From: Callorhinchus milii
Taxonomy: Eukaryota
DNA length: 64,000 nt
Assembly (NCBI RefSeq): GCF_018977255.1
Contig: NW_024704763.1
Coordinates: forward strand, 4,154,001-4,218,000
Direction: 5' to 3'
Shown here: piece by piece, positions 1 through 64,000 of the stretch
How positions within the stretch are numbered: the first letter of the stretch is position 1
Layout of the letters: every line of letters starts with the position of its first letter
Translations under genes and position numbers: made by a program
Notes under the pieces: model-generated
The model's database searches: none
Told to the model about the DNA's origin: nothing
What the model saw: the letters and a program-made list of their open reading frames with translations, nothing else

Positions 1-505
1 GCCCGGAGCCCCTCAGAGAGCGGAGCCACCGCCAGCGCTCGAGAAAACGCCATCTCCCTCCCCTTTACCCGGTCCCACCCTGTATCCAGCATCACCGGAC
101 ACAATCAACCTGGCTTTTGGTTCCGAGGTACAAATGTTCCCACCAGGTGTCGCAAAGGCAGTGCAAGTGCAGGTGCGTCGGACCTTCGAAAGACCAAGGC
201 AGCCAACACTTCTAACGAGAGACCCCGTCAAACAGGCTCTCACACAGTAGTGAAACAGGCCCCAGAGGAACGACCTCCAACGGTCAGCAAACTATATACA
301 TGACTATATGCAGGACATGACTTGTCAAGCCACTGCCTGGTGGTGGAAGGCGAACTAGATGGACTTTGGTCTTTCTCCCGAGCAAATTCTTATATATGTT
401 CTTAAGTGCAAAGCGGACCGGGCAGAAGCAACCGCTGGCCTCTCAACGCCGCTCTGTGACTCAGGTCTGGCAGTGAAGACCTTGGTCTATAGGAAGTGAC
501 TGCAA

Positions 506-682
506 AATAATAATAATAATAATAATCCTTGCATTTGATATAGCGCTTTTCACGTCGGGAGGACGTCCCAAAGCGCTTCACAGAACACACTGTCAAGTGA
601 ATTGACTGTATATTTGTGGGCGAACGCGGCAGCCAATTGCGCACAGCAATGTCCCACAAACAGTCGTAGATTGAAAACGACA
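506..682 (-). mobile_element. 5'-truncated SINE copy
   Basis: (TAA)n + CCTTGCATTTGATATAGCGCTTTTCACGTC...GTCCCACAAACAGTCG. Similar truncated copies at ~18090-18270(+), 26720-26845(-), 31393-31495(-), 34780-34895(+), 35325-35515(-), 52195-52265(-), 53338-53490(-), 54750-54990(-), 58420-58530(-), 63100-63320(-). Confidence 0.85.
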
Positions 683-3476
683 CAGCTGGGTGTCAAACAG
701 AATGCTCCCAGACTGCATGGGCTGAATGGCTTCGCTTGTTATAATACAGATTTCCATGTTTATTGCATCTGACTTTGAAAGATCCAGTTTTTAAGACAAA
801 CGTTTCTTCCCCACAATGGTGTTTAGCTTTACCATCCCTGAATTCCTCCGCCTCGCCCCCTCCCCCTCGCCTCTTTCGAGGTCCATTTCAAGACTTTTCT
901 CTTTGACTATGCCTTCCACACTCCTACCAACCCTCTTGATTCTAACCCCCAAGTTGGGGGCAAACCCATAACTACCCAGCGCCTTGGGATGTATTTCCAA
1001 CATGAAAAGTGCAGTATAAATGTAATTTATTGTAGTTTTGCTCACCAATCCATACATTGGAGGTAATATCTACTCTAGGCAGATGTATAGAAAGATATGT
1101 GGGCATGTAGGTAAATAGACACACACACACAATAATTTCAGGAATATGTCACAAAAGATCTCACAAACAAACGAATTTCACGTCAAATAATTTATTAATA
1201 ATTTGATGTGCAAAAATATCTCAAATATTGGAAGGTATAAAATGACTAAAACAGCATTCCCAGCATTCCCAGATCGCTGGAGATTCCTGTATCTAACACA
1301 AACCCTGATACGAGGTACAGGCGACAAGACTCTGCAGTCTGTGGAATTGACTGTACTCTGTGCTGCCCAATTTCAAAATGGTACCAGCATCGCCCGCAAT
1401 CACAATACTAGTTCTGCATAGCACAACTTAGCAGTTAGTGTAGGCATTTCACAGGTTCAAGGGTGACAAGGACCCCTTTTACATAACTTCTTACAACAAT
1501 GACAATGCTCTACCACCAGTCAGTTAAATTTGTATATTTGGGGGAAAAAATGTATGTGTAAAATAAAGGGTTTGAGAATGAATATTTCCTCACCTTTTCA
1601 CCCAGTTTCAGCATCAAAGACTCACTGATGGGTGCAGCATAGGACAAATACAGACTTAGGCTCTCTCTACTCTGCCTCAAATCTACTTTGGAACTCTATT
1701 CCTTACTGCACGAGTGAACAATCTTCCATTTTGCATCGAACATCCTTGAGACCACCACAAGTAAGTTTAACTAAGTTTTATTTTATTATTTTATTAAAGC
1801 CAAATTATGGACAGCTTTGTAACTTGGACTTTCACCCATTGAGAATTGGGTTCACTTCTAAAATGAATTATGCTTAGAGCCAGTAAAGGAAAATTTTCAC
1901 CCCCATCAGTGTGGACTGGATTCAATAGAAATCCCAGAAAAAGTATGCCAACCCAATCCATCACCTATCTCCTTCCCTATATTGTTAAGAATGCCACATG
2001 CATGCAGGTTGTGTAATCGAGCATTGTTGCTTGGGAAGCAAGTTACTAAAGCTGTGGCCAGATAGATCCAATAAAGAGGCAAAGAGAAGAAAGGAAAAAC
2101 AATGTAAAAACTAAATAAGAAATGCTCTTTCAGGTCCCCATTGACAGCAGTCTCCATTAAACATAAATATGCCCTTTGGTTCGCATGCAAATCCTAAGCT
2201 TTCTTAAGATCACTTCGAATGAATGTTGCTGGGATTTGAACCCAGAACATTGTGGTCCAGAGTGCAGTGTTCAACTGACTGAGCTCATCAACCCAACCCG
2301 ACCAGAAAGAGAAGAAAAATCAAAATAAATAGAAGAAATTAAAATAATGACCAAACAGGTACATGAAATATAAAGTAAACTTCAATATTGACAGACTGTA
2401 CTCTTTCCCCATACACCATGCATTCCCTTAAATATCAAATCACATTGGCTCCAAATATATGTTCAGATCAATTATATCCATACTTTGCTAGGGGCTTTCT
2501 CACTTGGATGTATTCAGAAAAAAAATGATAAATATATGAAAAAAATCAGTCTACAGCAGTGGTTCTCATTGTGCAGCCCAAGGGCCATTGTGATCCTCTC
2601 CCCATCACCTGTGGCCCTCCGCAAACTTGCTGCTCCATGTGCATCTTAGCCTCCATTCAAGGCCTGCCTATGGGATGTTGAGCGAACTGGGATTCAATGC
2701 TGTTCCCTCTCCTTTTCTTGCTCTCCTGCAAAGGGAAGGGAATGCCATTAGGAGACAGGGCTATCCCAGCTTCCATACAGCAAGTGAAGGACCCTATTCA
2801 ACTAGAATTATTGATCCTACAGTTTTCACCCTCCCCTAATTCTCGCGGATTCACATTTATCCTCCACTTTCTAATTGTCTCGCATCTCTAGTGGGTAATT
2901 GCTGGCAAAAACCCACATCCTGTTGCTCTGTGGTGACGGGGTGTTGCAACATTACTGAGAGTAGCTGTCAAGCAAGTACACTGTGTACACAAGTACAAGC
3001 AAGTAGACTGTGGCCCTTGACAGAGAGTCAATAACACTGGTCTGCAAGAAAAGTCTGATTGTAATCTGGGAAGGCTGGTAATGCACACGTGAATGAGAAG
3101 TCTCAGTGAGGCAGAGTTAACAGGGTTTTAATCAATGCAAGGTCGGTTTACAGTTTTGATCGGGTGAGAGCTAGCCCAGCAGGAATCCATACATCATCAA
3201 TATACTCTAATGAGTCTCGGAGAGATGATCAGCAATGACAAGAAGAAATACTTTTGTTACACAAGGTAAAAAACATATCATTTCCATTTATTTGGCTTAT
3301 TTTGCTCACTGTTTAGAAAAGGCTTCGTGAACTTTTCTCAACAAACAAGACAAAGTGCCCATTGCTCGTCAGGTTTGGGTCATTTTTATAGTTTTATAGC
3401 ACAAGCTTGATTGTCTATCGAGGAATTCTCTGACTGAAGACTTGAAAGGGAATCTGAGATAGTCCACTGCAATGGA

Positions 3477-6400
3477 TCAATTCAATCTTCTGACATAAAA
3501 GAATAGGTGAAATTGGTTATTAAATTACTCCCAAGTAAAATGATAATAATCATTCTACAATTGTAGATCAAGCATTAAGTACCCTGTTCCCTCCTGCTCA
3601 CCCAATTATTCTACTTCCCCACTGAAGGAAGTGGCATGCTGCTGATTAGGTTTGCAGATACTCCTCACTCTCCACGTGCTCAACAGCTGTTCTCATGTGG
3701 GAGTGTGGACAACAAATGCCATCAGGCTGTTTAACCTGTGAAGGCAGTACAGCTGAGCTAGATGTCCTGATATATGGACTTTCCAGCAAGAAATGAAGCA
3801 CTGGATAGAGAATATTAGAAACAATCAGGATACAAGCACCACTCTCTGTGGGAGTTCATACAACACACCACCAAATACAGACAATACTGGACCCTTTCAT
3901 TGTTTTTTTATACAATTTTTTTTGTCCAGCCCCAACTTCTACCTAGCATTCCTCTGTTGTCTTAGTCTAATTAGAAGGTTTCAATTCCAAAATCGCTTAA
4001 AACTTTCTGAAAGTCAACAATACTATAGGGAGACTGCTATCTACCTTTTTTGGAACACCATCAAAGAAATCAAGGACATCATCCTCCCTTCTAAACCCAA
4101 GTAGACATAAATAAATGCCTGCTGTATACCTACTACCACAGCCTGTTCCTTGGCATAGATTCCATTATTTGTGTATCACTGACAATGGACTAACAAACCT
4201 GTAATTGTCTGTCTTTTTTCCTGCGATATCTTGGCAGTGCTTCAGAGAGACAGCTGATGCCCCAGATATTTACACTCATAGCCTAAGAGAATAGGTCTAG
4301 ATTTACCTGAGGTCAGATTGAAGCACATTAAGTATGTTCGCTCGGTTTGACAAATTGGATCGTTGATTCATGGGGGCTCGGGCTGAGACTACAGTAAGTC
4401 CATGGGTTACAGGGATGCCTGCATTACTCTTCATGTTTGGCAGGCTGGAGGCCGTGCCTGGATTAGTCAGACGTGCAGTAACTGGGTTTCCAGGGTTGCT
4501 GAGGTTGTTCATGGAACTTGTAAACATGTTGCCACTTCGATTTGGTCTCACTTCCTGCACTGAATTGTCTGTATGAGCACACAACACAATACAGTAAATG
4601 GATTCCAGACCAAAAAAACACAAGTATGTACACATATAATGTTCTTCAGTATTTATCCCACCCTCTAATTTCCAGATCACGGGTTCTGGATTCCAATAAG
4701 CAGTTTGGCAGTCTGGATATAAGATGAATTGTGTTAAATCCAGTGCCACCCATGGGGTTCACACAGCAACCTGGAATTACTCTTCAGCCCTGTTGGTTAA
4801 ATTAAAGTTTTCAAAGTTAGGAATCTGATCTGTCCTCCTCTCCCGAACCAATGTCTCAACAACAATAAATTATATTTATCTAGAGCTTTTCACGTTGGGA
4901 GGATGTCCTAAGGCGCTGGACAATGAGGGGTCTGCACCCAGACTGTGGTTTGGGATCAGAGGGGGATGGAGTGCAAGGGGGGTGGAGGAAGGGACCGAAG
5001 ACACAGTGGAAATAGATCAGAATCTCCCCCTTTCCCTCCCACCTTCAATTCCAAAAGGATCTCTTAGAATATTCAGTTCCAATTTGACAGTTAACACCAG
5101 AATAGGCTTAATGGCCTCCTCTGGTGTAATTTCTAAGATTGCATGATTTTCTCAACATTAATGAATTTACTTTTGGCACTTAACGAACGAGGACAGACTC
5201 CAGCTCCACTCAATCTTCCCTCTGGTGAACCATTCGCTTTCACGGTGACAACAGATTCATTCCAACCAACAGGATTGTGACTTCCTGACCACATCACACT
5301 TTTTCGCATGGGGAAGCGGTACTGAAAACGATGTGGTGGTAGCCCCATTCCGAGACTTGGGTTTCCCATACTTCCAAGGTGCACTGGAGGTTGTCCTTGG
5401 GGTCCCAGAAGTGTGGACCAGTTTATTGTAGGAGGGTTCAGGATTCCCAATTCTGACGAAGGATTCTTTCCCACAGAAGACAATGGGATACCAGATGCTG
5501 GTCCCTCATACTCCTGACTACAAGCTTGTTTGATGAAGGTTGGGTAATTAACTGACTGGAAAGAGAAGAGAACAAAGCGAGAGATTACAGGGGTGAGGTT
5601 TAGTTTGGTTTAATCTGTGACATATACCTCTGATGCCATTCTGCTGACTTTTAAATTAGCCTCTGTTTCTAAAATAACTGATCTTGTTTGAAAATTCCAT
5701 GTGTTTTCTGCCGAAGACAGCTCAATTCAATGCAAACACTGTTAGTGTTGCAGTACGAACTTTCTTTCACACACATTTTACACCTGATCTTAAGATATAG
5801 TTACACCAAAATAAAACAGTTCTATCTAGAAACACAATTCTTATTATCTTAAGTTTATTCCCTCTCCTTACTGACTGTTAACTAGTGGAAATAATTTGTA
5901 ACTATTTATCCTATCATAACCTTTCATTACCCTGAAGACCTCTATTAATTCACCTATTAATTAACTCAATTAACACTAATTTCTCAAATCTCCCTTCATA
6001 ACTGAAATCCCACATTCCTCGTAATCTGCTCACTTTCTCTTTGTAAAACTCCACATTTAAAATAACAATTTAGATGAGATGGTTCTGGAAGTGTGTAATA
6101 AGGTCACTTTCAAAAAAAATTTTTTTGCTACCTTTCAGCTCTTGCCTGAAGTAGGACTTCATTGACACTGTGTGAATGTAGACAATGACTGATGGTGGTA
6201 TATGATAGTGGGGGGTAGAGAGGCACATTACACATAAAAAATGAGAGGTCCCATAGGACACTCGGTGTCTCTACTACCTCAGTCAAAAACAGTGCCAAAG
6301 ACAAGGGGAGAGAATTGAGGCAAAAAAGTATTACACGCTGATTTTTTGGATCAGTGCTCTTCATACAAATCAGACTAATAGTCTGTGCTGGTATTTTTCT

Positions 6401-9400
6401 CCATATGAGCCACATAACGTAATCTCTTGCTCACATCAATATTTCAGATATGTAATCCCGTTTTAAAAGATTTCACCAGTAAAAAGATAATAATTGTGCA
6501 AGTGTCAGTCTGGCTCAATTTGTCACCCTCTCGCCTCTGGATCAGATGGTTGTGGGATCAAGACCTTCATTCGACCTTTAAGTGAACAATCCAATGCAGT
6601 ACAGGAGGAACACTGTATTGTCGGAGGTGCTATCCTTCAGATGAGACAAACCAAAGTTCCATCCGCTTGTTCAGGTGGTGTTAAAGATCCCATGACACTA
6701 TTAGAAAAAGAGAAGGGAGTATCTCCCAGTGTCCCAACCAAACAATCTTCCATATAAAATTGATCATTCACTTCATGGCTGTTTGTGAGGGCAAAGCCAT
6801 GTGCAAAATTTCTGGCATGTTCAACTACGAATACGCATGTGGAGCCCATTGCAACGTTTCTACATATAGGTGCTATAAAAATGCAAGGATTATTATTTAC
6901 TCACTTTATTTGAAGCACCTCCATAAAATAGGTGCTCCTGTGGTGGATTGCTGTTAACACCAGAGCTGTTCTGTAATAACCGGTAAACTTGTTCAATGAT
7001 TCCCAATGTACGCAAAAGATTTTCTCGCTGCATTAATCCACTGACTCGCTCCAATTCCTCCTCTTCTATGATATCCAGTGGCTTCATAATATCAATAGAT
7101 TCTGCCAACATCTGCAACAGGAGGATGCTTCAGTTAGCAAAAGCAGCCGGAAACCAATAACTGTCCCATGGAAAACATTGAATCCAAGATTTGAGGGATC
7201 AATACACTTTAAACAAAAAAAGATTAAAAGGCAATGAAATTGTCTTTGAATTCTTCTCTCAGACATTAGTCTCATCCTTAAAAAATCTGTGTTTGAAACA
7301 ATAACAACTTGCACTTATATACCACCCTTTACATAGGGTAGAGCCCAGAGTGCTTGAATCTAGCCTTAGGCAATAGAGGAGAACAAAACAACTCGACAAG
7401 ACAGTGAAATCCTGCTTTTAAATCTGTAACTTTTTTCTGACTGGTACAAAATGACTAGAATACCTGGCAAATAAGTAATCTTGCAAAACATACATTAGAT
7501 TTTTTTCCTGCAGTTGTGTACTCCCACCAAGATGGGTGGAGCTGTGGGTGGGGTGGGGGGTTGGTGAAGAAAGTGTTGCTGAAGGTTAACACAACAATAC
7601 CTGTAAAATGCGACTTCCCATATAGCACAACAAGTTTATCAGTGAGTAGCTGAATTCCATAAACTGAGAAAGTCATACGTCCAATACTTGATCTGTGCCA
7701 AGTTAGCTGATCTCAGCCTGCGGTGCAGCAATTGGGCTATAACTGATCTCAGTATTTGTTCATTCTCAGATTATGGAGGGGGAAACCACTAGATTTCTTA
7801 GTTCTTCTCCTCCATCCTACAATGGGGTGAGTTTTTTCAGGCTTCCAGTCTGTATGGTTCAGCCACTCACTGGATAAATTCACTACACCATCAGAAGAGC
7901 CACATTTTATGATCTGAAAGTAAACATACAGTGATCCAATCTATGACACACGAGCATAAAGTTCTACAAATGTTGAATATTAATGCATTCCTTTCTAGAC
8001 TTGTTGTTAGTGTATTATACGTAAGTGTTGTGAAAGTACGAAATGGTACTCGTGTCTTTACATTCCTGACTGATGCGCACGGTTTGCGGTAGAGGGCTCT
8101 CCGGGTGAGCGACTGCAGTGGTGGCCTTTCCCCTGCCGACTCCCCCTGCAAGCTGCTGTCCTTCAATCGCCTGCTTTTCGCCAAGGACTCTTTTGGTTCA
8201 TTTTTCAATCGGATCTCCTCCAACTGTTGCCTGCAGCACATGTAGTTAATTGGTCGTTATTCAGTATTTTCTATCAATGCCTTGCATCCTACACATTGTG
8301 TGTGTGTGTTAACATATTTTAATATCTAGTGCAATATCTTATACTGGTTTTGATTGTGATCACCAAGGGGGAGGCAGCCATATTAATGTTCAGAAAAAGA
8401 ATGATTTCTTAATTCAGGCATCCATCATTGGTATTCGGTACCCCTAAGTAAAACCCAGGTTAGAATAAAGCTCCCTTTACAGGACCTAATCAGCACATAT
8501 TAGAAACAGATTAGAAACTCATTGAAAGGTCATATTCTTTGTTTCTGTCTTAGCAGTGAAGTAAAGGACGTTCACTTTCTCTGACCGGCAACTGTTTCCA
8601 GAGAGTGAACATGGGATGTGTCAAAGCTGTGGTGTGTGCAAAGCTAGCCTATTATCCAAAATGTTGATTAAGAGGTCTTGAGAAGTGTTAGAGTTCAGAC
8701 CTGGCACACTCCTCCCTCGCTTTGGAAGCCACTGTCTCCTGAAAAAGGGACCCACTGTGTTTGAAGAAAAGGTCATATTTGTCAGAGTCTGGTTGCGGGT
8801 ATATTCTGCGGAATCCACCCAAGTGCTTCATCCTCATACTTCTCTGACTGCTGAAGCCAGACCGCCTGGTTGTTTTCATTCTGCTCCCGCCTATGGAGGA
8901 AAGAGATCCAGAGTTGAATGATCTGTTGTGGGATTATTTCTGTTGCATTACAGAAAAAGTTTTCAAGTTAAAGACCAATAACAGCATTAAGAGAGGGCCT
9001 TGAGACAAGAAAAGGTTTGGTTTTAACAGATAAACTTTTGTTATATTCGGTGGTGTGCAGAAAGTTGAATGGTGATCTGACTGAGGAGTTCAAACCGTCT
9101 AGGAATTAATCCAGAACCACCAGACTTCAGAGTGGGACCACATTCTTTAACACTCATTGATAATTTAGGAAAGTTACCAAATAGTTATACTGTATATTGG
9201 ATACAATAATTTGTACCTCAATTCACGAGATTTGTGGCGATGCAACAACCGTTCCTGTATCCTCCGCCTGTCTTCCTCAATCACCTTTCGCTTGTCACAA
9301 GCTCCGAGGTTTATCAAGCAAATTGTGTCATACAGCAAATTGTCCTTCACCTCTCGATCCAGCTTGGAGTCTGTAGTAAAGCTGGGCGAGTGGTTTACCT

Positions 9401-12400
9401 GCAAAACAATGGGCAGATTACAGAATCTGCAGGGATATACAGTTTCGTAGTCACTGTACACATCACATTCATTTTAATTATCATGCAATCTACAATAACA
9501 ACCTGCCCTAATCCAGCGCCTTTCCTATAGGATGACAAACTTGACTATCCTAATTATTGATTGTGTCCAATAATACAAACCTCATGACCCAACTCCACCA
9601 TAGGTGGCTGTTGAAGAGAACTCCACAACACATTTAAAATGCAAATGAATAAATATACCAGGAAAACATTATTAAAGAGTGTGAGAAACAAAGCAGGGAA
9701 ATGGGTTTGAGTAGATAGTTAGCATAATGTGCCAGCCTGGATCAGCTGATAATAATAATATGAATCATAAGGTTATGAATTCAAGCCCCACATTGGGACT
9801 CGTGTGCTGCATTGTCGGAGATCCCATTCTTCCAATGAGATGTTAAATTAAGGTCATGTCTGCCTGTTCAGGTGGATGTTAAAGATCCAATGACAAAATC
9901 CAAAGGGAAGGGAGGTTCTCCCTCCAGCTAACGTTGGCCATTCACTTCATGGCTGTTTGTGGTACATTAGAGAGGGGAAAATCAATCAGGGTTCATGCTC
10001 TTGAATGCTATTTCAAAGCCTGGAATTAGTTTAGGATTAGGCTTGGCTGCCACATTTAACTGAGGTTATCAGTGAGCAACCATCACCAACCCCCCACCAC
10101 CCCCAATCTGCACTCCATCCTGAACGTCTGCTTTTCAGGAGAGAAATAAAGACAATCGAAGAAAATTTGAGAGGATAAACTATTCCCTGCAACATTAGAA
10201 CATAAACTCAGCACAATTTTAATTGAAATTATTTTTTGATTTATTGTAACAATGAAATATAACCAACATACGCTTTACATGGCACCTTTCATGTAGAAGA
10301 ATGTCTTGCAGCACTTTACATGGGTGATGTGGGACCCACAACAAGTTGGTACAAAAAGCGGGTAGAGGGAAGGTGACCAAAAGCACAGTTGAAGAAGTAG
10401 GTTTTTAAGCGTTTAAGATAGGTACAGAGAGAGTGAGGTGGAAGGAAGTGCACAAGGTTGCTGAGTTAGTTGATTATGGATGGGGAAGGGCCTGGAGGGA
10501 TTCGACAACACACTTGAAGATTTCATAACACTTGAGTTCATTCAAAATTGATTTGAATTGATTCTCCTGATTCTTCAATCCTCTTTGGCCTATTCAGTTA
10601 TGTTCCTTATTTAGTCTGCATTTCTTTGCATGTCTTCAGCTTCTGCCTTAATACCTTTATTATTAATCATACCTCATTCATTATTCACCTACCTCCAGGA
10701 GCCATGGCTTCAGATTGCGGTCCACTAGAACATCAAATCCTAAGATCTCAAAGCAAGCGCTGCCAGCAGTGTGACTGGGAAAACAAGTCCGGTAACTGTG
10801 CTTTAAGATTGGATAAGCAGAGATCAGCGTTTTAATGATAACATCTTCAATGTCTGCCCAAACCTTGGCATGGTCATACCCATTTTCATCCAGCCACGTG
10901 TTGAATGTGGACAGTTTTCTATAATGGATAGAACAGAGTATGAATGGATAATTACAGCCATTTAGAATAGGGATAGAAAGATAGATATTGTTTTACTGTT
11001 TTATTGCATTCTGTGCCACTGAATCCATTTTTATATCATGGATCCAGTGGCACAGAATGCAATACTGAAGTCTAGGCACTGCCAAACAATATTGTATTGT
11101 TTAGTGTTACTTTTTGATCTGTAGACTTTGCCACTGTATTTTGGAAGATAAGTATCATGGTTCGTACTTACTTATGTGGTGGTGATAATGTCAATGCATA
11201 AGTGAAAAGGTTGAAGGTACTGTGTAAATGGTGGGGATGAAGTCTTCATGTAAATGGTTAGGATGAAGTTTTTGCCATAAGTAGTGGATATGAAGTTATT
11301 GTGCAATTGGCAGGAATGAAGGAATGGGCTGATGAATTCTAGGTTTACGATCAAATTTGCAAGTTAAAGCCATTAAAATGTACCTTTTGCTGCTGCTGTC
11401 ACCATCTCTAACAAAGTTCTTGCTGTGCTTGTTGATAGCGTAGTTTGTCAAGTGCATGCAAACATCATCCTTAACAATAGTGAAAGACTTTAGTGGTTTG
11501 GACATGGGTAACAACTCACTACCATAAAGAATACAATAGCAGATGCTTTAAATACCAGCTCTGGAGAGATAAAGAGAGATAAACTGCAGTAACAACACTA
11601 GCCAAAACAAACCATTAATCATTCTCATCTGATCTTCTACTTGAAAGCCATCTATCTGCAAATAGTGTCAGTTGCTATCTTCATATTACAAGATTACAAA
11701 GAATATACAGCACACAGCCCAATCGGTCCCTGTTGGTGTTTATACATGAGTCTCCACCCATTCCTTACTCCCTCCCATAATCTTTTATTCATTGTACCAC
11801 TACCGGGCAAAATCCTGTTCTGCAACAGCGGATGAGACAATGGGCTGCCTCCAGGATATATTTGCAAGCTTCCCAATCGCAACTAGTGGGTAAAAAATAC
11901 ACCATGGGATGTGATACTGAATCATACAGATCAAGACAGAGCATTAATAATAGCAATGGAGAACAATAATTGGCCTCTGGCAGCTGGGCTAGAAATTGGA
12001 AGGAGGTGGGTGAAAATAGTCAAGGCTCCTACTCAAACATTGCCAAGGATCAACATAAGGTGAGTTATTGGCGGGAATTCAGTGCTCCTGGAATTTAAAT
12101 CAGCATAAGTCTGAAATTTCATAGAATTGTAGTATATTACAACACATAGAGAAGCTGTTTACCCCAATTGGGCTAGTATTTTTCTCTGAGCCAATCTATT
12201 CATATTCTCCTGCTCATTCCCCACTCTTTAATATTTCTTCTCTTCAATTCTTTTTTAAAAAGAATACCTCAACTACAGCTCATAGCACAGAATTACACAC
12301 GCTCCCCACCCTCAGGTAGAGGGACAGCAAAAGTAAGGAGAAAAGAGAAATCAAAGATTGCTGAACTCACATTCATGACTATTATTCAGTTAATTGAACA

Positions 12401-15400
12401 AAATCTTTAGAATGTATGAAACTGGACAATGGATCCATTAATAACAGCGCTAATACCTACCAAGTTGCTGCTGCAAGGTTCACTGTACTTCGTTGTTGCA
12501 AACCGGGCCAGCCCTTCATTATAAACAAATATTCGATAAGGGTCACAGGATGTGAGCAAGACATAGACACGGAGGTCAAATTTGAAGCCATCTATAATGA
12601 AAGGCTGTGAAGAGAAAATTAATAATAATAATCTTGCATTTGATATAGAGCCTTATCATGTCGTTGAAGGGTGAGCTAGCAGTGCAGAGGACAGTTCGGG
12701 GTTCTCTAACTAAAACTTTACTTCCAGGAATTCAATTTAAAGATGACAGAATTAGAACACAAGTATTCAGATTGCTTCAAACCCCTTTTCAACGTATATA
12801 GTATTTAAGCAATCCACAGCAACATTCTAAATTTGTCTTAAATAATTGTCAATATTGGAGTGCAAAATGCAATGTTTCATAAGAGATTAGATTTGATTGC
12901 ACTCAGTTAAGAATCAATGGAATTTTAGTCTCAATTATCAATTGCTTTCAGATCTGAACACCTACACACACCTAACTTTGACACAATAGATCTTCAGATC
13001 ACAGAAAATAGCATTTGTAAGAAAAGGATACTGGTTTAACTCAGTGGGTATCTTGTAAAACAGCACTCAAATGGTGCCTCTGGGAGCAATTATCCTTCCT
13101 CTACTATTGCTAAGCGGCCATCCTAGTTAAAAGCAAACAACTCTGAAACAAGGTTTCAGATCAAACCATTATCAGGGATTAGTTTCTTACCAAAGTCAGT
13201 ATAGTAACTATCACAATGAAGAACCGTTGGAGACTTCGCCCCATTATAGATAGGGAAGATCTGACGTTGGGTAGGGGAGTAAAGGTTGCAGTTACCTTGC
13301 AGATGTACTGCTGACAGATCATCCTTTCTCCATTTTTAATCTCCTTTGGATTTTTCGTAATGAAAATGCCACGGCCCTGACACCCGCAATCTGGTTTACA
13401 GATGTATGTTTTGTTCTTCTTGGTTCGACAGTAGGCCTGAAAATCCCCAAAACTGTACAGACAGTGTGGTCAAGGGCACATGTAGGAAACTCACCAATAC
13501 ATAATTTAGTAATTATTATTCCCGTGGGAACACAAGTGAACACCAATCACCGATTTTAATAAATCTAATGATCCCATTACCCGTTCCTTCAAACAACTCC
13601 AATTTTCCAACCAGCTAAAGCAAATTAACTCAACACTGTTATTGCGTTCCAAAATTGAGCTATTTACATAAATTCCCAAGCTATCAGTCACAATCCTCCA
13701 CCTTTAATTGTTTATCCAATAACTGCTCACCAAGCTTCAATTAACCCACAACTTGGCCCTCCACTCAGTTACTTACTGTAACATCTATCTTCTACCGGAG
13801 TTTGGAGGATCATGTAACTATCAGCCTTAACTCCAACTGTTTTGCAATTTCGCCCACCACAATTTCCCAGCGCTTCACCCAATATTTATCCAGTCACTTC
13901 AATAATCCATCATGCATTCCAAATCGTCCTATATGCACAATATAATTTATAATATAATTTATACAAAATTCTACCTATGTAAAATAGAATCCATTAACTT
14001 CACTCAATCAGATACAGTCCCAGTACTTAAAGGAGAGGAATATTGTTGGTTTTCCATTTTGTACGTTAGAACTGCTGGTCAGAGATGACATGAGGTAGGA
14101 TTCTGGAAGGTTGAGATCAAATGAACCAAAGGGCCATCTTCAACCAAACCTCTCTTCTGATAATGTGAACATTCAACTGACTGTCCAAATCTTTGATTGG
14201 CTATCACAATACTCAATTAGATATTCTGATCCCTGCATCATTTTGTCTCTATTAGGTCACTTACTAACTACCCAATACAACTGTTTGATGTGGTTTAAAT
14301 TCAGTCCTAAAACTACTCACTCTGCAGGAAGACACCAGGTACGTGGGAAGATATTGTATTCCTTTGGGAAGAGTTTCAACATTCTGTTCATATTCCTGGC
14401 TAGAAGGTCCTTCCTACAAATCTCACTCATTCCCGGAAAATGGTTCATTTTCTGCAAAGCAAAAATAACACAAATAGTGTTGATTTTCCATTGTCTTAGT
14501 GACTAAATGCAGTGTATGATAGGATATTGATTCAAATAGATCAAAAAGTCCAAGTAAAGTTCCTGATCTGTGCTGAGCTAGCTAATTGCAGCTATGTGTA
14601 GTGGTTCTGCAATAACAAAAGCAACAAAATGACACTTGTATAGAACCTTTCACATCAGGAGAACATCCCAACATTGTGAGGCAGAGAGAGAGAAAAAGAA
14701 CCATGGCTTCCTGCTTGTCATCCCAATCTAATATTCCTGATGAAAGCATGTATGTGGATGTCGTGAAGATCAGACTTTCTGTGATCCTTTCCTCCCTCCC
14801 CCCAGTTCAGTGCTTCTCTGCTGGAGGAGAGAGTGCATCAGTGCCTGAAGTTGATGCACCCATTGTGTAACTGAATGTCCTACCTGATTGTTCCCCCTTG
14901 TTAGTCGAATATTGCTGAGCTGAGATTAATTGTAGGCCCTGCTTCTGCATCATCTGATATCAGATACCTTAGCAAAGAGTTACACATTAAACTCTACGTT
15001 CTTTAACGGATCGTTAGATCATACCTAGGACTTTCCTGTTTGTACAGATCAGTTTCACACTCTGCCAATCCACTACAACAAAACCCTCTACTTCATTTCT
15101 TTTTCTCTTCCTCAATGCCATAATCCTAACCTGAAAACGCTTCATCTCCATGACTCGTTCATGAGATACAGAAGAGTCAGTCCAGTACAATATCCATTCC
15201 TCATCCTCCCCAACCTCCTTCAATCCACACCGTCGGGCTGTACGATGGACTGCAACAAGTACATGGCAGAGTAACCAAGACAGAGAGAGAGAGAGAGACA
15301 CACACACACACGTGCAAACACAGAGAAAGCAAATAAAAAAATAAAACTGGAAAATACACAGAAAAGAGAAGTGAAGAAAAAAAATTGAAAGAAGCAGTTG

Positions 15401-17561
15401 GCAAGAGTAGGATTGGCAGACAGAGAATGAGAAATAAGGAGGAACCATAACTTGCCCTGATACAGTATAAGCAACTTTCACATAGTATACACCAAAAAGT
15501 GCTTTACAAAATAAATTACCAAGCAAGGTGGGATCATGAGGTGGGGAGGGGGGAGAGGAGGATTTGAGGATGTTGATATAGTCAAAGAGCTAGGTTTAAA
15601 GAGTTTTAAAGGCAAGTTGAGAGGGCAGAAAGAAGAAAGAATGACACAAATTTGGAGATAATGTGGCATGAAAGGAAGAAAGAACAATAGAAGTAAACAA
15701 GGAACAGTGTTCCATTTTCCAGTACAAACATCCCTCACCTTAGTAAGCAAATATTTCACTAAAAAGTTTTTAAAAAGGAAGTGCTGAAACCTTTTTTGGG
15801 ATTCAACTACTTTAAAAAGAGTCAAAAACAGTTAGTGACTGTTCTCAGTGTGACCAATCATAGAAACCAGCATATTCACAGGTTCAATCCCAAGTCTGTG
15901 CTTTTTTTGTATCTCAGGTGGCACAGAGCCTTGCTAATTGTCATTAGCTTCTTAGGGAAAATATTAGCCAGGGTTCTTGCATCTGACTGAAATTCTACAT
16001 GATGTCTACATGAGTAGGATGTCAGATAAGGACATGATTAGGTTTGTCTGTGGTATCTCTGACAGCCAGGCAGCATTCTGCTCAATGATAACACATGAAA
16101 ACTAGACACTCTAGTCTGAGTTTAGATTATGAGCTCAAGTTCCAACTTGGGGCTTAAACTCACAACTTTCTAAGGCAAATACCAATTCAGCCAATGCGAC
16201 ATGGGGAAAATAGGTTGGGGAAAAAAATAAAAATTGTGAATTGTTACATCAACTAATTTTTACAGTGCCACACGCAGTGAGTTGCTTTGACCTGTTATGT
16301 AGGCAAATGCGGTAGCTAATCTCCCACAAATATGTGCCACATACAGCAATGAGACGAGCAAATGCATCAAATCTGATTTTGGTGTTGTTCTGAGTAACAC
16401 CCTTGCTTCTGGTCCCATTAACTTCATCATATCATTACTTACCACTGTCATATTTGCAATTTATTAAATTTATTCCCAGCCACCTGCAAGAGAGGAAAAG
16501 CTGAGAAGAAATACAGAGCAGTTTGCTAATTTCAGTAAAACAGATATTAAGACATTTTCACACACAAACCTGGTTACTGGTGAGCCTGCAGGTTCTGCTT
16601 TCCATCTCACATATTTAACCACTGATTTTGACCATGTAAATCTCAATAAAATATAGGTTGCTTGATACAGTAAAAAACAAAACTATAGGCTTTAATATGC
16701 TCAAATAAATTTCCCTGCATCCTTCAATTTTTCTCCTGCTGGGGTACCATGCAGACAGATGCCAGACAGATCCCTCTGGTACCTTAATCAACTGGTTAGA
16801 TTTCATAGGCAGTACTGTTTTTAACTCTGACCGGAGGAGGGGGAGGGTAGCATACTAACCTGAAGCCAACTGTAGCCCTAACTTCTGCCCAGCTGAGATC
16901 AGCTAAGTCAGTGTGGATCAAAGATAGAACCTGGTTCCTCTCTAGTTCACACGGGTCAATTTCACACAGTACTTTACCAATGTGGGTTATTGATTCCAAA
17001 GTACTTGGAAAGCGACCAGCTTCTGGACCTTTGCTAATATTATGCTGGAGTTAGCTGCTACTCGGAGAGGTGGCTGGTGTGTGGAGGGGGGAAAGAATGG
17101 AGGATGGTTCATCATGCCATTCCCTGATCCTCCCTCAAATCCTGTGCAAGTGTGATGCACATTAATGTTGGACTGTAGATACATAAATGATATTGTACTA
17201 GTGATGGTGCAGGTGTGAAAAGGCCATAAATATATTAGTCCTGTACGTTAGCCTGGTCTTACCTGCGTTTTCTCTTCTTTTTCTTCTTTTGTCCATCTGG
17301 CTCTTTGATGGGGGAGTCTTTTGCATTTCCCTCCACCCTGGATACTTTGAGCTCTAGTTTTATTTTCTCTTCTTCTCCCTTTGTCTGTTCGAGATCGTGA
17401 ACCATATGCACTTCTCTGGTTGGTCCAGTGGTCCTCACTACATTCATTTCTTCCTGAGCAACCTCTGCCTCTTCCTCTGAGTAGTCACTCTCTTCCTCAT
17501 TTTCTTCCTCTTCAGCTGAATCTTCCTCAGAATCGCTGCCACCTCCAGAAGCATACTTCAT
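3477..17561 (-). CDS. TTLL13: Tubulin polyglutamylase TTLL13 (TTLL6/13 subfamily), multi-exon, with an apparent 1-nt frameshift in exon 8701-8890
   Basis: Exons with GT/AG ends: 17561-17263, 16483-16443, 15249-15131, 14451-14321, 13452-13296, 12604-12461, 11469-11384, 10918-10693, 9398-9217, 8890-8701, 8230-8062 (or 8050), 7111-6905, 5555-5171, 4568-4307, 3489-3477 (last exons less certain). TTL motifs NHFPGMSEICRKD, YICKPDCGCQGRGI, GFKFDLRVY, MHLTNYAINK, FEILGFD, LEVNHSPSF, and ETVASKAREECARQQLEEIRLK. TTLL13 rather than TTLL6 is based on adjacency to CIB1/GDPGP1. Confidence 0.88.
6505..6897 (+). mobile_element. Older, diverged DeuSINE-type element (SacSINE1/AmnSINE-like)
   Basis: CTCTCGCCTCTGGATCAGATGGTTGTGGGATCAAGACC head, CAGATGAGACAAACC..GGTGGTGTTAAAGATCCCATGACACT middle, GCTATAAAAATGCAAGGATTATT tail; relatives at ~9770-9960, ~55510-56000 and ~59905-60160. 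Confidence 0.65.
11002..11064 (-). other. 27-bp inverted repeat / stem-loop in a TTLL13 intron
   Basis: Arms 11002-11028 and 11038-11064 are complementary at 26/27 positions; 9-nt loop. Confidence 0.9.
15281..15312. repeat. (GA)n(CA)n microsatellite in the polypyrimidine region upstream of a TTLL13 exon
   Basis: cagagagagagagagagacacacacacacac. Confidence 0.85.
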
Positions 17562-18981
17562 TCTGTTACAAATGCAAACATGCAAAATCTCGGGATGAGC
17601 AACCAATTTAGCTAGGAAGTGACAGTATCCAAAGTTCCCTACCACAGAGTACTATTCCGAATGCCCGATTGCTAGTTTGCTGCTGGAATGTGCTATGTGA
17701 ATAGTCTGCCAAAACTCACAAACCAATAAAAAGACATTCAGGTTGTGTATCACAGGATGCATGTGGAACTGTATTCTAGTAAAAGAAAAACAATGCAAAG
17801 ACCATCAGCATCGCAACTGCCTTCCGAGAAACTGAGACTCAGGATGGGTTAAAACAAATCAGCCAGAGTTGGCTGACACCTATGCACTGACCACCTCCTC
17901 CCCACATACTTCTCCAACACTCATTGTTGGATTCCAGCGTCATTGGAAAGTTTATAAATCAGATGAGGAAAAAATCAGACTTGGCTGTGATGCCTACTCC
18001 AAGTAACAGGGCATTATTCGAAAAGACAAAGGAGTTCCTCCCGGTGTCCTGGCCTACAATCCCTCAGTAAAATTGATTATTTACATCATGGCTGTTTGTA
18101 GGACATTGCGGTGTGCAAATTGGCTGCCGTGTTTGCCCGCAAACTGTACAGTGATTACACTTTGCAGTAGATCCTGTGAAATATAGTCAATTCACGTTAC
18201 AGTATATTCTGTGAAGCGCTTTGAGACGTCTCGGAGACATGAAAAGCGCTATATCAAATGCAAGGTTTGTTATTATCATTAATACTACGTACTTTAAGCC
18301 GCCTCAAAGGCATAATATGGAGCTCTGTCAAATTGCAAGGATTATTTATGTTGTCAACACACTGGGGCCAATACTCACTGTCCAGGTTCACACATGAAGA
18401 ATGGCCGCTTGGGCAAGCTACCGGACAAGACTCAGTGCTCATGGAACCGTACCCCTCACGAGTCAGCGCCTTCTGGGAGGGTGGGTGGGTGGGGGGGAGA
18501 GGAGAATTGTTTTTAAAGATAAAGCATAGGTTAATGTTTGGTAGCATTTGTAATGCCAGTCACATCCCCCCCCCACAGCCCCAACACCCCCCCCCCCCCT
18601 TTTAAAAAAAATAAAAACCTGCCAACTCAGGTCAGTCAGCGCCGTGTGTATCTCTGGGGGAGGAACCTGACCGCACAGTTTGACGAGGGGTGGTGTGGGG
18701 GTGGTGTGGGGGGGGGGGGGGGTCACTGTTCGTGTCACTCTTGAGTCACTTTGCGAACCCTGATCCCGGGTTTAGTCGCTGGTTGCCAAGGGCGCCATGT
18801 TGCTGTGGCGCGTTGCTATGCTGCTGGGGTCGGGCCCGCGGCCACAGCCCAAGGCCGGGGTGGCTTTACACACGGCTCTGTGGAGACTGGGATCATCCTC
18901 TGCTCGTGGCCCCCGCTCTGCCTTCCCCTCCTTTCTCTCCCGCTCTGCCTCTCTCCTCCTTCGCCGGTTTGCCTCCTTTAC

Positions 18982-19210
18982 CTGACGTCCTGCCTCCGCC
19001 TCAGGGCCGCTCTCACTCTTCAGTCCCGGCCCGCACCGTAGCCATGGAAACCGGACGCGCCCCTTCTGATTGGCGCCAAACCTCGAGGCCTCATTGGCCG
19101 CCGGCCGGGCCGGCGCTGACTGGCTCCTTGGTGATGTCAGGCCGCCCCTGACTGGCCGACAGTCACCGCTGTTCTGATTGAACAATCCCGCCCTGGCCCT
19201 CATTGGCCCG
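18982..19210 (-). promoter_or_regulatory. TTLL13 CpG-island promoter / non-coding first exon with RFX X-box
   Basis: GC/CpG-rich 18770-19270; splice donor CAG|GTAAAG after 18982; X-box-like GTAGCCATGGAAAC at 19038-19051; several CCAAT boxes (ATTGG on +). RFX regulation is typical of ciliary genes. Confidence 0.6.
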
Positions 19211-19599
19211 GGGAGCGGCTGGGACCTGTCCCCGGGGCGAGTTGATCAACTGGGTCGGTGGCCCCCTTCGCCCACCACACACGTGCAGTCAATTGACTTT
19301 CTAGTATGTTCTATACTTTCTAGTACGTTCTAAGGCGCTGTGGCGTTGTCCTCCCGGTGTGAAAGGCGCTCTCCAAGTGTAATTTTGTGTTGCGTTTGGA
19401 GACGTCTCAGCCACGTGATAAGGCACCGCATCAGATGCAATATTGTATTAAGCTCGGGCTGGGCGGAGAAGCCTCTTCGGCCCTTACAATCTCATCCCTC
19501 CGGCACACCCGCCCCCGGCGGACCCACCATCGCCGCAGCGAGCTGTTTTGTCGTCGAGTCCAGTGCGCTGCTCTCTGTCACCTTTTCGGGCACCGGGTT

Positions 19600-19900
19600 C
19601 CAGAATATACTGTAAAGCGAACTGTCTATTTTGTGAGCGAAATGCAGCAGCCGCTTGCGCACAGTAGCCACCCACAAACAGTCGCGGATTGAAGTGACCC
19701 ATTTATTATTTTTTTTTGAAGGAATTATTACCCCGAGAAAAGTGATCTGCCAATCGACTAACAACCGGGTTCCTACTTTCTGCTAGATAAAGAGAGGCAC
19801 GTAGAATAAGGAAATTTGCCCAACATTTCGCCCTGCCAGGAATCGAATCCAGGTCTCTCGCTTGCAAGGCAAGTGCTCTAATCACTGAGCTACAGGTCTC
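19600..19900 (-). mobile_element. SINE copy upstream of TTLL13
   Basis: Head (CTGTAGCTCAGTGATTAGAGCACTTGCCTTGCAAGCGAGAGACC on -) plus body. Confidence 0.8.
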
Positions 19901-20214
19901 CACAAATGCTCATTGTTGGAGGGGCTTTCTTTGGATGAGACATTAAACCTTTGTCTCATCTGCTCGTTCTTCAGATCCCATATGACAACTTGAATTTATA
20001 TAGCACCTTTCATGCAGAGTAGTGTGTCTTTACTGGAAAGTGATTAATTGATTATTCACTTTGACTAAATTCCTGTGGTAAATTCCTACCTGTAAATCGG
20101 ATACTGAGTTTGCCTAGAAAAAAATCAGTCACTGACTTAACAGGATTTATTGTATAATAATAAGGCATTTCTATATTAGTGTAACTAACAGTCAGATGTG
20201 CCGGCAACAAATAA

Positions 20215-20503
20215 TAGAGCACTCGCCTCAAAAGCGATAAACCTGGGTTCGATTCCCGGCAGGGCAAAACCTTGGGCAAGTTTCCTTACTTGACACACCT
20301 GATAATAATCCCTCAAGAAAAGAAGCAATAATAAAATTGGTCACTTCAATCCACGACTGTTTGTGGGACACTTATGTGCGCAATTGGCTGCTGCGTTTCG
20401 CCCACAAATATACAGTCAATTCACTTTACAGTATATTCTGTACTTTGAGAAGTTTAGAAGAGGTGAAAAGTGCTATATCAAATGCAATGATTAATATTAT
20501 TAT
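20215..20503 (+). mobile_element. SINE copy downstream of CIB1
   Basis: Degenerate head GGTTCGATTCCCGGC, then body and tail of the same family. Confidence 0.82.
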
Positions 20504-20855
20504 GCTTTGAGAAGCTAAAATAATCTGAAGATTTAGTGGAGAATTTGGATGATGGGAATAAAGTGATTGCATACAGGACTCGGGGCAAAAGGCACTTTAA
20601 TGCATAATAAAAAGGATCATCAACATTTGAAACAGATTTTAGACACAATGTATATTAAAGCATTTTGTTAACTCAGAAAACAGTTTGCAATACCATAATT
20701 ATAACTCTAGAAATTCACAGTATCTCTGTACATTAGACATCAATTCAAAGTTTTTAGACAGACAGTACGAAATGTTAGAAACAGAAAGAAACTATTCTCT
20801 GCAGCCACAGCAGCTCAGTGATCAGATGTTGGATCTACTGGATTCCAGCTCAAGG

Positions 20856-23800
20856 TTACAACACAAGCTTAAAGGAACTGAAAAACAAGACAAAAATATA
20901 TCAGCACCAGTGGAACAGCTCAATGCATTTCTTAAAAACTGCTTCCCTGTAGCTCTTCCGATGGTTCAGGTAAGTTTATCCAGGGCAGCAGAATGAGCCA
21001 ATCAAACTGGAATGGTTTTGATCAGAGGTTTGTCTGTGCTGGTTTAGTTGACTTCAAGTGTTTATTCTTCAAGCATAAGCCTAAATCATGAATGTCAAGC
21101 AGCCTACATCACATCTGATTGTCCACTTTTCAAGCTGAATGCTCCCCTCCCAAAAAATCACCTTTCCTCCCCACTGTTATCCAAATTGAGTTCAACTAAC
21201 TTAGCACCAACAGGAGGTGGAATCTGGGAACTCACTGACTGGCATGCCCTCAGTTGCCCCTGTGGTCAGTAAATTCACCAACTAAGCACCTATTGGGCTA
21301 ACATTTTATGGATTTTTGTGTAAATTCACACTGAATGTTGTGAACTCAAAGCCTCCATGGCGAGACAGACTGTTTTTTTTGGTTACTGCTCTTTAGTGCT
21401 TTTCCACTTCCCTACCCTAACTGTGTGCAAGACAGCATTTTTCCATATGCTTTAGTGTCTCCTAGTACTGTGCAATTCAAGATTCAGCCTTGGGTTCCAA
21501 TCATTGGCTGTCCCATCTTCCCAGAGCATTAAACTAAATATTTGTTAATGTACCAAAGGTAAACAGTGCAACAAAACAGCCTGGCCCTAGTTACACAAGG
21601 ACCAGTTTATATTCCCTCATCATCCGAATGCAGCCCCAAATTTCTAGCTAATTGGCAACTCAACTCACTAATTTGAACATGGATAGCAAACCACTAATAT
21701 TGTTATTGGTTTACTCGATTTTCTGTATTCTGAGTTGTAATTAACATTTGGTGTGCCAAGAATCCTTCTCTTATAAAGCTCCAGTTCACTGTTCCTACTC
21801 AGTTAATATCTTGCCACAAGCAGTACAGTGTTTTATTTAATTCTAATTAATGAAATACCCACAGTAGCTGCTTATTTGCGCTTTGTTTACCTCACAAAGT
21901 CCGGGGATCTGGAAATGACGTGCTGAAACTCCGAGAGATTCACTGTCCCATCCTTGTCAATATCAGATTCTTCCAAAATCTGGTAGAAAAAGTACAAAGT
22001 AATAAATGTCAATGGTACATCAGCAATAGATTCAGAATTCATAAGTTGTTTTATGCAAGTGTACACAACAGTAGATAAACAGGTAAGAGTGCCAACTAGT
22101 AACAGCCATATTTCACAGACTGCCACTCAGTCCAGGGAAATATCAAGTATTAACTCTGTAAAAGCGGCCCTTACATTTTGGATCAGCTGGCTCATTTCAC
22201 TCTCCTCAAGTCTGGTATCAGGGGTGTCTCCTGTCAAGCAGTTCACCAACGTCTCCAAATCTCTTCTATCCAAAGTTCCATCATCATCAAAATCTGTAAT
22301 GCAACCAGCACAGTAGGAGTTAATGTTACATTTTCAACCCAAACACCAAGGACAACCCCTCTCACAGAGTGAGAAACAGACTACTGCACGAGCCCAGTCT
22401 GAGACATGCTTACCGAATATGCGAAATGCATAGTGAGATTTAACCTCAAGAGTTGCTGATTCGCTAAAAGCACTGAGCATGTCCAAGAAATCCTCAAAAG
22501 ACATACTGCCATCATGGTTGTTGGACGTTGAAAACACCAGGCAGATGCGATCTCTGAACGGATTAGCCTGTAATCAACAGAGCATGAATGTATTTATTGA
22601 TAAATAATAGATAATTGGCAACATTACTCAGAGCTTGGTTGATCCTGGTTCCCAAAAGAAGATCACAAAGGGTGGAATTCTGTGGGACAACACGATGCAT
22701 TCAGAAGGGTTCGACAATTGATTTTTTAAAAAATGCTTTGCAAATAATGCAGTTTACACATTGGTGTCACTTGCTCTGAGAAAACAGGGAGGAAAATTAA
22801 TTGATCATTTCAGAAAGAAAGTCCAGAGAAGCAAAGCACTAGTACCTTCAACTCTGGCAAGTCAAAGATCCTGTCCATCCCAACCCGTGTACTTGAGAAG
22901 TCAACTGTGTGATCCTTTGGGAGCAACTCCGTGAACTTGCGATGGGCACTTTTTCAGCAAAACAAACAAACAAGCAAACAAAATTACATTTGTAAAGCGC
23001 CTTTCACATCGGGAGGACGTCCCAAGGCGCTGAAATAATAAGATAATAAAAGATATAATAGATGTTAATAAATGAACACTTGACAAGTGATCAGTATAAA
23101 ACCAGCCTCATCAGTGAAAGTGTAAGATAATTGCTAATCCAGGGAAGGAACTAGACTAGTAGGTAGGTATCTCAGCCCCTTTCCCACTGCATTCAATCTG
23201 CTTTTCACTCCTTCATCTGAAAATGGTCGGTTGCTGGGGCAAGTTTCCACAGGCCTCTGCCACATCATCAAAGTGGTGCTTACGGTCACTTCCTCCCTTC
23301 CCTCAGCTTCAGGCTCTGCCACTGTTAAACGATCCAAGAACCTGCCCAGCATGAAGGGCACTATATAAATGCTATTTTTGTCACTCTTCACATATGTACC
23401 TACACAAGTATCAGCAGGCTATTCAACCATAATAAAAATGCCTCACCCTGTCTGTAATACATACGTCCTTTCTTGAATAGTAATCAGAAGCTTAGGTAAT
23501 TTTCCCCTCCTTAAACCAGAGGCACGGAGGTCAATTACAGCCCAAACTGCTGAACCAGCTGAAGTTAGTAACTGAGGGGTTCGAACACGACCTTTTGGAC
23601 TACAAGACTCACCTTGACAGCACCTTAACCAACTAAGCCAAGGAAGAGAACATGGGAATCTGCTCTAGTGCTGTTGCATCATTTGTTCACAATAACACAG
23701 AAGCCCACTGCACAACAGTCCAGGCCCACTGGTCTTTGCTGGAAGTAATTATCTATTCCATTTGGAAATAAAGTTAACAGTGCCATACTTACTGCAGAAT

Positions 23801-26213
23801 CTCTTGCTTTGTTAAAAATGTCAGTTCCTAAAATAAAAAGTAAAAAATTGTGACAAGTTAGAATTTACATGTCCTGCTCTCAGCCACCCTTCCTGGCAAC
23901 CTGTTCCTGATTAAATAAAAACTTCCTGATAGCTATTCTGAAATTACCCTTTGCAATTCTAAACATCCTTTTCTACTGTTTTGGTGCATTCTAAAATATT
24001 TGTTGAAATATACATTATATAAAGCTGGAGCCTCAGGCACCTGTCTATCTCAAGGCTGAGAAACAAGCAGGCTGTGGAAGGCTGACCAGAAGTTGTCCAT
24101 ATCTTTCTCCTTATCAGATATTTTCCCATGCGAAAAGAGCCTGCTCAAAGATTGCTAGCAGCCTGCGAAGGGTAGGGGCTATCTCTGTGACAAGACGGGG
24201 TGGAGTTAGAAACACATAAAAGATATAACTTTGAAATAGTTGGGAGTTGTGTAGCGTGTCAGCACACTTCCCAGTGGAATCGATATCGATTCTACTGTAT
24301 CTATGTATATGTACAGGGGTAAGAGAGCAAAGGTCGACAGATAACGACAAGAAGGACAGTGGCCAGGTATGATCTGGTTATTGTCCGGACGCTGCTAAAG
24401 GTATAAAGTAGGAAGGAGATGATGGCAAGGCAGTCATCTGGGCAATACCTCCAAGGAGAAGAGCAGGAGAGCAAAGAGCACACAACAAACCAGCAGCTCT
24501 TCCAGTCGATCACACTGATCACTGGAGCACTCCGGACTGCAGACCTCAGGGGAAAGATCAACTAAGAATAGCACAGACATACCAGAGGGAGACAAGGTAG
24601 CCGAGAGAGAGAGAGAAAAGGGAGCCTTGTCACAGACTCCAGAGACCATTCAGATTTGACCGCTGACCCAGCCTCCTTTCCCAGCACGCTGCTTCCACCC
24701 AACTGGGGTGATTGACTGCTAGTTACCAGTCGTATAGTTTTGCACTTCCACGCATAATGTGCCCTCTTTCGCTTAAAACCTTTAATATTATGTGATTCAA
24801 ACTTATGATTTATCGAACTGTATTCGGGATTATTATGCGATCGACTACGGGACTGTATGTGATCTATTTAGTTTAAAGTCTAATGTTCGTTTATCCCTTA
24901 AGGTATAACCAATCACTAACCCTTATTTCAATATTCATGAAGTCAGTTACAACCAGTTATTTTGATTAAACTTACTTATACTATCAAGACGTTGTTCAAT
25001 CTGTATGTATCAATTCAGCCGTCGCCGCTACAGTTTACATATTGTTCTGGTGTTTACCTTTTCAATCCCATCTATAATTTTGGACAGCTCTACGAGGCTC
25101 CCCCTGAGTCGTTTTACTCAAGAATGAAGAGCTCCAACCTGTCTAGTCGTTCCTCATAGCTAATTCTCTTAACATTGGGGATCATCCTCGTTGCTCTCCT
25201 CTGCACTGCCTGTAGAGCCTGGGCTGCACCCTTATTTTGCAGAGACCAGAACTGCATTCAGTATTCTAACATTAAAACATAGAACACAGAAAGAATGTAA
25301 ATCACTGATTTAGCAATACATCCCACCATCCTGCATAACAGGGATTGATCTTTGATCTTTACACCATAGTATCACATTGGGTATGTATGTTATTGGAATG
25401 TATGGGTAATTGCAGCAATAAGGGACAAAGGTCAGGAATCGTCCCTGTGTAGTTTGTTTTGATACATACACGTACTTAAGAGCACCATTTGAACCGCATA
25501 AAGGAAGAACGTTGAAAGCTATAAGCACAGCCCCGAAACAGACTTTTGATTGAAGACATTGATCGTACTTGATGCAGACGAGTTAAAAGCTCAATTTCAT
25601 GGACACCTTTGCTGATAGCGTTAGCAGAGAGCAAGCTTTGGTGTACTTTGAATCCTCAAAAGCCATAGTTACGAGGAATCTTGGCAGCCTTTGGCTTCTG
25701 TTTGGGAAACAATCCAAACTGTTGCGAAGCCATGGGATTCCCTGGGAGAAAGATCCTTCTACGAATGTTTCTTGGATGCGAATATCACAAGCCCTGGGAC
25801 CTAACAGAAGTTCTCACTTGCTATCGATGGTTGCATACAAGAGCAATAATGCCCGTCCTTAAAATAAGCAGTGCTGAGGCTCAAATTCAGCTATCGAGTA
25901 AACTCACAAATTAAACAGCGGTACGCAACAACGAAGAGAGGAAATCGGGAGTTATCTGATCTCACCACCCATCCCCCCCAGAACAAGCCCGCACATCCCC
26001 ACTCAGCTTTCCATCACCTGGAATGATCAAATTGCACAGCTCTGTCTGTCCGGATACCAATGCAAACCGAGGCTTCACCAGGACTCGGTTATCAACTCAA
26101 CTTCAAAACATCCCTCTTCCACTCCCCAGTGTTTTTTTTTCCCCCCTTTTGCTTATAATCACCTGATATTCGGAAAGATCCTCCTTGGAGATCTGGCTCT
26201 GCTTTCCGCCCAT
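20856..26213 (-). CDS. CIB1: Calcium and integrin-binding protein 1 (EF-hand, N-myristoylated), 7 exons, 190 aa
   Basis: Exons 26213-26163, 23827-23793, 22948-22846, 22567-22414, 22293-22175, 21979-21891, 20877-20856 join in frame (573 nt): [28 protein letters not shown]...[13 protein letters not shown]...[13 protein letters not shown]...[14 protein letters not shown]...[36 protein letters not shown]. Confidence 0.96.
24186..24951 (+). mobile_element. Possible solo-LTR-like insertion in CIB1 intron 1
   Basis: TGT...ACA candidate ends, internal TATA (GTATAAAG ~24401), GA-rich tract and CpG content above the flanks; no target-site duplication found. Confidence 0.25.
25010..25270 (-). mobile_element. 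CR1 LINE fragment (similar fragment at ~48380-48500)
   Basis: On - strand LEY..QFWSL..., [21 protein letters not shown]-like region; the 48380-48500 copy reads [32 protein letters not shown]. Confidence 0.7.
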
Positions 26214-26345
26214 GTTCCGGGCCCCACACAGTGGTACGAAGTTCTTGGCAACTTTTTGCTCTTTAATTTCCGGATCCTCTGGGAACGCCCTCTGACGTCA
26301 CCGTATCACTGTATCCCCTGAAAACCATTGACCTGATTTGCATAA
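26214..26345 (-). promoter_or_regulatory. CIB1 proximal promoter
   Basis: Palindromic CRE TGACGTCA at 26293-26300, octamer ATTTGCAT at 26336-26343, and ETS-type TTCCGG sites just upstream of the ATG. Confidence 0.5.
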
Positions 26346-27577
26346 AATGCTCTCCAGTGGCGCTCGATACACCTGAGACAGGACAAGTGGTGGGAGGGAA
26401 GAGGAAGAGAGCTTGAAATCACCCTATTAAAGGCTGCAGTTAACATTAAACAATGGTTTCCTGCAAATTATTCATATAAATCCAAATACCACTTCCTACT
26501 CGCTTTCTCTCCTTCCTCCTTGTGTTGATATTAAGTCTCACTGTTGTGTATTACGCGAGCAACACTGATAACATTAACATTAAAAATGGGACACACAAGG
26601 AATGGAGAACAACGGAGTGAGCAAAATTTAAACGTTAGAATTTTTATTTTTTCATTACAACTGTATTGAACTGTATAGTTTAGTGGCAAGTTTGATATTG
26701 CAATAAAACTACAGACATTAGAATAATAATCCTTGCATTTGATATCACGTGTTTGAGAAGTCTCAAAGCGCTTGACAGAATATACTGTAAAATGAATTGA
26801 CTGTATATGCTGTGGGTGAAATGCTGTAGCCAATTGGGCACAGTGATTGATTCATTACTCTTTATATCAATGTCAGAGTGAGAGGAGACAGTTGTTTCTC
26901 TGGACCTGAAAGACTTCATATCTTTTGTTTTCCTCTGTTGATTTCACCAAGGATGACTTGGCTTTAATGATCGTGGGTTAACGCAGGGGAAAATAATTCC
27001 CACATTAAAACAGAGCATGGAATATGGTCGATTTTCATGACGTCTTTACCTGTGTGACACATTGTGCACTTGCATGCAATGTGCAGGAATCATCACCGAC
27101 CATGTTCACAGACCACCATCATTAAAACAAACTATGCTCCAGCAAGGTGTTTAATGAAGACCTTAATAATTGCTCCATGTCCACTCAACTCTGGCCTGTT
27201 ACTCTCCACCGCCACACCCCCTCTCAGCATAGTATACCCCTCATAGGCACACACATTTCCCACTTCCATGATTAATTACAGCAATTCATTCTTTGATTTG
27301 AATTATACTTTTATTTTTCTCGTCAAAAAATTACACAGCAAGGGTAGTCTGGCATTTTTCTTGTTCCAACTAAACAGGAAAAAGTACAGCATGTTCATAC
27401 AGATATGACTTTGCATTGAACTCATAACGGTGGTTGTGGGATCATTGCTCTTAGTCTACATTTTTGCTGTAACCGAGATTTAAGAAAGGAGTTGTGCTCT
27501 CATATGCCTAAGCAGGTTGAGAAAGCTTATCATTTCACCTTAAGTACATACACTCAACAGTGTGTTTTATTTGATAT

Positions 27578-28888
27578 TTAATCTTTTAAAACCCCAATAA
27601 TCTCAGTTCTGAGTTGACAGAATTGTTCATCCGGAAGCAAGTATTTCTGAATGATTTCCAGGACCTTTCCCTCATCGAGGCTAAAATAATCCTCAGAGTT
27701 CTTGATGGGCAAGTGACCGGCCAGCTCGCACAAAGCGACATTAAAAGCAGACTCTTCTTTGACACCAAAACAGGATTTTCGAGGCCAGAGAAGAACTCGG
27801 ACCCCATCCCGGGACCCCTGGTCTTCAGCTTCAGCCCCCAGAGGGCAACCTCGAGTCACAAATAGATTGTGAGCCAAACATTTCTTTATAAACAAATTCG
27901 TGATTTTATAAATGGTTTCTGCAGTTTGCTTAACATCAGTGCCATCGGTGTACAAAACCAACCCCCGGGTGTGATGCCTGGACAGAAAGTGAACCCGGTG
28001 CAACAGAACGTCCTGTTTTAGCTGGGGCTTACATTGATTGGTCTGCGATTCCTCCCACTTCTTCCTGGGTTTACCCACATCTGTTTCCACTTCATCCAGT
28101 TTTCTTCCAATTTCCTCTTGGTTGGCCTTTGCCATATGGTGGTTGAGTCTATGTCTATCCCAATCTATCTCAGCTGATAGAGGCTCTGTGGGTGCCCATT
28201 CCACCTCCAACTCGTATTGCAGGTAATATCCATGGATGTGCAAATGGTTGACAGAAGCAAAAGCCCCGAGACTGTTAAACCCGACCCTAAACCCCGGGTC
28301 TGAACTCAGGAAAACCAACTCGAGGGCGATCCTGAGCAAGTCCGGGGTTAAGACCTGGGGCAAACCCCGAGCGGGGTCTGGAACTGCCAAGACGTGGCCA
28401 TACTCCAGTGGGCTCACGTTAATAACGAGCAGCGTATCGCGGTGTCCTGGGTCCTCCGTAACCGGCCCGGGACAGGCGGGTTCCGCCCTGCGGAGGGAGA
28501 ACAGGATCTCGCTCGAGGAGATCCGGTTGAAGTTGAACTGATTGAGATCAAAAGGTTGCAAGACGCTGCTGATCTCCTGCGGCTTTCGCCTCTCTCTCCC
28601 CCGACTGATGTTAAGCTGAGCAACGAAGCGCCGCGGGCCTGGCAGCACCCGGCTCTCCAGCTCCCGAAGAACGTATCTGAAGAGCCCCCGACACATCTTC
28701 TCCTCCCAGCCAGAGCGCAGCGCGCAGTCCAGGCGGGACCGAGCACTCGGCTGTCTCCACCGGACTCCGCTCTTAATGAAATCCGCATCACAGTACTCAA
28801 AGAGACTGGGCTGCGGCTGGTCCGGGCTGCGATGCTGATGGCGCTCAGTTTCATTCACCGGCTTCGGTGCCTCACTGGGCGCCGCCAT
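27578..28888 (-). CDS. GDPGP1: GDP-D-glucose phosphorylase 1 (HIT family), single coding exon, 436 aa
   Basis: Intact ORF with FVAQLN..R..RRKPQ, PFD..FNF, INVSPLEYGHVL.VP, GFNSLGAFASVNHLHIHGYY (HIT motif), AHNLFVTRG and FNVALCELAGHLP; adjacent to CIB1 as in other vertebrates. Confidence 0.97.
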   Translation of the reverse strand: MAAPSEAPKPVNETERHQHRSPDQPQPSLFEYCDADFIKSGVRWRQPSARSRLDCALRSGWEEKMCRGLFRYVLRELESRVLPGPRRFVAQLNISRGRERRKPQEISSVLQPFDLNQFNFNRISSSEILFSLRRAEPACPGPVTEDPGHRDTLLVINVSPLEYGHVLAVPDPARGLPQVLTPDLLRIALELVFLSSDPGFRVGFNSLGAFASVNHLHIHGYYLQYELEVEWAPTEPLSAEIDWDRHRLNHHMAKANQEEIGRKLDEVETDVGKPRKKWEESQTNQCKPQLKQDVLLHRVHFLSRHHTRGLVLYTDGTDVKQTAETIYKITNLFIKKCLAHNLFVTRGCPLGAEAEDQGSRDGVRVLLWPRKSCFGVKEESAFNVALCELAGHLPIKNSEDYFSLDEGKVLEIIQKYLLPDEQFCQLRTEIIGVLKD

Positions 28889-28945
28889 TTTCTCGTGACG
28901 TCGAGCAGCGCTGGATCACGTGGGCTCCTCCTCCTGCCAATCACC
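28880..28945 (-). promoter_or_regulatory. GDPGP1 proximal promoter
   Basis: YY1-type AAAATGGCGGC overlapping the start codon, TGACGT half-CRE, E-box CACGTG (~28917-28922), CCAAT (~28937); CpG-rich. Confidence 0.45.
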
Positions 28946-29839
28946 GAGCTCCGGCTTCACTCCCGCAACATCTCTGCTTTTGCTCCTCTCCTCTGATGTT
29001 TGATACCTATTTCTTATTCTGCTGCTGCTGCTGCATGACTGTGTTTTGGTTCCTCGCCCGAGTGGCTTAAAACATGTAAAGTACAAAGCTTTGACGCTGA
29101 ATATACAGGAGGTGCTTCAGGGGAATTCTATACTTGCAGATAGGTCCAGGCAGCAAGTTTAGGACAGAGCCCATGCAGTATTTTGCCCCATACAGAGGGG
29201 TAACAGCAGCTGGAAATGAATTGCCAGGATGGATATGCCACCCTTTAAGAAACAGCCATAACAAGAACACAGTGGGGTGGGTATCCTAGAAGGATTAGGT
29301 GAATTGTTTGGAGGTATTCTGCATTCCTAATTATTATTATTATTCGGTCGGATGTGACAGAATGTCACAATTGCGGTTCCCCAGATTAAAGAAAAAAATA
29401 CTGCTGCCTTACCAGGTTAATAATAAAACAAGTCAAAACTGAACCTTAAAATTACAATTCACGCTGAGAAACTGAACAATTTATTTAGTCATACCAATAA
29501 ACATAATTAGTCAATAATATTCTTATTTATGTCCATCGATAAGGTAAACAATAAAACAAATGCTCCATTATTTAAAAAGAACATTTGTTTCCAAAAGCAT
29601 TCAGTATCTTATATAACTTACTCTTGACATTTTGACCTCCTTTACAATCTTTCCTGGCTAATTTTCTCTCTTGAAGGTGTCTCTTGCTGGGTTGGTTCCA
29701 CAAGCGTCAGCCGTTTGACCCCATTCTAGTAGGCGTTCTTCATGCAGGAGCATGGACGGTGAATGTCAGAATGTCTATTCGACTGCATGGAGTGTGATTA
29801 ATCCTAGGCAATCTTCAAAGCTCCACAATGATGCAGTGT

Positions 29840-32800
29840 TTAAAACTCTTTCTGTTCTGCAAATACAAACGTGTTCCAAGGTCCACAGGCAACATCTAGA
29901 ACAGTAAGCTGATTTTTTACAAAATATTCAACACGTTTTGGTTGATCAGAACTATCGGTGTGCCCGTGGCCAAGCTGTCCATAATTACCTAAGAAATATA
30001 AATGAATAATTTAGGCTGTAACAGATACCATTCCTTGTGAAAATTGTTTGATCAGCACCCAAAATATTTTAATGGCTTAATACTTACACCAACCCCATGT
30101 GAACAGCTCTCCTCCCCCTGAAAAAGGGAAAATGCAGATTCAATGATAAATATCAAAAAGTTAAACAGCCAGTACTGAAGTAGCAAGCGTTTTTACAGTT
30201 AAATTCAACCTTTGTTCCCAACTGCTGACACTGTTCACAGCATACAACCTTCTAATTTCAATGAAGGTACAGCTCTGGGATCTCAGTTTTGCATTTCATT
30301 CTTACTTTGACATCTTCAAAACACTGAGTTTCAGGATCACAGCTGGACCGTATGAGGAATAGGAATGAAAACAAATGCTCCAAGAAAACTTTCAAGGAAT
30401 ATAGCATCAACGAAGATCTTATTCAGATGGAGTTGTGTATGTCTCCCAACTGATTGAGTCCATATGTTAACAGAAAAAATACAGGCACACAAGTCTGTTG
30501 TTTTTCTGTTATAATGTTAATTTAGAAACAAATATGAATTCCTCAGTAACTTTATACTTACGGTTAATGGCTGCAGTGTGCCGTGACCCACAGCTGATTC
30601 TTCTGACCTCTGACCCGTCTGGTAAATCTACCAATGCAGGAAATGCCTGGATCGAGATAAATACATTCACGTTTTCTGGTTCCTGTGTGGCAGTTACTTC
30701 TTCACTGGCTGATTTCACAAGCATGTCGCTGGGATTTCTTAGTATCAGAGTGCCTGTGTGTATAGTTTAAATTAATATAATAATAACAATCCTTGCATTT
30801 GATATAGCACTTTTCACGTCTTCTCGACGTATCAAAGCTCTTCACAGAATATGCTGTAAAGTGAATTGAACGTATATTTGTGAATTGTGCACAGCAGTGT
30901 CCCACAAACAGTCGTGGATTGAAAATGACCAATTTATTATTGTTTTTTGTTTTGGAGGGATTATTATTAGGCTCTGTGTGGAGTAAGGAAACTTGCCCAA
31001 GTTTTCGCCCTGCCTGGAATTGAACCCAGGTGTCTCACTTGTAAGGCAAGTGCTCTAACCAGAGCTACAGGACTCCACAAATTGTGGCTTAAAGTCAACA
31101 ATAATATGCAAACACCAATAAACTGAAAGTTAATATTGTCTCAGTTTGATACAAAGTAACTTGCAGACTAGACATTTAGAATTTAGATACAGGTATAATA
31201 CAACAAATTAACAACAAACTATATTTGTATAGCACCTTTAACGTCGGGAGGACATCCCAAATATAATAGTAGCATATTATATCAAAACATCACACAACAT
31301 AGCAGTAATTACTGTTAAGTGTAGTGACTACTTGTAGGCGAACATAGCAGCCTAAGTCCTATAAGACTGTAAAACAGTGAATGAACACATTTAATAATAA
31401 TCCTTGCATTTGGTATAGCTCATTTTTATGTCGTCAAGATGTCTCAAAGTGCTTCACAGTAAAGTGGATTGAATGTGTATTTTGTGGGCGAAAACTGGAG
31501 GATTCTTTGGGAATTCTTTGAGAATCCCCTTCTCTCTTCAAATAATGCATAAATTCTTTAGTGCCCACCTAAACAGGCAGCATAGCTCAGCACAGACCTG
31601 GGATCAAACTAAAATTCTACCAGGTTGTTACGGTTCAGCAATTTAGTGAATGAACTCAATGTGCTGTTGGGAACATCTATGTCTACATGTTCTTTCAGAC
31701 AGTCAAACAAAGTTAAAAAACAAAAAATCTCCTCACCCTCTTCAGAGCACTTCTTCAGCTGCCCCTTATTCTTACAGCATGATTTTGTTGGCAGTCCCAG
31801 CTGTCCTGATTCATTCCAACCCCACAAGTATAGGTCTCCAGATTCTAAGAGTTATTTTATTTTTAAAAAAGACAAGATGCACATTTCAAAAACAAAGTTA
31901 TTCAGAGCCCATGTTTTCAGTTATAATTACAGCACTCTTTCGCAACTTGCAGTAATCCTACAACACCTGACTTGTGTATTCAAGACTGGATTTTCCCAAG
32001 CATTAAGACTTTCTCAAAATACATCAATGGGAAAAATGACTGATGACAGCGGACATTTACAGCGAATATCACCATTAAAAGGCCAAGGTCTCTCTTAGTT
32101 AGTTACGCACATTATATCAGTGATATTCTGAGAGGTCTAGTGGTAATCATAAAAATCATTTGTTCATTGACACCCAAGTCCCTTTGGACGCTAACACATT
32201 CCAATCTCTCCCCTTCTAAAAAATAAAATAAAATACATGACACAAAACTAGGAGGAAGTGTCAACACAGAGGATGACATTAAAAAAATGCAGCGAGACAC
32301 AGATAGGTTAGGTGATTGGGCAGGTAGGTGGCAGATGAAGTATAATGTAGGGAAGTGCGAAGTCATCCACCTGGGTAGCAAAAACAGTAGAGCGGGTTAT
32401 TTTTTAGAAGGGGAGAGATTGGAATGCGTTAGAGTCCAGAGGGACTTGGGTGTCCTTGTACACCAATCACAGAAAGTTAATCTGCAGGTGCAGCAGCAAT
32501 TAGAAAGACGAACGATATGTTAGCATTCATTATGAAAGGATTAGAGTATAAGAGTAGGGCGGTCTTGCTGCAACTGTATAGGGCCCTGGTGAGACCACAC
32601 CTGGAATACTGTGTCCAGTTTTGGTCTTCTCATTAAAGGAAGGATGTACTTGCCTTGGAGGGGGTGCAGTGTAGATTTACTAGGTTAGTACCAGGGATGA
32701 AGGGCTTGAGTTACGAGGATAGGCTGACCAATTTGGACCTATATTCTCTACAATATAGAAGAATTAGAGGGGATGATAGAGTAGATAGTGGGAGATAGTT

Positions 32801-35800
32801 TCCCCTGGTTGGAGAAACTAAAACCAGGGGTCACAACCTTAAAATCAGAGGCTAGCCCTTCTTCACTCAAAGGGTGGTGAATGTATGGAACTCACTACCC
32901 CAAAGGGCTGTTGACGCTCAGTCCTTGAACATATTCAAGACTGAGATAGATAGGTTTCTTATTGCAAAAGGGATTAAGGGATATGAGGATAACGCAGGGT
33001 CAGGTTATTAGCTGGAGTTAGATTAGAAGATCAGCCATGATTGAATGGCGGGGCAGGCTCGAAGGGCCGAATGGCCTACTCCTGCTCCTACATGTTATGT
33101 TATTGAGACATAGCATCCTGTGGCACTGGATGATGCACCACACCTTGGCCAGGCATTTTGTCAGCCACTGTGTGCAGGTTTAGGAGAATTCTTACCACTT
33201 GCACTTACGGAATGCCAGGCCCCTGCTGCTATCTCAGCCATCACCAACCCATGTAATGCCTCCACGATCCTCGGCTCTACCTCATTCTCAACACTTCCAT
33301 GCCCTAACTGACCATAGCTGGGAAACAGAAAATATATGTCAGATAAAATAAGTAGCAGAATGGAATAATGTCAACTTAGCAAAAATTTAATGTCTGAACA
33401 TCTCTAGAGAAACACCTCTATTAAATAACCAGTATCCAAATTGGCAAAGATGTACCAAGCACATGGTATACAGAGGAGCCCATTTAATATCCACTGATCT
33501 ACAGGACTCCACAAAATGTATACTCACATCAGTTCCCTTTAACATCCAGTTGCAAAAGTACATACAATCAGGTCTTTCCACTGACCAAAAGAGGTTCATC
33601 CCACACATTTAATGTCCAGAGGGAAAGTTTTTTTTATTATTTCCTGATCAGCAGAATTTATAAAGCAAACACGTGCAAGGAGTACAGTAAATCTCATACT
33701 GGTTAGGCTCTATTGCTCCAGAGAACACGTACATTTCCATAATTGTAGTAGGCACCCCGTGCTAAAGGTGAGATGTGCCTTTTCATTCCTGATTATGTAC
33801 CACACAAACTATGAATCTTATTATAACTTACAATACAATTTTAAAAATACATCTTACTGTCCAGAGCCCCAGGAATAAACAGTCCCACCCATGCTCAGTA
33901 GGAGAGCATGCTCAGTGCCAAGCACCAGTTTTACTACATTGAGCAGAGGTGACAACGATTTGTAGAATGGAGGCACTGTTGTGATGTAGCCACCAGGTAC
34001 CAGCGGTAGCACTATGAAAGAAAGAAAGCAAGAGTGGGTGATAGAACAAAACGTGCAGCTCCTGGTGTTTCAGGACGCTCATCGCAGAGGTCTCTGATCT
34101 CTAAGAGGACGGCGCTGTGGCCTATCATCCTATCCTGACCTTATAAGTAGTTTCTGCACCTGTACTCATTGCTTCCCTCTCCTTCAACTGCATCGTCCAG
34201 GTCACTTTGGCATCTGTTCCTCCAGCAGAGCAGAGCTCTCGAACATCCCAGCATTCCACTTTGTCTTCATACAATACCAGAAGATATTTTTCAGAACAAA
34301 GAATGTCTTTGCAATGCTGATTATCTTGGTTATTAACGCACAACTGCTGCCAAGGGCGACCAGCAACAAAACCATAGAAAAACACAGATCCATCATCTGC
34401 AACAAAAACAAAATAAATTAGCACAATGGAATTTGTTGCGTGTAATATAGTTCGGTTTTGTAAATGATTAAACTAAAGGGATTAAAAAGTGTAATTTAGA
34501 AACTTACCTTACATATACATACACAAAAATATCCCTCTCCCCATGGCTCAGTTGTGAAATCAATATTCAGTTTCATCTTACTAAAATGACAATTGGTTTA
34601 CACTTGGCTCCGCTGCCTGCCCTTAGCTGAGAGGGGGGAGAGAATGAGCCAGATTCCTTCCTAATTCCTAAAATAAGATTACTAATCTTCTGGAAAACTG
34701 CAGATTAAAAATGTATTTCTATTGTTTTCTCCCTACTAAAGGCACTGATTTTTCATGGATACAAATTCATGGGTGTCAATCAATGTTTTGCCCATAAAAT
34801 ACACGGTCAATCCACTTTACAGTATATACTGTGAAGTCCTTTAAGACATCACAATGCCACGATAAGGCGCTTTATCGAATATAAGTATTATTATTAGCTT
34901 CTGGTACCACATGAAGAGTAGCCATTTTTAGTGAGTTTAAATAATGTCTGTGTGACCACTGCGAGGGACCACAGACAAGCTCCATCCTGTCCCTTGATAC
35001 CATTTTTAATCTGCAGTTTGAATAAAATATTTTAAACCCAGAAATTCCATAGTATTACTTCTTGACCCATAACCCGTATCATTCAACACCACCAACAACT
35101 CGCACTTATATAGCGCCCTCCGTGCCGGGCGGCGTCTCGGAGCGCTTAACAATGGTGGAGCCCAAGGTGACCCAAGCACATACAGCGAGCATTCATGACC
35201 GCAGGTTACAGGTCAGAGCAGGACAATCATCTTAAAATCATACTTATAAATAAAATGTTCAGTTTTTTTTAATCCTCGCCTTTGATATCGCATGGCATTT
35301 AGAAAGAACATCAAGAGCGACTGAATAATAATCCTTGCATTTGACATAGGGCTTTTCACGTCTTCTCGACGTCTCAAAGCGCTTCACAGAATAGACTGTA
35401 AAGCAAATTGACTGCATATTTGTGGGCGAAACGCGGCAGCGCACAGCGGCGTCCCCACAAACAGTCGGGGATTGAAAATGACCGATGTGTTATATTTTTT
35501 TTGAGGGATTATTATCAGAATTAAAAAGTGCTCCACGAAGATTTCTGTGTAAAGTGTGAAAATTCTGACACACCTTAAAACGTGGGGAGATTTCTCCAAA
35601 AAAAAACTCCCCCCAATTGTATGTCAGCTCTTTGAAGTGACCAGTGTCCTCGCTCAGTACCCCCCGAACCGGTTACCTGCCCCCGTTACCTGTAGTCCTG
35701 TAGCTCAGTGGTTAGAGCACTCGCTTTGCAAGCGAGAGACCTGAGTTCAATTCCAGGCAGAGGGCGAAACCTTGGGCAAGTTTCCTTACTCCACACAGAG

Positions 35801-36390
35801 CCTAATAATAATCCCTCCAAAAAACCAAAAACAATAATAAATTGGTCATTTTCAATCCACGACTGTTTTGTGGGACATTGCTGTGCGCAATTGGCTGCCG
35901 CGTTCGCCCACAAACATACAGTCCATTCACTTTACGGTATATTCTGTGAAGCGCTTTGGGACGTCTTAGAAGACGTGAAAAGCGCTATATCAAGATGCGA
36001 TTATTATTATTAGTCGTAGTATTATTATCACAGCAGCAGCAGCTCACCCGTCAGCCATGCAGTGCGTCCCCAAGTGGGGCAGATCCGAGTCCCAGGCCTC
36101 TGAGTCTCCCCCGGGCCCTGTCTGGGGTGTGACGGCGGTGTTTGAGAAGCTTCCCCCAGGCTCTGGGCCTCAGGCTGTGACGGTTGCGGTAATGGCGGCG
36201 GGGCCGGGGGCGGGGCCGGGGGCGGCCGCTCGCTTCTCTCCGCGCTCTGTTTAAAGCCGGCGAGCGGGAAGCTCACTTCTCGGGGCCTCAGGACCCGACC
36301 CAATCCTCCCCCTTCTCCGGCCTCGCCAATCTGCCCGAACTGATTGAACCCGAACCCGAAACAACGGCAGCGCGAGGAGGAGACCGCCAT
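29840..36390 (-). CDS. RCCD1: RCC1 domain-containing protein 1, 8 coding exons, 444 aa
   Basis: Exons 36390-36048, 34396-34160, 34011-33858, 33317-33196, 31844-31737, 30753-30562, 30117-30088, 29988-29840 join in frame (1335 nt). Motifs [89 protein letters not shown]; lies downstream of UNC45A as in human. Confidence 0.95.
30778..31076 (-). mobile_element. Near full-length young SINE copy in an RCCD1 intron
   Basis: Same head, body and tail in reverse orientation, with a small internal deletion. Confidence 0.88.
32233..33102 (+). mobile_element. 5'-truncated CR1-clade LINE (RT C-terminus plus 3' UTR), degenerate
   Basis: [29 protein letters not shown]...[25 protein letters not shown] with stops/frameshifts; 3' end GAAGGGCCGAATGGCCTACTCCTGCTCCTA..(TGTTA)n. 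Confidence 0.92.
35691..36012 (+). mobile_element. Full-length tRNA(Ala-like)-headed SINE with Deu-like core and L2-type 3' tail
   Basis: A-box TAGCTCAGTGG, anticodon arm CTCGC-TTTGCAA-GCGAG, B-box GAGTTCAATTCC, core TGTGCGCAATTGGCTGCCGCG, tail GAAGCGCTTTGGGACGTC..GTGAAAAGCGCTATA, then (TTA)n. Confidence 0.92.
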
Positions 36391-37663
36391 CGGCGCGAGC
36401 CGGAGCCGCCCCTCCCCACAGACCACCAACCGCCGAGTAACGGCCGTTGGCGTCCTCCCGCGGACTCCGCCCCCTTCCCCGTGACGTCTTCTCCGAAGAC
36501 CCGCCCACAACCTCTCCCCCTCCCCCCTCCCCCCCCTCGAGGCGTCTCAAAGCGCTTCACAGGACACGCTGCACAAAGTCAATTGACCGCGTCCCGCGCG
36601 GGCCAAACGGGGCAGCCGGTTGCGCGCAGCAGCGTCCCGCGGGCAGCCGTGGGTCGGACAGCGAGGACGCCGCTTTGAACGCCCAGTTCCACGGCAGGAG
36701 ATACTTAAACCCAATATAAAAACGAGATGTTGTCCACCGACCCACTCTCCCACCGAACGCGCGTGTGCAGGCACTCACTCGAATTGGCGTGGGAAAGCAG
36801 CTTCTCACTGCCATCCCCCCGACCATTAAGGATTCCTGAATTGCGCAGCGATTGGAAAGACCCAATAAAATGACTACTTGTAAGAGAGATATACGTGACC
36901 CGGAAACGCCTTCCTGAAAGTAGGAAAACCGGACGCGTTACGAGATATCAAAAGTGACCAGTTATCAGAGGATCATAATTAACATTTCTTTGGAGGGATG
37001 TTGAGTGAGCGACGGGTTATGTGTGGTTGATGAATTATGCCAGGGGCCGAGTTATCAGTTTCACTGTAACACATAATCACATCATCGAAACATCTCAAAA
37101 AGTGCTTCACAGGACTTAATTGATTTGCTCACCAATATACAGCACCAAGTCAAGGAATTCTGTTCTGTGTAAAATGTAGTAAATTTATTGCTGAAGATAG
37201 AACAGTGTTGCCCAAAAACATTTCACGTGAAGTGTTGCATTACTTATAACATCTTGTATTTCAAATCACACACTTCAAAGATAATGGGTTTAGTAGTACA
37301 GTACAAAACAGGAATGTGATATATATAATGTATATAAATCATATACACGTCAGGTGGTTGCGAATAAACTAGAACTTGAGATTATAAACCACAGGAAGGG
37401 TTTTTATTTTTGTCAATCCCAAGATTGTTTCGAAATTTTTAAGTCTCAAAAGATATCTCTTAATTTAATATATACAATTTGTTTCTGTGACCTCTGGAAG
37501 GGTGCAAATATACAAGTGTTCACTGAGTTACCAAGAGGTCAATAATGGCAGTGTATAAGGAATGATAGAATAAAAAGAATATTATTTGAAGTCAAGATTA
37601 GGTTATACTCGTCTTCTACATACAGTATTATAACAGTGCAGAACAATACACATTGTAAACAAA

Positions 37664-37985
37664 ATAATAATAACAATCCTTGCATTTGATATAGCGCTTT
37701 TCACGTTGGGAGGACATCCCAAAGCGCTTCACAGAATACACTGTAAAGTGAATTGACTGTATATTTGTGAACGAACGCGGCAGCCAATTGCGCACAGCAA
37801 TGTCCCACAAACAGTCGTAGATTGAAAATGACCAATTTTATTATTATTTTTGGTTTTTGGAGGGATTATTATTAGGCTCTGTGTGGAGTAAGGAAACTTG
37901 CCCAAGGTTTCACCCTCTGCCTGGAATTGAACTCAGGTCTCTCGCTTGCAAAGCGAGTGCTCTAACCACTGAGCTACAGGACTCC
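37664..37985 (-). mobile_element. Full-length copy of the same young SINE family
   Basis: Near-identical reverse complement of 35691-36012. Confidence 0.92.
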
Positions 37986-38732
37986 AATACTTGATAATTG
38001 AAATGACTGGGTCATGGTTAAACTTCTATAAGACTTTGAAAATAAGGAACAAGATTACAATAGAATTACAATCAACTAGGCCCCAAACTAAGCCCCAAGG
38101 CTATCGCTTGCAATTTTACATCATTAATACTAATGGGACCATGCATGCAAAGTACCTAAACTAATAAAATTGTGCTGGGGGTGACTGCAATCCTGTGAGT
38201 ATCATATAAGTTGCATTGTTTTATTGTTTGAGCATTTCAACTATATTTTGAACATGTATGTGTAAAACAATGTATCATAAAGCTTTAAGTGATTCATTAG
38301 GATTAGTTAGAATTCCTTTACAGCCCAGACATATCCGGGTAGATTCAAATGTGTATGATTCTCCCATCCCAAAGCATTTATCTACTTTCCTGATTGTAGG
38401 TTTTTCAAGATGATAAATGAACCTAAAGACAAGCACAAGTCCCCCTGACTGCCTTTCTCTAAATACAAAATCAATCTAGAAAAACTCCTTGAAAATAAAC
38501 TCTGGCATTTGAGACTGCCAAACAATGTTCTAAATCACAGGACAAATAATTTCTAGTGAGCTGTAATTTTGCCTCAGGGCCTAAGGATTGTGATTTCGAT
38601 ATTTTGCTGTAACTTTACTCTGTGCACATTATTTTGGAAGAGCATGAGAAACATCTCCACACTTTAGGGATGGTTAATGAACTCTTATGATGTTTCTTTT
38701 TTTTTTAAAAACTACTTTTCCACAGGAATGTC

Positions 38733-41700
38733 TCAATTTATAGTGGGAACGTCTTCACATTCATTTGGTTTTATCAGTCCATACTCCACTGCTTTGGCGA
38801 GGCACTCCTTGGCATTATCCTTTATTTTGAAGATTTTTTCATCCCCTTCCTTAGCCAGATGAGATAAGATTTCTAGCATCTCGCTCTCAATAAGTTGGGC
38901 TGCAAGATCTCGGTCTGCATTCATCATGTTGAGCACAATAACAACCCCACGGCGCTGCAGATCCAAGTTTGGGCTCAGCAGGAGCGCCTGGAGAATCTCC
39001 AGCCAGTGTGTTGTCTGCAGAGTATAAAGGAAAGAGACATCAACAACAAATTACATTTGTATAGCGCTTTTCATGTCAGGAGGACGTACCAAGGCGCTGG
39101 ACAGTCAGGGATCCACACCCAAGCTGGTGGTTGGGATCAAGAGGGGTGGAAGGCGAGGAGGGTAGGAGGGTGACCGAAGACATCAGCGTTGGTCTTCCCT
39201 CCGAGTCAAGCTTACTGATACTATTCTGAGTGCTATTCTGCTCCATTTGATTGTTTTGGTGAAATTGGTCAAATTGTTACATTGTCCCTGTGCCTTTAGA
39301 AATTGAATAATTAATGTTTACTTTGAAAATGTAATATTATAATAAATGAGCAAGGCTAAGATTTATAATGTTCTCCAGTAACACAGGAACTGTAGTTATA
39401 AGACAATCACAGAACACAATTTTTTCAGAACAGTAACTTAATACTGTGCCAAGGAGGGAGGAAATCACCTCTAGGAGAGGGGAATGTTTGGAAAAAAAGG
39501 TTTATTAAAGGTTTAGTGGACAAAAATAGTTAAATCAAAAGTTTCTCCATTCCTCCTTCAATAAAAAATAACTGCTAACCCCACTCACTACACTCTCAAC
39601 CAGATGACCACATGTATGAATTGCAGTAAATTGAGATTTAGCCTTAAACAGAGCTTCATTTTGGGGGGAATTGAGAGAGGACAAATTAGCAAAAATTCCG
39701 CAGTAAATGGCTGGATCAATCTCCAAGTGAGGTGCATGATGACTGAACCAAGTTAGACAGTCATTTGACCTCAGACTTCCTAAAATAAAGGCATTTTGCT
39801 GCTCTACTAAGCAAAAACAGGCAAGTCTCCCACAATCGAGTGGAAGAAATCCCAGATCATGGGACAAAGACTCACCACTTGTGTGATTTTTTGACAGAGT
39901 TCTGGCTGCAGGGATGTCAGCAAAGCCACAGCCCCAGAAGCAGCAGAGCGCAGCTTATCATCATCTTCCCCACTGTACAACACTAAGAGCTTCAGACGGT
40001 CATTTCCCTCTGCCAGGAACATGGCTTGTACCTGAAACACACGGTGGTCAAAAACACAAGACTCTTTAAGAGCACCAATTCTATGGTATATTTAAAGAAC
40101 TACAGATTGCAGCAACAACAAGATTACATTTGTATAGCGCCTTTCACGTCAGGAGGACGTCCCAAAGCGCTGGACAGTGTACACCACTTGTGTGATTTTT
40201 TTTAGGAACAATAACAAATTACGTTTGTATAGCGCCTTTCACATGGAATACGTGAAAAAATGTGTCTAAGAAATAATGATGCCCTCTTGAGTAATGTTCC
40301 AAACTAAGAATAACTTAAGGCCACAGGAACTTTATCCCACAAAAGACATCTCCAGGAATGGAAAAAAGATTTCTTCTCTGTCAGTCACAGGATGGGATAA
40401 GTGACAATTTGGTATCATCTCAAGCCTCTGAGTTGGAATAAGCCACTTTGCAATGGCATCAAAGGACAACACAATAGTATGACAGTAACTATTTGCGCTA
40501 CATCAACATTACCTCTGGGCTCAGAGACATATTGCACATGCACTCTGTTGCAGCCAATCGGATCATGTCATGGTCTTCAAACATGTAGCTGTCAATCATT
40601 GGAATTGCCTTTTCCTTAATGATTTTCTGGCTAAAAAATAAAACATCCGGAGATTAATCATTCAACTGAGAAACATTGTGTTAAAGTACAATTTTGGGAG
40701 CTAATCCTACCTCCTTTCCAGAAGATGCTGATTAGTGCTGGATAGACTTTAGGAATGGGAATTCTGGCTAGCTTTGGCATTCCTTAGTCCAGGAGCACTA
40801 AGGGCAAATGCTGTGCACTTGCCAATGTCCTGACTGAGCTCAGCAAACTCAGCACATGTACCACTGAGGGAACAACAGCAATAATACATTTGTATAGCGC
40901 CATTCACGTCGGGAGGACGTCCCAAGGCGCCAAGACTCCACATATTTCAGCCACTTACCGGAGTCTCTCATTTATTCCTGCCAAATTAGTCAGTGCCATC
41001 AGCGACTCAAAGTTCTGCAGTGCTGTACACTGTAGATGCAAGAGGGCAATCAAAGGCCGGATGACCTCATAAATCTGAAATTCAGAGGAGAACGCAGGCA
41101 GAGTGATTGCTTATCCAATAACATTTTTCTTTCTCTATGTACTCAGTCTAGGAAGTTACGGTTAGTAAACTGTTTTAACATTGGAGGTATCACAGCTGTG
41201 CCCAATGTGGACCTTGCCCTGTGTCCACACATGTGCACTTTTTAGCAAGGAGAGAGATGCACAAGGACTTTGGATAGTAATCAGAACTGTTGACTCGAGC
41301 TATTCTAAGGAGCAAGTATTCTGGGGCTTCCACTGCTACATTTTTTCAAGACAATGCAAATACACTGCCCTAAATGTATTAGTTTATTCAGAAAATGCTT
41401 GTAATTGAACACTTTATTTTAGCAATTTATTTATGCTGCATTAATACATCCTGTGTAAAATCATTCTGATGTCAGATTATAGAAAGTAAGCCCCATTCAA
41501 ATAAAGGCAAAAAAAAGAAAAAGAATCTCATCTGTGGTAAGAGACCCATGAGACTTACTCTCTCTCCTGGAAAAGCAATTTCTGCATTCGAGGTGATTGT
41601 AATCTTTGCCAATGCCTGACCTGCTTTTATCTTTCCAACATCTGTACCTTCAGAGGACAGAGAGACCAGAGCCTGCAAGAATCAAGGGAAAGAAAGTAAA

Positions 41701-44700
41701 GCAACGATACTATGAAATGGCAATTTATTTGGAATATTCATTTAACTTTTCCATTGGAGTGTTCAGCGCTGGAGACCATAGTAACTCAACATACTCTGTG
41801 AAGGAAAGGGTGGGATGTGGGGACGGAACTCAGCATGAAATCACAAATCTAAGCCACAGGTGTCATGGAGAGGTAAGCTTGAACACAACAAGCATGGAAA
41901 AACAGAATGTTATTTATAATTTATTAACTTCTTTATCGGGATCTTCTCCACCTTGTAATATTTGTTGAATTATTGATGCTTCGGAATAATAGACAAATTA
42001 ATAAATGGCATTCCAGTTTAGGAGGAATAGTAAATTCCACGCCTGGACGACACACTAAAATAATTCTATTAATGATGATAGACCTACACAGTCAATTGAA
42101 AAAATGCATTTTCCTCAATCTTAGATCATGAGCCTCGATATTCCTCAAATCTATTCTCTCCAGTTCCTTGTTTGTTGGGGTAGCAATGAATTACTGTGTT
42201 TCATCTATTATAAGCTATTCACTGTGCATCACAAACCGTAATACGTGTATAATATAAATTGACTTCACATTAGAGCCCCCATCATCTTTACATATGAAAC
42301 AGCTGGAGTGTTATACTAACTGCTGGACTCACCTTCCCTCCTCCCTGGGCGACCACAATTCCACGACCATCTGGGCTCTCTACAAGGGCCAGGAACACAC
42401 TGAATTAGAAAGGAAGAAAGTCAGCATTATTCTTAGATGGATATATAATTCCGTGCTATACTCTTTGGTTAGTGCTCCCACTTACCGAGATATCATTTCC
42501 TTGCACGACTCAGTTAAAGTGGGACTCTCCTTCTTTACCATACACACCAATGCTGACACTACACCCATCTTCAGCAGCTTTGCAATCCTTTTCTCCACGT
42601 ACTTGGTCTTATCCTGCAATTCCAGCAAACAGCCATTCAGTGGCAGCACCCACTTCACTTTGCTATTTCATTCACTTTAACATTCAAACTGAAAGAAAAA
42701 GTAAAATAGAAGAATACTATCCAGTGCCTTACTCTTAAAATTAATAATGAACGTACACACACCAGAAGCAATGTTTAGTGGACATCTCTAAAACTGTGGC
42801 TTTAAACATCTTTGTTTAGCCAGGTCTCTGGGACATAAATACTAATGGCTTCAGTAACTGGAAAAAGTTTTTATTCCATGTAAAGCTGGTACCTTTGGGT
42901 GTTCCTCTGGGATGTGCTGCTTTGCATATTTAGCCAGCTCCAACAGCTGGGGGTCAGGTTCCTCTTTATCGTAACTATTTGTGCAGTTCACAAGGGTTGA
43001 AGCAATTGCAAAGAGAGCCGTTTTATCCTCTGACTGGGAAAAGGTAGAATGACATGGTTAGACACAGCCATAGGGAAAATAAAACCAGCCATCGATCACC
43101 AGCACATTACCTAACAGGAAGATACAAAGTATTCTATCACAGTAATGTACAAACTGGGGAAATGGTTGGACTCTTTGTCAACATCCAAATCTAGAATCGT
43201 TTGGCACTAGGGTGATTCTCTAATCAAGAGTACATTTACCGACCTTGCATGATTGTGTGAAGTGATGAGATAGAGATAAATTACATTTTTATTTCTGTAC
43301 CTTTGCAAGTTCAAACATTGCATGCATTGCAGGCTGGTCCTCCACAAACTCCTCCTTCACATCAGCATCGAAGGTCAGGTATGCCAGGCCCTCCATAGCC
43401 CAGCGCCGGGTACCAGACTGAATCACTTCATTACACAACCACCTATCAGGGCAAAACAGCAGCAGGATCAGAACCAAAGTAAAAATCAAGACCTCAAACT
43501 TCAGTCCAAGAACTTTGCTGAATATTCAGTACCACTTTCCATTCAGGATGAACCTCTCACGCAGTTTACAGACAAAGATGTTGACCAAAGGCATGGATAC
43601 AAGAAAGAGGTTTTTGAGAGAGTTTTAAAGTTAGAGAAAGTGAGGGAACAAAATAAAGGCAGACTGTTGCAGAGAGCAGGACATAGTGCCTGAAGCTCAG
43701 CCACCTATGTAAAATAGAGAGCGAGGAATGATCAGTAGACCAATGTTAAAAGATCAGAGGGCATAGGTGGGAGAGAAGGCTGGAGAGAGGGAGCAGCAAA
43801 GTCATTAAATGATTTGAGGATCTTAAGTTGAATTGCTATGCTTGTGGGAGCCAGCGGAGTCTGATGTAAGTGGGTGCAAAGTCTGGTTTGAGAGACAATA
43901 CAAACTGTTTGGAGCTCCAATAGCCCAGAAGGCTCCAGCTCTATGCTGATCTCAGTAGGGAAAATAGTTAGGGTGCTACAATGGCTGTTTTGGGGAGAGT
44001 TTCAAGATCACTATCCAGTGCCCCTGCCTGGAGGTGCATGTGTGTGGATGTTAGATGAGGCCCCAATTAAGCTTATCCGTGATGCCCATCAGGGTGAATT
44101 ACATTTGCATCAATGCATTTGCTTGCATATGAAGAATGGCCACTTGTGTGAGGAGCTGTAGGCAGCAATCACACTGAATTTTTATAGTCATAATTACCTT
44201 CACAAGGGATAACAAATATTAGAAACAAACCCACCTGCGACACTGCTTCGCTAATTTGCAAGTTGACCCTTCAGCAAACTGCTTTATGCTACAATCAGTG
44301 CCCCCGGCAGAACCCACCTTACACAAACCCTGAAAACACAAACAGAAAAATCTGTATACGTCACAGTCAGAGAGACACACAGCACAATTCTACAGAGGTT
44401 TGTGCCACGTTTTAGAATATCAAAGCATGTCCCTTAATGTAGAACTGAGCCATTCAGAAGCTCTGAGATTCTTTTTCCTGATTTCAGTAATCTCAGTCGG
44501 TGAGGCCACAGCAATGTCAGGAACGCCCCAGGCTTGATGGGCAGGAGGGTTAAAGGGAGAAATCAAGCTTTAATGATAAGTAAAGCCAAAGTAAATATAA
44601 CAAAACCCTACTCTAATCCTAATTCCCTGTTTTTCCATACCTTCCTTTATAATCTTCCTCTACAAATCTATTTCCTTTTAAATGTGGCTATGATCTCCAT

Positions 44701-47700
44701 CTCAATAATAATGTCAGCACACAGTACATGAGTTCCAAGTCCTGATGTGGGGCTTCAATCCACAACATTCTGACTCAACGGTGAGAGTGCTACTAACGGA
44801 GCCAGGCTGACACACAAATAACCATTTGTGACAAAGTATTCTGCATTCTGTTAATCCTCTGCATAGAAATGTTTCTTCTAACTTCCCCTTAATTGTTCCA
44901 ATGACATTCCTGATGATGAGACCCCAAACCATTCCTTAGCTGGGGGTTGGAATGCAGACAAGGGGGTCACAATGAGTTTATCCAAGGTGTGGATAAGTGG
45001 TTTTCTACTATGCATGTAAAATGCTGTGGGATGGCAGAGAGATCTGGGGGTACAAATGAAAGGACATAAACGGCAGACACAAAAAGCTCTGAAGACGACA
45101 AATGAAATTCCAATCAGATGGTTTAGTGCACAACTGTAGATGTACTGGCACTTACCACCAGAGCTCGGATCTTGATTTGGTCGTTATCGTTCTTTTTGTA
45201 AATCTCTTTCAGGAGCATGACACCATTCGCAGTGATGAAGGAGGCACGTTTAGATTTCCCTGCCGCGTGGATCAGCGCTTCCACTGCCACCAGCTGGTCA
45301 ATTTCCCGCTCGGAGGCACACAGAGAAATCATGCACTCCAAGATCCCACTCATCTCCAGAACTCGGTTTCCCACCTCCGAGGGCCCCTGGAGGAGCGTGG
45401 AGGCTGTCTGAATGGCTCGCAGCTTCCCGTTCATCCCTTGAGATTCAAATTGGTTCCTGAATACCAGAAATCACATGGAAATTTTAAACGCTATTAATAT
45501 GTTTGAGCATTTAACAGCTTTCTTCAAAAGCTCAACCAATTTATTCAGAGAGCAGTTGAGTCATACTCTCTAAGCTGGAAGGCCTGAGGTTTAAGTCTCA
45601 GTCTGTGATACGTTAGCTGATCTAAGGCAGGACAGTAAATTGCCTACTGATCAGACGCAAGACTGCTATCACGTGACCCAACCTCCACAGCAATAACCGG
45701 ATTTACTTCCATTTCTCAAGAATTAAGCAATTCAACATTCACCCCTGATCTGCCCGTGCCCCTACCTGACATAGTCCTCACAGAGCTTGTGGAAGTTTTC
45801 CCGTTCTGCGTCACTTTTCAGATCATCGTACAGCTTGCTCATCAGCACCGACAAGCTCATGCGACTGCTCTCAGTCACCACCAGGCTCCCCGGGATTTCT
45901 GACACAGTCTCAGCCACTTGCAGAATCTTCTTCATTCCTGATGAGAAATGGAGTTTCCATGGTTTATGGAAAGACTAGACATGCAGCTCCATGGACAGAG
46001 AAAAGGCAAGAAAAATGGACTTTGGGAGAATGCCAGACAGCAGGGCTTAGAGACTGAGGGCTTGACCACCTAGTGTGGAATGGGGTAAGTGAGGAATGAG
46101 CAGCAAACCAAAGTCTAAAGAGTGGAGAGTGCAAATAGGGGATTAAAGCTGACAGGTCAGGTGAGGGGGAAAATCATTGAGGGATTTGAAAATCAGGACA
46201 AGCAAGGTTGATGAAGTCAATTCAATGAGGTACTAAACAAAGCCTGTCAAAGATTGGAGTGATGGGTGTGCAGAGGGAGAGGGTATGGGCCATGGAGACC
46301 ACTCACCCTGGTCAATCACCCAGATTGTCATGGAGTTGTCTGGATCTCGTAGCGATTTGCGGGGAACATTTTTAATTAGAAGATTTATGGAATTCTCTCG
46401 GCCATAAACTGAAACCTCTTGTTTTGTCAACATCTCAATCAGGTGGTAGATCATCGTCCTCAGTTCTTTGGAGGGATCTGAAATTTGACAACAAAAAAAA
46501 AACCTCTTGCATGAACAAACACCTTTACTGAATGGTATAATACTTATACTATTCGGGACAGAGTACCATGAGTTGGATCATGTTTTAAAAGTTCTGCAAA
46601 TAATATAAAGAACATTTTGTTTTGTTCTATCCAAATTCATCAATTCAAATTGGGTTGAGCTCTGTATACATCACTAAGCCGACAGTGAGGCAACTGAATA
46701 GAGTGGAAACTGCCCCCTACCTCTCCTCCATTCTCCCCCTCACCCATCTATGCAGCCTTGACATTAGCACTTCAAAGAGTAAACATTTAAACACATGCTG
46801 CAATTATTCTCCAACACAGCAACAAACACACGCAGGGACGTCATACCCACCGAGCACTAGTGCCTCCTCCTTCCCTCGAACCTCACTTTTTATTCCACCT
46901 TTCAATGCTTCGAACATGCCCTGGAGAACACTGCAAGCTGCCAGGGAGACCTGCTCATTACTGACGGACATCACACGGCAGAACTTGTCCATTCCCATCG
47001 TGTTCAATATTGCCATTGCCTGCACAGCACAAGTCAAATATCATAATACTCTCACATAATCTGTTTTCCTCTAACTCGTTCCATCTCTAACCTCTCACCC
47101 AAAGTGTCCTTTACTTAATTATAAACTTTGACAGAGTTGGTAAGGTAGTCAACCGAGTTATACCGCAGCCAAGCCGATCCTGTCTTCACCCACAGATATG
47201 TGCACTTCACATATGGGCACCTTCCTGCAGGTGTCTCAGAGCAACAACAGAGCAAGCTTTGTAGGAATGGAAAAGATCTGAGGAGCAATGACTACAATAT
47301 CAATTAAAACAGAAATCGACAAGCAAAGTTGTGATTGGAGATGTTGGAGGTGAAAAATGAGCAAAGATCAACTATCAAATGATGAGCCTTTCTTCTATCC
47401 TGTCAGGAATATGAGTGACGGGCTAAAAGATCCTCTCCTGATATGAGGAGTAAAATTAAATAGTATTACAGGTAACAGTCAGACAGTTAGAAACGCAGCA
47501 CAATACGGTGTTCTCAAGTCTTTTCTGCTTGTAAGCTGCTTGGTGACTGACCCGAGATTGATGACCTGAACACAATCCCACAAGAGTCCGCAGTGAAGCC
47601 AACATGATATCGGTGCTTCCCGTGTCCAGCATCTTTTGCAGAAGGCGCACTCCATCACTGCGGAAAATCCTTTGCGCACCCGCATCTTCCCGAGCAAGAA

Positions 47701-50671
47701 CGATCAGATTCTGTACTGCCTGCAGCAGGAGAAAACAACTTCAATTATATTCAGGCTGGGAAAATAATAATAATTCTTGCATTTGATTCAAGTGTCTCAC
47801 CATGGTGAACTACCTCAAAGTTCTTCACACGGCGAGTTACGTTGCATTGCAAGTAACGTATGTCCGCAAACACAACAGCTAATGTGTGCCAGCAACAACC
47901 CACACTAATCAATGGCCAATTCCATCGTTTTTTGATGAATTTGGATATCAACCAGGACACCGAAAGAAACTCCCTGTTCTTCCTCCAAATAGCACATAGA
48001 GTTAACGTCCACTAGAACTAAGGGGACAGGCAGCACTTCCCATTAAACATCTTTCTCAGGACTGCAGTGTCATCGTAAACACAGAGATTAGTTTATTTCC
48101 ACACACTTCATATTTGTCTTGGGACCAGGTACAGGCCTATTGGTGCTGCAACCAACATATATTCAAGTTTTGTTAACAAAATAGATATGAAATTAAATAT
48201 TGGCAATTACTTTAAATTCATGGGTCCCAGTTGTGGCTGAACATGACCTCTTTAGAGTAACCAATCTATTGTATAATAGATTCAATAAACTAAATGAAGG
48301 ATAGGTCAACCATATTAATTCTTGTCTGGTGAATCTTACAATATTTTGTAGGAAATCCCTTCTGAGATGAGATCTCTTTGGAGACATCTCTTTTCAAGGC
48401 TTGACAGCCCTATTCTATCCAGTCGTTCCTCATAGTTCATCTCTCTAACACTGGGGATTATCTTCCTTGCTCTCCTCTGCACTGCCTCCAGGGCATAGCA
48501 AGTTCCTTGAAACCCAGGCCAGTCTCTCAAAATACAGACCTTCTGCTTCTTGTCAGAGTCCTTCTCCCCAGCATCCAGAAGGATATTAAACATCTGCTCA
48601 ACTCGGGCATCGGTGGAGGATTGTAGATGGACCTAGAACGATAGATACAATAGAAGTATTTGTGAGAACGAGCTTCTACCTTCAAAACACTTGTAGGATT
48701 CAGAACTCAGCAATAATAAACATGCATATATTGGATCAGAGTGAGAAAATAAATCTTTCAATATTTATCACCCTTTTTAGCACTAATACAATTAGTTTTT
48801 TGAAGCAGACATAGAAATCTGTGCCTTCTCTTTATTTCCAGACCTGCAACATTATATTGCATTAATATTTCTCTATTAACTCTGCCCATAATTGGGCAGC
48901 TCATCTAGATTTTTCTCTTTGCTAAATTTCTCTTCTCTTATCCTTTTTTGATTCACCTTTGTTTCTCTTCTTCCTCACCTCCACCCTCATTCTCCCCTTA
49001 CCTTCTGCTGGATCTGTGTTGCAATTAGGCGCAGCGACTCCTGGAAGACTTTATTCTTTGGTTCTAGGACCGCACACCTCTGGTTGTCTGCAAATGCCTG
49101 ATCCAACCTCCCCAGCTTCTGTAATGCCTGGCTCCTCCGAAAGAGCGCTTTCACATCCTTGCCATCAGCTTCGATGGCTGGGAACAAAAGGGAGAGGTTC
49201 CCAGTCACTAAATGTTCTCATACATGCCACAGACCTGTCTCTACCCGTATCACCATATAAACAAGATAGATAAGAGCATCCAGTGGGGGGACACAGTCCA
49301 TAGAACTGGCACTTTTCAAATAAAAGAACATCTCAAAAGTACTTGCGCTGTACAATGCGTGGGAAAATAGGACATTCAAAAATATTCAAAGGAACTGTCA
49401 AAAAGATATATTTTTAGGTTCTCAAAGAGGAAGAAAGTAGCAAGGCAAAGTGAATTTTCAAAATCCCATAAGACAGTGTCGTGATGACTGAAGGCTCAAC
49501 CACCAATGGTGGTGTTTAAGGGAGTGAGGAGCAAGTAATAGACCAGAAGAGAGAACATGAGCTGGAACGTAGGACTGACTTTCGTAGATACAATGGACTG
49601 AGACCAGGAATCCAATAGGAGGCCAATCAATTCACTGAACCTACGCTGGTGCCAGCATCAATCACTCACCTTTAGAAGCATCTGCTTCAGCTTTGGAGTA
49701 CTCCTCCTACATAAAAAAATTGAAGAAATTAGGATCACTATGTCCATGGAATTGAACGGATTATAGATTATATCAACACTGTAATTTATCAGCTCAGTTT
49801 TGTTTCACTCACCAACTTGAGATAGCAGGCTGCCCTGTTGCGGTGTAGGACTGCAGCACTTGGTTGCTCTGGAGACAGCTTGATCGCTTGTGTGTAGCAG
49901 GACAGTGCTGCTTCATGGTCTCCCAATTTAAAGTACTTGTTGCCTTCTTCCCGCAGCTGTGCCAGGCTGACCTACAGTACACACACAAAGAAGAACATAT
50001 TAGGGCAAATCTCCCTCCATGCCCAGTAGGTAAATGCAGCACATGGATATACAGATATATTTTTTTCTGAGTTAACAGATCTCAGCTGGGACAGGAGACT
50101 GGGCTTAAATTAGCCTCAGCCCTCCTAGTTATAGAGAGGGGGGAATCAGTCAATGTATCCCTGTTCCTGACCCATAACCAGATACGCCCAACTGGGGAAG
50201 GTGCAGCAGGGATGGATCAGGAGCAGAGAAGGTGTGTGGATGCCGGGTGAGGGCAGGACACCATTGGCTTTGGTTGTTGACAACTCCTTGCAATCAAAAA
50301 CAACCTCTCTCCCTGCTCTCCTGCATTAACTCATTCAACGCCTGTGTGAAGCGAGGACACGGCCTTTTGGAGGGCGGCTGAGGAGGCAGAACGCAGGTCA
50401 GTCAATCAGACAGTGCCTTCAGAGTGGGGTGTGTGTGGGGGGGAGGGGGGGATCACTGAGAGGATTAAGAAACGAAGGGAAGCCACACAATGAGTCTCTC
50501 ACTCTCTCTCAGTCAGTGGCTCCTCAGCCCGAGGCCGAGCCCGGGACCAACTTCAAACTCAGCTCCACATCCCCGTGTTTTCACTCTACCCCTCACGGCT
50601 TCCCCCCAACCTCCCGCTCTTTCACTTTCTCTCGCTCTCTCTCTCACCGTCTCTCCGTTACAGACCGACAT
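38733..50671 (-). CDS. UNC45A: Unc-45 myosin chaperone A (TPR + central + UCS domains), 20 exons, ~942 aa
   Basis: Exons 50671-50648, 49971-49813, 49706-49670, 49177-49002, 48632-48540, 47719-47552, 47019-46851, 46477-46307, 45937-45766, 45456-45156, 44329-44235, 43442-43301, 43033-42893, 42613-42486, 42399-42333, 41672-41559, 41074-40959, 40630-40513, 40031-39876, 39014-38733 join in frame (2829 nt). [24 protein letters not shown]; [42 protein letters not shown] paralog by synteny with RCCD1/MAN2A2. Confidence 0.96.
39042..39182 (-). mobile_element. L2-type LINE 3'-end fragment
   Basis: AACAACAAATTACATTTGTATAGCGCTTTTCA..GGAGGACGT..AGGCGCTGGACA plus a shared G-rich extension also seen at 4860-5005; short copies at ~22980, 31210, 40113 and 40880. 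Confidence 0.6.
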
Positions 50672-50689
50672 CCCGACCTCGGCTCCACT

Positions 50690-50800
50690 CCCAATCGCAG
50701 GACTCGTTATTCCGGTTACTTCCGTCCGAACGTCGCACGAGCTTCCGGCGCGAAGTGCTGACGTCATTGGCGCCTTGACTTTTTGTTGATCAATGAGCGC
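50690..50800 (-). promoter_or_regulatory. UNC45A CpG-island core promoter
   Basis: Tandem ETS-type (C/T)TTCCG sites 50710-50748, CRE TGACGTCA at 50759-50766, CCAAT (ATTGG on +) at 50766-50770. Confidence 0.6.
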
Positions 50801-52083
50801 GGCTGTCAATCACTGACCCCCGCCCCCCCGGGCTGTCAATCACTGACCCCCCGCCCCCCGGGCTGTCAATCACTGACCCCCCCCCCGGGCTGTCAATCAC
50901 TGACCCCCGCCCCCCGGGCTGTCAATCACTGACCCCCGCCCCCCGGGCTGTCAATCACTGACCCCCGCCCCCCGGGCTGTCAATCACTGACCCCCCGCCC
51001 CCCGGGCTGTCAATCACTGACCCCCCGCCCCCGCGGGCTGTCCATCCTGACCCCCGCCCCCCCGGGCTGTCAATCACTGACCCCCCCGCCCCCCGGGCTG
51101 TCAAGCACTGACCCCCGCCCCCCCGGGCTGTCAATCACTGACCCCCCCGCCCCCCGGGCTGTCAATCACTGACCCCCCGCCCCCCCCCCGGGCTGTCAAT
51201 CACTAACCCCCCCGCCCCCCCTGGGCTGTCAATCACTGACCCCCCGCCCCCCCCGCGGGCTGTCAATCACTGACCCCCCGCCCCCCTGGCTGTCAATCAC
51301 TGACCCCCACGGCTGTCAATCACTGACCCCCCCCCCCCCGCATCCCCGGGCTGTCAATCACTGACCCCCCGCCCCCCTGGCTGTCAATCACTGACCCCGG
51401 GCTGTCAATCACTGACCCCCCCCCGCCCCCCTTGGCTGTCAATCACTGACCCCCCGGGTAGTCAATCACTGACCCCCCGCCCCCTGGGCTGTCAATCACT
51501 GACCCCCCCGCCCCCCCGGGCTGTCAATCACTGACCCCCCGCCCCCCGGGCTGTCAATCACTGACCCCCCGCCCCCCCCCCCCCCCCGCTGTCAATCACT
51601 GACCCCCCCGCCCCCCGGGCTGTCAATCACTGACCCCCCGCCCCCCGGGCTGTCAATCACTGACCCCCCCGCCCCCCCGGGCTGTCAATCACTGACCCCC
51701 CGCCCCCCGGGCTGTCAATCACTGACCCCCCGCCCCCCCGGGCTGTCAATCACTGACCCCCCGCCCCCGGCTGTCAATCACTGACCCCCCGCCCCCCCGG
51801 GCTGTCAATCACTGACCCCCCCGCCCCCCCCCGGGCTGTCAATCACTGACCCCCCGCCCCCCGGCTGTCAATCACTGACCCCCCGCCCCCCGGGCTGTCA
51901 ATCACTGACCCCCCGCCCCCCGGGCTGTCAATCACTGACCCCCCGCCCCCCGGGCTGTCAATCACTGACCCCCCGCCCCCCGGGCTGTCAATCACTGACC
52001 CCCCGCCCCCTTGGCTGTCAATCACTGACCCCCCCCCGGCTGTCAATCACTGACCCCCCGCCCCCTCGGCTGTCAATCACTGA
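50801..52083. repeat. GC-rich minisatellite, ~43 units of ~30 bp: GGCTGTCAATCACTGAC + variable CnGCnG
   Basis: Directly visible; the 17-nt core is nearly invariant (4 variant units) and unit length varies only through the poly-C tracts. Confidence 0.98.
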
Positions 52084-52932
52084 GCTGACACTCTTATGTT
52101 GGTTCGTCTCCACAACTGCTCCGAGTGGCGTTCGCAATCCTCTTTGTGGTATAACAATCGTTGCATTTGACACAGCGCCTGTGATCACATCCTCGAGACG
52201 TCTCAAAGCGCTTCACAGGATATACTGTAAAGTGGATTGACTGTGTGTTTTGTGGGCGAAACGCAGTGATCTGTGAGGACAGATTGTGCAGATGCTAATT
52301 TCAAATTGCCTTTCAGATTCTTCCTTCCACAATCCCCACCGCCTTCCTATTATTTCCCATTCCGTCTCATTTTTTTTCTCATGTCCGAAAATTGGACCTC
52401 ACACACCAAGTTGCAAACAGGAGGGGGTGACGTTGCAGAGACTGGGAAACACGCTGACACAGCGTCAAGAAATAACATGGCCCCATAGAATGTGATGTTC
52501 AACAACCGCACGAGGCAAATCGGACACAATTACAAGTTTATTTTCCAGCGTTTCCTGATTTCTACGTTGCAATTCTACTTCCATGTCCATCATTACAGCA
52601 TACGGGTAAAATTACATGACGTAGAGGCAGAGCCCCGTAGAGAACGAAATTGACCACATAAGATTGTCATATTTCAGTCTGTATGAAATTAGTGCGGGAC
52701 TTAAAACAAAAGGCTACCGCAGTGTTCAGGGGCTATTCAGTACACAATGAGACACTCATGAGAGCTTCATATTATTTGGAAATGGATGCTGGCTCTGAAC
52801 ATAGGTACTTTCAGGCTATTTTAAAGTTGCTACTAAACACACACCGAGTCCAGAGAGCAGACACGTCCAATGATAGAGGAACCTAAACAGACTTCCAAGA
52901 CACTCCGTTGATCATTGGCCCATTGGATCACG

Positions 52933-54650
52933 TCATGTTTCTGAGATGCACTTCCTGCTCTTCCGAATGCTGCAACATTCGGGGCATCCGCACGGACAGC
53001 AGCGGGTGAGGTGTCTACCAAGGCTGGTCCTGTTCAGCGTGCAGTAGTACAGCATGTCAGTCACCAGCAGCACTGCCAAGCAGAGCCCATATAGACAGAC
53101 TGTACTTAGTGATCCATACTTACTGAAAAAAAACAATGGAACAACTGATGTACAGGAGCAATGTCATAGCATCTCAAAGCACTTCAATGCTAATTACTGT
53201 CAAATGTAGCAACTGAGCACAGAACGACTGTTATTGCACATCCCAGTTTAGCGTGGGGATGGATCCGCACTTTCCTGGAAGCTTGGTACACTTCCAGCTT
53301 CCAACGCTTGGCCGGCTGGCTTCCCGCACATTGCATGATAATAATAATCCTTGCATTTGATATAGCGCATTAGTATGTTGTTGAGATCTCAAAGTGCTTC
53401 ACAGATAATTCTGTAAAGTGAATTGACTGTATATCTTGTGGCCGAAACACAGCAGCCAATGGCGCACAGCAGTGTCTCACAAACAGTCGTGGAGAGAGTT
53501 TCTTAATTACATTAATTAAACCACCAATTAATATGATAGTTTGGGCCCCTAAACTCAGACCCAGCACTATAATGTGGGGTACTAAAATATGGCCTTATGT
53601 CCACCAGAATCACAAGGCAGAAATTAAGTTAATAAATACAATCAAAAACCAGGATGATGATCTGGAAACGAGCAGAAAAATTGGATCCAACATAGAATAT
53701 AATTGACAATAGTATCAAGTAGATAATTGCTACCTACGCGTACAAGGAGGGCAGTGTGGGGTTAATTCCAGTCATGTTCTGGAACTCTGCCTGATTGCAG
53801 CAGTATTTCAGGGTCCGGTTACTCCGGTGGCAGCAGTAAGCGTGTTTCTGGTCTTCGTTGAGCCGTGGGCAGTGGAATCCAAAGTGGTACAGCTCAGCGG
53901 AATCCAGGTATGACTCGCAGAGCCTATACTCAGAGGCAGAGGCTGAACACACAGAGTTCACGGTCAGCGTCAGATCACTTGATTACAGATTTACAGTTTA
54001 AAGCGTGGGGAACGTCAGCCGCGAGGAAGCACTTTTTTTGCTGGAACAATCGCTCACCACTGGAAGAAAACATTCACACCACGATCATTCTAGAATCACA
54101 TAATCACATGGTTCAGAAACAGACCATTCAGCCCATTAAATCTCAGATGGAGGTTTTCTCTACATAAACCAAACTGGTCGCACTCTTCTGCTCGCTTCCC
54201 CAACCCTTTAATATCCCCTTTTGCAAGCATCTATCTAAATCGCTTCTAAAATAGCTTTTGGACTCTGCATCAGCAAGCGTTTGTGTCAAGTTGCAGTAGT
54301 CCTTAACGTGTTCCTAAACTTAATCCTGGCAGCAATTACTACTGTCTTGGTCATATCTTGATTTACTCCCGGTGGTTCCCTCTCCCTTGTACCCAATTAT
54401 GAAACTGATCTCCACCAAGTTGGATTTTTCAATGTTTTGAAGTAACAGCCTGAAGTTTTTATTTTTTGCCCCTTTAGAGAATCAAAAGCATATTTTTGTT
54501 AATCCTTATTTTCTGGACCCAATGAAAATCGTGCTCACCACAGGCCAGAAAACGTTATCAAGGTCAGTGCCTTGGAGCTACTTGGTACATACCCATTAAT
54601 GGTCGCTCACAGAGAAGGAGGATAGTCAGGAACTGAATGCCCAGCGACAT
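52933..54650 (-). CDS. Shisa-like protein 1 (KIAA1644) family single-pass membrane protein, probable paralog, 3 coding exons, ~150 aa
   Basis: Exons 54650-54593 (signal peptide [19 protein letters not shown]; phase-1 donor GTATGT), 53942-53738 ([19 protein letters not shown]....[19 protein letters not shown]; donor GTAGGT, phase 2), 53122-52933 ([24 protein letters not shown] then Cys-rich tail). The 6-Cys pattern and [10 protein letters not shown] match the SHISAL1 family. Confidence 0.85.
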
Positions 54651-55590
54651 TGTGACCCACACCTTGTGACCAGGACCATCAGTCTGGGAGTTATCCTCAT
54701 TAGGTGGCAATAAAGCCTGAAACAGGGATATCAAACATATAACACTGTCGAGACATTTCAAAACGCTTCACAGGATACACTGTAAAATGGATTGACTGTA
54801 TTTTGGGGGCAAAATGCTACAACCACTTTGCGCTCAGCAATATCCCACAAATAACCATAAATTTTATTTTTGGGAGTTTGTTGGCCAGGACACCGGAAAA
54901 ACTCCCTTCTCCATTCGAATAGTGCCGTGCGATCTTTAGGATCCACCTCAACAGGCAGACGGGGTTTTGGTTTAGTTACTCGTCTGAAATATCACATTTC
55001 ATTGCATATTAATTGCAATTTAATTTGCTTCATGACCGGGGGTTGTCAGTCTCAGCAGCGTGCCCTACACTTCGCAGTGGCCTGGAATTCAAACCTAGCA
55101 TCGTACCTGCAGACAGATCGAGATCAGTGAACACCTTCCCTGTTGTTGCTGACTTGGTCCAAGAAATACATCCTCCTGTAAAGCTCACTCACCACTTCCC
55201 TCAGCGAGCCCTGCCCGGCTCATGACACTCACATGATTCGCTCCTGCAGTAATTCCAAACAAATTAGTCACATCCATCCATGGCTCTGACACTAATTACT
55301 TGATAATGAACCTGAATTATTGCAAAGAAACAAGATCCTTGTGAGAAGGTGAGGCAAGGAGTGAGAACAGTACAGAAAGAGCGGGAGAGGGCAGAGAGAG
55401 AAAGCGAGACCGACCGACAGACAGAGAAGGGCAGAGAGATTGAAGGAAGTCGGAGAGAGAGAAGTGAGAGAGAAAGACACTTGGAGAAACTCGCTTCTGT
55501 TTCTGAATATTGTGGGATCTTTAACGTCTACCAGAAGAACAGTCAGACAAGTTTAATGTCTCATCTGAAGGACAGCATCTTCAACAACAC

Positions 55591-55904
55591 AGCTCAGTGG
55601 TTAGAGCACTCGCTTTGCAAGCGAGAGACCTGAGTTCAATTCCAGGCAGAGGGTGAAACCTTGGGCAAGTTTCCTTACTCCACACAGAGCCTAATAATAA
55701 TCCCTCCAAAACCAAAAAACAATAATAAATTGGTCATTTTCAATCTATGACTGTTTGTGGGACATTGCTATGTGCAATTGGCTGCCGCGTTCGCCCACAA
55801 ATATACAGTCAATTCACTTTACAGTGTGTTCTGTGAAGTGCTTTGGGACGTCCTCCCGACGTGAAAAGCGCTATATCAAATGCAAGAATTATTATTATTA
55901 TTAT
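55591..55904 (+). mobile_element. Young SINE copy nested in an older SINE
   Basis: Matches 35700-36012; flanked by AACAC(AGC) on both sides. Confidence 0.9.
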
Positions 55905-56127
55905 AACACAGCGCCCCACCAGCAGTGCCAATCTAGACTGTGAGCTCAAGTCTCACTTTGGGGGGGTTGAACCCACAACTTTCTGATGCAGAGGTGAAAG
56001 TGGACCCCACTGAGATTCCCCTCAGCAATGTGGAATCTGGACCACCTGACATTACTACAGGAAACACACATGCTGATGATCAGTGATGTAAAACTGTCAC
56101 TTCTTCCAAGGGCACAGTTGTACCTTA

Positions 56128-56422
56128 ATAATAATAATCCTTGCATTTGATATAGCGCTTTTCACGTCTTCTAGATGTCCCAAAGCGCTTCACAGAATAT
56201 GCTGTAAAGTGAATTGACCATTTATTTGTGGCAGCCAATTGCGCACAGCAATGTCCCACAAACAGTCGTAGATTGAAATTGACCAATTTATTATTGTTTT
56301 TGGTTTTGGAGGGATTATTATTAGGCTCTGTGTGGAGTAAGGAAACTTGCCCAAGGTTTCACTCTGCCTGGAATTGAACCCAGGTGTCTCGCTTGCAAAT
56401 GCCCTAACCATTGAGCTACAAG
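56128..56422 (-). mobile_element. Young SINE copy, inverted relative to 55591-55904
   Basis: Reverse complement of the family consensus seen elsewhere in the window. Confidence 0.9.
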
Positions 56423-59400
56423 ACTGATATAGTGCCTTTTCACATCTTCAAGACGTCCAAAATTGCTCCACAGAATATACTATAAAGTGCATTGACTATA
56501 TATTTTGTGGGCAAAATACCTTGTTCATACTTTGTGCATTAACAAGAAGGGTTTGCGGGACTCGTCAACGTGGGGACACTTACTGTAAGAATTTTTTTTA
56601 AAGAAACGTCCAGGTAACATTTCTGGTGCTTGTAGCAGACTGGAGTCCCTTTGACTCCCCACTCATACCCTACTCATGTTCACAGATCCTCTTTGACTGT
56701 GCTTTTGTTCATTATTCCACTCCCCCCACAACAAAAAAACTCCAGTGCCCAGCCAACAGGGTGAAGCACTTTGAAAGACACTATTTAAATGTAAATTGTT
56801 TTGTATTTTGAAATGATTTCAGAAGTACTCCTCTCTTCGCCCCTCCAAAAAAATAAACCGAATCAAACTTTTACCTGAGAATTGGATAAACTGAAAGAAG
56901 TTTCAACAGAATTCCATTCACGAGTGGTTTTGAATGTGCAAATATCACAATTTTTAAAGAAACCGAATTTGTAATTTTGAATGTTAGAATTGATAACTTT
57001 CAACCTGAAACTTACCAGATTACGGGCACTTGTGAACTCATCGGGTCTCCAGATACCTCCGGGCAGGTCTGAATAACTGATCCTATGTGTAATTTTCTTA
57101 TTTTAAATGCAAAATACTGTAGTTTTGCTGCTGTTCTTTAGAGCAGATCCCAGCTTGAAGTTCCTCACTGTTTATTTTTGCGCTGTTCCTCTCTGCAAAT
57201 TCTGAGCTGCAAATAAAGGTCCTTTCTGTCTTGAGCCCATGTTAATTTTTATTCCCAGATTAAAGCCCACCGGAGCAATATGATCGCTTCAAGTGTTCTG
57301 AATCTAATTGATGTGCGGCAGTTTTGGGGGGAATTGAAAGCCTTAGCAACTTTACTCTGCCACGCCACTCTCCTAGCAACGGACTCCAGTCTCTCATTGA
57401 AACTATGTAAATTAATTTCCTATTTTCCTCCTTCTGGCGCTGATGGTTTATTGCCTTTGATTTCCCCCTTTGTCAATTAGTGTGATGAATAAAGTATTTC
57501 AAATCTCTCTGCAGTAACACAGGCACACACTTGGGTTCTTTATCTCGTCTCCCCCTGATGGTGCTGATCTTGAACAGACAGACTGGTCTGAGCAAATGTT
57601 AAGGGTGACAGTATTGTCATCAAAACCTTTTTAAAGTGAGAAGGACTCGGCCAGTCTGCAAACTTTTACCAGTTTTTTTTTTGGAGGGAGCTCTTTATAC
57701 ACAATGTCACTTACTGCACATTGCCACGAAGTAACGATAGTCCAAGTTCCAACACTTTCTTTTTTGAAAAAAAATCTTTTCTTCTGCCTTTGTATTACTC
57801 GTGTTTTGCATTACATTTCCAGTTCCATCCACTACATTGATCCGGAGCACAGACACATTTGCACTTTAATAGTTTACATTAACAGCCGCCCTGAATGACA
57901 TCAAAGCCACGGTGATTTACACAAGTGAGATGAAAGTCTAAAATTCTGCATTTTCTTTCTATTGCACCACCTGTGGCACCCAGACAGGAAACTGGTTGTT
58001 GCATTGCGGCTGAGCCTAGGTTTGGTGTGTTGCAATACATATTCCCTTAAGATCTAAACCCTGTAATCTACCTTTAAGCAATTCTGTTCTTACTGTCCTA
58101 AGATCCAATCAATCCGGTGTTAAATTTAGTTTTTTTTAAAAAATATTTAGTCGCTTAGGATGCCATTCAGCTCATAGAAATAGCTCTTGCATTACACAGG
58201 GCAACTATTTAATTCGATTTCCCCTTTGATACTTGTTGTTATATACAATCTCCCTTTCAACCCTTCTATCGAGTATAACTTTGGTATTCTGTCCCTTATT
58301 CTCAAGATTCTTTCACCAATATTAGCTCTATTATTAAGGTCATGTTCTCTTATGCTGGATTCCCCCAACTTAAGCAAAGTCATTCTCTATTACTTTGTCC
58401 TTTATTTTGAACGCCTCAATAATGATAATCTTTGAATTTGATATAGCACCCTTATCACGTCTGAGACTTCTCAAAGCGGTTCACAGATTATACCGTAAAG
58501 TGAATTGACTGTATATTTTGTGGGCAAACTCAACCCCCTGACCCCAAGAACCCATTTACGCTGGGTCTCTTTTAAAATTAAGAAACCCAGTTGAAGAGAC
58601 AAGTTTCGTAGAGCCACCATGGTACAGATAGAGATGGCAAAGAGGAACTGGATGGCTCCTGAGGTAATTAATGTCAGTTTGGAAAATGTCAAGGTCTGTA
58701 AAGTTTGTGTTCATGAAAAGCATTATCCAGTGTGTGTTTGGTTAGTAATTACTGATTGCGCTGGGGGAAACTCGGAAAGTGCCGAAGTTCAGTAGAACTG
58801 GCGCATGTGCATTATAAATATATTGAGTAGCCCTATAAATATTTTTTTGTGTACTTAATGTTGTTTTTGTTACTTACGTTGATATCAAGTATCCAAAGGT
58901 GTCAGTTTCAACAATTTGGCTGGTAACTTACCTCACTATTATGCAAATGAAGGATTGGAAGTGTACTTCTCCCCTTTTGGGCAACTGAGGGGAGGATTCT
59001 GATTGAATCATAAAAATGACATTGATTACATCAAGTAAGTGGTTCAATACAATTACCATTGGGTACCTAATTTGGGAAGGTGCTCAATGCCCATGAATGA
59101 AATGGTCACTTTTTTCTACCTGATTTCAACAAAAGGTATGTGCTCTGACTATTGATGAGCAGTAGTCAGAGGTTGGTTCTTCGTGCACTTTATATTAACT
59201 TCATTACAAGTGGCTGCTAGCGTCTTTAGTTTAAATGCAATTAATGTTTGTTATTTCATAGCTGTGTTTGTTGATATTTATCATGTCGTTTAAGATTTAA
59301 TGCCGAGGGTTGTGGATTTCCTCGAAGCTGCAATAACATTCTGTTGAATTTACTTAACCGTGCTTTCTCGAGCTTTCTATATAAATCAAAGGAGGGAATC

Positions 59401-62259
59401 AACAGACAGGTACAGCCTAGGACGTAGGTATTCAAAAATAAACCTCTGATTGACTGAAGCTTCTCAATTTGCTTTAAATAGCAATTGGTAGTACCTGTCA
59501 TCGTGGAAGAAATCATTCATCAACTTACACCTAGTTATAGGGACTTGCATTCATTAATGAGGATTGAACACAGAGGCCACCCAGTACACTCTGTGAGGGG
59601 GAGCAAGCCATATTGTGGGTGTACATAGGGGGGTAAGAACCGTCTCAAGGTGAATAGTTGAAAGAGTTCTGGAGTTTCATTTATGTGGATGGGGAAATGC
59701 AGGCAGAGTTCTTGCAGATTAATCTAGTTAGGTTGTCCATTCCAGAGATTGGAATATGTGCTCTGGAAAATGAAATTGTACAGAGCTGTGCACTCGGTGA
59801 AGTGGTTCAGAGCTCATTCAGTCCCTGGTTTTATTGAAACCTGCTCATCGTCATGGGATGATTGGCTCAACCCAATTGTTCCAGCAGCCCACAATAGGTA
59901 ATTTAATATTGCTTACATTTGATAAATTGCCTTTCAAGTCAGGAGTACATCTCAAACTACTTCACAGGATATACTCCTAAAGAGAAATGACTTTTTAGAG
60001 GGTGAATGCAGCAGCCAATTTTATATGCTGCAATGCACCACAAAAACTCTTTAAGTTAATGACCATTTTTTAAAAAATTTGGGGAAACTTCTCTTCTTGA
60101 AAAGCAGAGTGGATCTTTAACATCCACCTCAACGGGCAGATGGGACCTCGATTTACCATCTCAATTTAATGTGCACATTCACTCGTTTTCCAATCAGGTA
60201 AATTTACAAAAAAACAACTGTGATCAGTAAGTCCAGGACCTTTTTCACTGTTGACAATAAACTGAATTAGATTTGCAAAACTTCAGCAGCCTCTCAACAC
60301 AATGATGCTCTGAGGCTAATCCTGTTCAAAAACATCTGCTCTGGGTATTAACTGATCATTGAAATACAGCTCTAAGCAACTGCCAAAGAATTTTCATAAA
60401 GGTTATTAAAACAAATCTAGAGTTGATACCCGATTCTTTATTAGAAATTTCCCAACACAAAGCATAAATATTAATGACGAGTAAAAACTGATTTGGCTGC
60501 AGTAAGTGGTTTAATATGGATGGGAGTCACTGTATATCTTTAGAATTAAAATCTGACGCAGTAATGTGGAAGTCAGTTTTATCGGTTTGGTATATAATGT
60601 AATTTAACTCACTGACCAGGCAGTGGTTTTAGCGAGTTTATTAACTGAATGTTTGAGCCGTATCAGCCAGGACTACAGCACACTCGGACTCAGGTGTTGG
60701 ATGTGGGAGGAGAAAAGATTCCATTCCCGAGATCTCAACGTCAGACTTTATTGAGGGATTTTAAGATCTTATTCGGGATTTTCTTAGTTTTAATTCTGAT
60801 GTTCTAATTTTAAAATAGCAGCCCACTTACCGTAACTACATTGCAGTTATTCGATAAGTTTCTTCTCAATTAACCTCAAAACAATAAATCTGCAGAAGCA
60901 ATACTTTTGAGAAATAAAAGCTACTGGGCAAAACATGGCTAAAGATTATTTTCCTGTTCGATTCTGCAATTGCCATACACCATGATTGTCATTAAATGCA
61001 AAAAGAGCACAGGACTAATGTTGGCTTTGATATCACAATATTGACATAATTACTCCAAACAAAGCCCTATGAAATCAAATACACCCAGGGCTGGAGGTTT
61101 GAGCTCATAGCAAACAACAGATATTGCACAAATACCCCCACTCCCCCCAAGAAAGGTGTGTGAACGAAACCAGTGTGATAAATAGTCTAGTGTTACCACA
61201 TTTCTGGGTATGGTGTGGGGCAGAAAGAGAAAAATTGAAACAGACGGAGCATCAGCTCTAAGTGATTTACAAAAAAAATGCATCTTTATAAAGCCTTAAG
61301 CATCAACACATCTCAAAGCGCTTTACTGCATTTACTGTCAAATGTAGTGAACTTTTCATCGGCAAACAGCTGCCATTCTGCAAACAGAGGGGGCCACTAA
61401 CAGAATAGAGGTAAATCGTGATTTCTCACCAATGTCTGCACAAACTGGCACAAAATGAGGAGACTCCTTTCATGTAGTGTCAGGAGATCTTCCACCCGAG
61501 GATAGGTAGACAGGAACAAATTGCTCCCTGCTTTATTTAGATTGCAAGTGTCATCAGTTCGACAGTTAAAAGTCCACATTATTGAATAGAAAACAAAAGT
61601 CCATAACTCATGATGCCTCTTTCAGAAACCCTAGGAAATCCTCTGTCCCGTTGCTGTGTGCAACCGTGCATCAATTCACACACCATCACCAGCTTCCCTT
61701 CGTCTTCTCTTGATATGTAGAATCGGCAGAGGTCGACTGCAAAGGCTTTCTTCCAAATGCCCACACGCTCGTACTACATTCAGTTTTATCTTCATGTCCA
61801 TGGTTTAGTGTTCTGTCTCTCCCCCCCATCCCAACCCCCTTTAAAATCACAGTTATAATTATGTGCAAAGGCTAAAGCCCACTTGGCTCTTTCAGATTCC
61901 TGATACTGAAATTCAGTCTTTCTTCTCAAGTTAAGAAACCACAAGCCACACTAAAGGAGGCGATGAACGAAGTTCACATACCGCGCAAGAATTTCCTTCA
62001 CTCCAATGTTATCCTTACGACTCGTATATCTACAAGGTTTGTTTTTTTAAGCACTGTTTCGGAAGTCACTGTCTGGTGCTGTCGTCGAGTGCAGTCTAAT
62101 ATTCACACAAGTTTGGTCCTGGGTTACATTGCGTTTGTGCTTCTCTGTACTGATCGGCTGGATTCCAAGCACCGAGTGCTCACTCCTCATATACAATCCT
62201 GCCACAGTCCTACTGCTAATATGCTGCTAGCTTGTCTTTACCTGTAACCAGGAGCTTGT

Positions 62260-63715
62260 TCAAACCATCCGGATCTGGAATGTGGAAACTTCCATCGACT
62301 TCATGGAAATAAGGCCACTGTTGTTTAACGGCTCAGACGGATAGAGCAGGGACAGAGACGTGGGTTGGACACTCCGAATGTCTAGGCCTTGAAACAGATT
62401 CTCGATTGAGAGCTGCATAAAAACATTATGGATTTAAGCTACATTTAAATTATCGGGATGTTTGAAAAGAAGATGCAGAAGAACCCTGTTATAACATGCT
62501 CTATCTAATGCAAGGATTATTATTATTATTATGTGGTAGTTGATCACATCAGTGACATCACTGCGCACGGGCACAGAAAGTCAACCAGCTGCAACAGTGC
62601 AAATTGCACTTCAAACTGCAATTTATGTTTCAAAGTAGGGGTTCTACAGAATAACAACAACTTGCACTTATATAGCGCTCTCTGTGCAGGGCAGCAACTC
62701 AGAGCGTTTAACAATAGCAGAGCCTTACCTTCCAGAACTTGGAAGGTAAGGTTTAAAGGGTACACAGAAAAGGCAGAAAAATAAGATTAAAACATCTAAT
62801 CAACTGTCAGAGCAGGTTCATGAGACTGAATGGCCTCCTCCTATTGCTGAGTGCATCCTACCTTGCCATGGGTGGTGCTGCAATTGAAGCCCAAGGTCTT
62901 GGCCTCCAGGCTGCAGTCAAATCCTTTGCGATGGAGAATTAGTGCAGACTCCGAGCCGGGGGCTGAAGCCACCTGCAGCACAAACACCAGAGAAAGTTAG
63001 TCATTCAGTAGCTGAAAGTCAAGCTTCAGCACAAACTAAAAAGCGGGGCTGGTGGGTGGAAAATAGATTAGAAAAAACAAAGTGCATGACAATACTTAGA
63101 ATAATAATCCTTCCATTTGATATAGTGCCTTATCAAGTCATCAAAACGTCTCAAAAGTGCTACACTGCATATACTAAGTGGATTGACTGCGTATTTTGTG
63201 GGTGAACGTGGCAGCCAGTTGCGCACAGCAATGTGCCACAACAACCATAGAATGCGTGACCAATTTTATTGGGAATTTGTTGGCCGGAACATCAGGTGAC
63301 AGAAACTCCCTTCTCTTAAAAAGTTCACTTAAAAGGTTCCTGGATAAATATTGGGAGTTGAGATTGGGGTATGCTGCTCTGTGGGAAGCTAGCATCAGCA
63401 CAGAAACGGGGAATAGAATTAAAGAAGCATCCAAAAGCCCAGACTATGAGTTCAAGTCCTGACATTACCAAGAGAGCTAGGAGGATACTGAACAGTTAGT
63501 TTGCTTTTCTTGCTCCTCACCTCGGACTGCAGAGTTCTTAGGTTCAGGATGTGCGTGTCGCATGGCACGCTTGCCGAGAGCGGCTTCCAAGACCTCACTG
63601 GCGGAACGATCTGGGGCCGGGGAATCACCGGCAGGGCCATGACCTTGTGGTTCACATACATGGAGGTCATGTGGCTCAGCAAAGAGGGAAAGCTGACTGG
63701 CCTGCCATCCTGCAC
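62260..63715 (-). CDS. MAN2A2: Alpha-mannosidase 2x, last three coding exons (gene continues beyond the window)
   Basis: Exons 63715-63521 ([16 protein letters not shown]...[15 protein letters not shown]), 62972-62862 ([29 protein letters not shown]), 62412-62260 (NLFQGLD...[10 protein letters not shown]...[11 protein letters not shown]); all phase 0; upstream of UNC45A as in human. Confidence 0.93.
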
Positions 63716-64000
63716 CTGTGAAAACAAGACACCGGATGAAGACGCCTGCATTTGATATCTAGGTTAATTCGGTCTCACCTCTCACTATAAATGGAGACTA
63801 CACTGGGTGGTAAGTTGATCACCTATCTGCCAATTATCCCTGAATCATTTTCCTGCTGCTACTGATTCCCCTGCGGTCAGTGTAGCAAGCGATTTGCAAA
63901 CCTCGCCAAATCAAACTGTCAGACATTGTCAACCGGAACTAGCAATTAACACAACAACAAACCGGGTTTACAAATACCCAAACTTAATGTTGGGCACAAC

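Follow-up and report, generated by a model that had tools for sequence, protein, structure and literature searches.

A minisatellite of PBX-PREP decamers and GC boxes at the promoter edge of elephant shark UNC45A, probably a tolerated repeat with little dose effect

Promoter minisatellites that carry transcription-factor sites are established in humans, the examples including the XRCC5 Sp1 VNTR and the repeats of TPMT, HRAS1, CSTB and ZNF232 (PMC8096271, PMC8024321). According to the figures of one of these reports, 6.1 % of 2,672 tested human genic VNTRs are expression-linked, about twice as often where the repeat lies no more than 100 bases from the TSS, and 65 % of human eVNTRs show expression rising with length (PMC8024321). 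A related group consists of tandem repeats in humans that carry as many as 61 SPI, AP-1 or SP/KLF motifs and are closed by MORC3, most of which are described as being without effect on genes (PMC13373173). The DECA decamer, in turn, is known as part of a TALE/NF-Y/Sp2 complex that is reported to require about 11 bases (10–12) between DECA and CCAAT, with cooperation predicted to fail beyond 12 (bioRxiv 10.64898/2026.02.16.706105). Amphioxus mirage minisatellites are locus-specific repeats that are unstable in length and, as far as their description goes, apparently do not disturb the host gene (PMC3087553).

The array described here lies in a 64,000-nucleotide stretch of the Callorhinchus milii (elephant shark) genome, hereafter the window, which contains no N. 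It spans 50801–52083 and is the sole long tandem array that TRF finds in these 64 kb (period 30, 42.5 copies, score 1734); having a head-to-tail unit within the 7–100 bases of minisatellites, it belongs to that class. When the array is cut at its core, it divides into 43 cores, each 16 bases long, and 42 spacers rich in C, with a core at both ends, the final one stopping at 52084. The features to which we refer are listed below, where X1 and X2 are two different DNA samples from one study.

38736..50671, minus strand: UNC45A coding span, from mapping of the 942-aa protein
50648..50731, minus strand: UNC45A exon 1, with the ATG at 50671 and 8 codons
50719..50747, minus strand: two ETS-type cores in the CpG-rich core promoter
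50759..50766, no strand: palindromic CRE, the same in the X1 and X2 contigs
50766..50770, minus strand: CCAAT box, separated from the first decamer by 32 bases
50803..50812, minus strand: decamer closest to the promoter, unaltered in the window and likewise in the X2 contig
50801..52084, minus strand: 30 bp minisatellite of 43 cores and 42 spacers, its motifs read on the UNC45A strand
51258..51456, no strand: diverged middle of the array, with recurrent dimers at units 16–17, 19–20 and 21–22
52537..54650, minus strand: shisa-like-1a, coding 54650–52933, on the other side of the array with its 3' end facing it

The original prediction of about 43 PBX-PREP/MEIS decamers stands for the number of cores, and perfect decamers number 40: the exact 10-base motif of a PBX and a PREP half-site occurs on the minus strand in 40 of the 43 cores, the altered copies being those of units 9, 11 and 23. 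The name given to the motif can also be kept, its sequence agreeing with the DECA decamer as given by Ladam 2018 (PMC6023610). A 9-base GC box, likewise foreseen, is present in 36 of the 42 spacers, and 33 units have both motifs. Only one exact decamer is found in the remaining ~62.7 kb of the window; with up to one mismatch allowed the whole window holds 51, against a shuffle mean of 6.9 and a count that none of 100 shuffles reached. Judged by the window background, about 5 in 10,000 random 30-base units would contain an exact decamer, a figure to be read in the knowledge that many other motifs would have looked equally striking. The array contains 75 CpGs; most of its CpG sites are intact, with clear CpG transitions in three spacers (units 14, 17 and 23) and ambiguous ones in four. 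It was ruled out as a coding repeat by a lack of hits and by broken frames, and an Rfam search of the window gave only five tRNA-like hits, none at the array. An abundant tRNA-headed SINE family, with Rfam tRNA hits at its head, is scattered through the window (505–681, 19630–19902, 30769–31074, 35691–35965, 37656–37986, 55591–55900 and others), and by eye a SINE tail fragment can be placed about 55 bases to the right of the array, at about 52140–52300.

The neighbouring gene is UNC45A, as had been proposed: the exon at 45147–45461 is 100 % identical to C. milii UNC45A records and 85–87 % identical to most of the shark and ray orthologues listed, the 942-aa protein maps as given above, and exons 1 and 2 are joined in contigs of X5 and X7, two probable RNA runs whose classification as RNA is a guess. 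Genes downstream of UNC45A carry RCC1, EF-hand and TTL domains; from the human 15q26 order we take them to be RCCD1, CIB1 and a TTLL13-like gene, an arrangement that fits UNC45A rather than UNC45B. Within the CpG island of the RCC1-domain gene there is a 2.4-copy 12-base GC-box repeat (36197–36225), possibly a seed of like kind. Further along, an intronless 445-codon frame on the minus strand (27578–28915) has no Pfam hit and is presumably GDPGP1 by synteny; a decamer-like sequence overlapping CCAAT lies in its promoter, at 28934–28943.

The X5 contig extends to 50731, so that the UNC45A 5' leader is at least that long, and this furthest transcribed base seen lies 70 bases from the array; the X5 and X7 contigs leave the stretch 50752–50846 uncovered, a gap from which no firm conclusion on array transcription or on the TSS can be drawn. 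Measured distances from the array start are 129 bases to the ATG and 34 bases to the CRE, close to the ~130 bp and ~35 bp expected for the ATG and the CRE/CCAAT core promoter. On the far side, the only poly(A)-type signal between the shisa-like-1a stop and the array is at 52537–52542, and the array occupies the ~1.8 kb gap between the end of that gene and the start of UNC45A. A bidirectional promoter is ruled out, because shisa-like-1a is on the same strand and has its 3' end here. The array is intergenic and upstream of exon 1, and so is not a mirage minisatellite, the unit of which spans an exon-intron boundary of the host gene. No other promoter-like region of the 64 kb window was found by TRF to have a long array. 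An exon-like frame upstream of shisa-like-1a (63452–63763, minus strand) has no Pfam hit.

Part of the region 49700–52700 is contained in 14 of 24 listed runs, all from one organism, and the best four of the 14 hold 0.47–0.49 of its words, about the share that the flanks alone give. Four of the 24 runs were compared with the promoter flank and the first unit and a half, that is, with one flank only. A single contig in each of X1 and X2 joins promoter sequence to the first unit, and the junction is therefore real; unit-type contigs are present in both samples as well. These short-read contigs stop inside the first units and leave array length unreadable, while the unit sequence does differ between the samples.

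Contig depth on the unit is 25–33 in X1 and 6–12 in X2, compared with values near 8 in the flank and near 12,000 in a CT-repeat bin, a rough measure with which a few small arrays elsewhere would be compatible. Because of this depth, and because no alternative flank at 50801 was found among the loose contig ends displayed, the unit is not a high-copy satellite, and the view that it is locus-specific rather than generic holds for the two DNA runs compared (6–33 against ~12,000 in both). It is barely credible that a generic satellite or transposon-derived repeat landed here by chance: the comparison of a single flank and the ten further loose ends outside the display leave it some room, but in the same runs the depth of the unit is hundreds of times below that of a true genome-wide repeat, and the 14 runs with matches represent one organism. 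A metagenome scan with the 19-base core gave three single matches with one decamer each, in unrelated sequence, which were taken as chance, and a protein search with a translated piece of the array, aimed at mis-annotated copies in other sharks, passed none of 1,923 candidates, a weak result confined to lengths of 55–177 aa.

Assembly inflation would mean that the array is short and that its 43 copies, together with a large part of the variation in C-runs, result from consensus errors. Long reads usually err in homopolymer length, the unit depth of 6–33 is far below the ~335 expected from 43 copies, and the best runs contain about the share of words given by the flanks. Contig depth, however, is no copy number, and repeats collapse in short-read contigs; moreover the junction and unit-type contigs recur in X1 and X2, the recurrent substitution variants and dimers resemble real turnover, and the substitution that X1 carries at 50810 is found again in unit 11 of the window. 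We regard inflation on this scale as very improbable.

Several features of the array bear on its growth. The unit that comes after a T-variant lacks a GC box in 4 of 6 instances, compared with 2 of 35 where the preceding unit is not a T-variant (Fisher p=0.002; the pattern was picked after inspection, and unit 42, a variant with a different end, was not counted as a T-variant). The dimer of T-variant and following unit is seen again at units 40–41 (51983–52037), and the mean edit distance is 4.3 in the middle third compared with 1.9 and 1.4 at the array ends. Together, the recurrent dimers and the diverged middle point to internal re-duplication. Homogenisation of neighbours was not detected, adjacent units being no more alike than in shuffled order (4.27 and 4.24, p=0.53). 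A good copy of the core was not found outside the array in the window, where the best has 5 mismatches in 19.

In each unit a short stem enclosing the five central bases of the core is predicted, with z-scores of −2.5 to −3.6 relative to shuffled sequence. A 4-base inverted repeat with a 5-base loop, at 50805–50817 and in every unit, shares bases with both the decamer and the conserved stretch that follows, and the constant core is thus also a hairpin. The suggested G-quadruplex potential is likewise supported by prediction, with a G4Hunter mean of 1.37 on the minus strand of the array and values of at least 1.2 in 62 % of 25-base windows, against 1.9 % elsewhere in the window. Pairs of G-tracts lie 15–19 bases apart, mostly 17. 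Among G4-forming minisatellites, the human CEB1/CEB25 and INS VNTR repeats share with the array a G-tract-rich strand and a high G4 score, whereas the G-tract pairs of the elephant shark array are split by a foldable 15–19-base loop and only six canonical short-loop G4 patterns occur in it. Structures of these kinds have a role in the instability of G-rich minisatellites, and the hairpins and G-tracts may promote instability of this array too.

The recombination background of the species has been described in different ways, one report finding C. milii PRDM9 to be partial and slow to evolve, with no detection in RNA (PMC5519329), and another counting it as complete (PMC8892340); simple tandem repeats are reported to be enriched on short holocephalan chromosomes (PMC12952989). 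One might suppose that the elephant shark amplifies promoter-edge motifs into tunable minisatellites via recombination at CpG-island promoters, which would be plausible if an atypical PRDM9 does not direct hotspots, and that the array acts as a TALE/Sp dose switch of natural origin and would be the first homotypic cluster of PBX-PREP sites whose copy number sets the output of a gene; the odds against this seem to us long.

The core promoter beside the array has a CpG o/e of 1.5 over 50660–50800. There are 10 differences from the window in X2 and 11 in X1, all in the array-proximal half of the compared stretch (p about 0.002 and 0.001), although they are largely common to both samples and the distal half includes a coding exon. 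They are confined to 50341–50812, with none in 49780–50340 and four in the 100 bases closest to the array. Such clustering could reflect a boundary between haplotypes, faster mutation close to the array or errors in the window, and contigs drop alleles, so that X1 and X2 may be heterozygous at the sites that differ. In X1 the decamer closest to the promoter has lost its PBX half to substitutions at 50810 and 50812, while its PREP/MEIS hexamer is retained. The CCAAT box is destroyed in both of the other DNA samples compared, which differ from the window at 50767 and 50770. By hand count, 50764–50774 with these two changes matches the repeat unit at 10 of 11 bases, against 8 of 11 in the window, which hints that this segment may be a local source of the unit or a product of conversion from the array.

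The CCAAT box that had been placed near the array is therefore present in the window but not fixed. The arrangement of DECA with NF-Y that the original prediction invoked does not hold, and a DECA-CCAAT composite is ruled out: the spacer is 32 bases rather than the canonical 11, the array contains no CCAAT, no same-strand composite at 8–14 bases occurs anywhere in the window, and the box is missing from the X1 and X2 contigs. Given the 32-base spacer and the absence of CCAAT from the repeat, the array is accordingly one of DECA plus Sp/KLF motifs and not a DECA-CCAAT element.

Conservation of the core had been put forward as a possible sign of constraint on the motif, and this was not borne out. 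By hand tally, changes affect 5 of 430 decamer bases and 2 of 258 adjacent non-motif, non-homopolymer bases (p=0.72), a test of little power with seven events in related units. Since no excess of conservation is seen in the decamer over its flanking bases, the apparent conservation of the core would be explained by homogenisation. Spacers vary mainly in C-run length, with 25 types among the 42, a pattern that slippage and consensus error would both produce.

An open array might nevertheless bind PBX-PREP and Sp/KLF proteins according to its length and set UNC45A output as a copy-number rheostat or enhancer, with an effect that might peak in the early embryo, a stage at which DECA sites are occupied by TALE factors. 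Its 40 exact DECA motifs and 36 GC boxes begin 70 bases from the furthest transcribed base, the Prep motif of the zebrafish blastula is reported to be mainly DECA with Sp/KLF motifs near those peaks (PMC6023610), and the human survey finds TSS-proximal VNTRs expression-linked twice as often (PMC8024321). We consider such a rheostat unlikely, in view of a decamer without excess conservation (at low power), the absent DECA-CCAAT geometry, the promoter-nearest decamer broken in one sample and a human base rate of roughly 6–12 % (PMC8024321).

Alternatively, the number of motifs could trigger MORC3/DAXX-type closing or CpG methylation, leaving the array shut or the promoter edge dampened. The tens of same-type motifs found in MORC3-restricted clusters are matched here by the DECA motifs and the GC boxes alike, a MORC3 effect is predicted for 35 copies as compared with 5 (PMC13373173), and the clear and ambiguous CpG transitions noted above also speak for it. 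Silencing of this sort seems quite improbable all the same: TALE motifs are not among the classes named in section 13 of that report (PMC13373173), most CpGs of the array are intact, and UNC45A is transcribed and spliced in the two probable RNA runs.

We favour the reading that the array is a locus-specific, tolerated minisatellite with little dose effect on UNC45A, and give it a probability of about 60 %. Its position, unit anatomy and motif counts, the junction common to two samples and the low abundance of the unit are the observed parts of this reading. An array of PBX-PREP and Sp/KLF consensus motifs probably arose by local duplication at the edge of a CpG island and would have grown by slippage and unequal exchange, aided by the predicted hairpins and G-tracts; internal re-duplication, seen as recurrent dimers, and changes in C-run length are visible in the sequence itself. 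Each unit may fold into a short stem-loop, and the paired G-tracts 15–19 bases apart may form quadruplexes. The promoter-nearest copies could bind TALE and Sp factors, UNC45A transcription would depend mainly on the CRE/ETS core, copy number would be of little weight, and the array would be tolerated and not selected as a dosage switch.

A prior for a dose effect is provided by the human VNTR rates (PMC8024321) and by the mostly effectless MORC3-closed clusters (PMC13373173). The odds of function are raised above it by the forty perfect sites, and are lowered by the first decamer being disrupted in one sample and by the lack of NF-Y geometry. In favour of the tolerated minisatellite are the decamer broken in X1, the CCAAT box absent from the X1 and X2 contigs, the decamer without excess conservation, the spacers that vary mostly in C-run length, the recurrent dimers, the hairpin and G4Hunter scores, the low unit depth, the human VNTR rates (PMC8024321) and the tandem-repeat enrichment on short holocephalan chromosomes (PMC12952989). 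Against it, 40 perfect sites of predicted high affinity at 0.1–1.4 kb from the TSS seem unlikely to be wholly inert, no other promoter-like region of the window has a long array, an exact decamer is rare in a random 30-base unit, the conservation test has little power, and most human eVNTRs (65 %) gain expression with length (PMC8024321); the poor match of the best core copy outside the array speaks against the local origin.

Humans have both promoter repeats that bear factor sites and clusters in which motifs number up to 61, and a TALE-decamer version was not found in the literature searched. That search, with most subscription papers outside its scope, returned no TALE-decamer tandem repeat or homotypic PBX/PKNOX1 cluster, nothing relevant on PBX at the UNC45A promoter and, by title or abstract, no such array among C. 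milii minisatellites. If the array is a tolerated repeat only, it is one more locus-built minisatellite, of use mainly as a case for the origin of repeats at the edges of CpG islands. Should the array prove to be bound and to act by dose, it would provide a naturally graded series of PBX-PREP sites lacking NF-Y; one could then ask if DECA can work by itself, and if the MORC3-type silencing of large motif clusters also applies to TALE motifs and in cartilaginous fish.

In comparison with the described systems, the array resembles human promoter VNTRs in being a GC-rich tandem unit with transcription-factor motifs within about 100 bases of a TSS, and differs from them in combining a TALE decamer with a GC box, in 43 copies and in a cartilaginous fish. 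With the MORC3-restricted repeats, such as IFNB1-MRE and its 45 PU.1 sites (PMC13373173), it has in common about 40 motifs in the same orientation, including those of SP/KLF type; unlike them it abuts a core promoter, and TALE is not a class reported in the parts of that account compared here. Like the DECA and DECA-CCAAT elements bound by PBX-PREP, NF-Y and Sp2 (PMC6023610; bioRxiv 10.64898/2026.02.16.706105), it has an exact 10-base DECA near a promoter with Sp/KLF sites alongside, but it has no CCAAT at 10–12 bases and its DECA is amplified 40-fold. The amphioxus mirages (PMC3087553) likewise consist of locus-specific tandem copies of a functional-looking signal; whereas the mirages copy exon-intron boundaries, the elephant shark array is built of promoter motifs from a source that was probably local.
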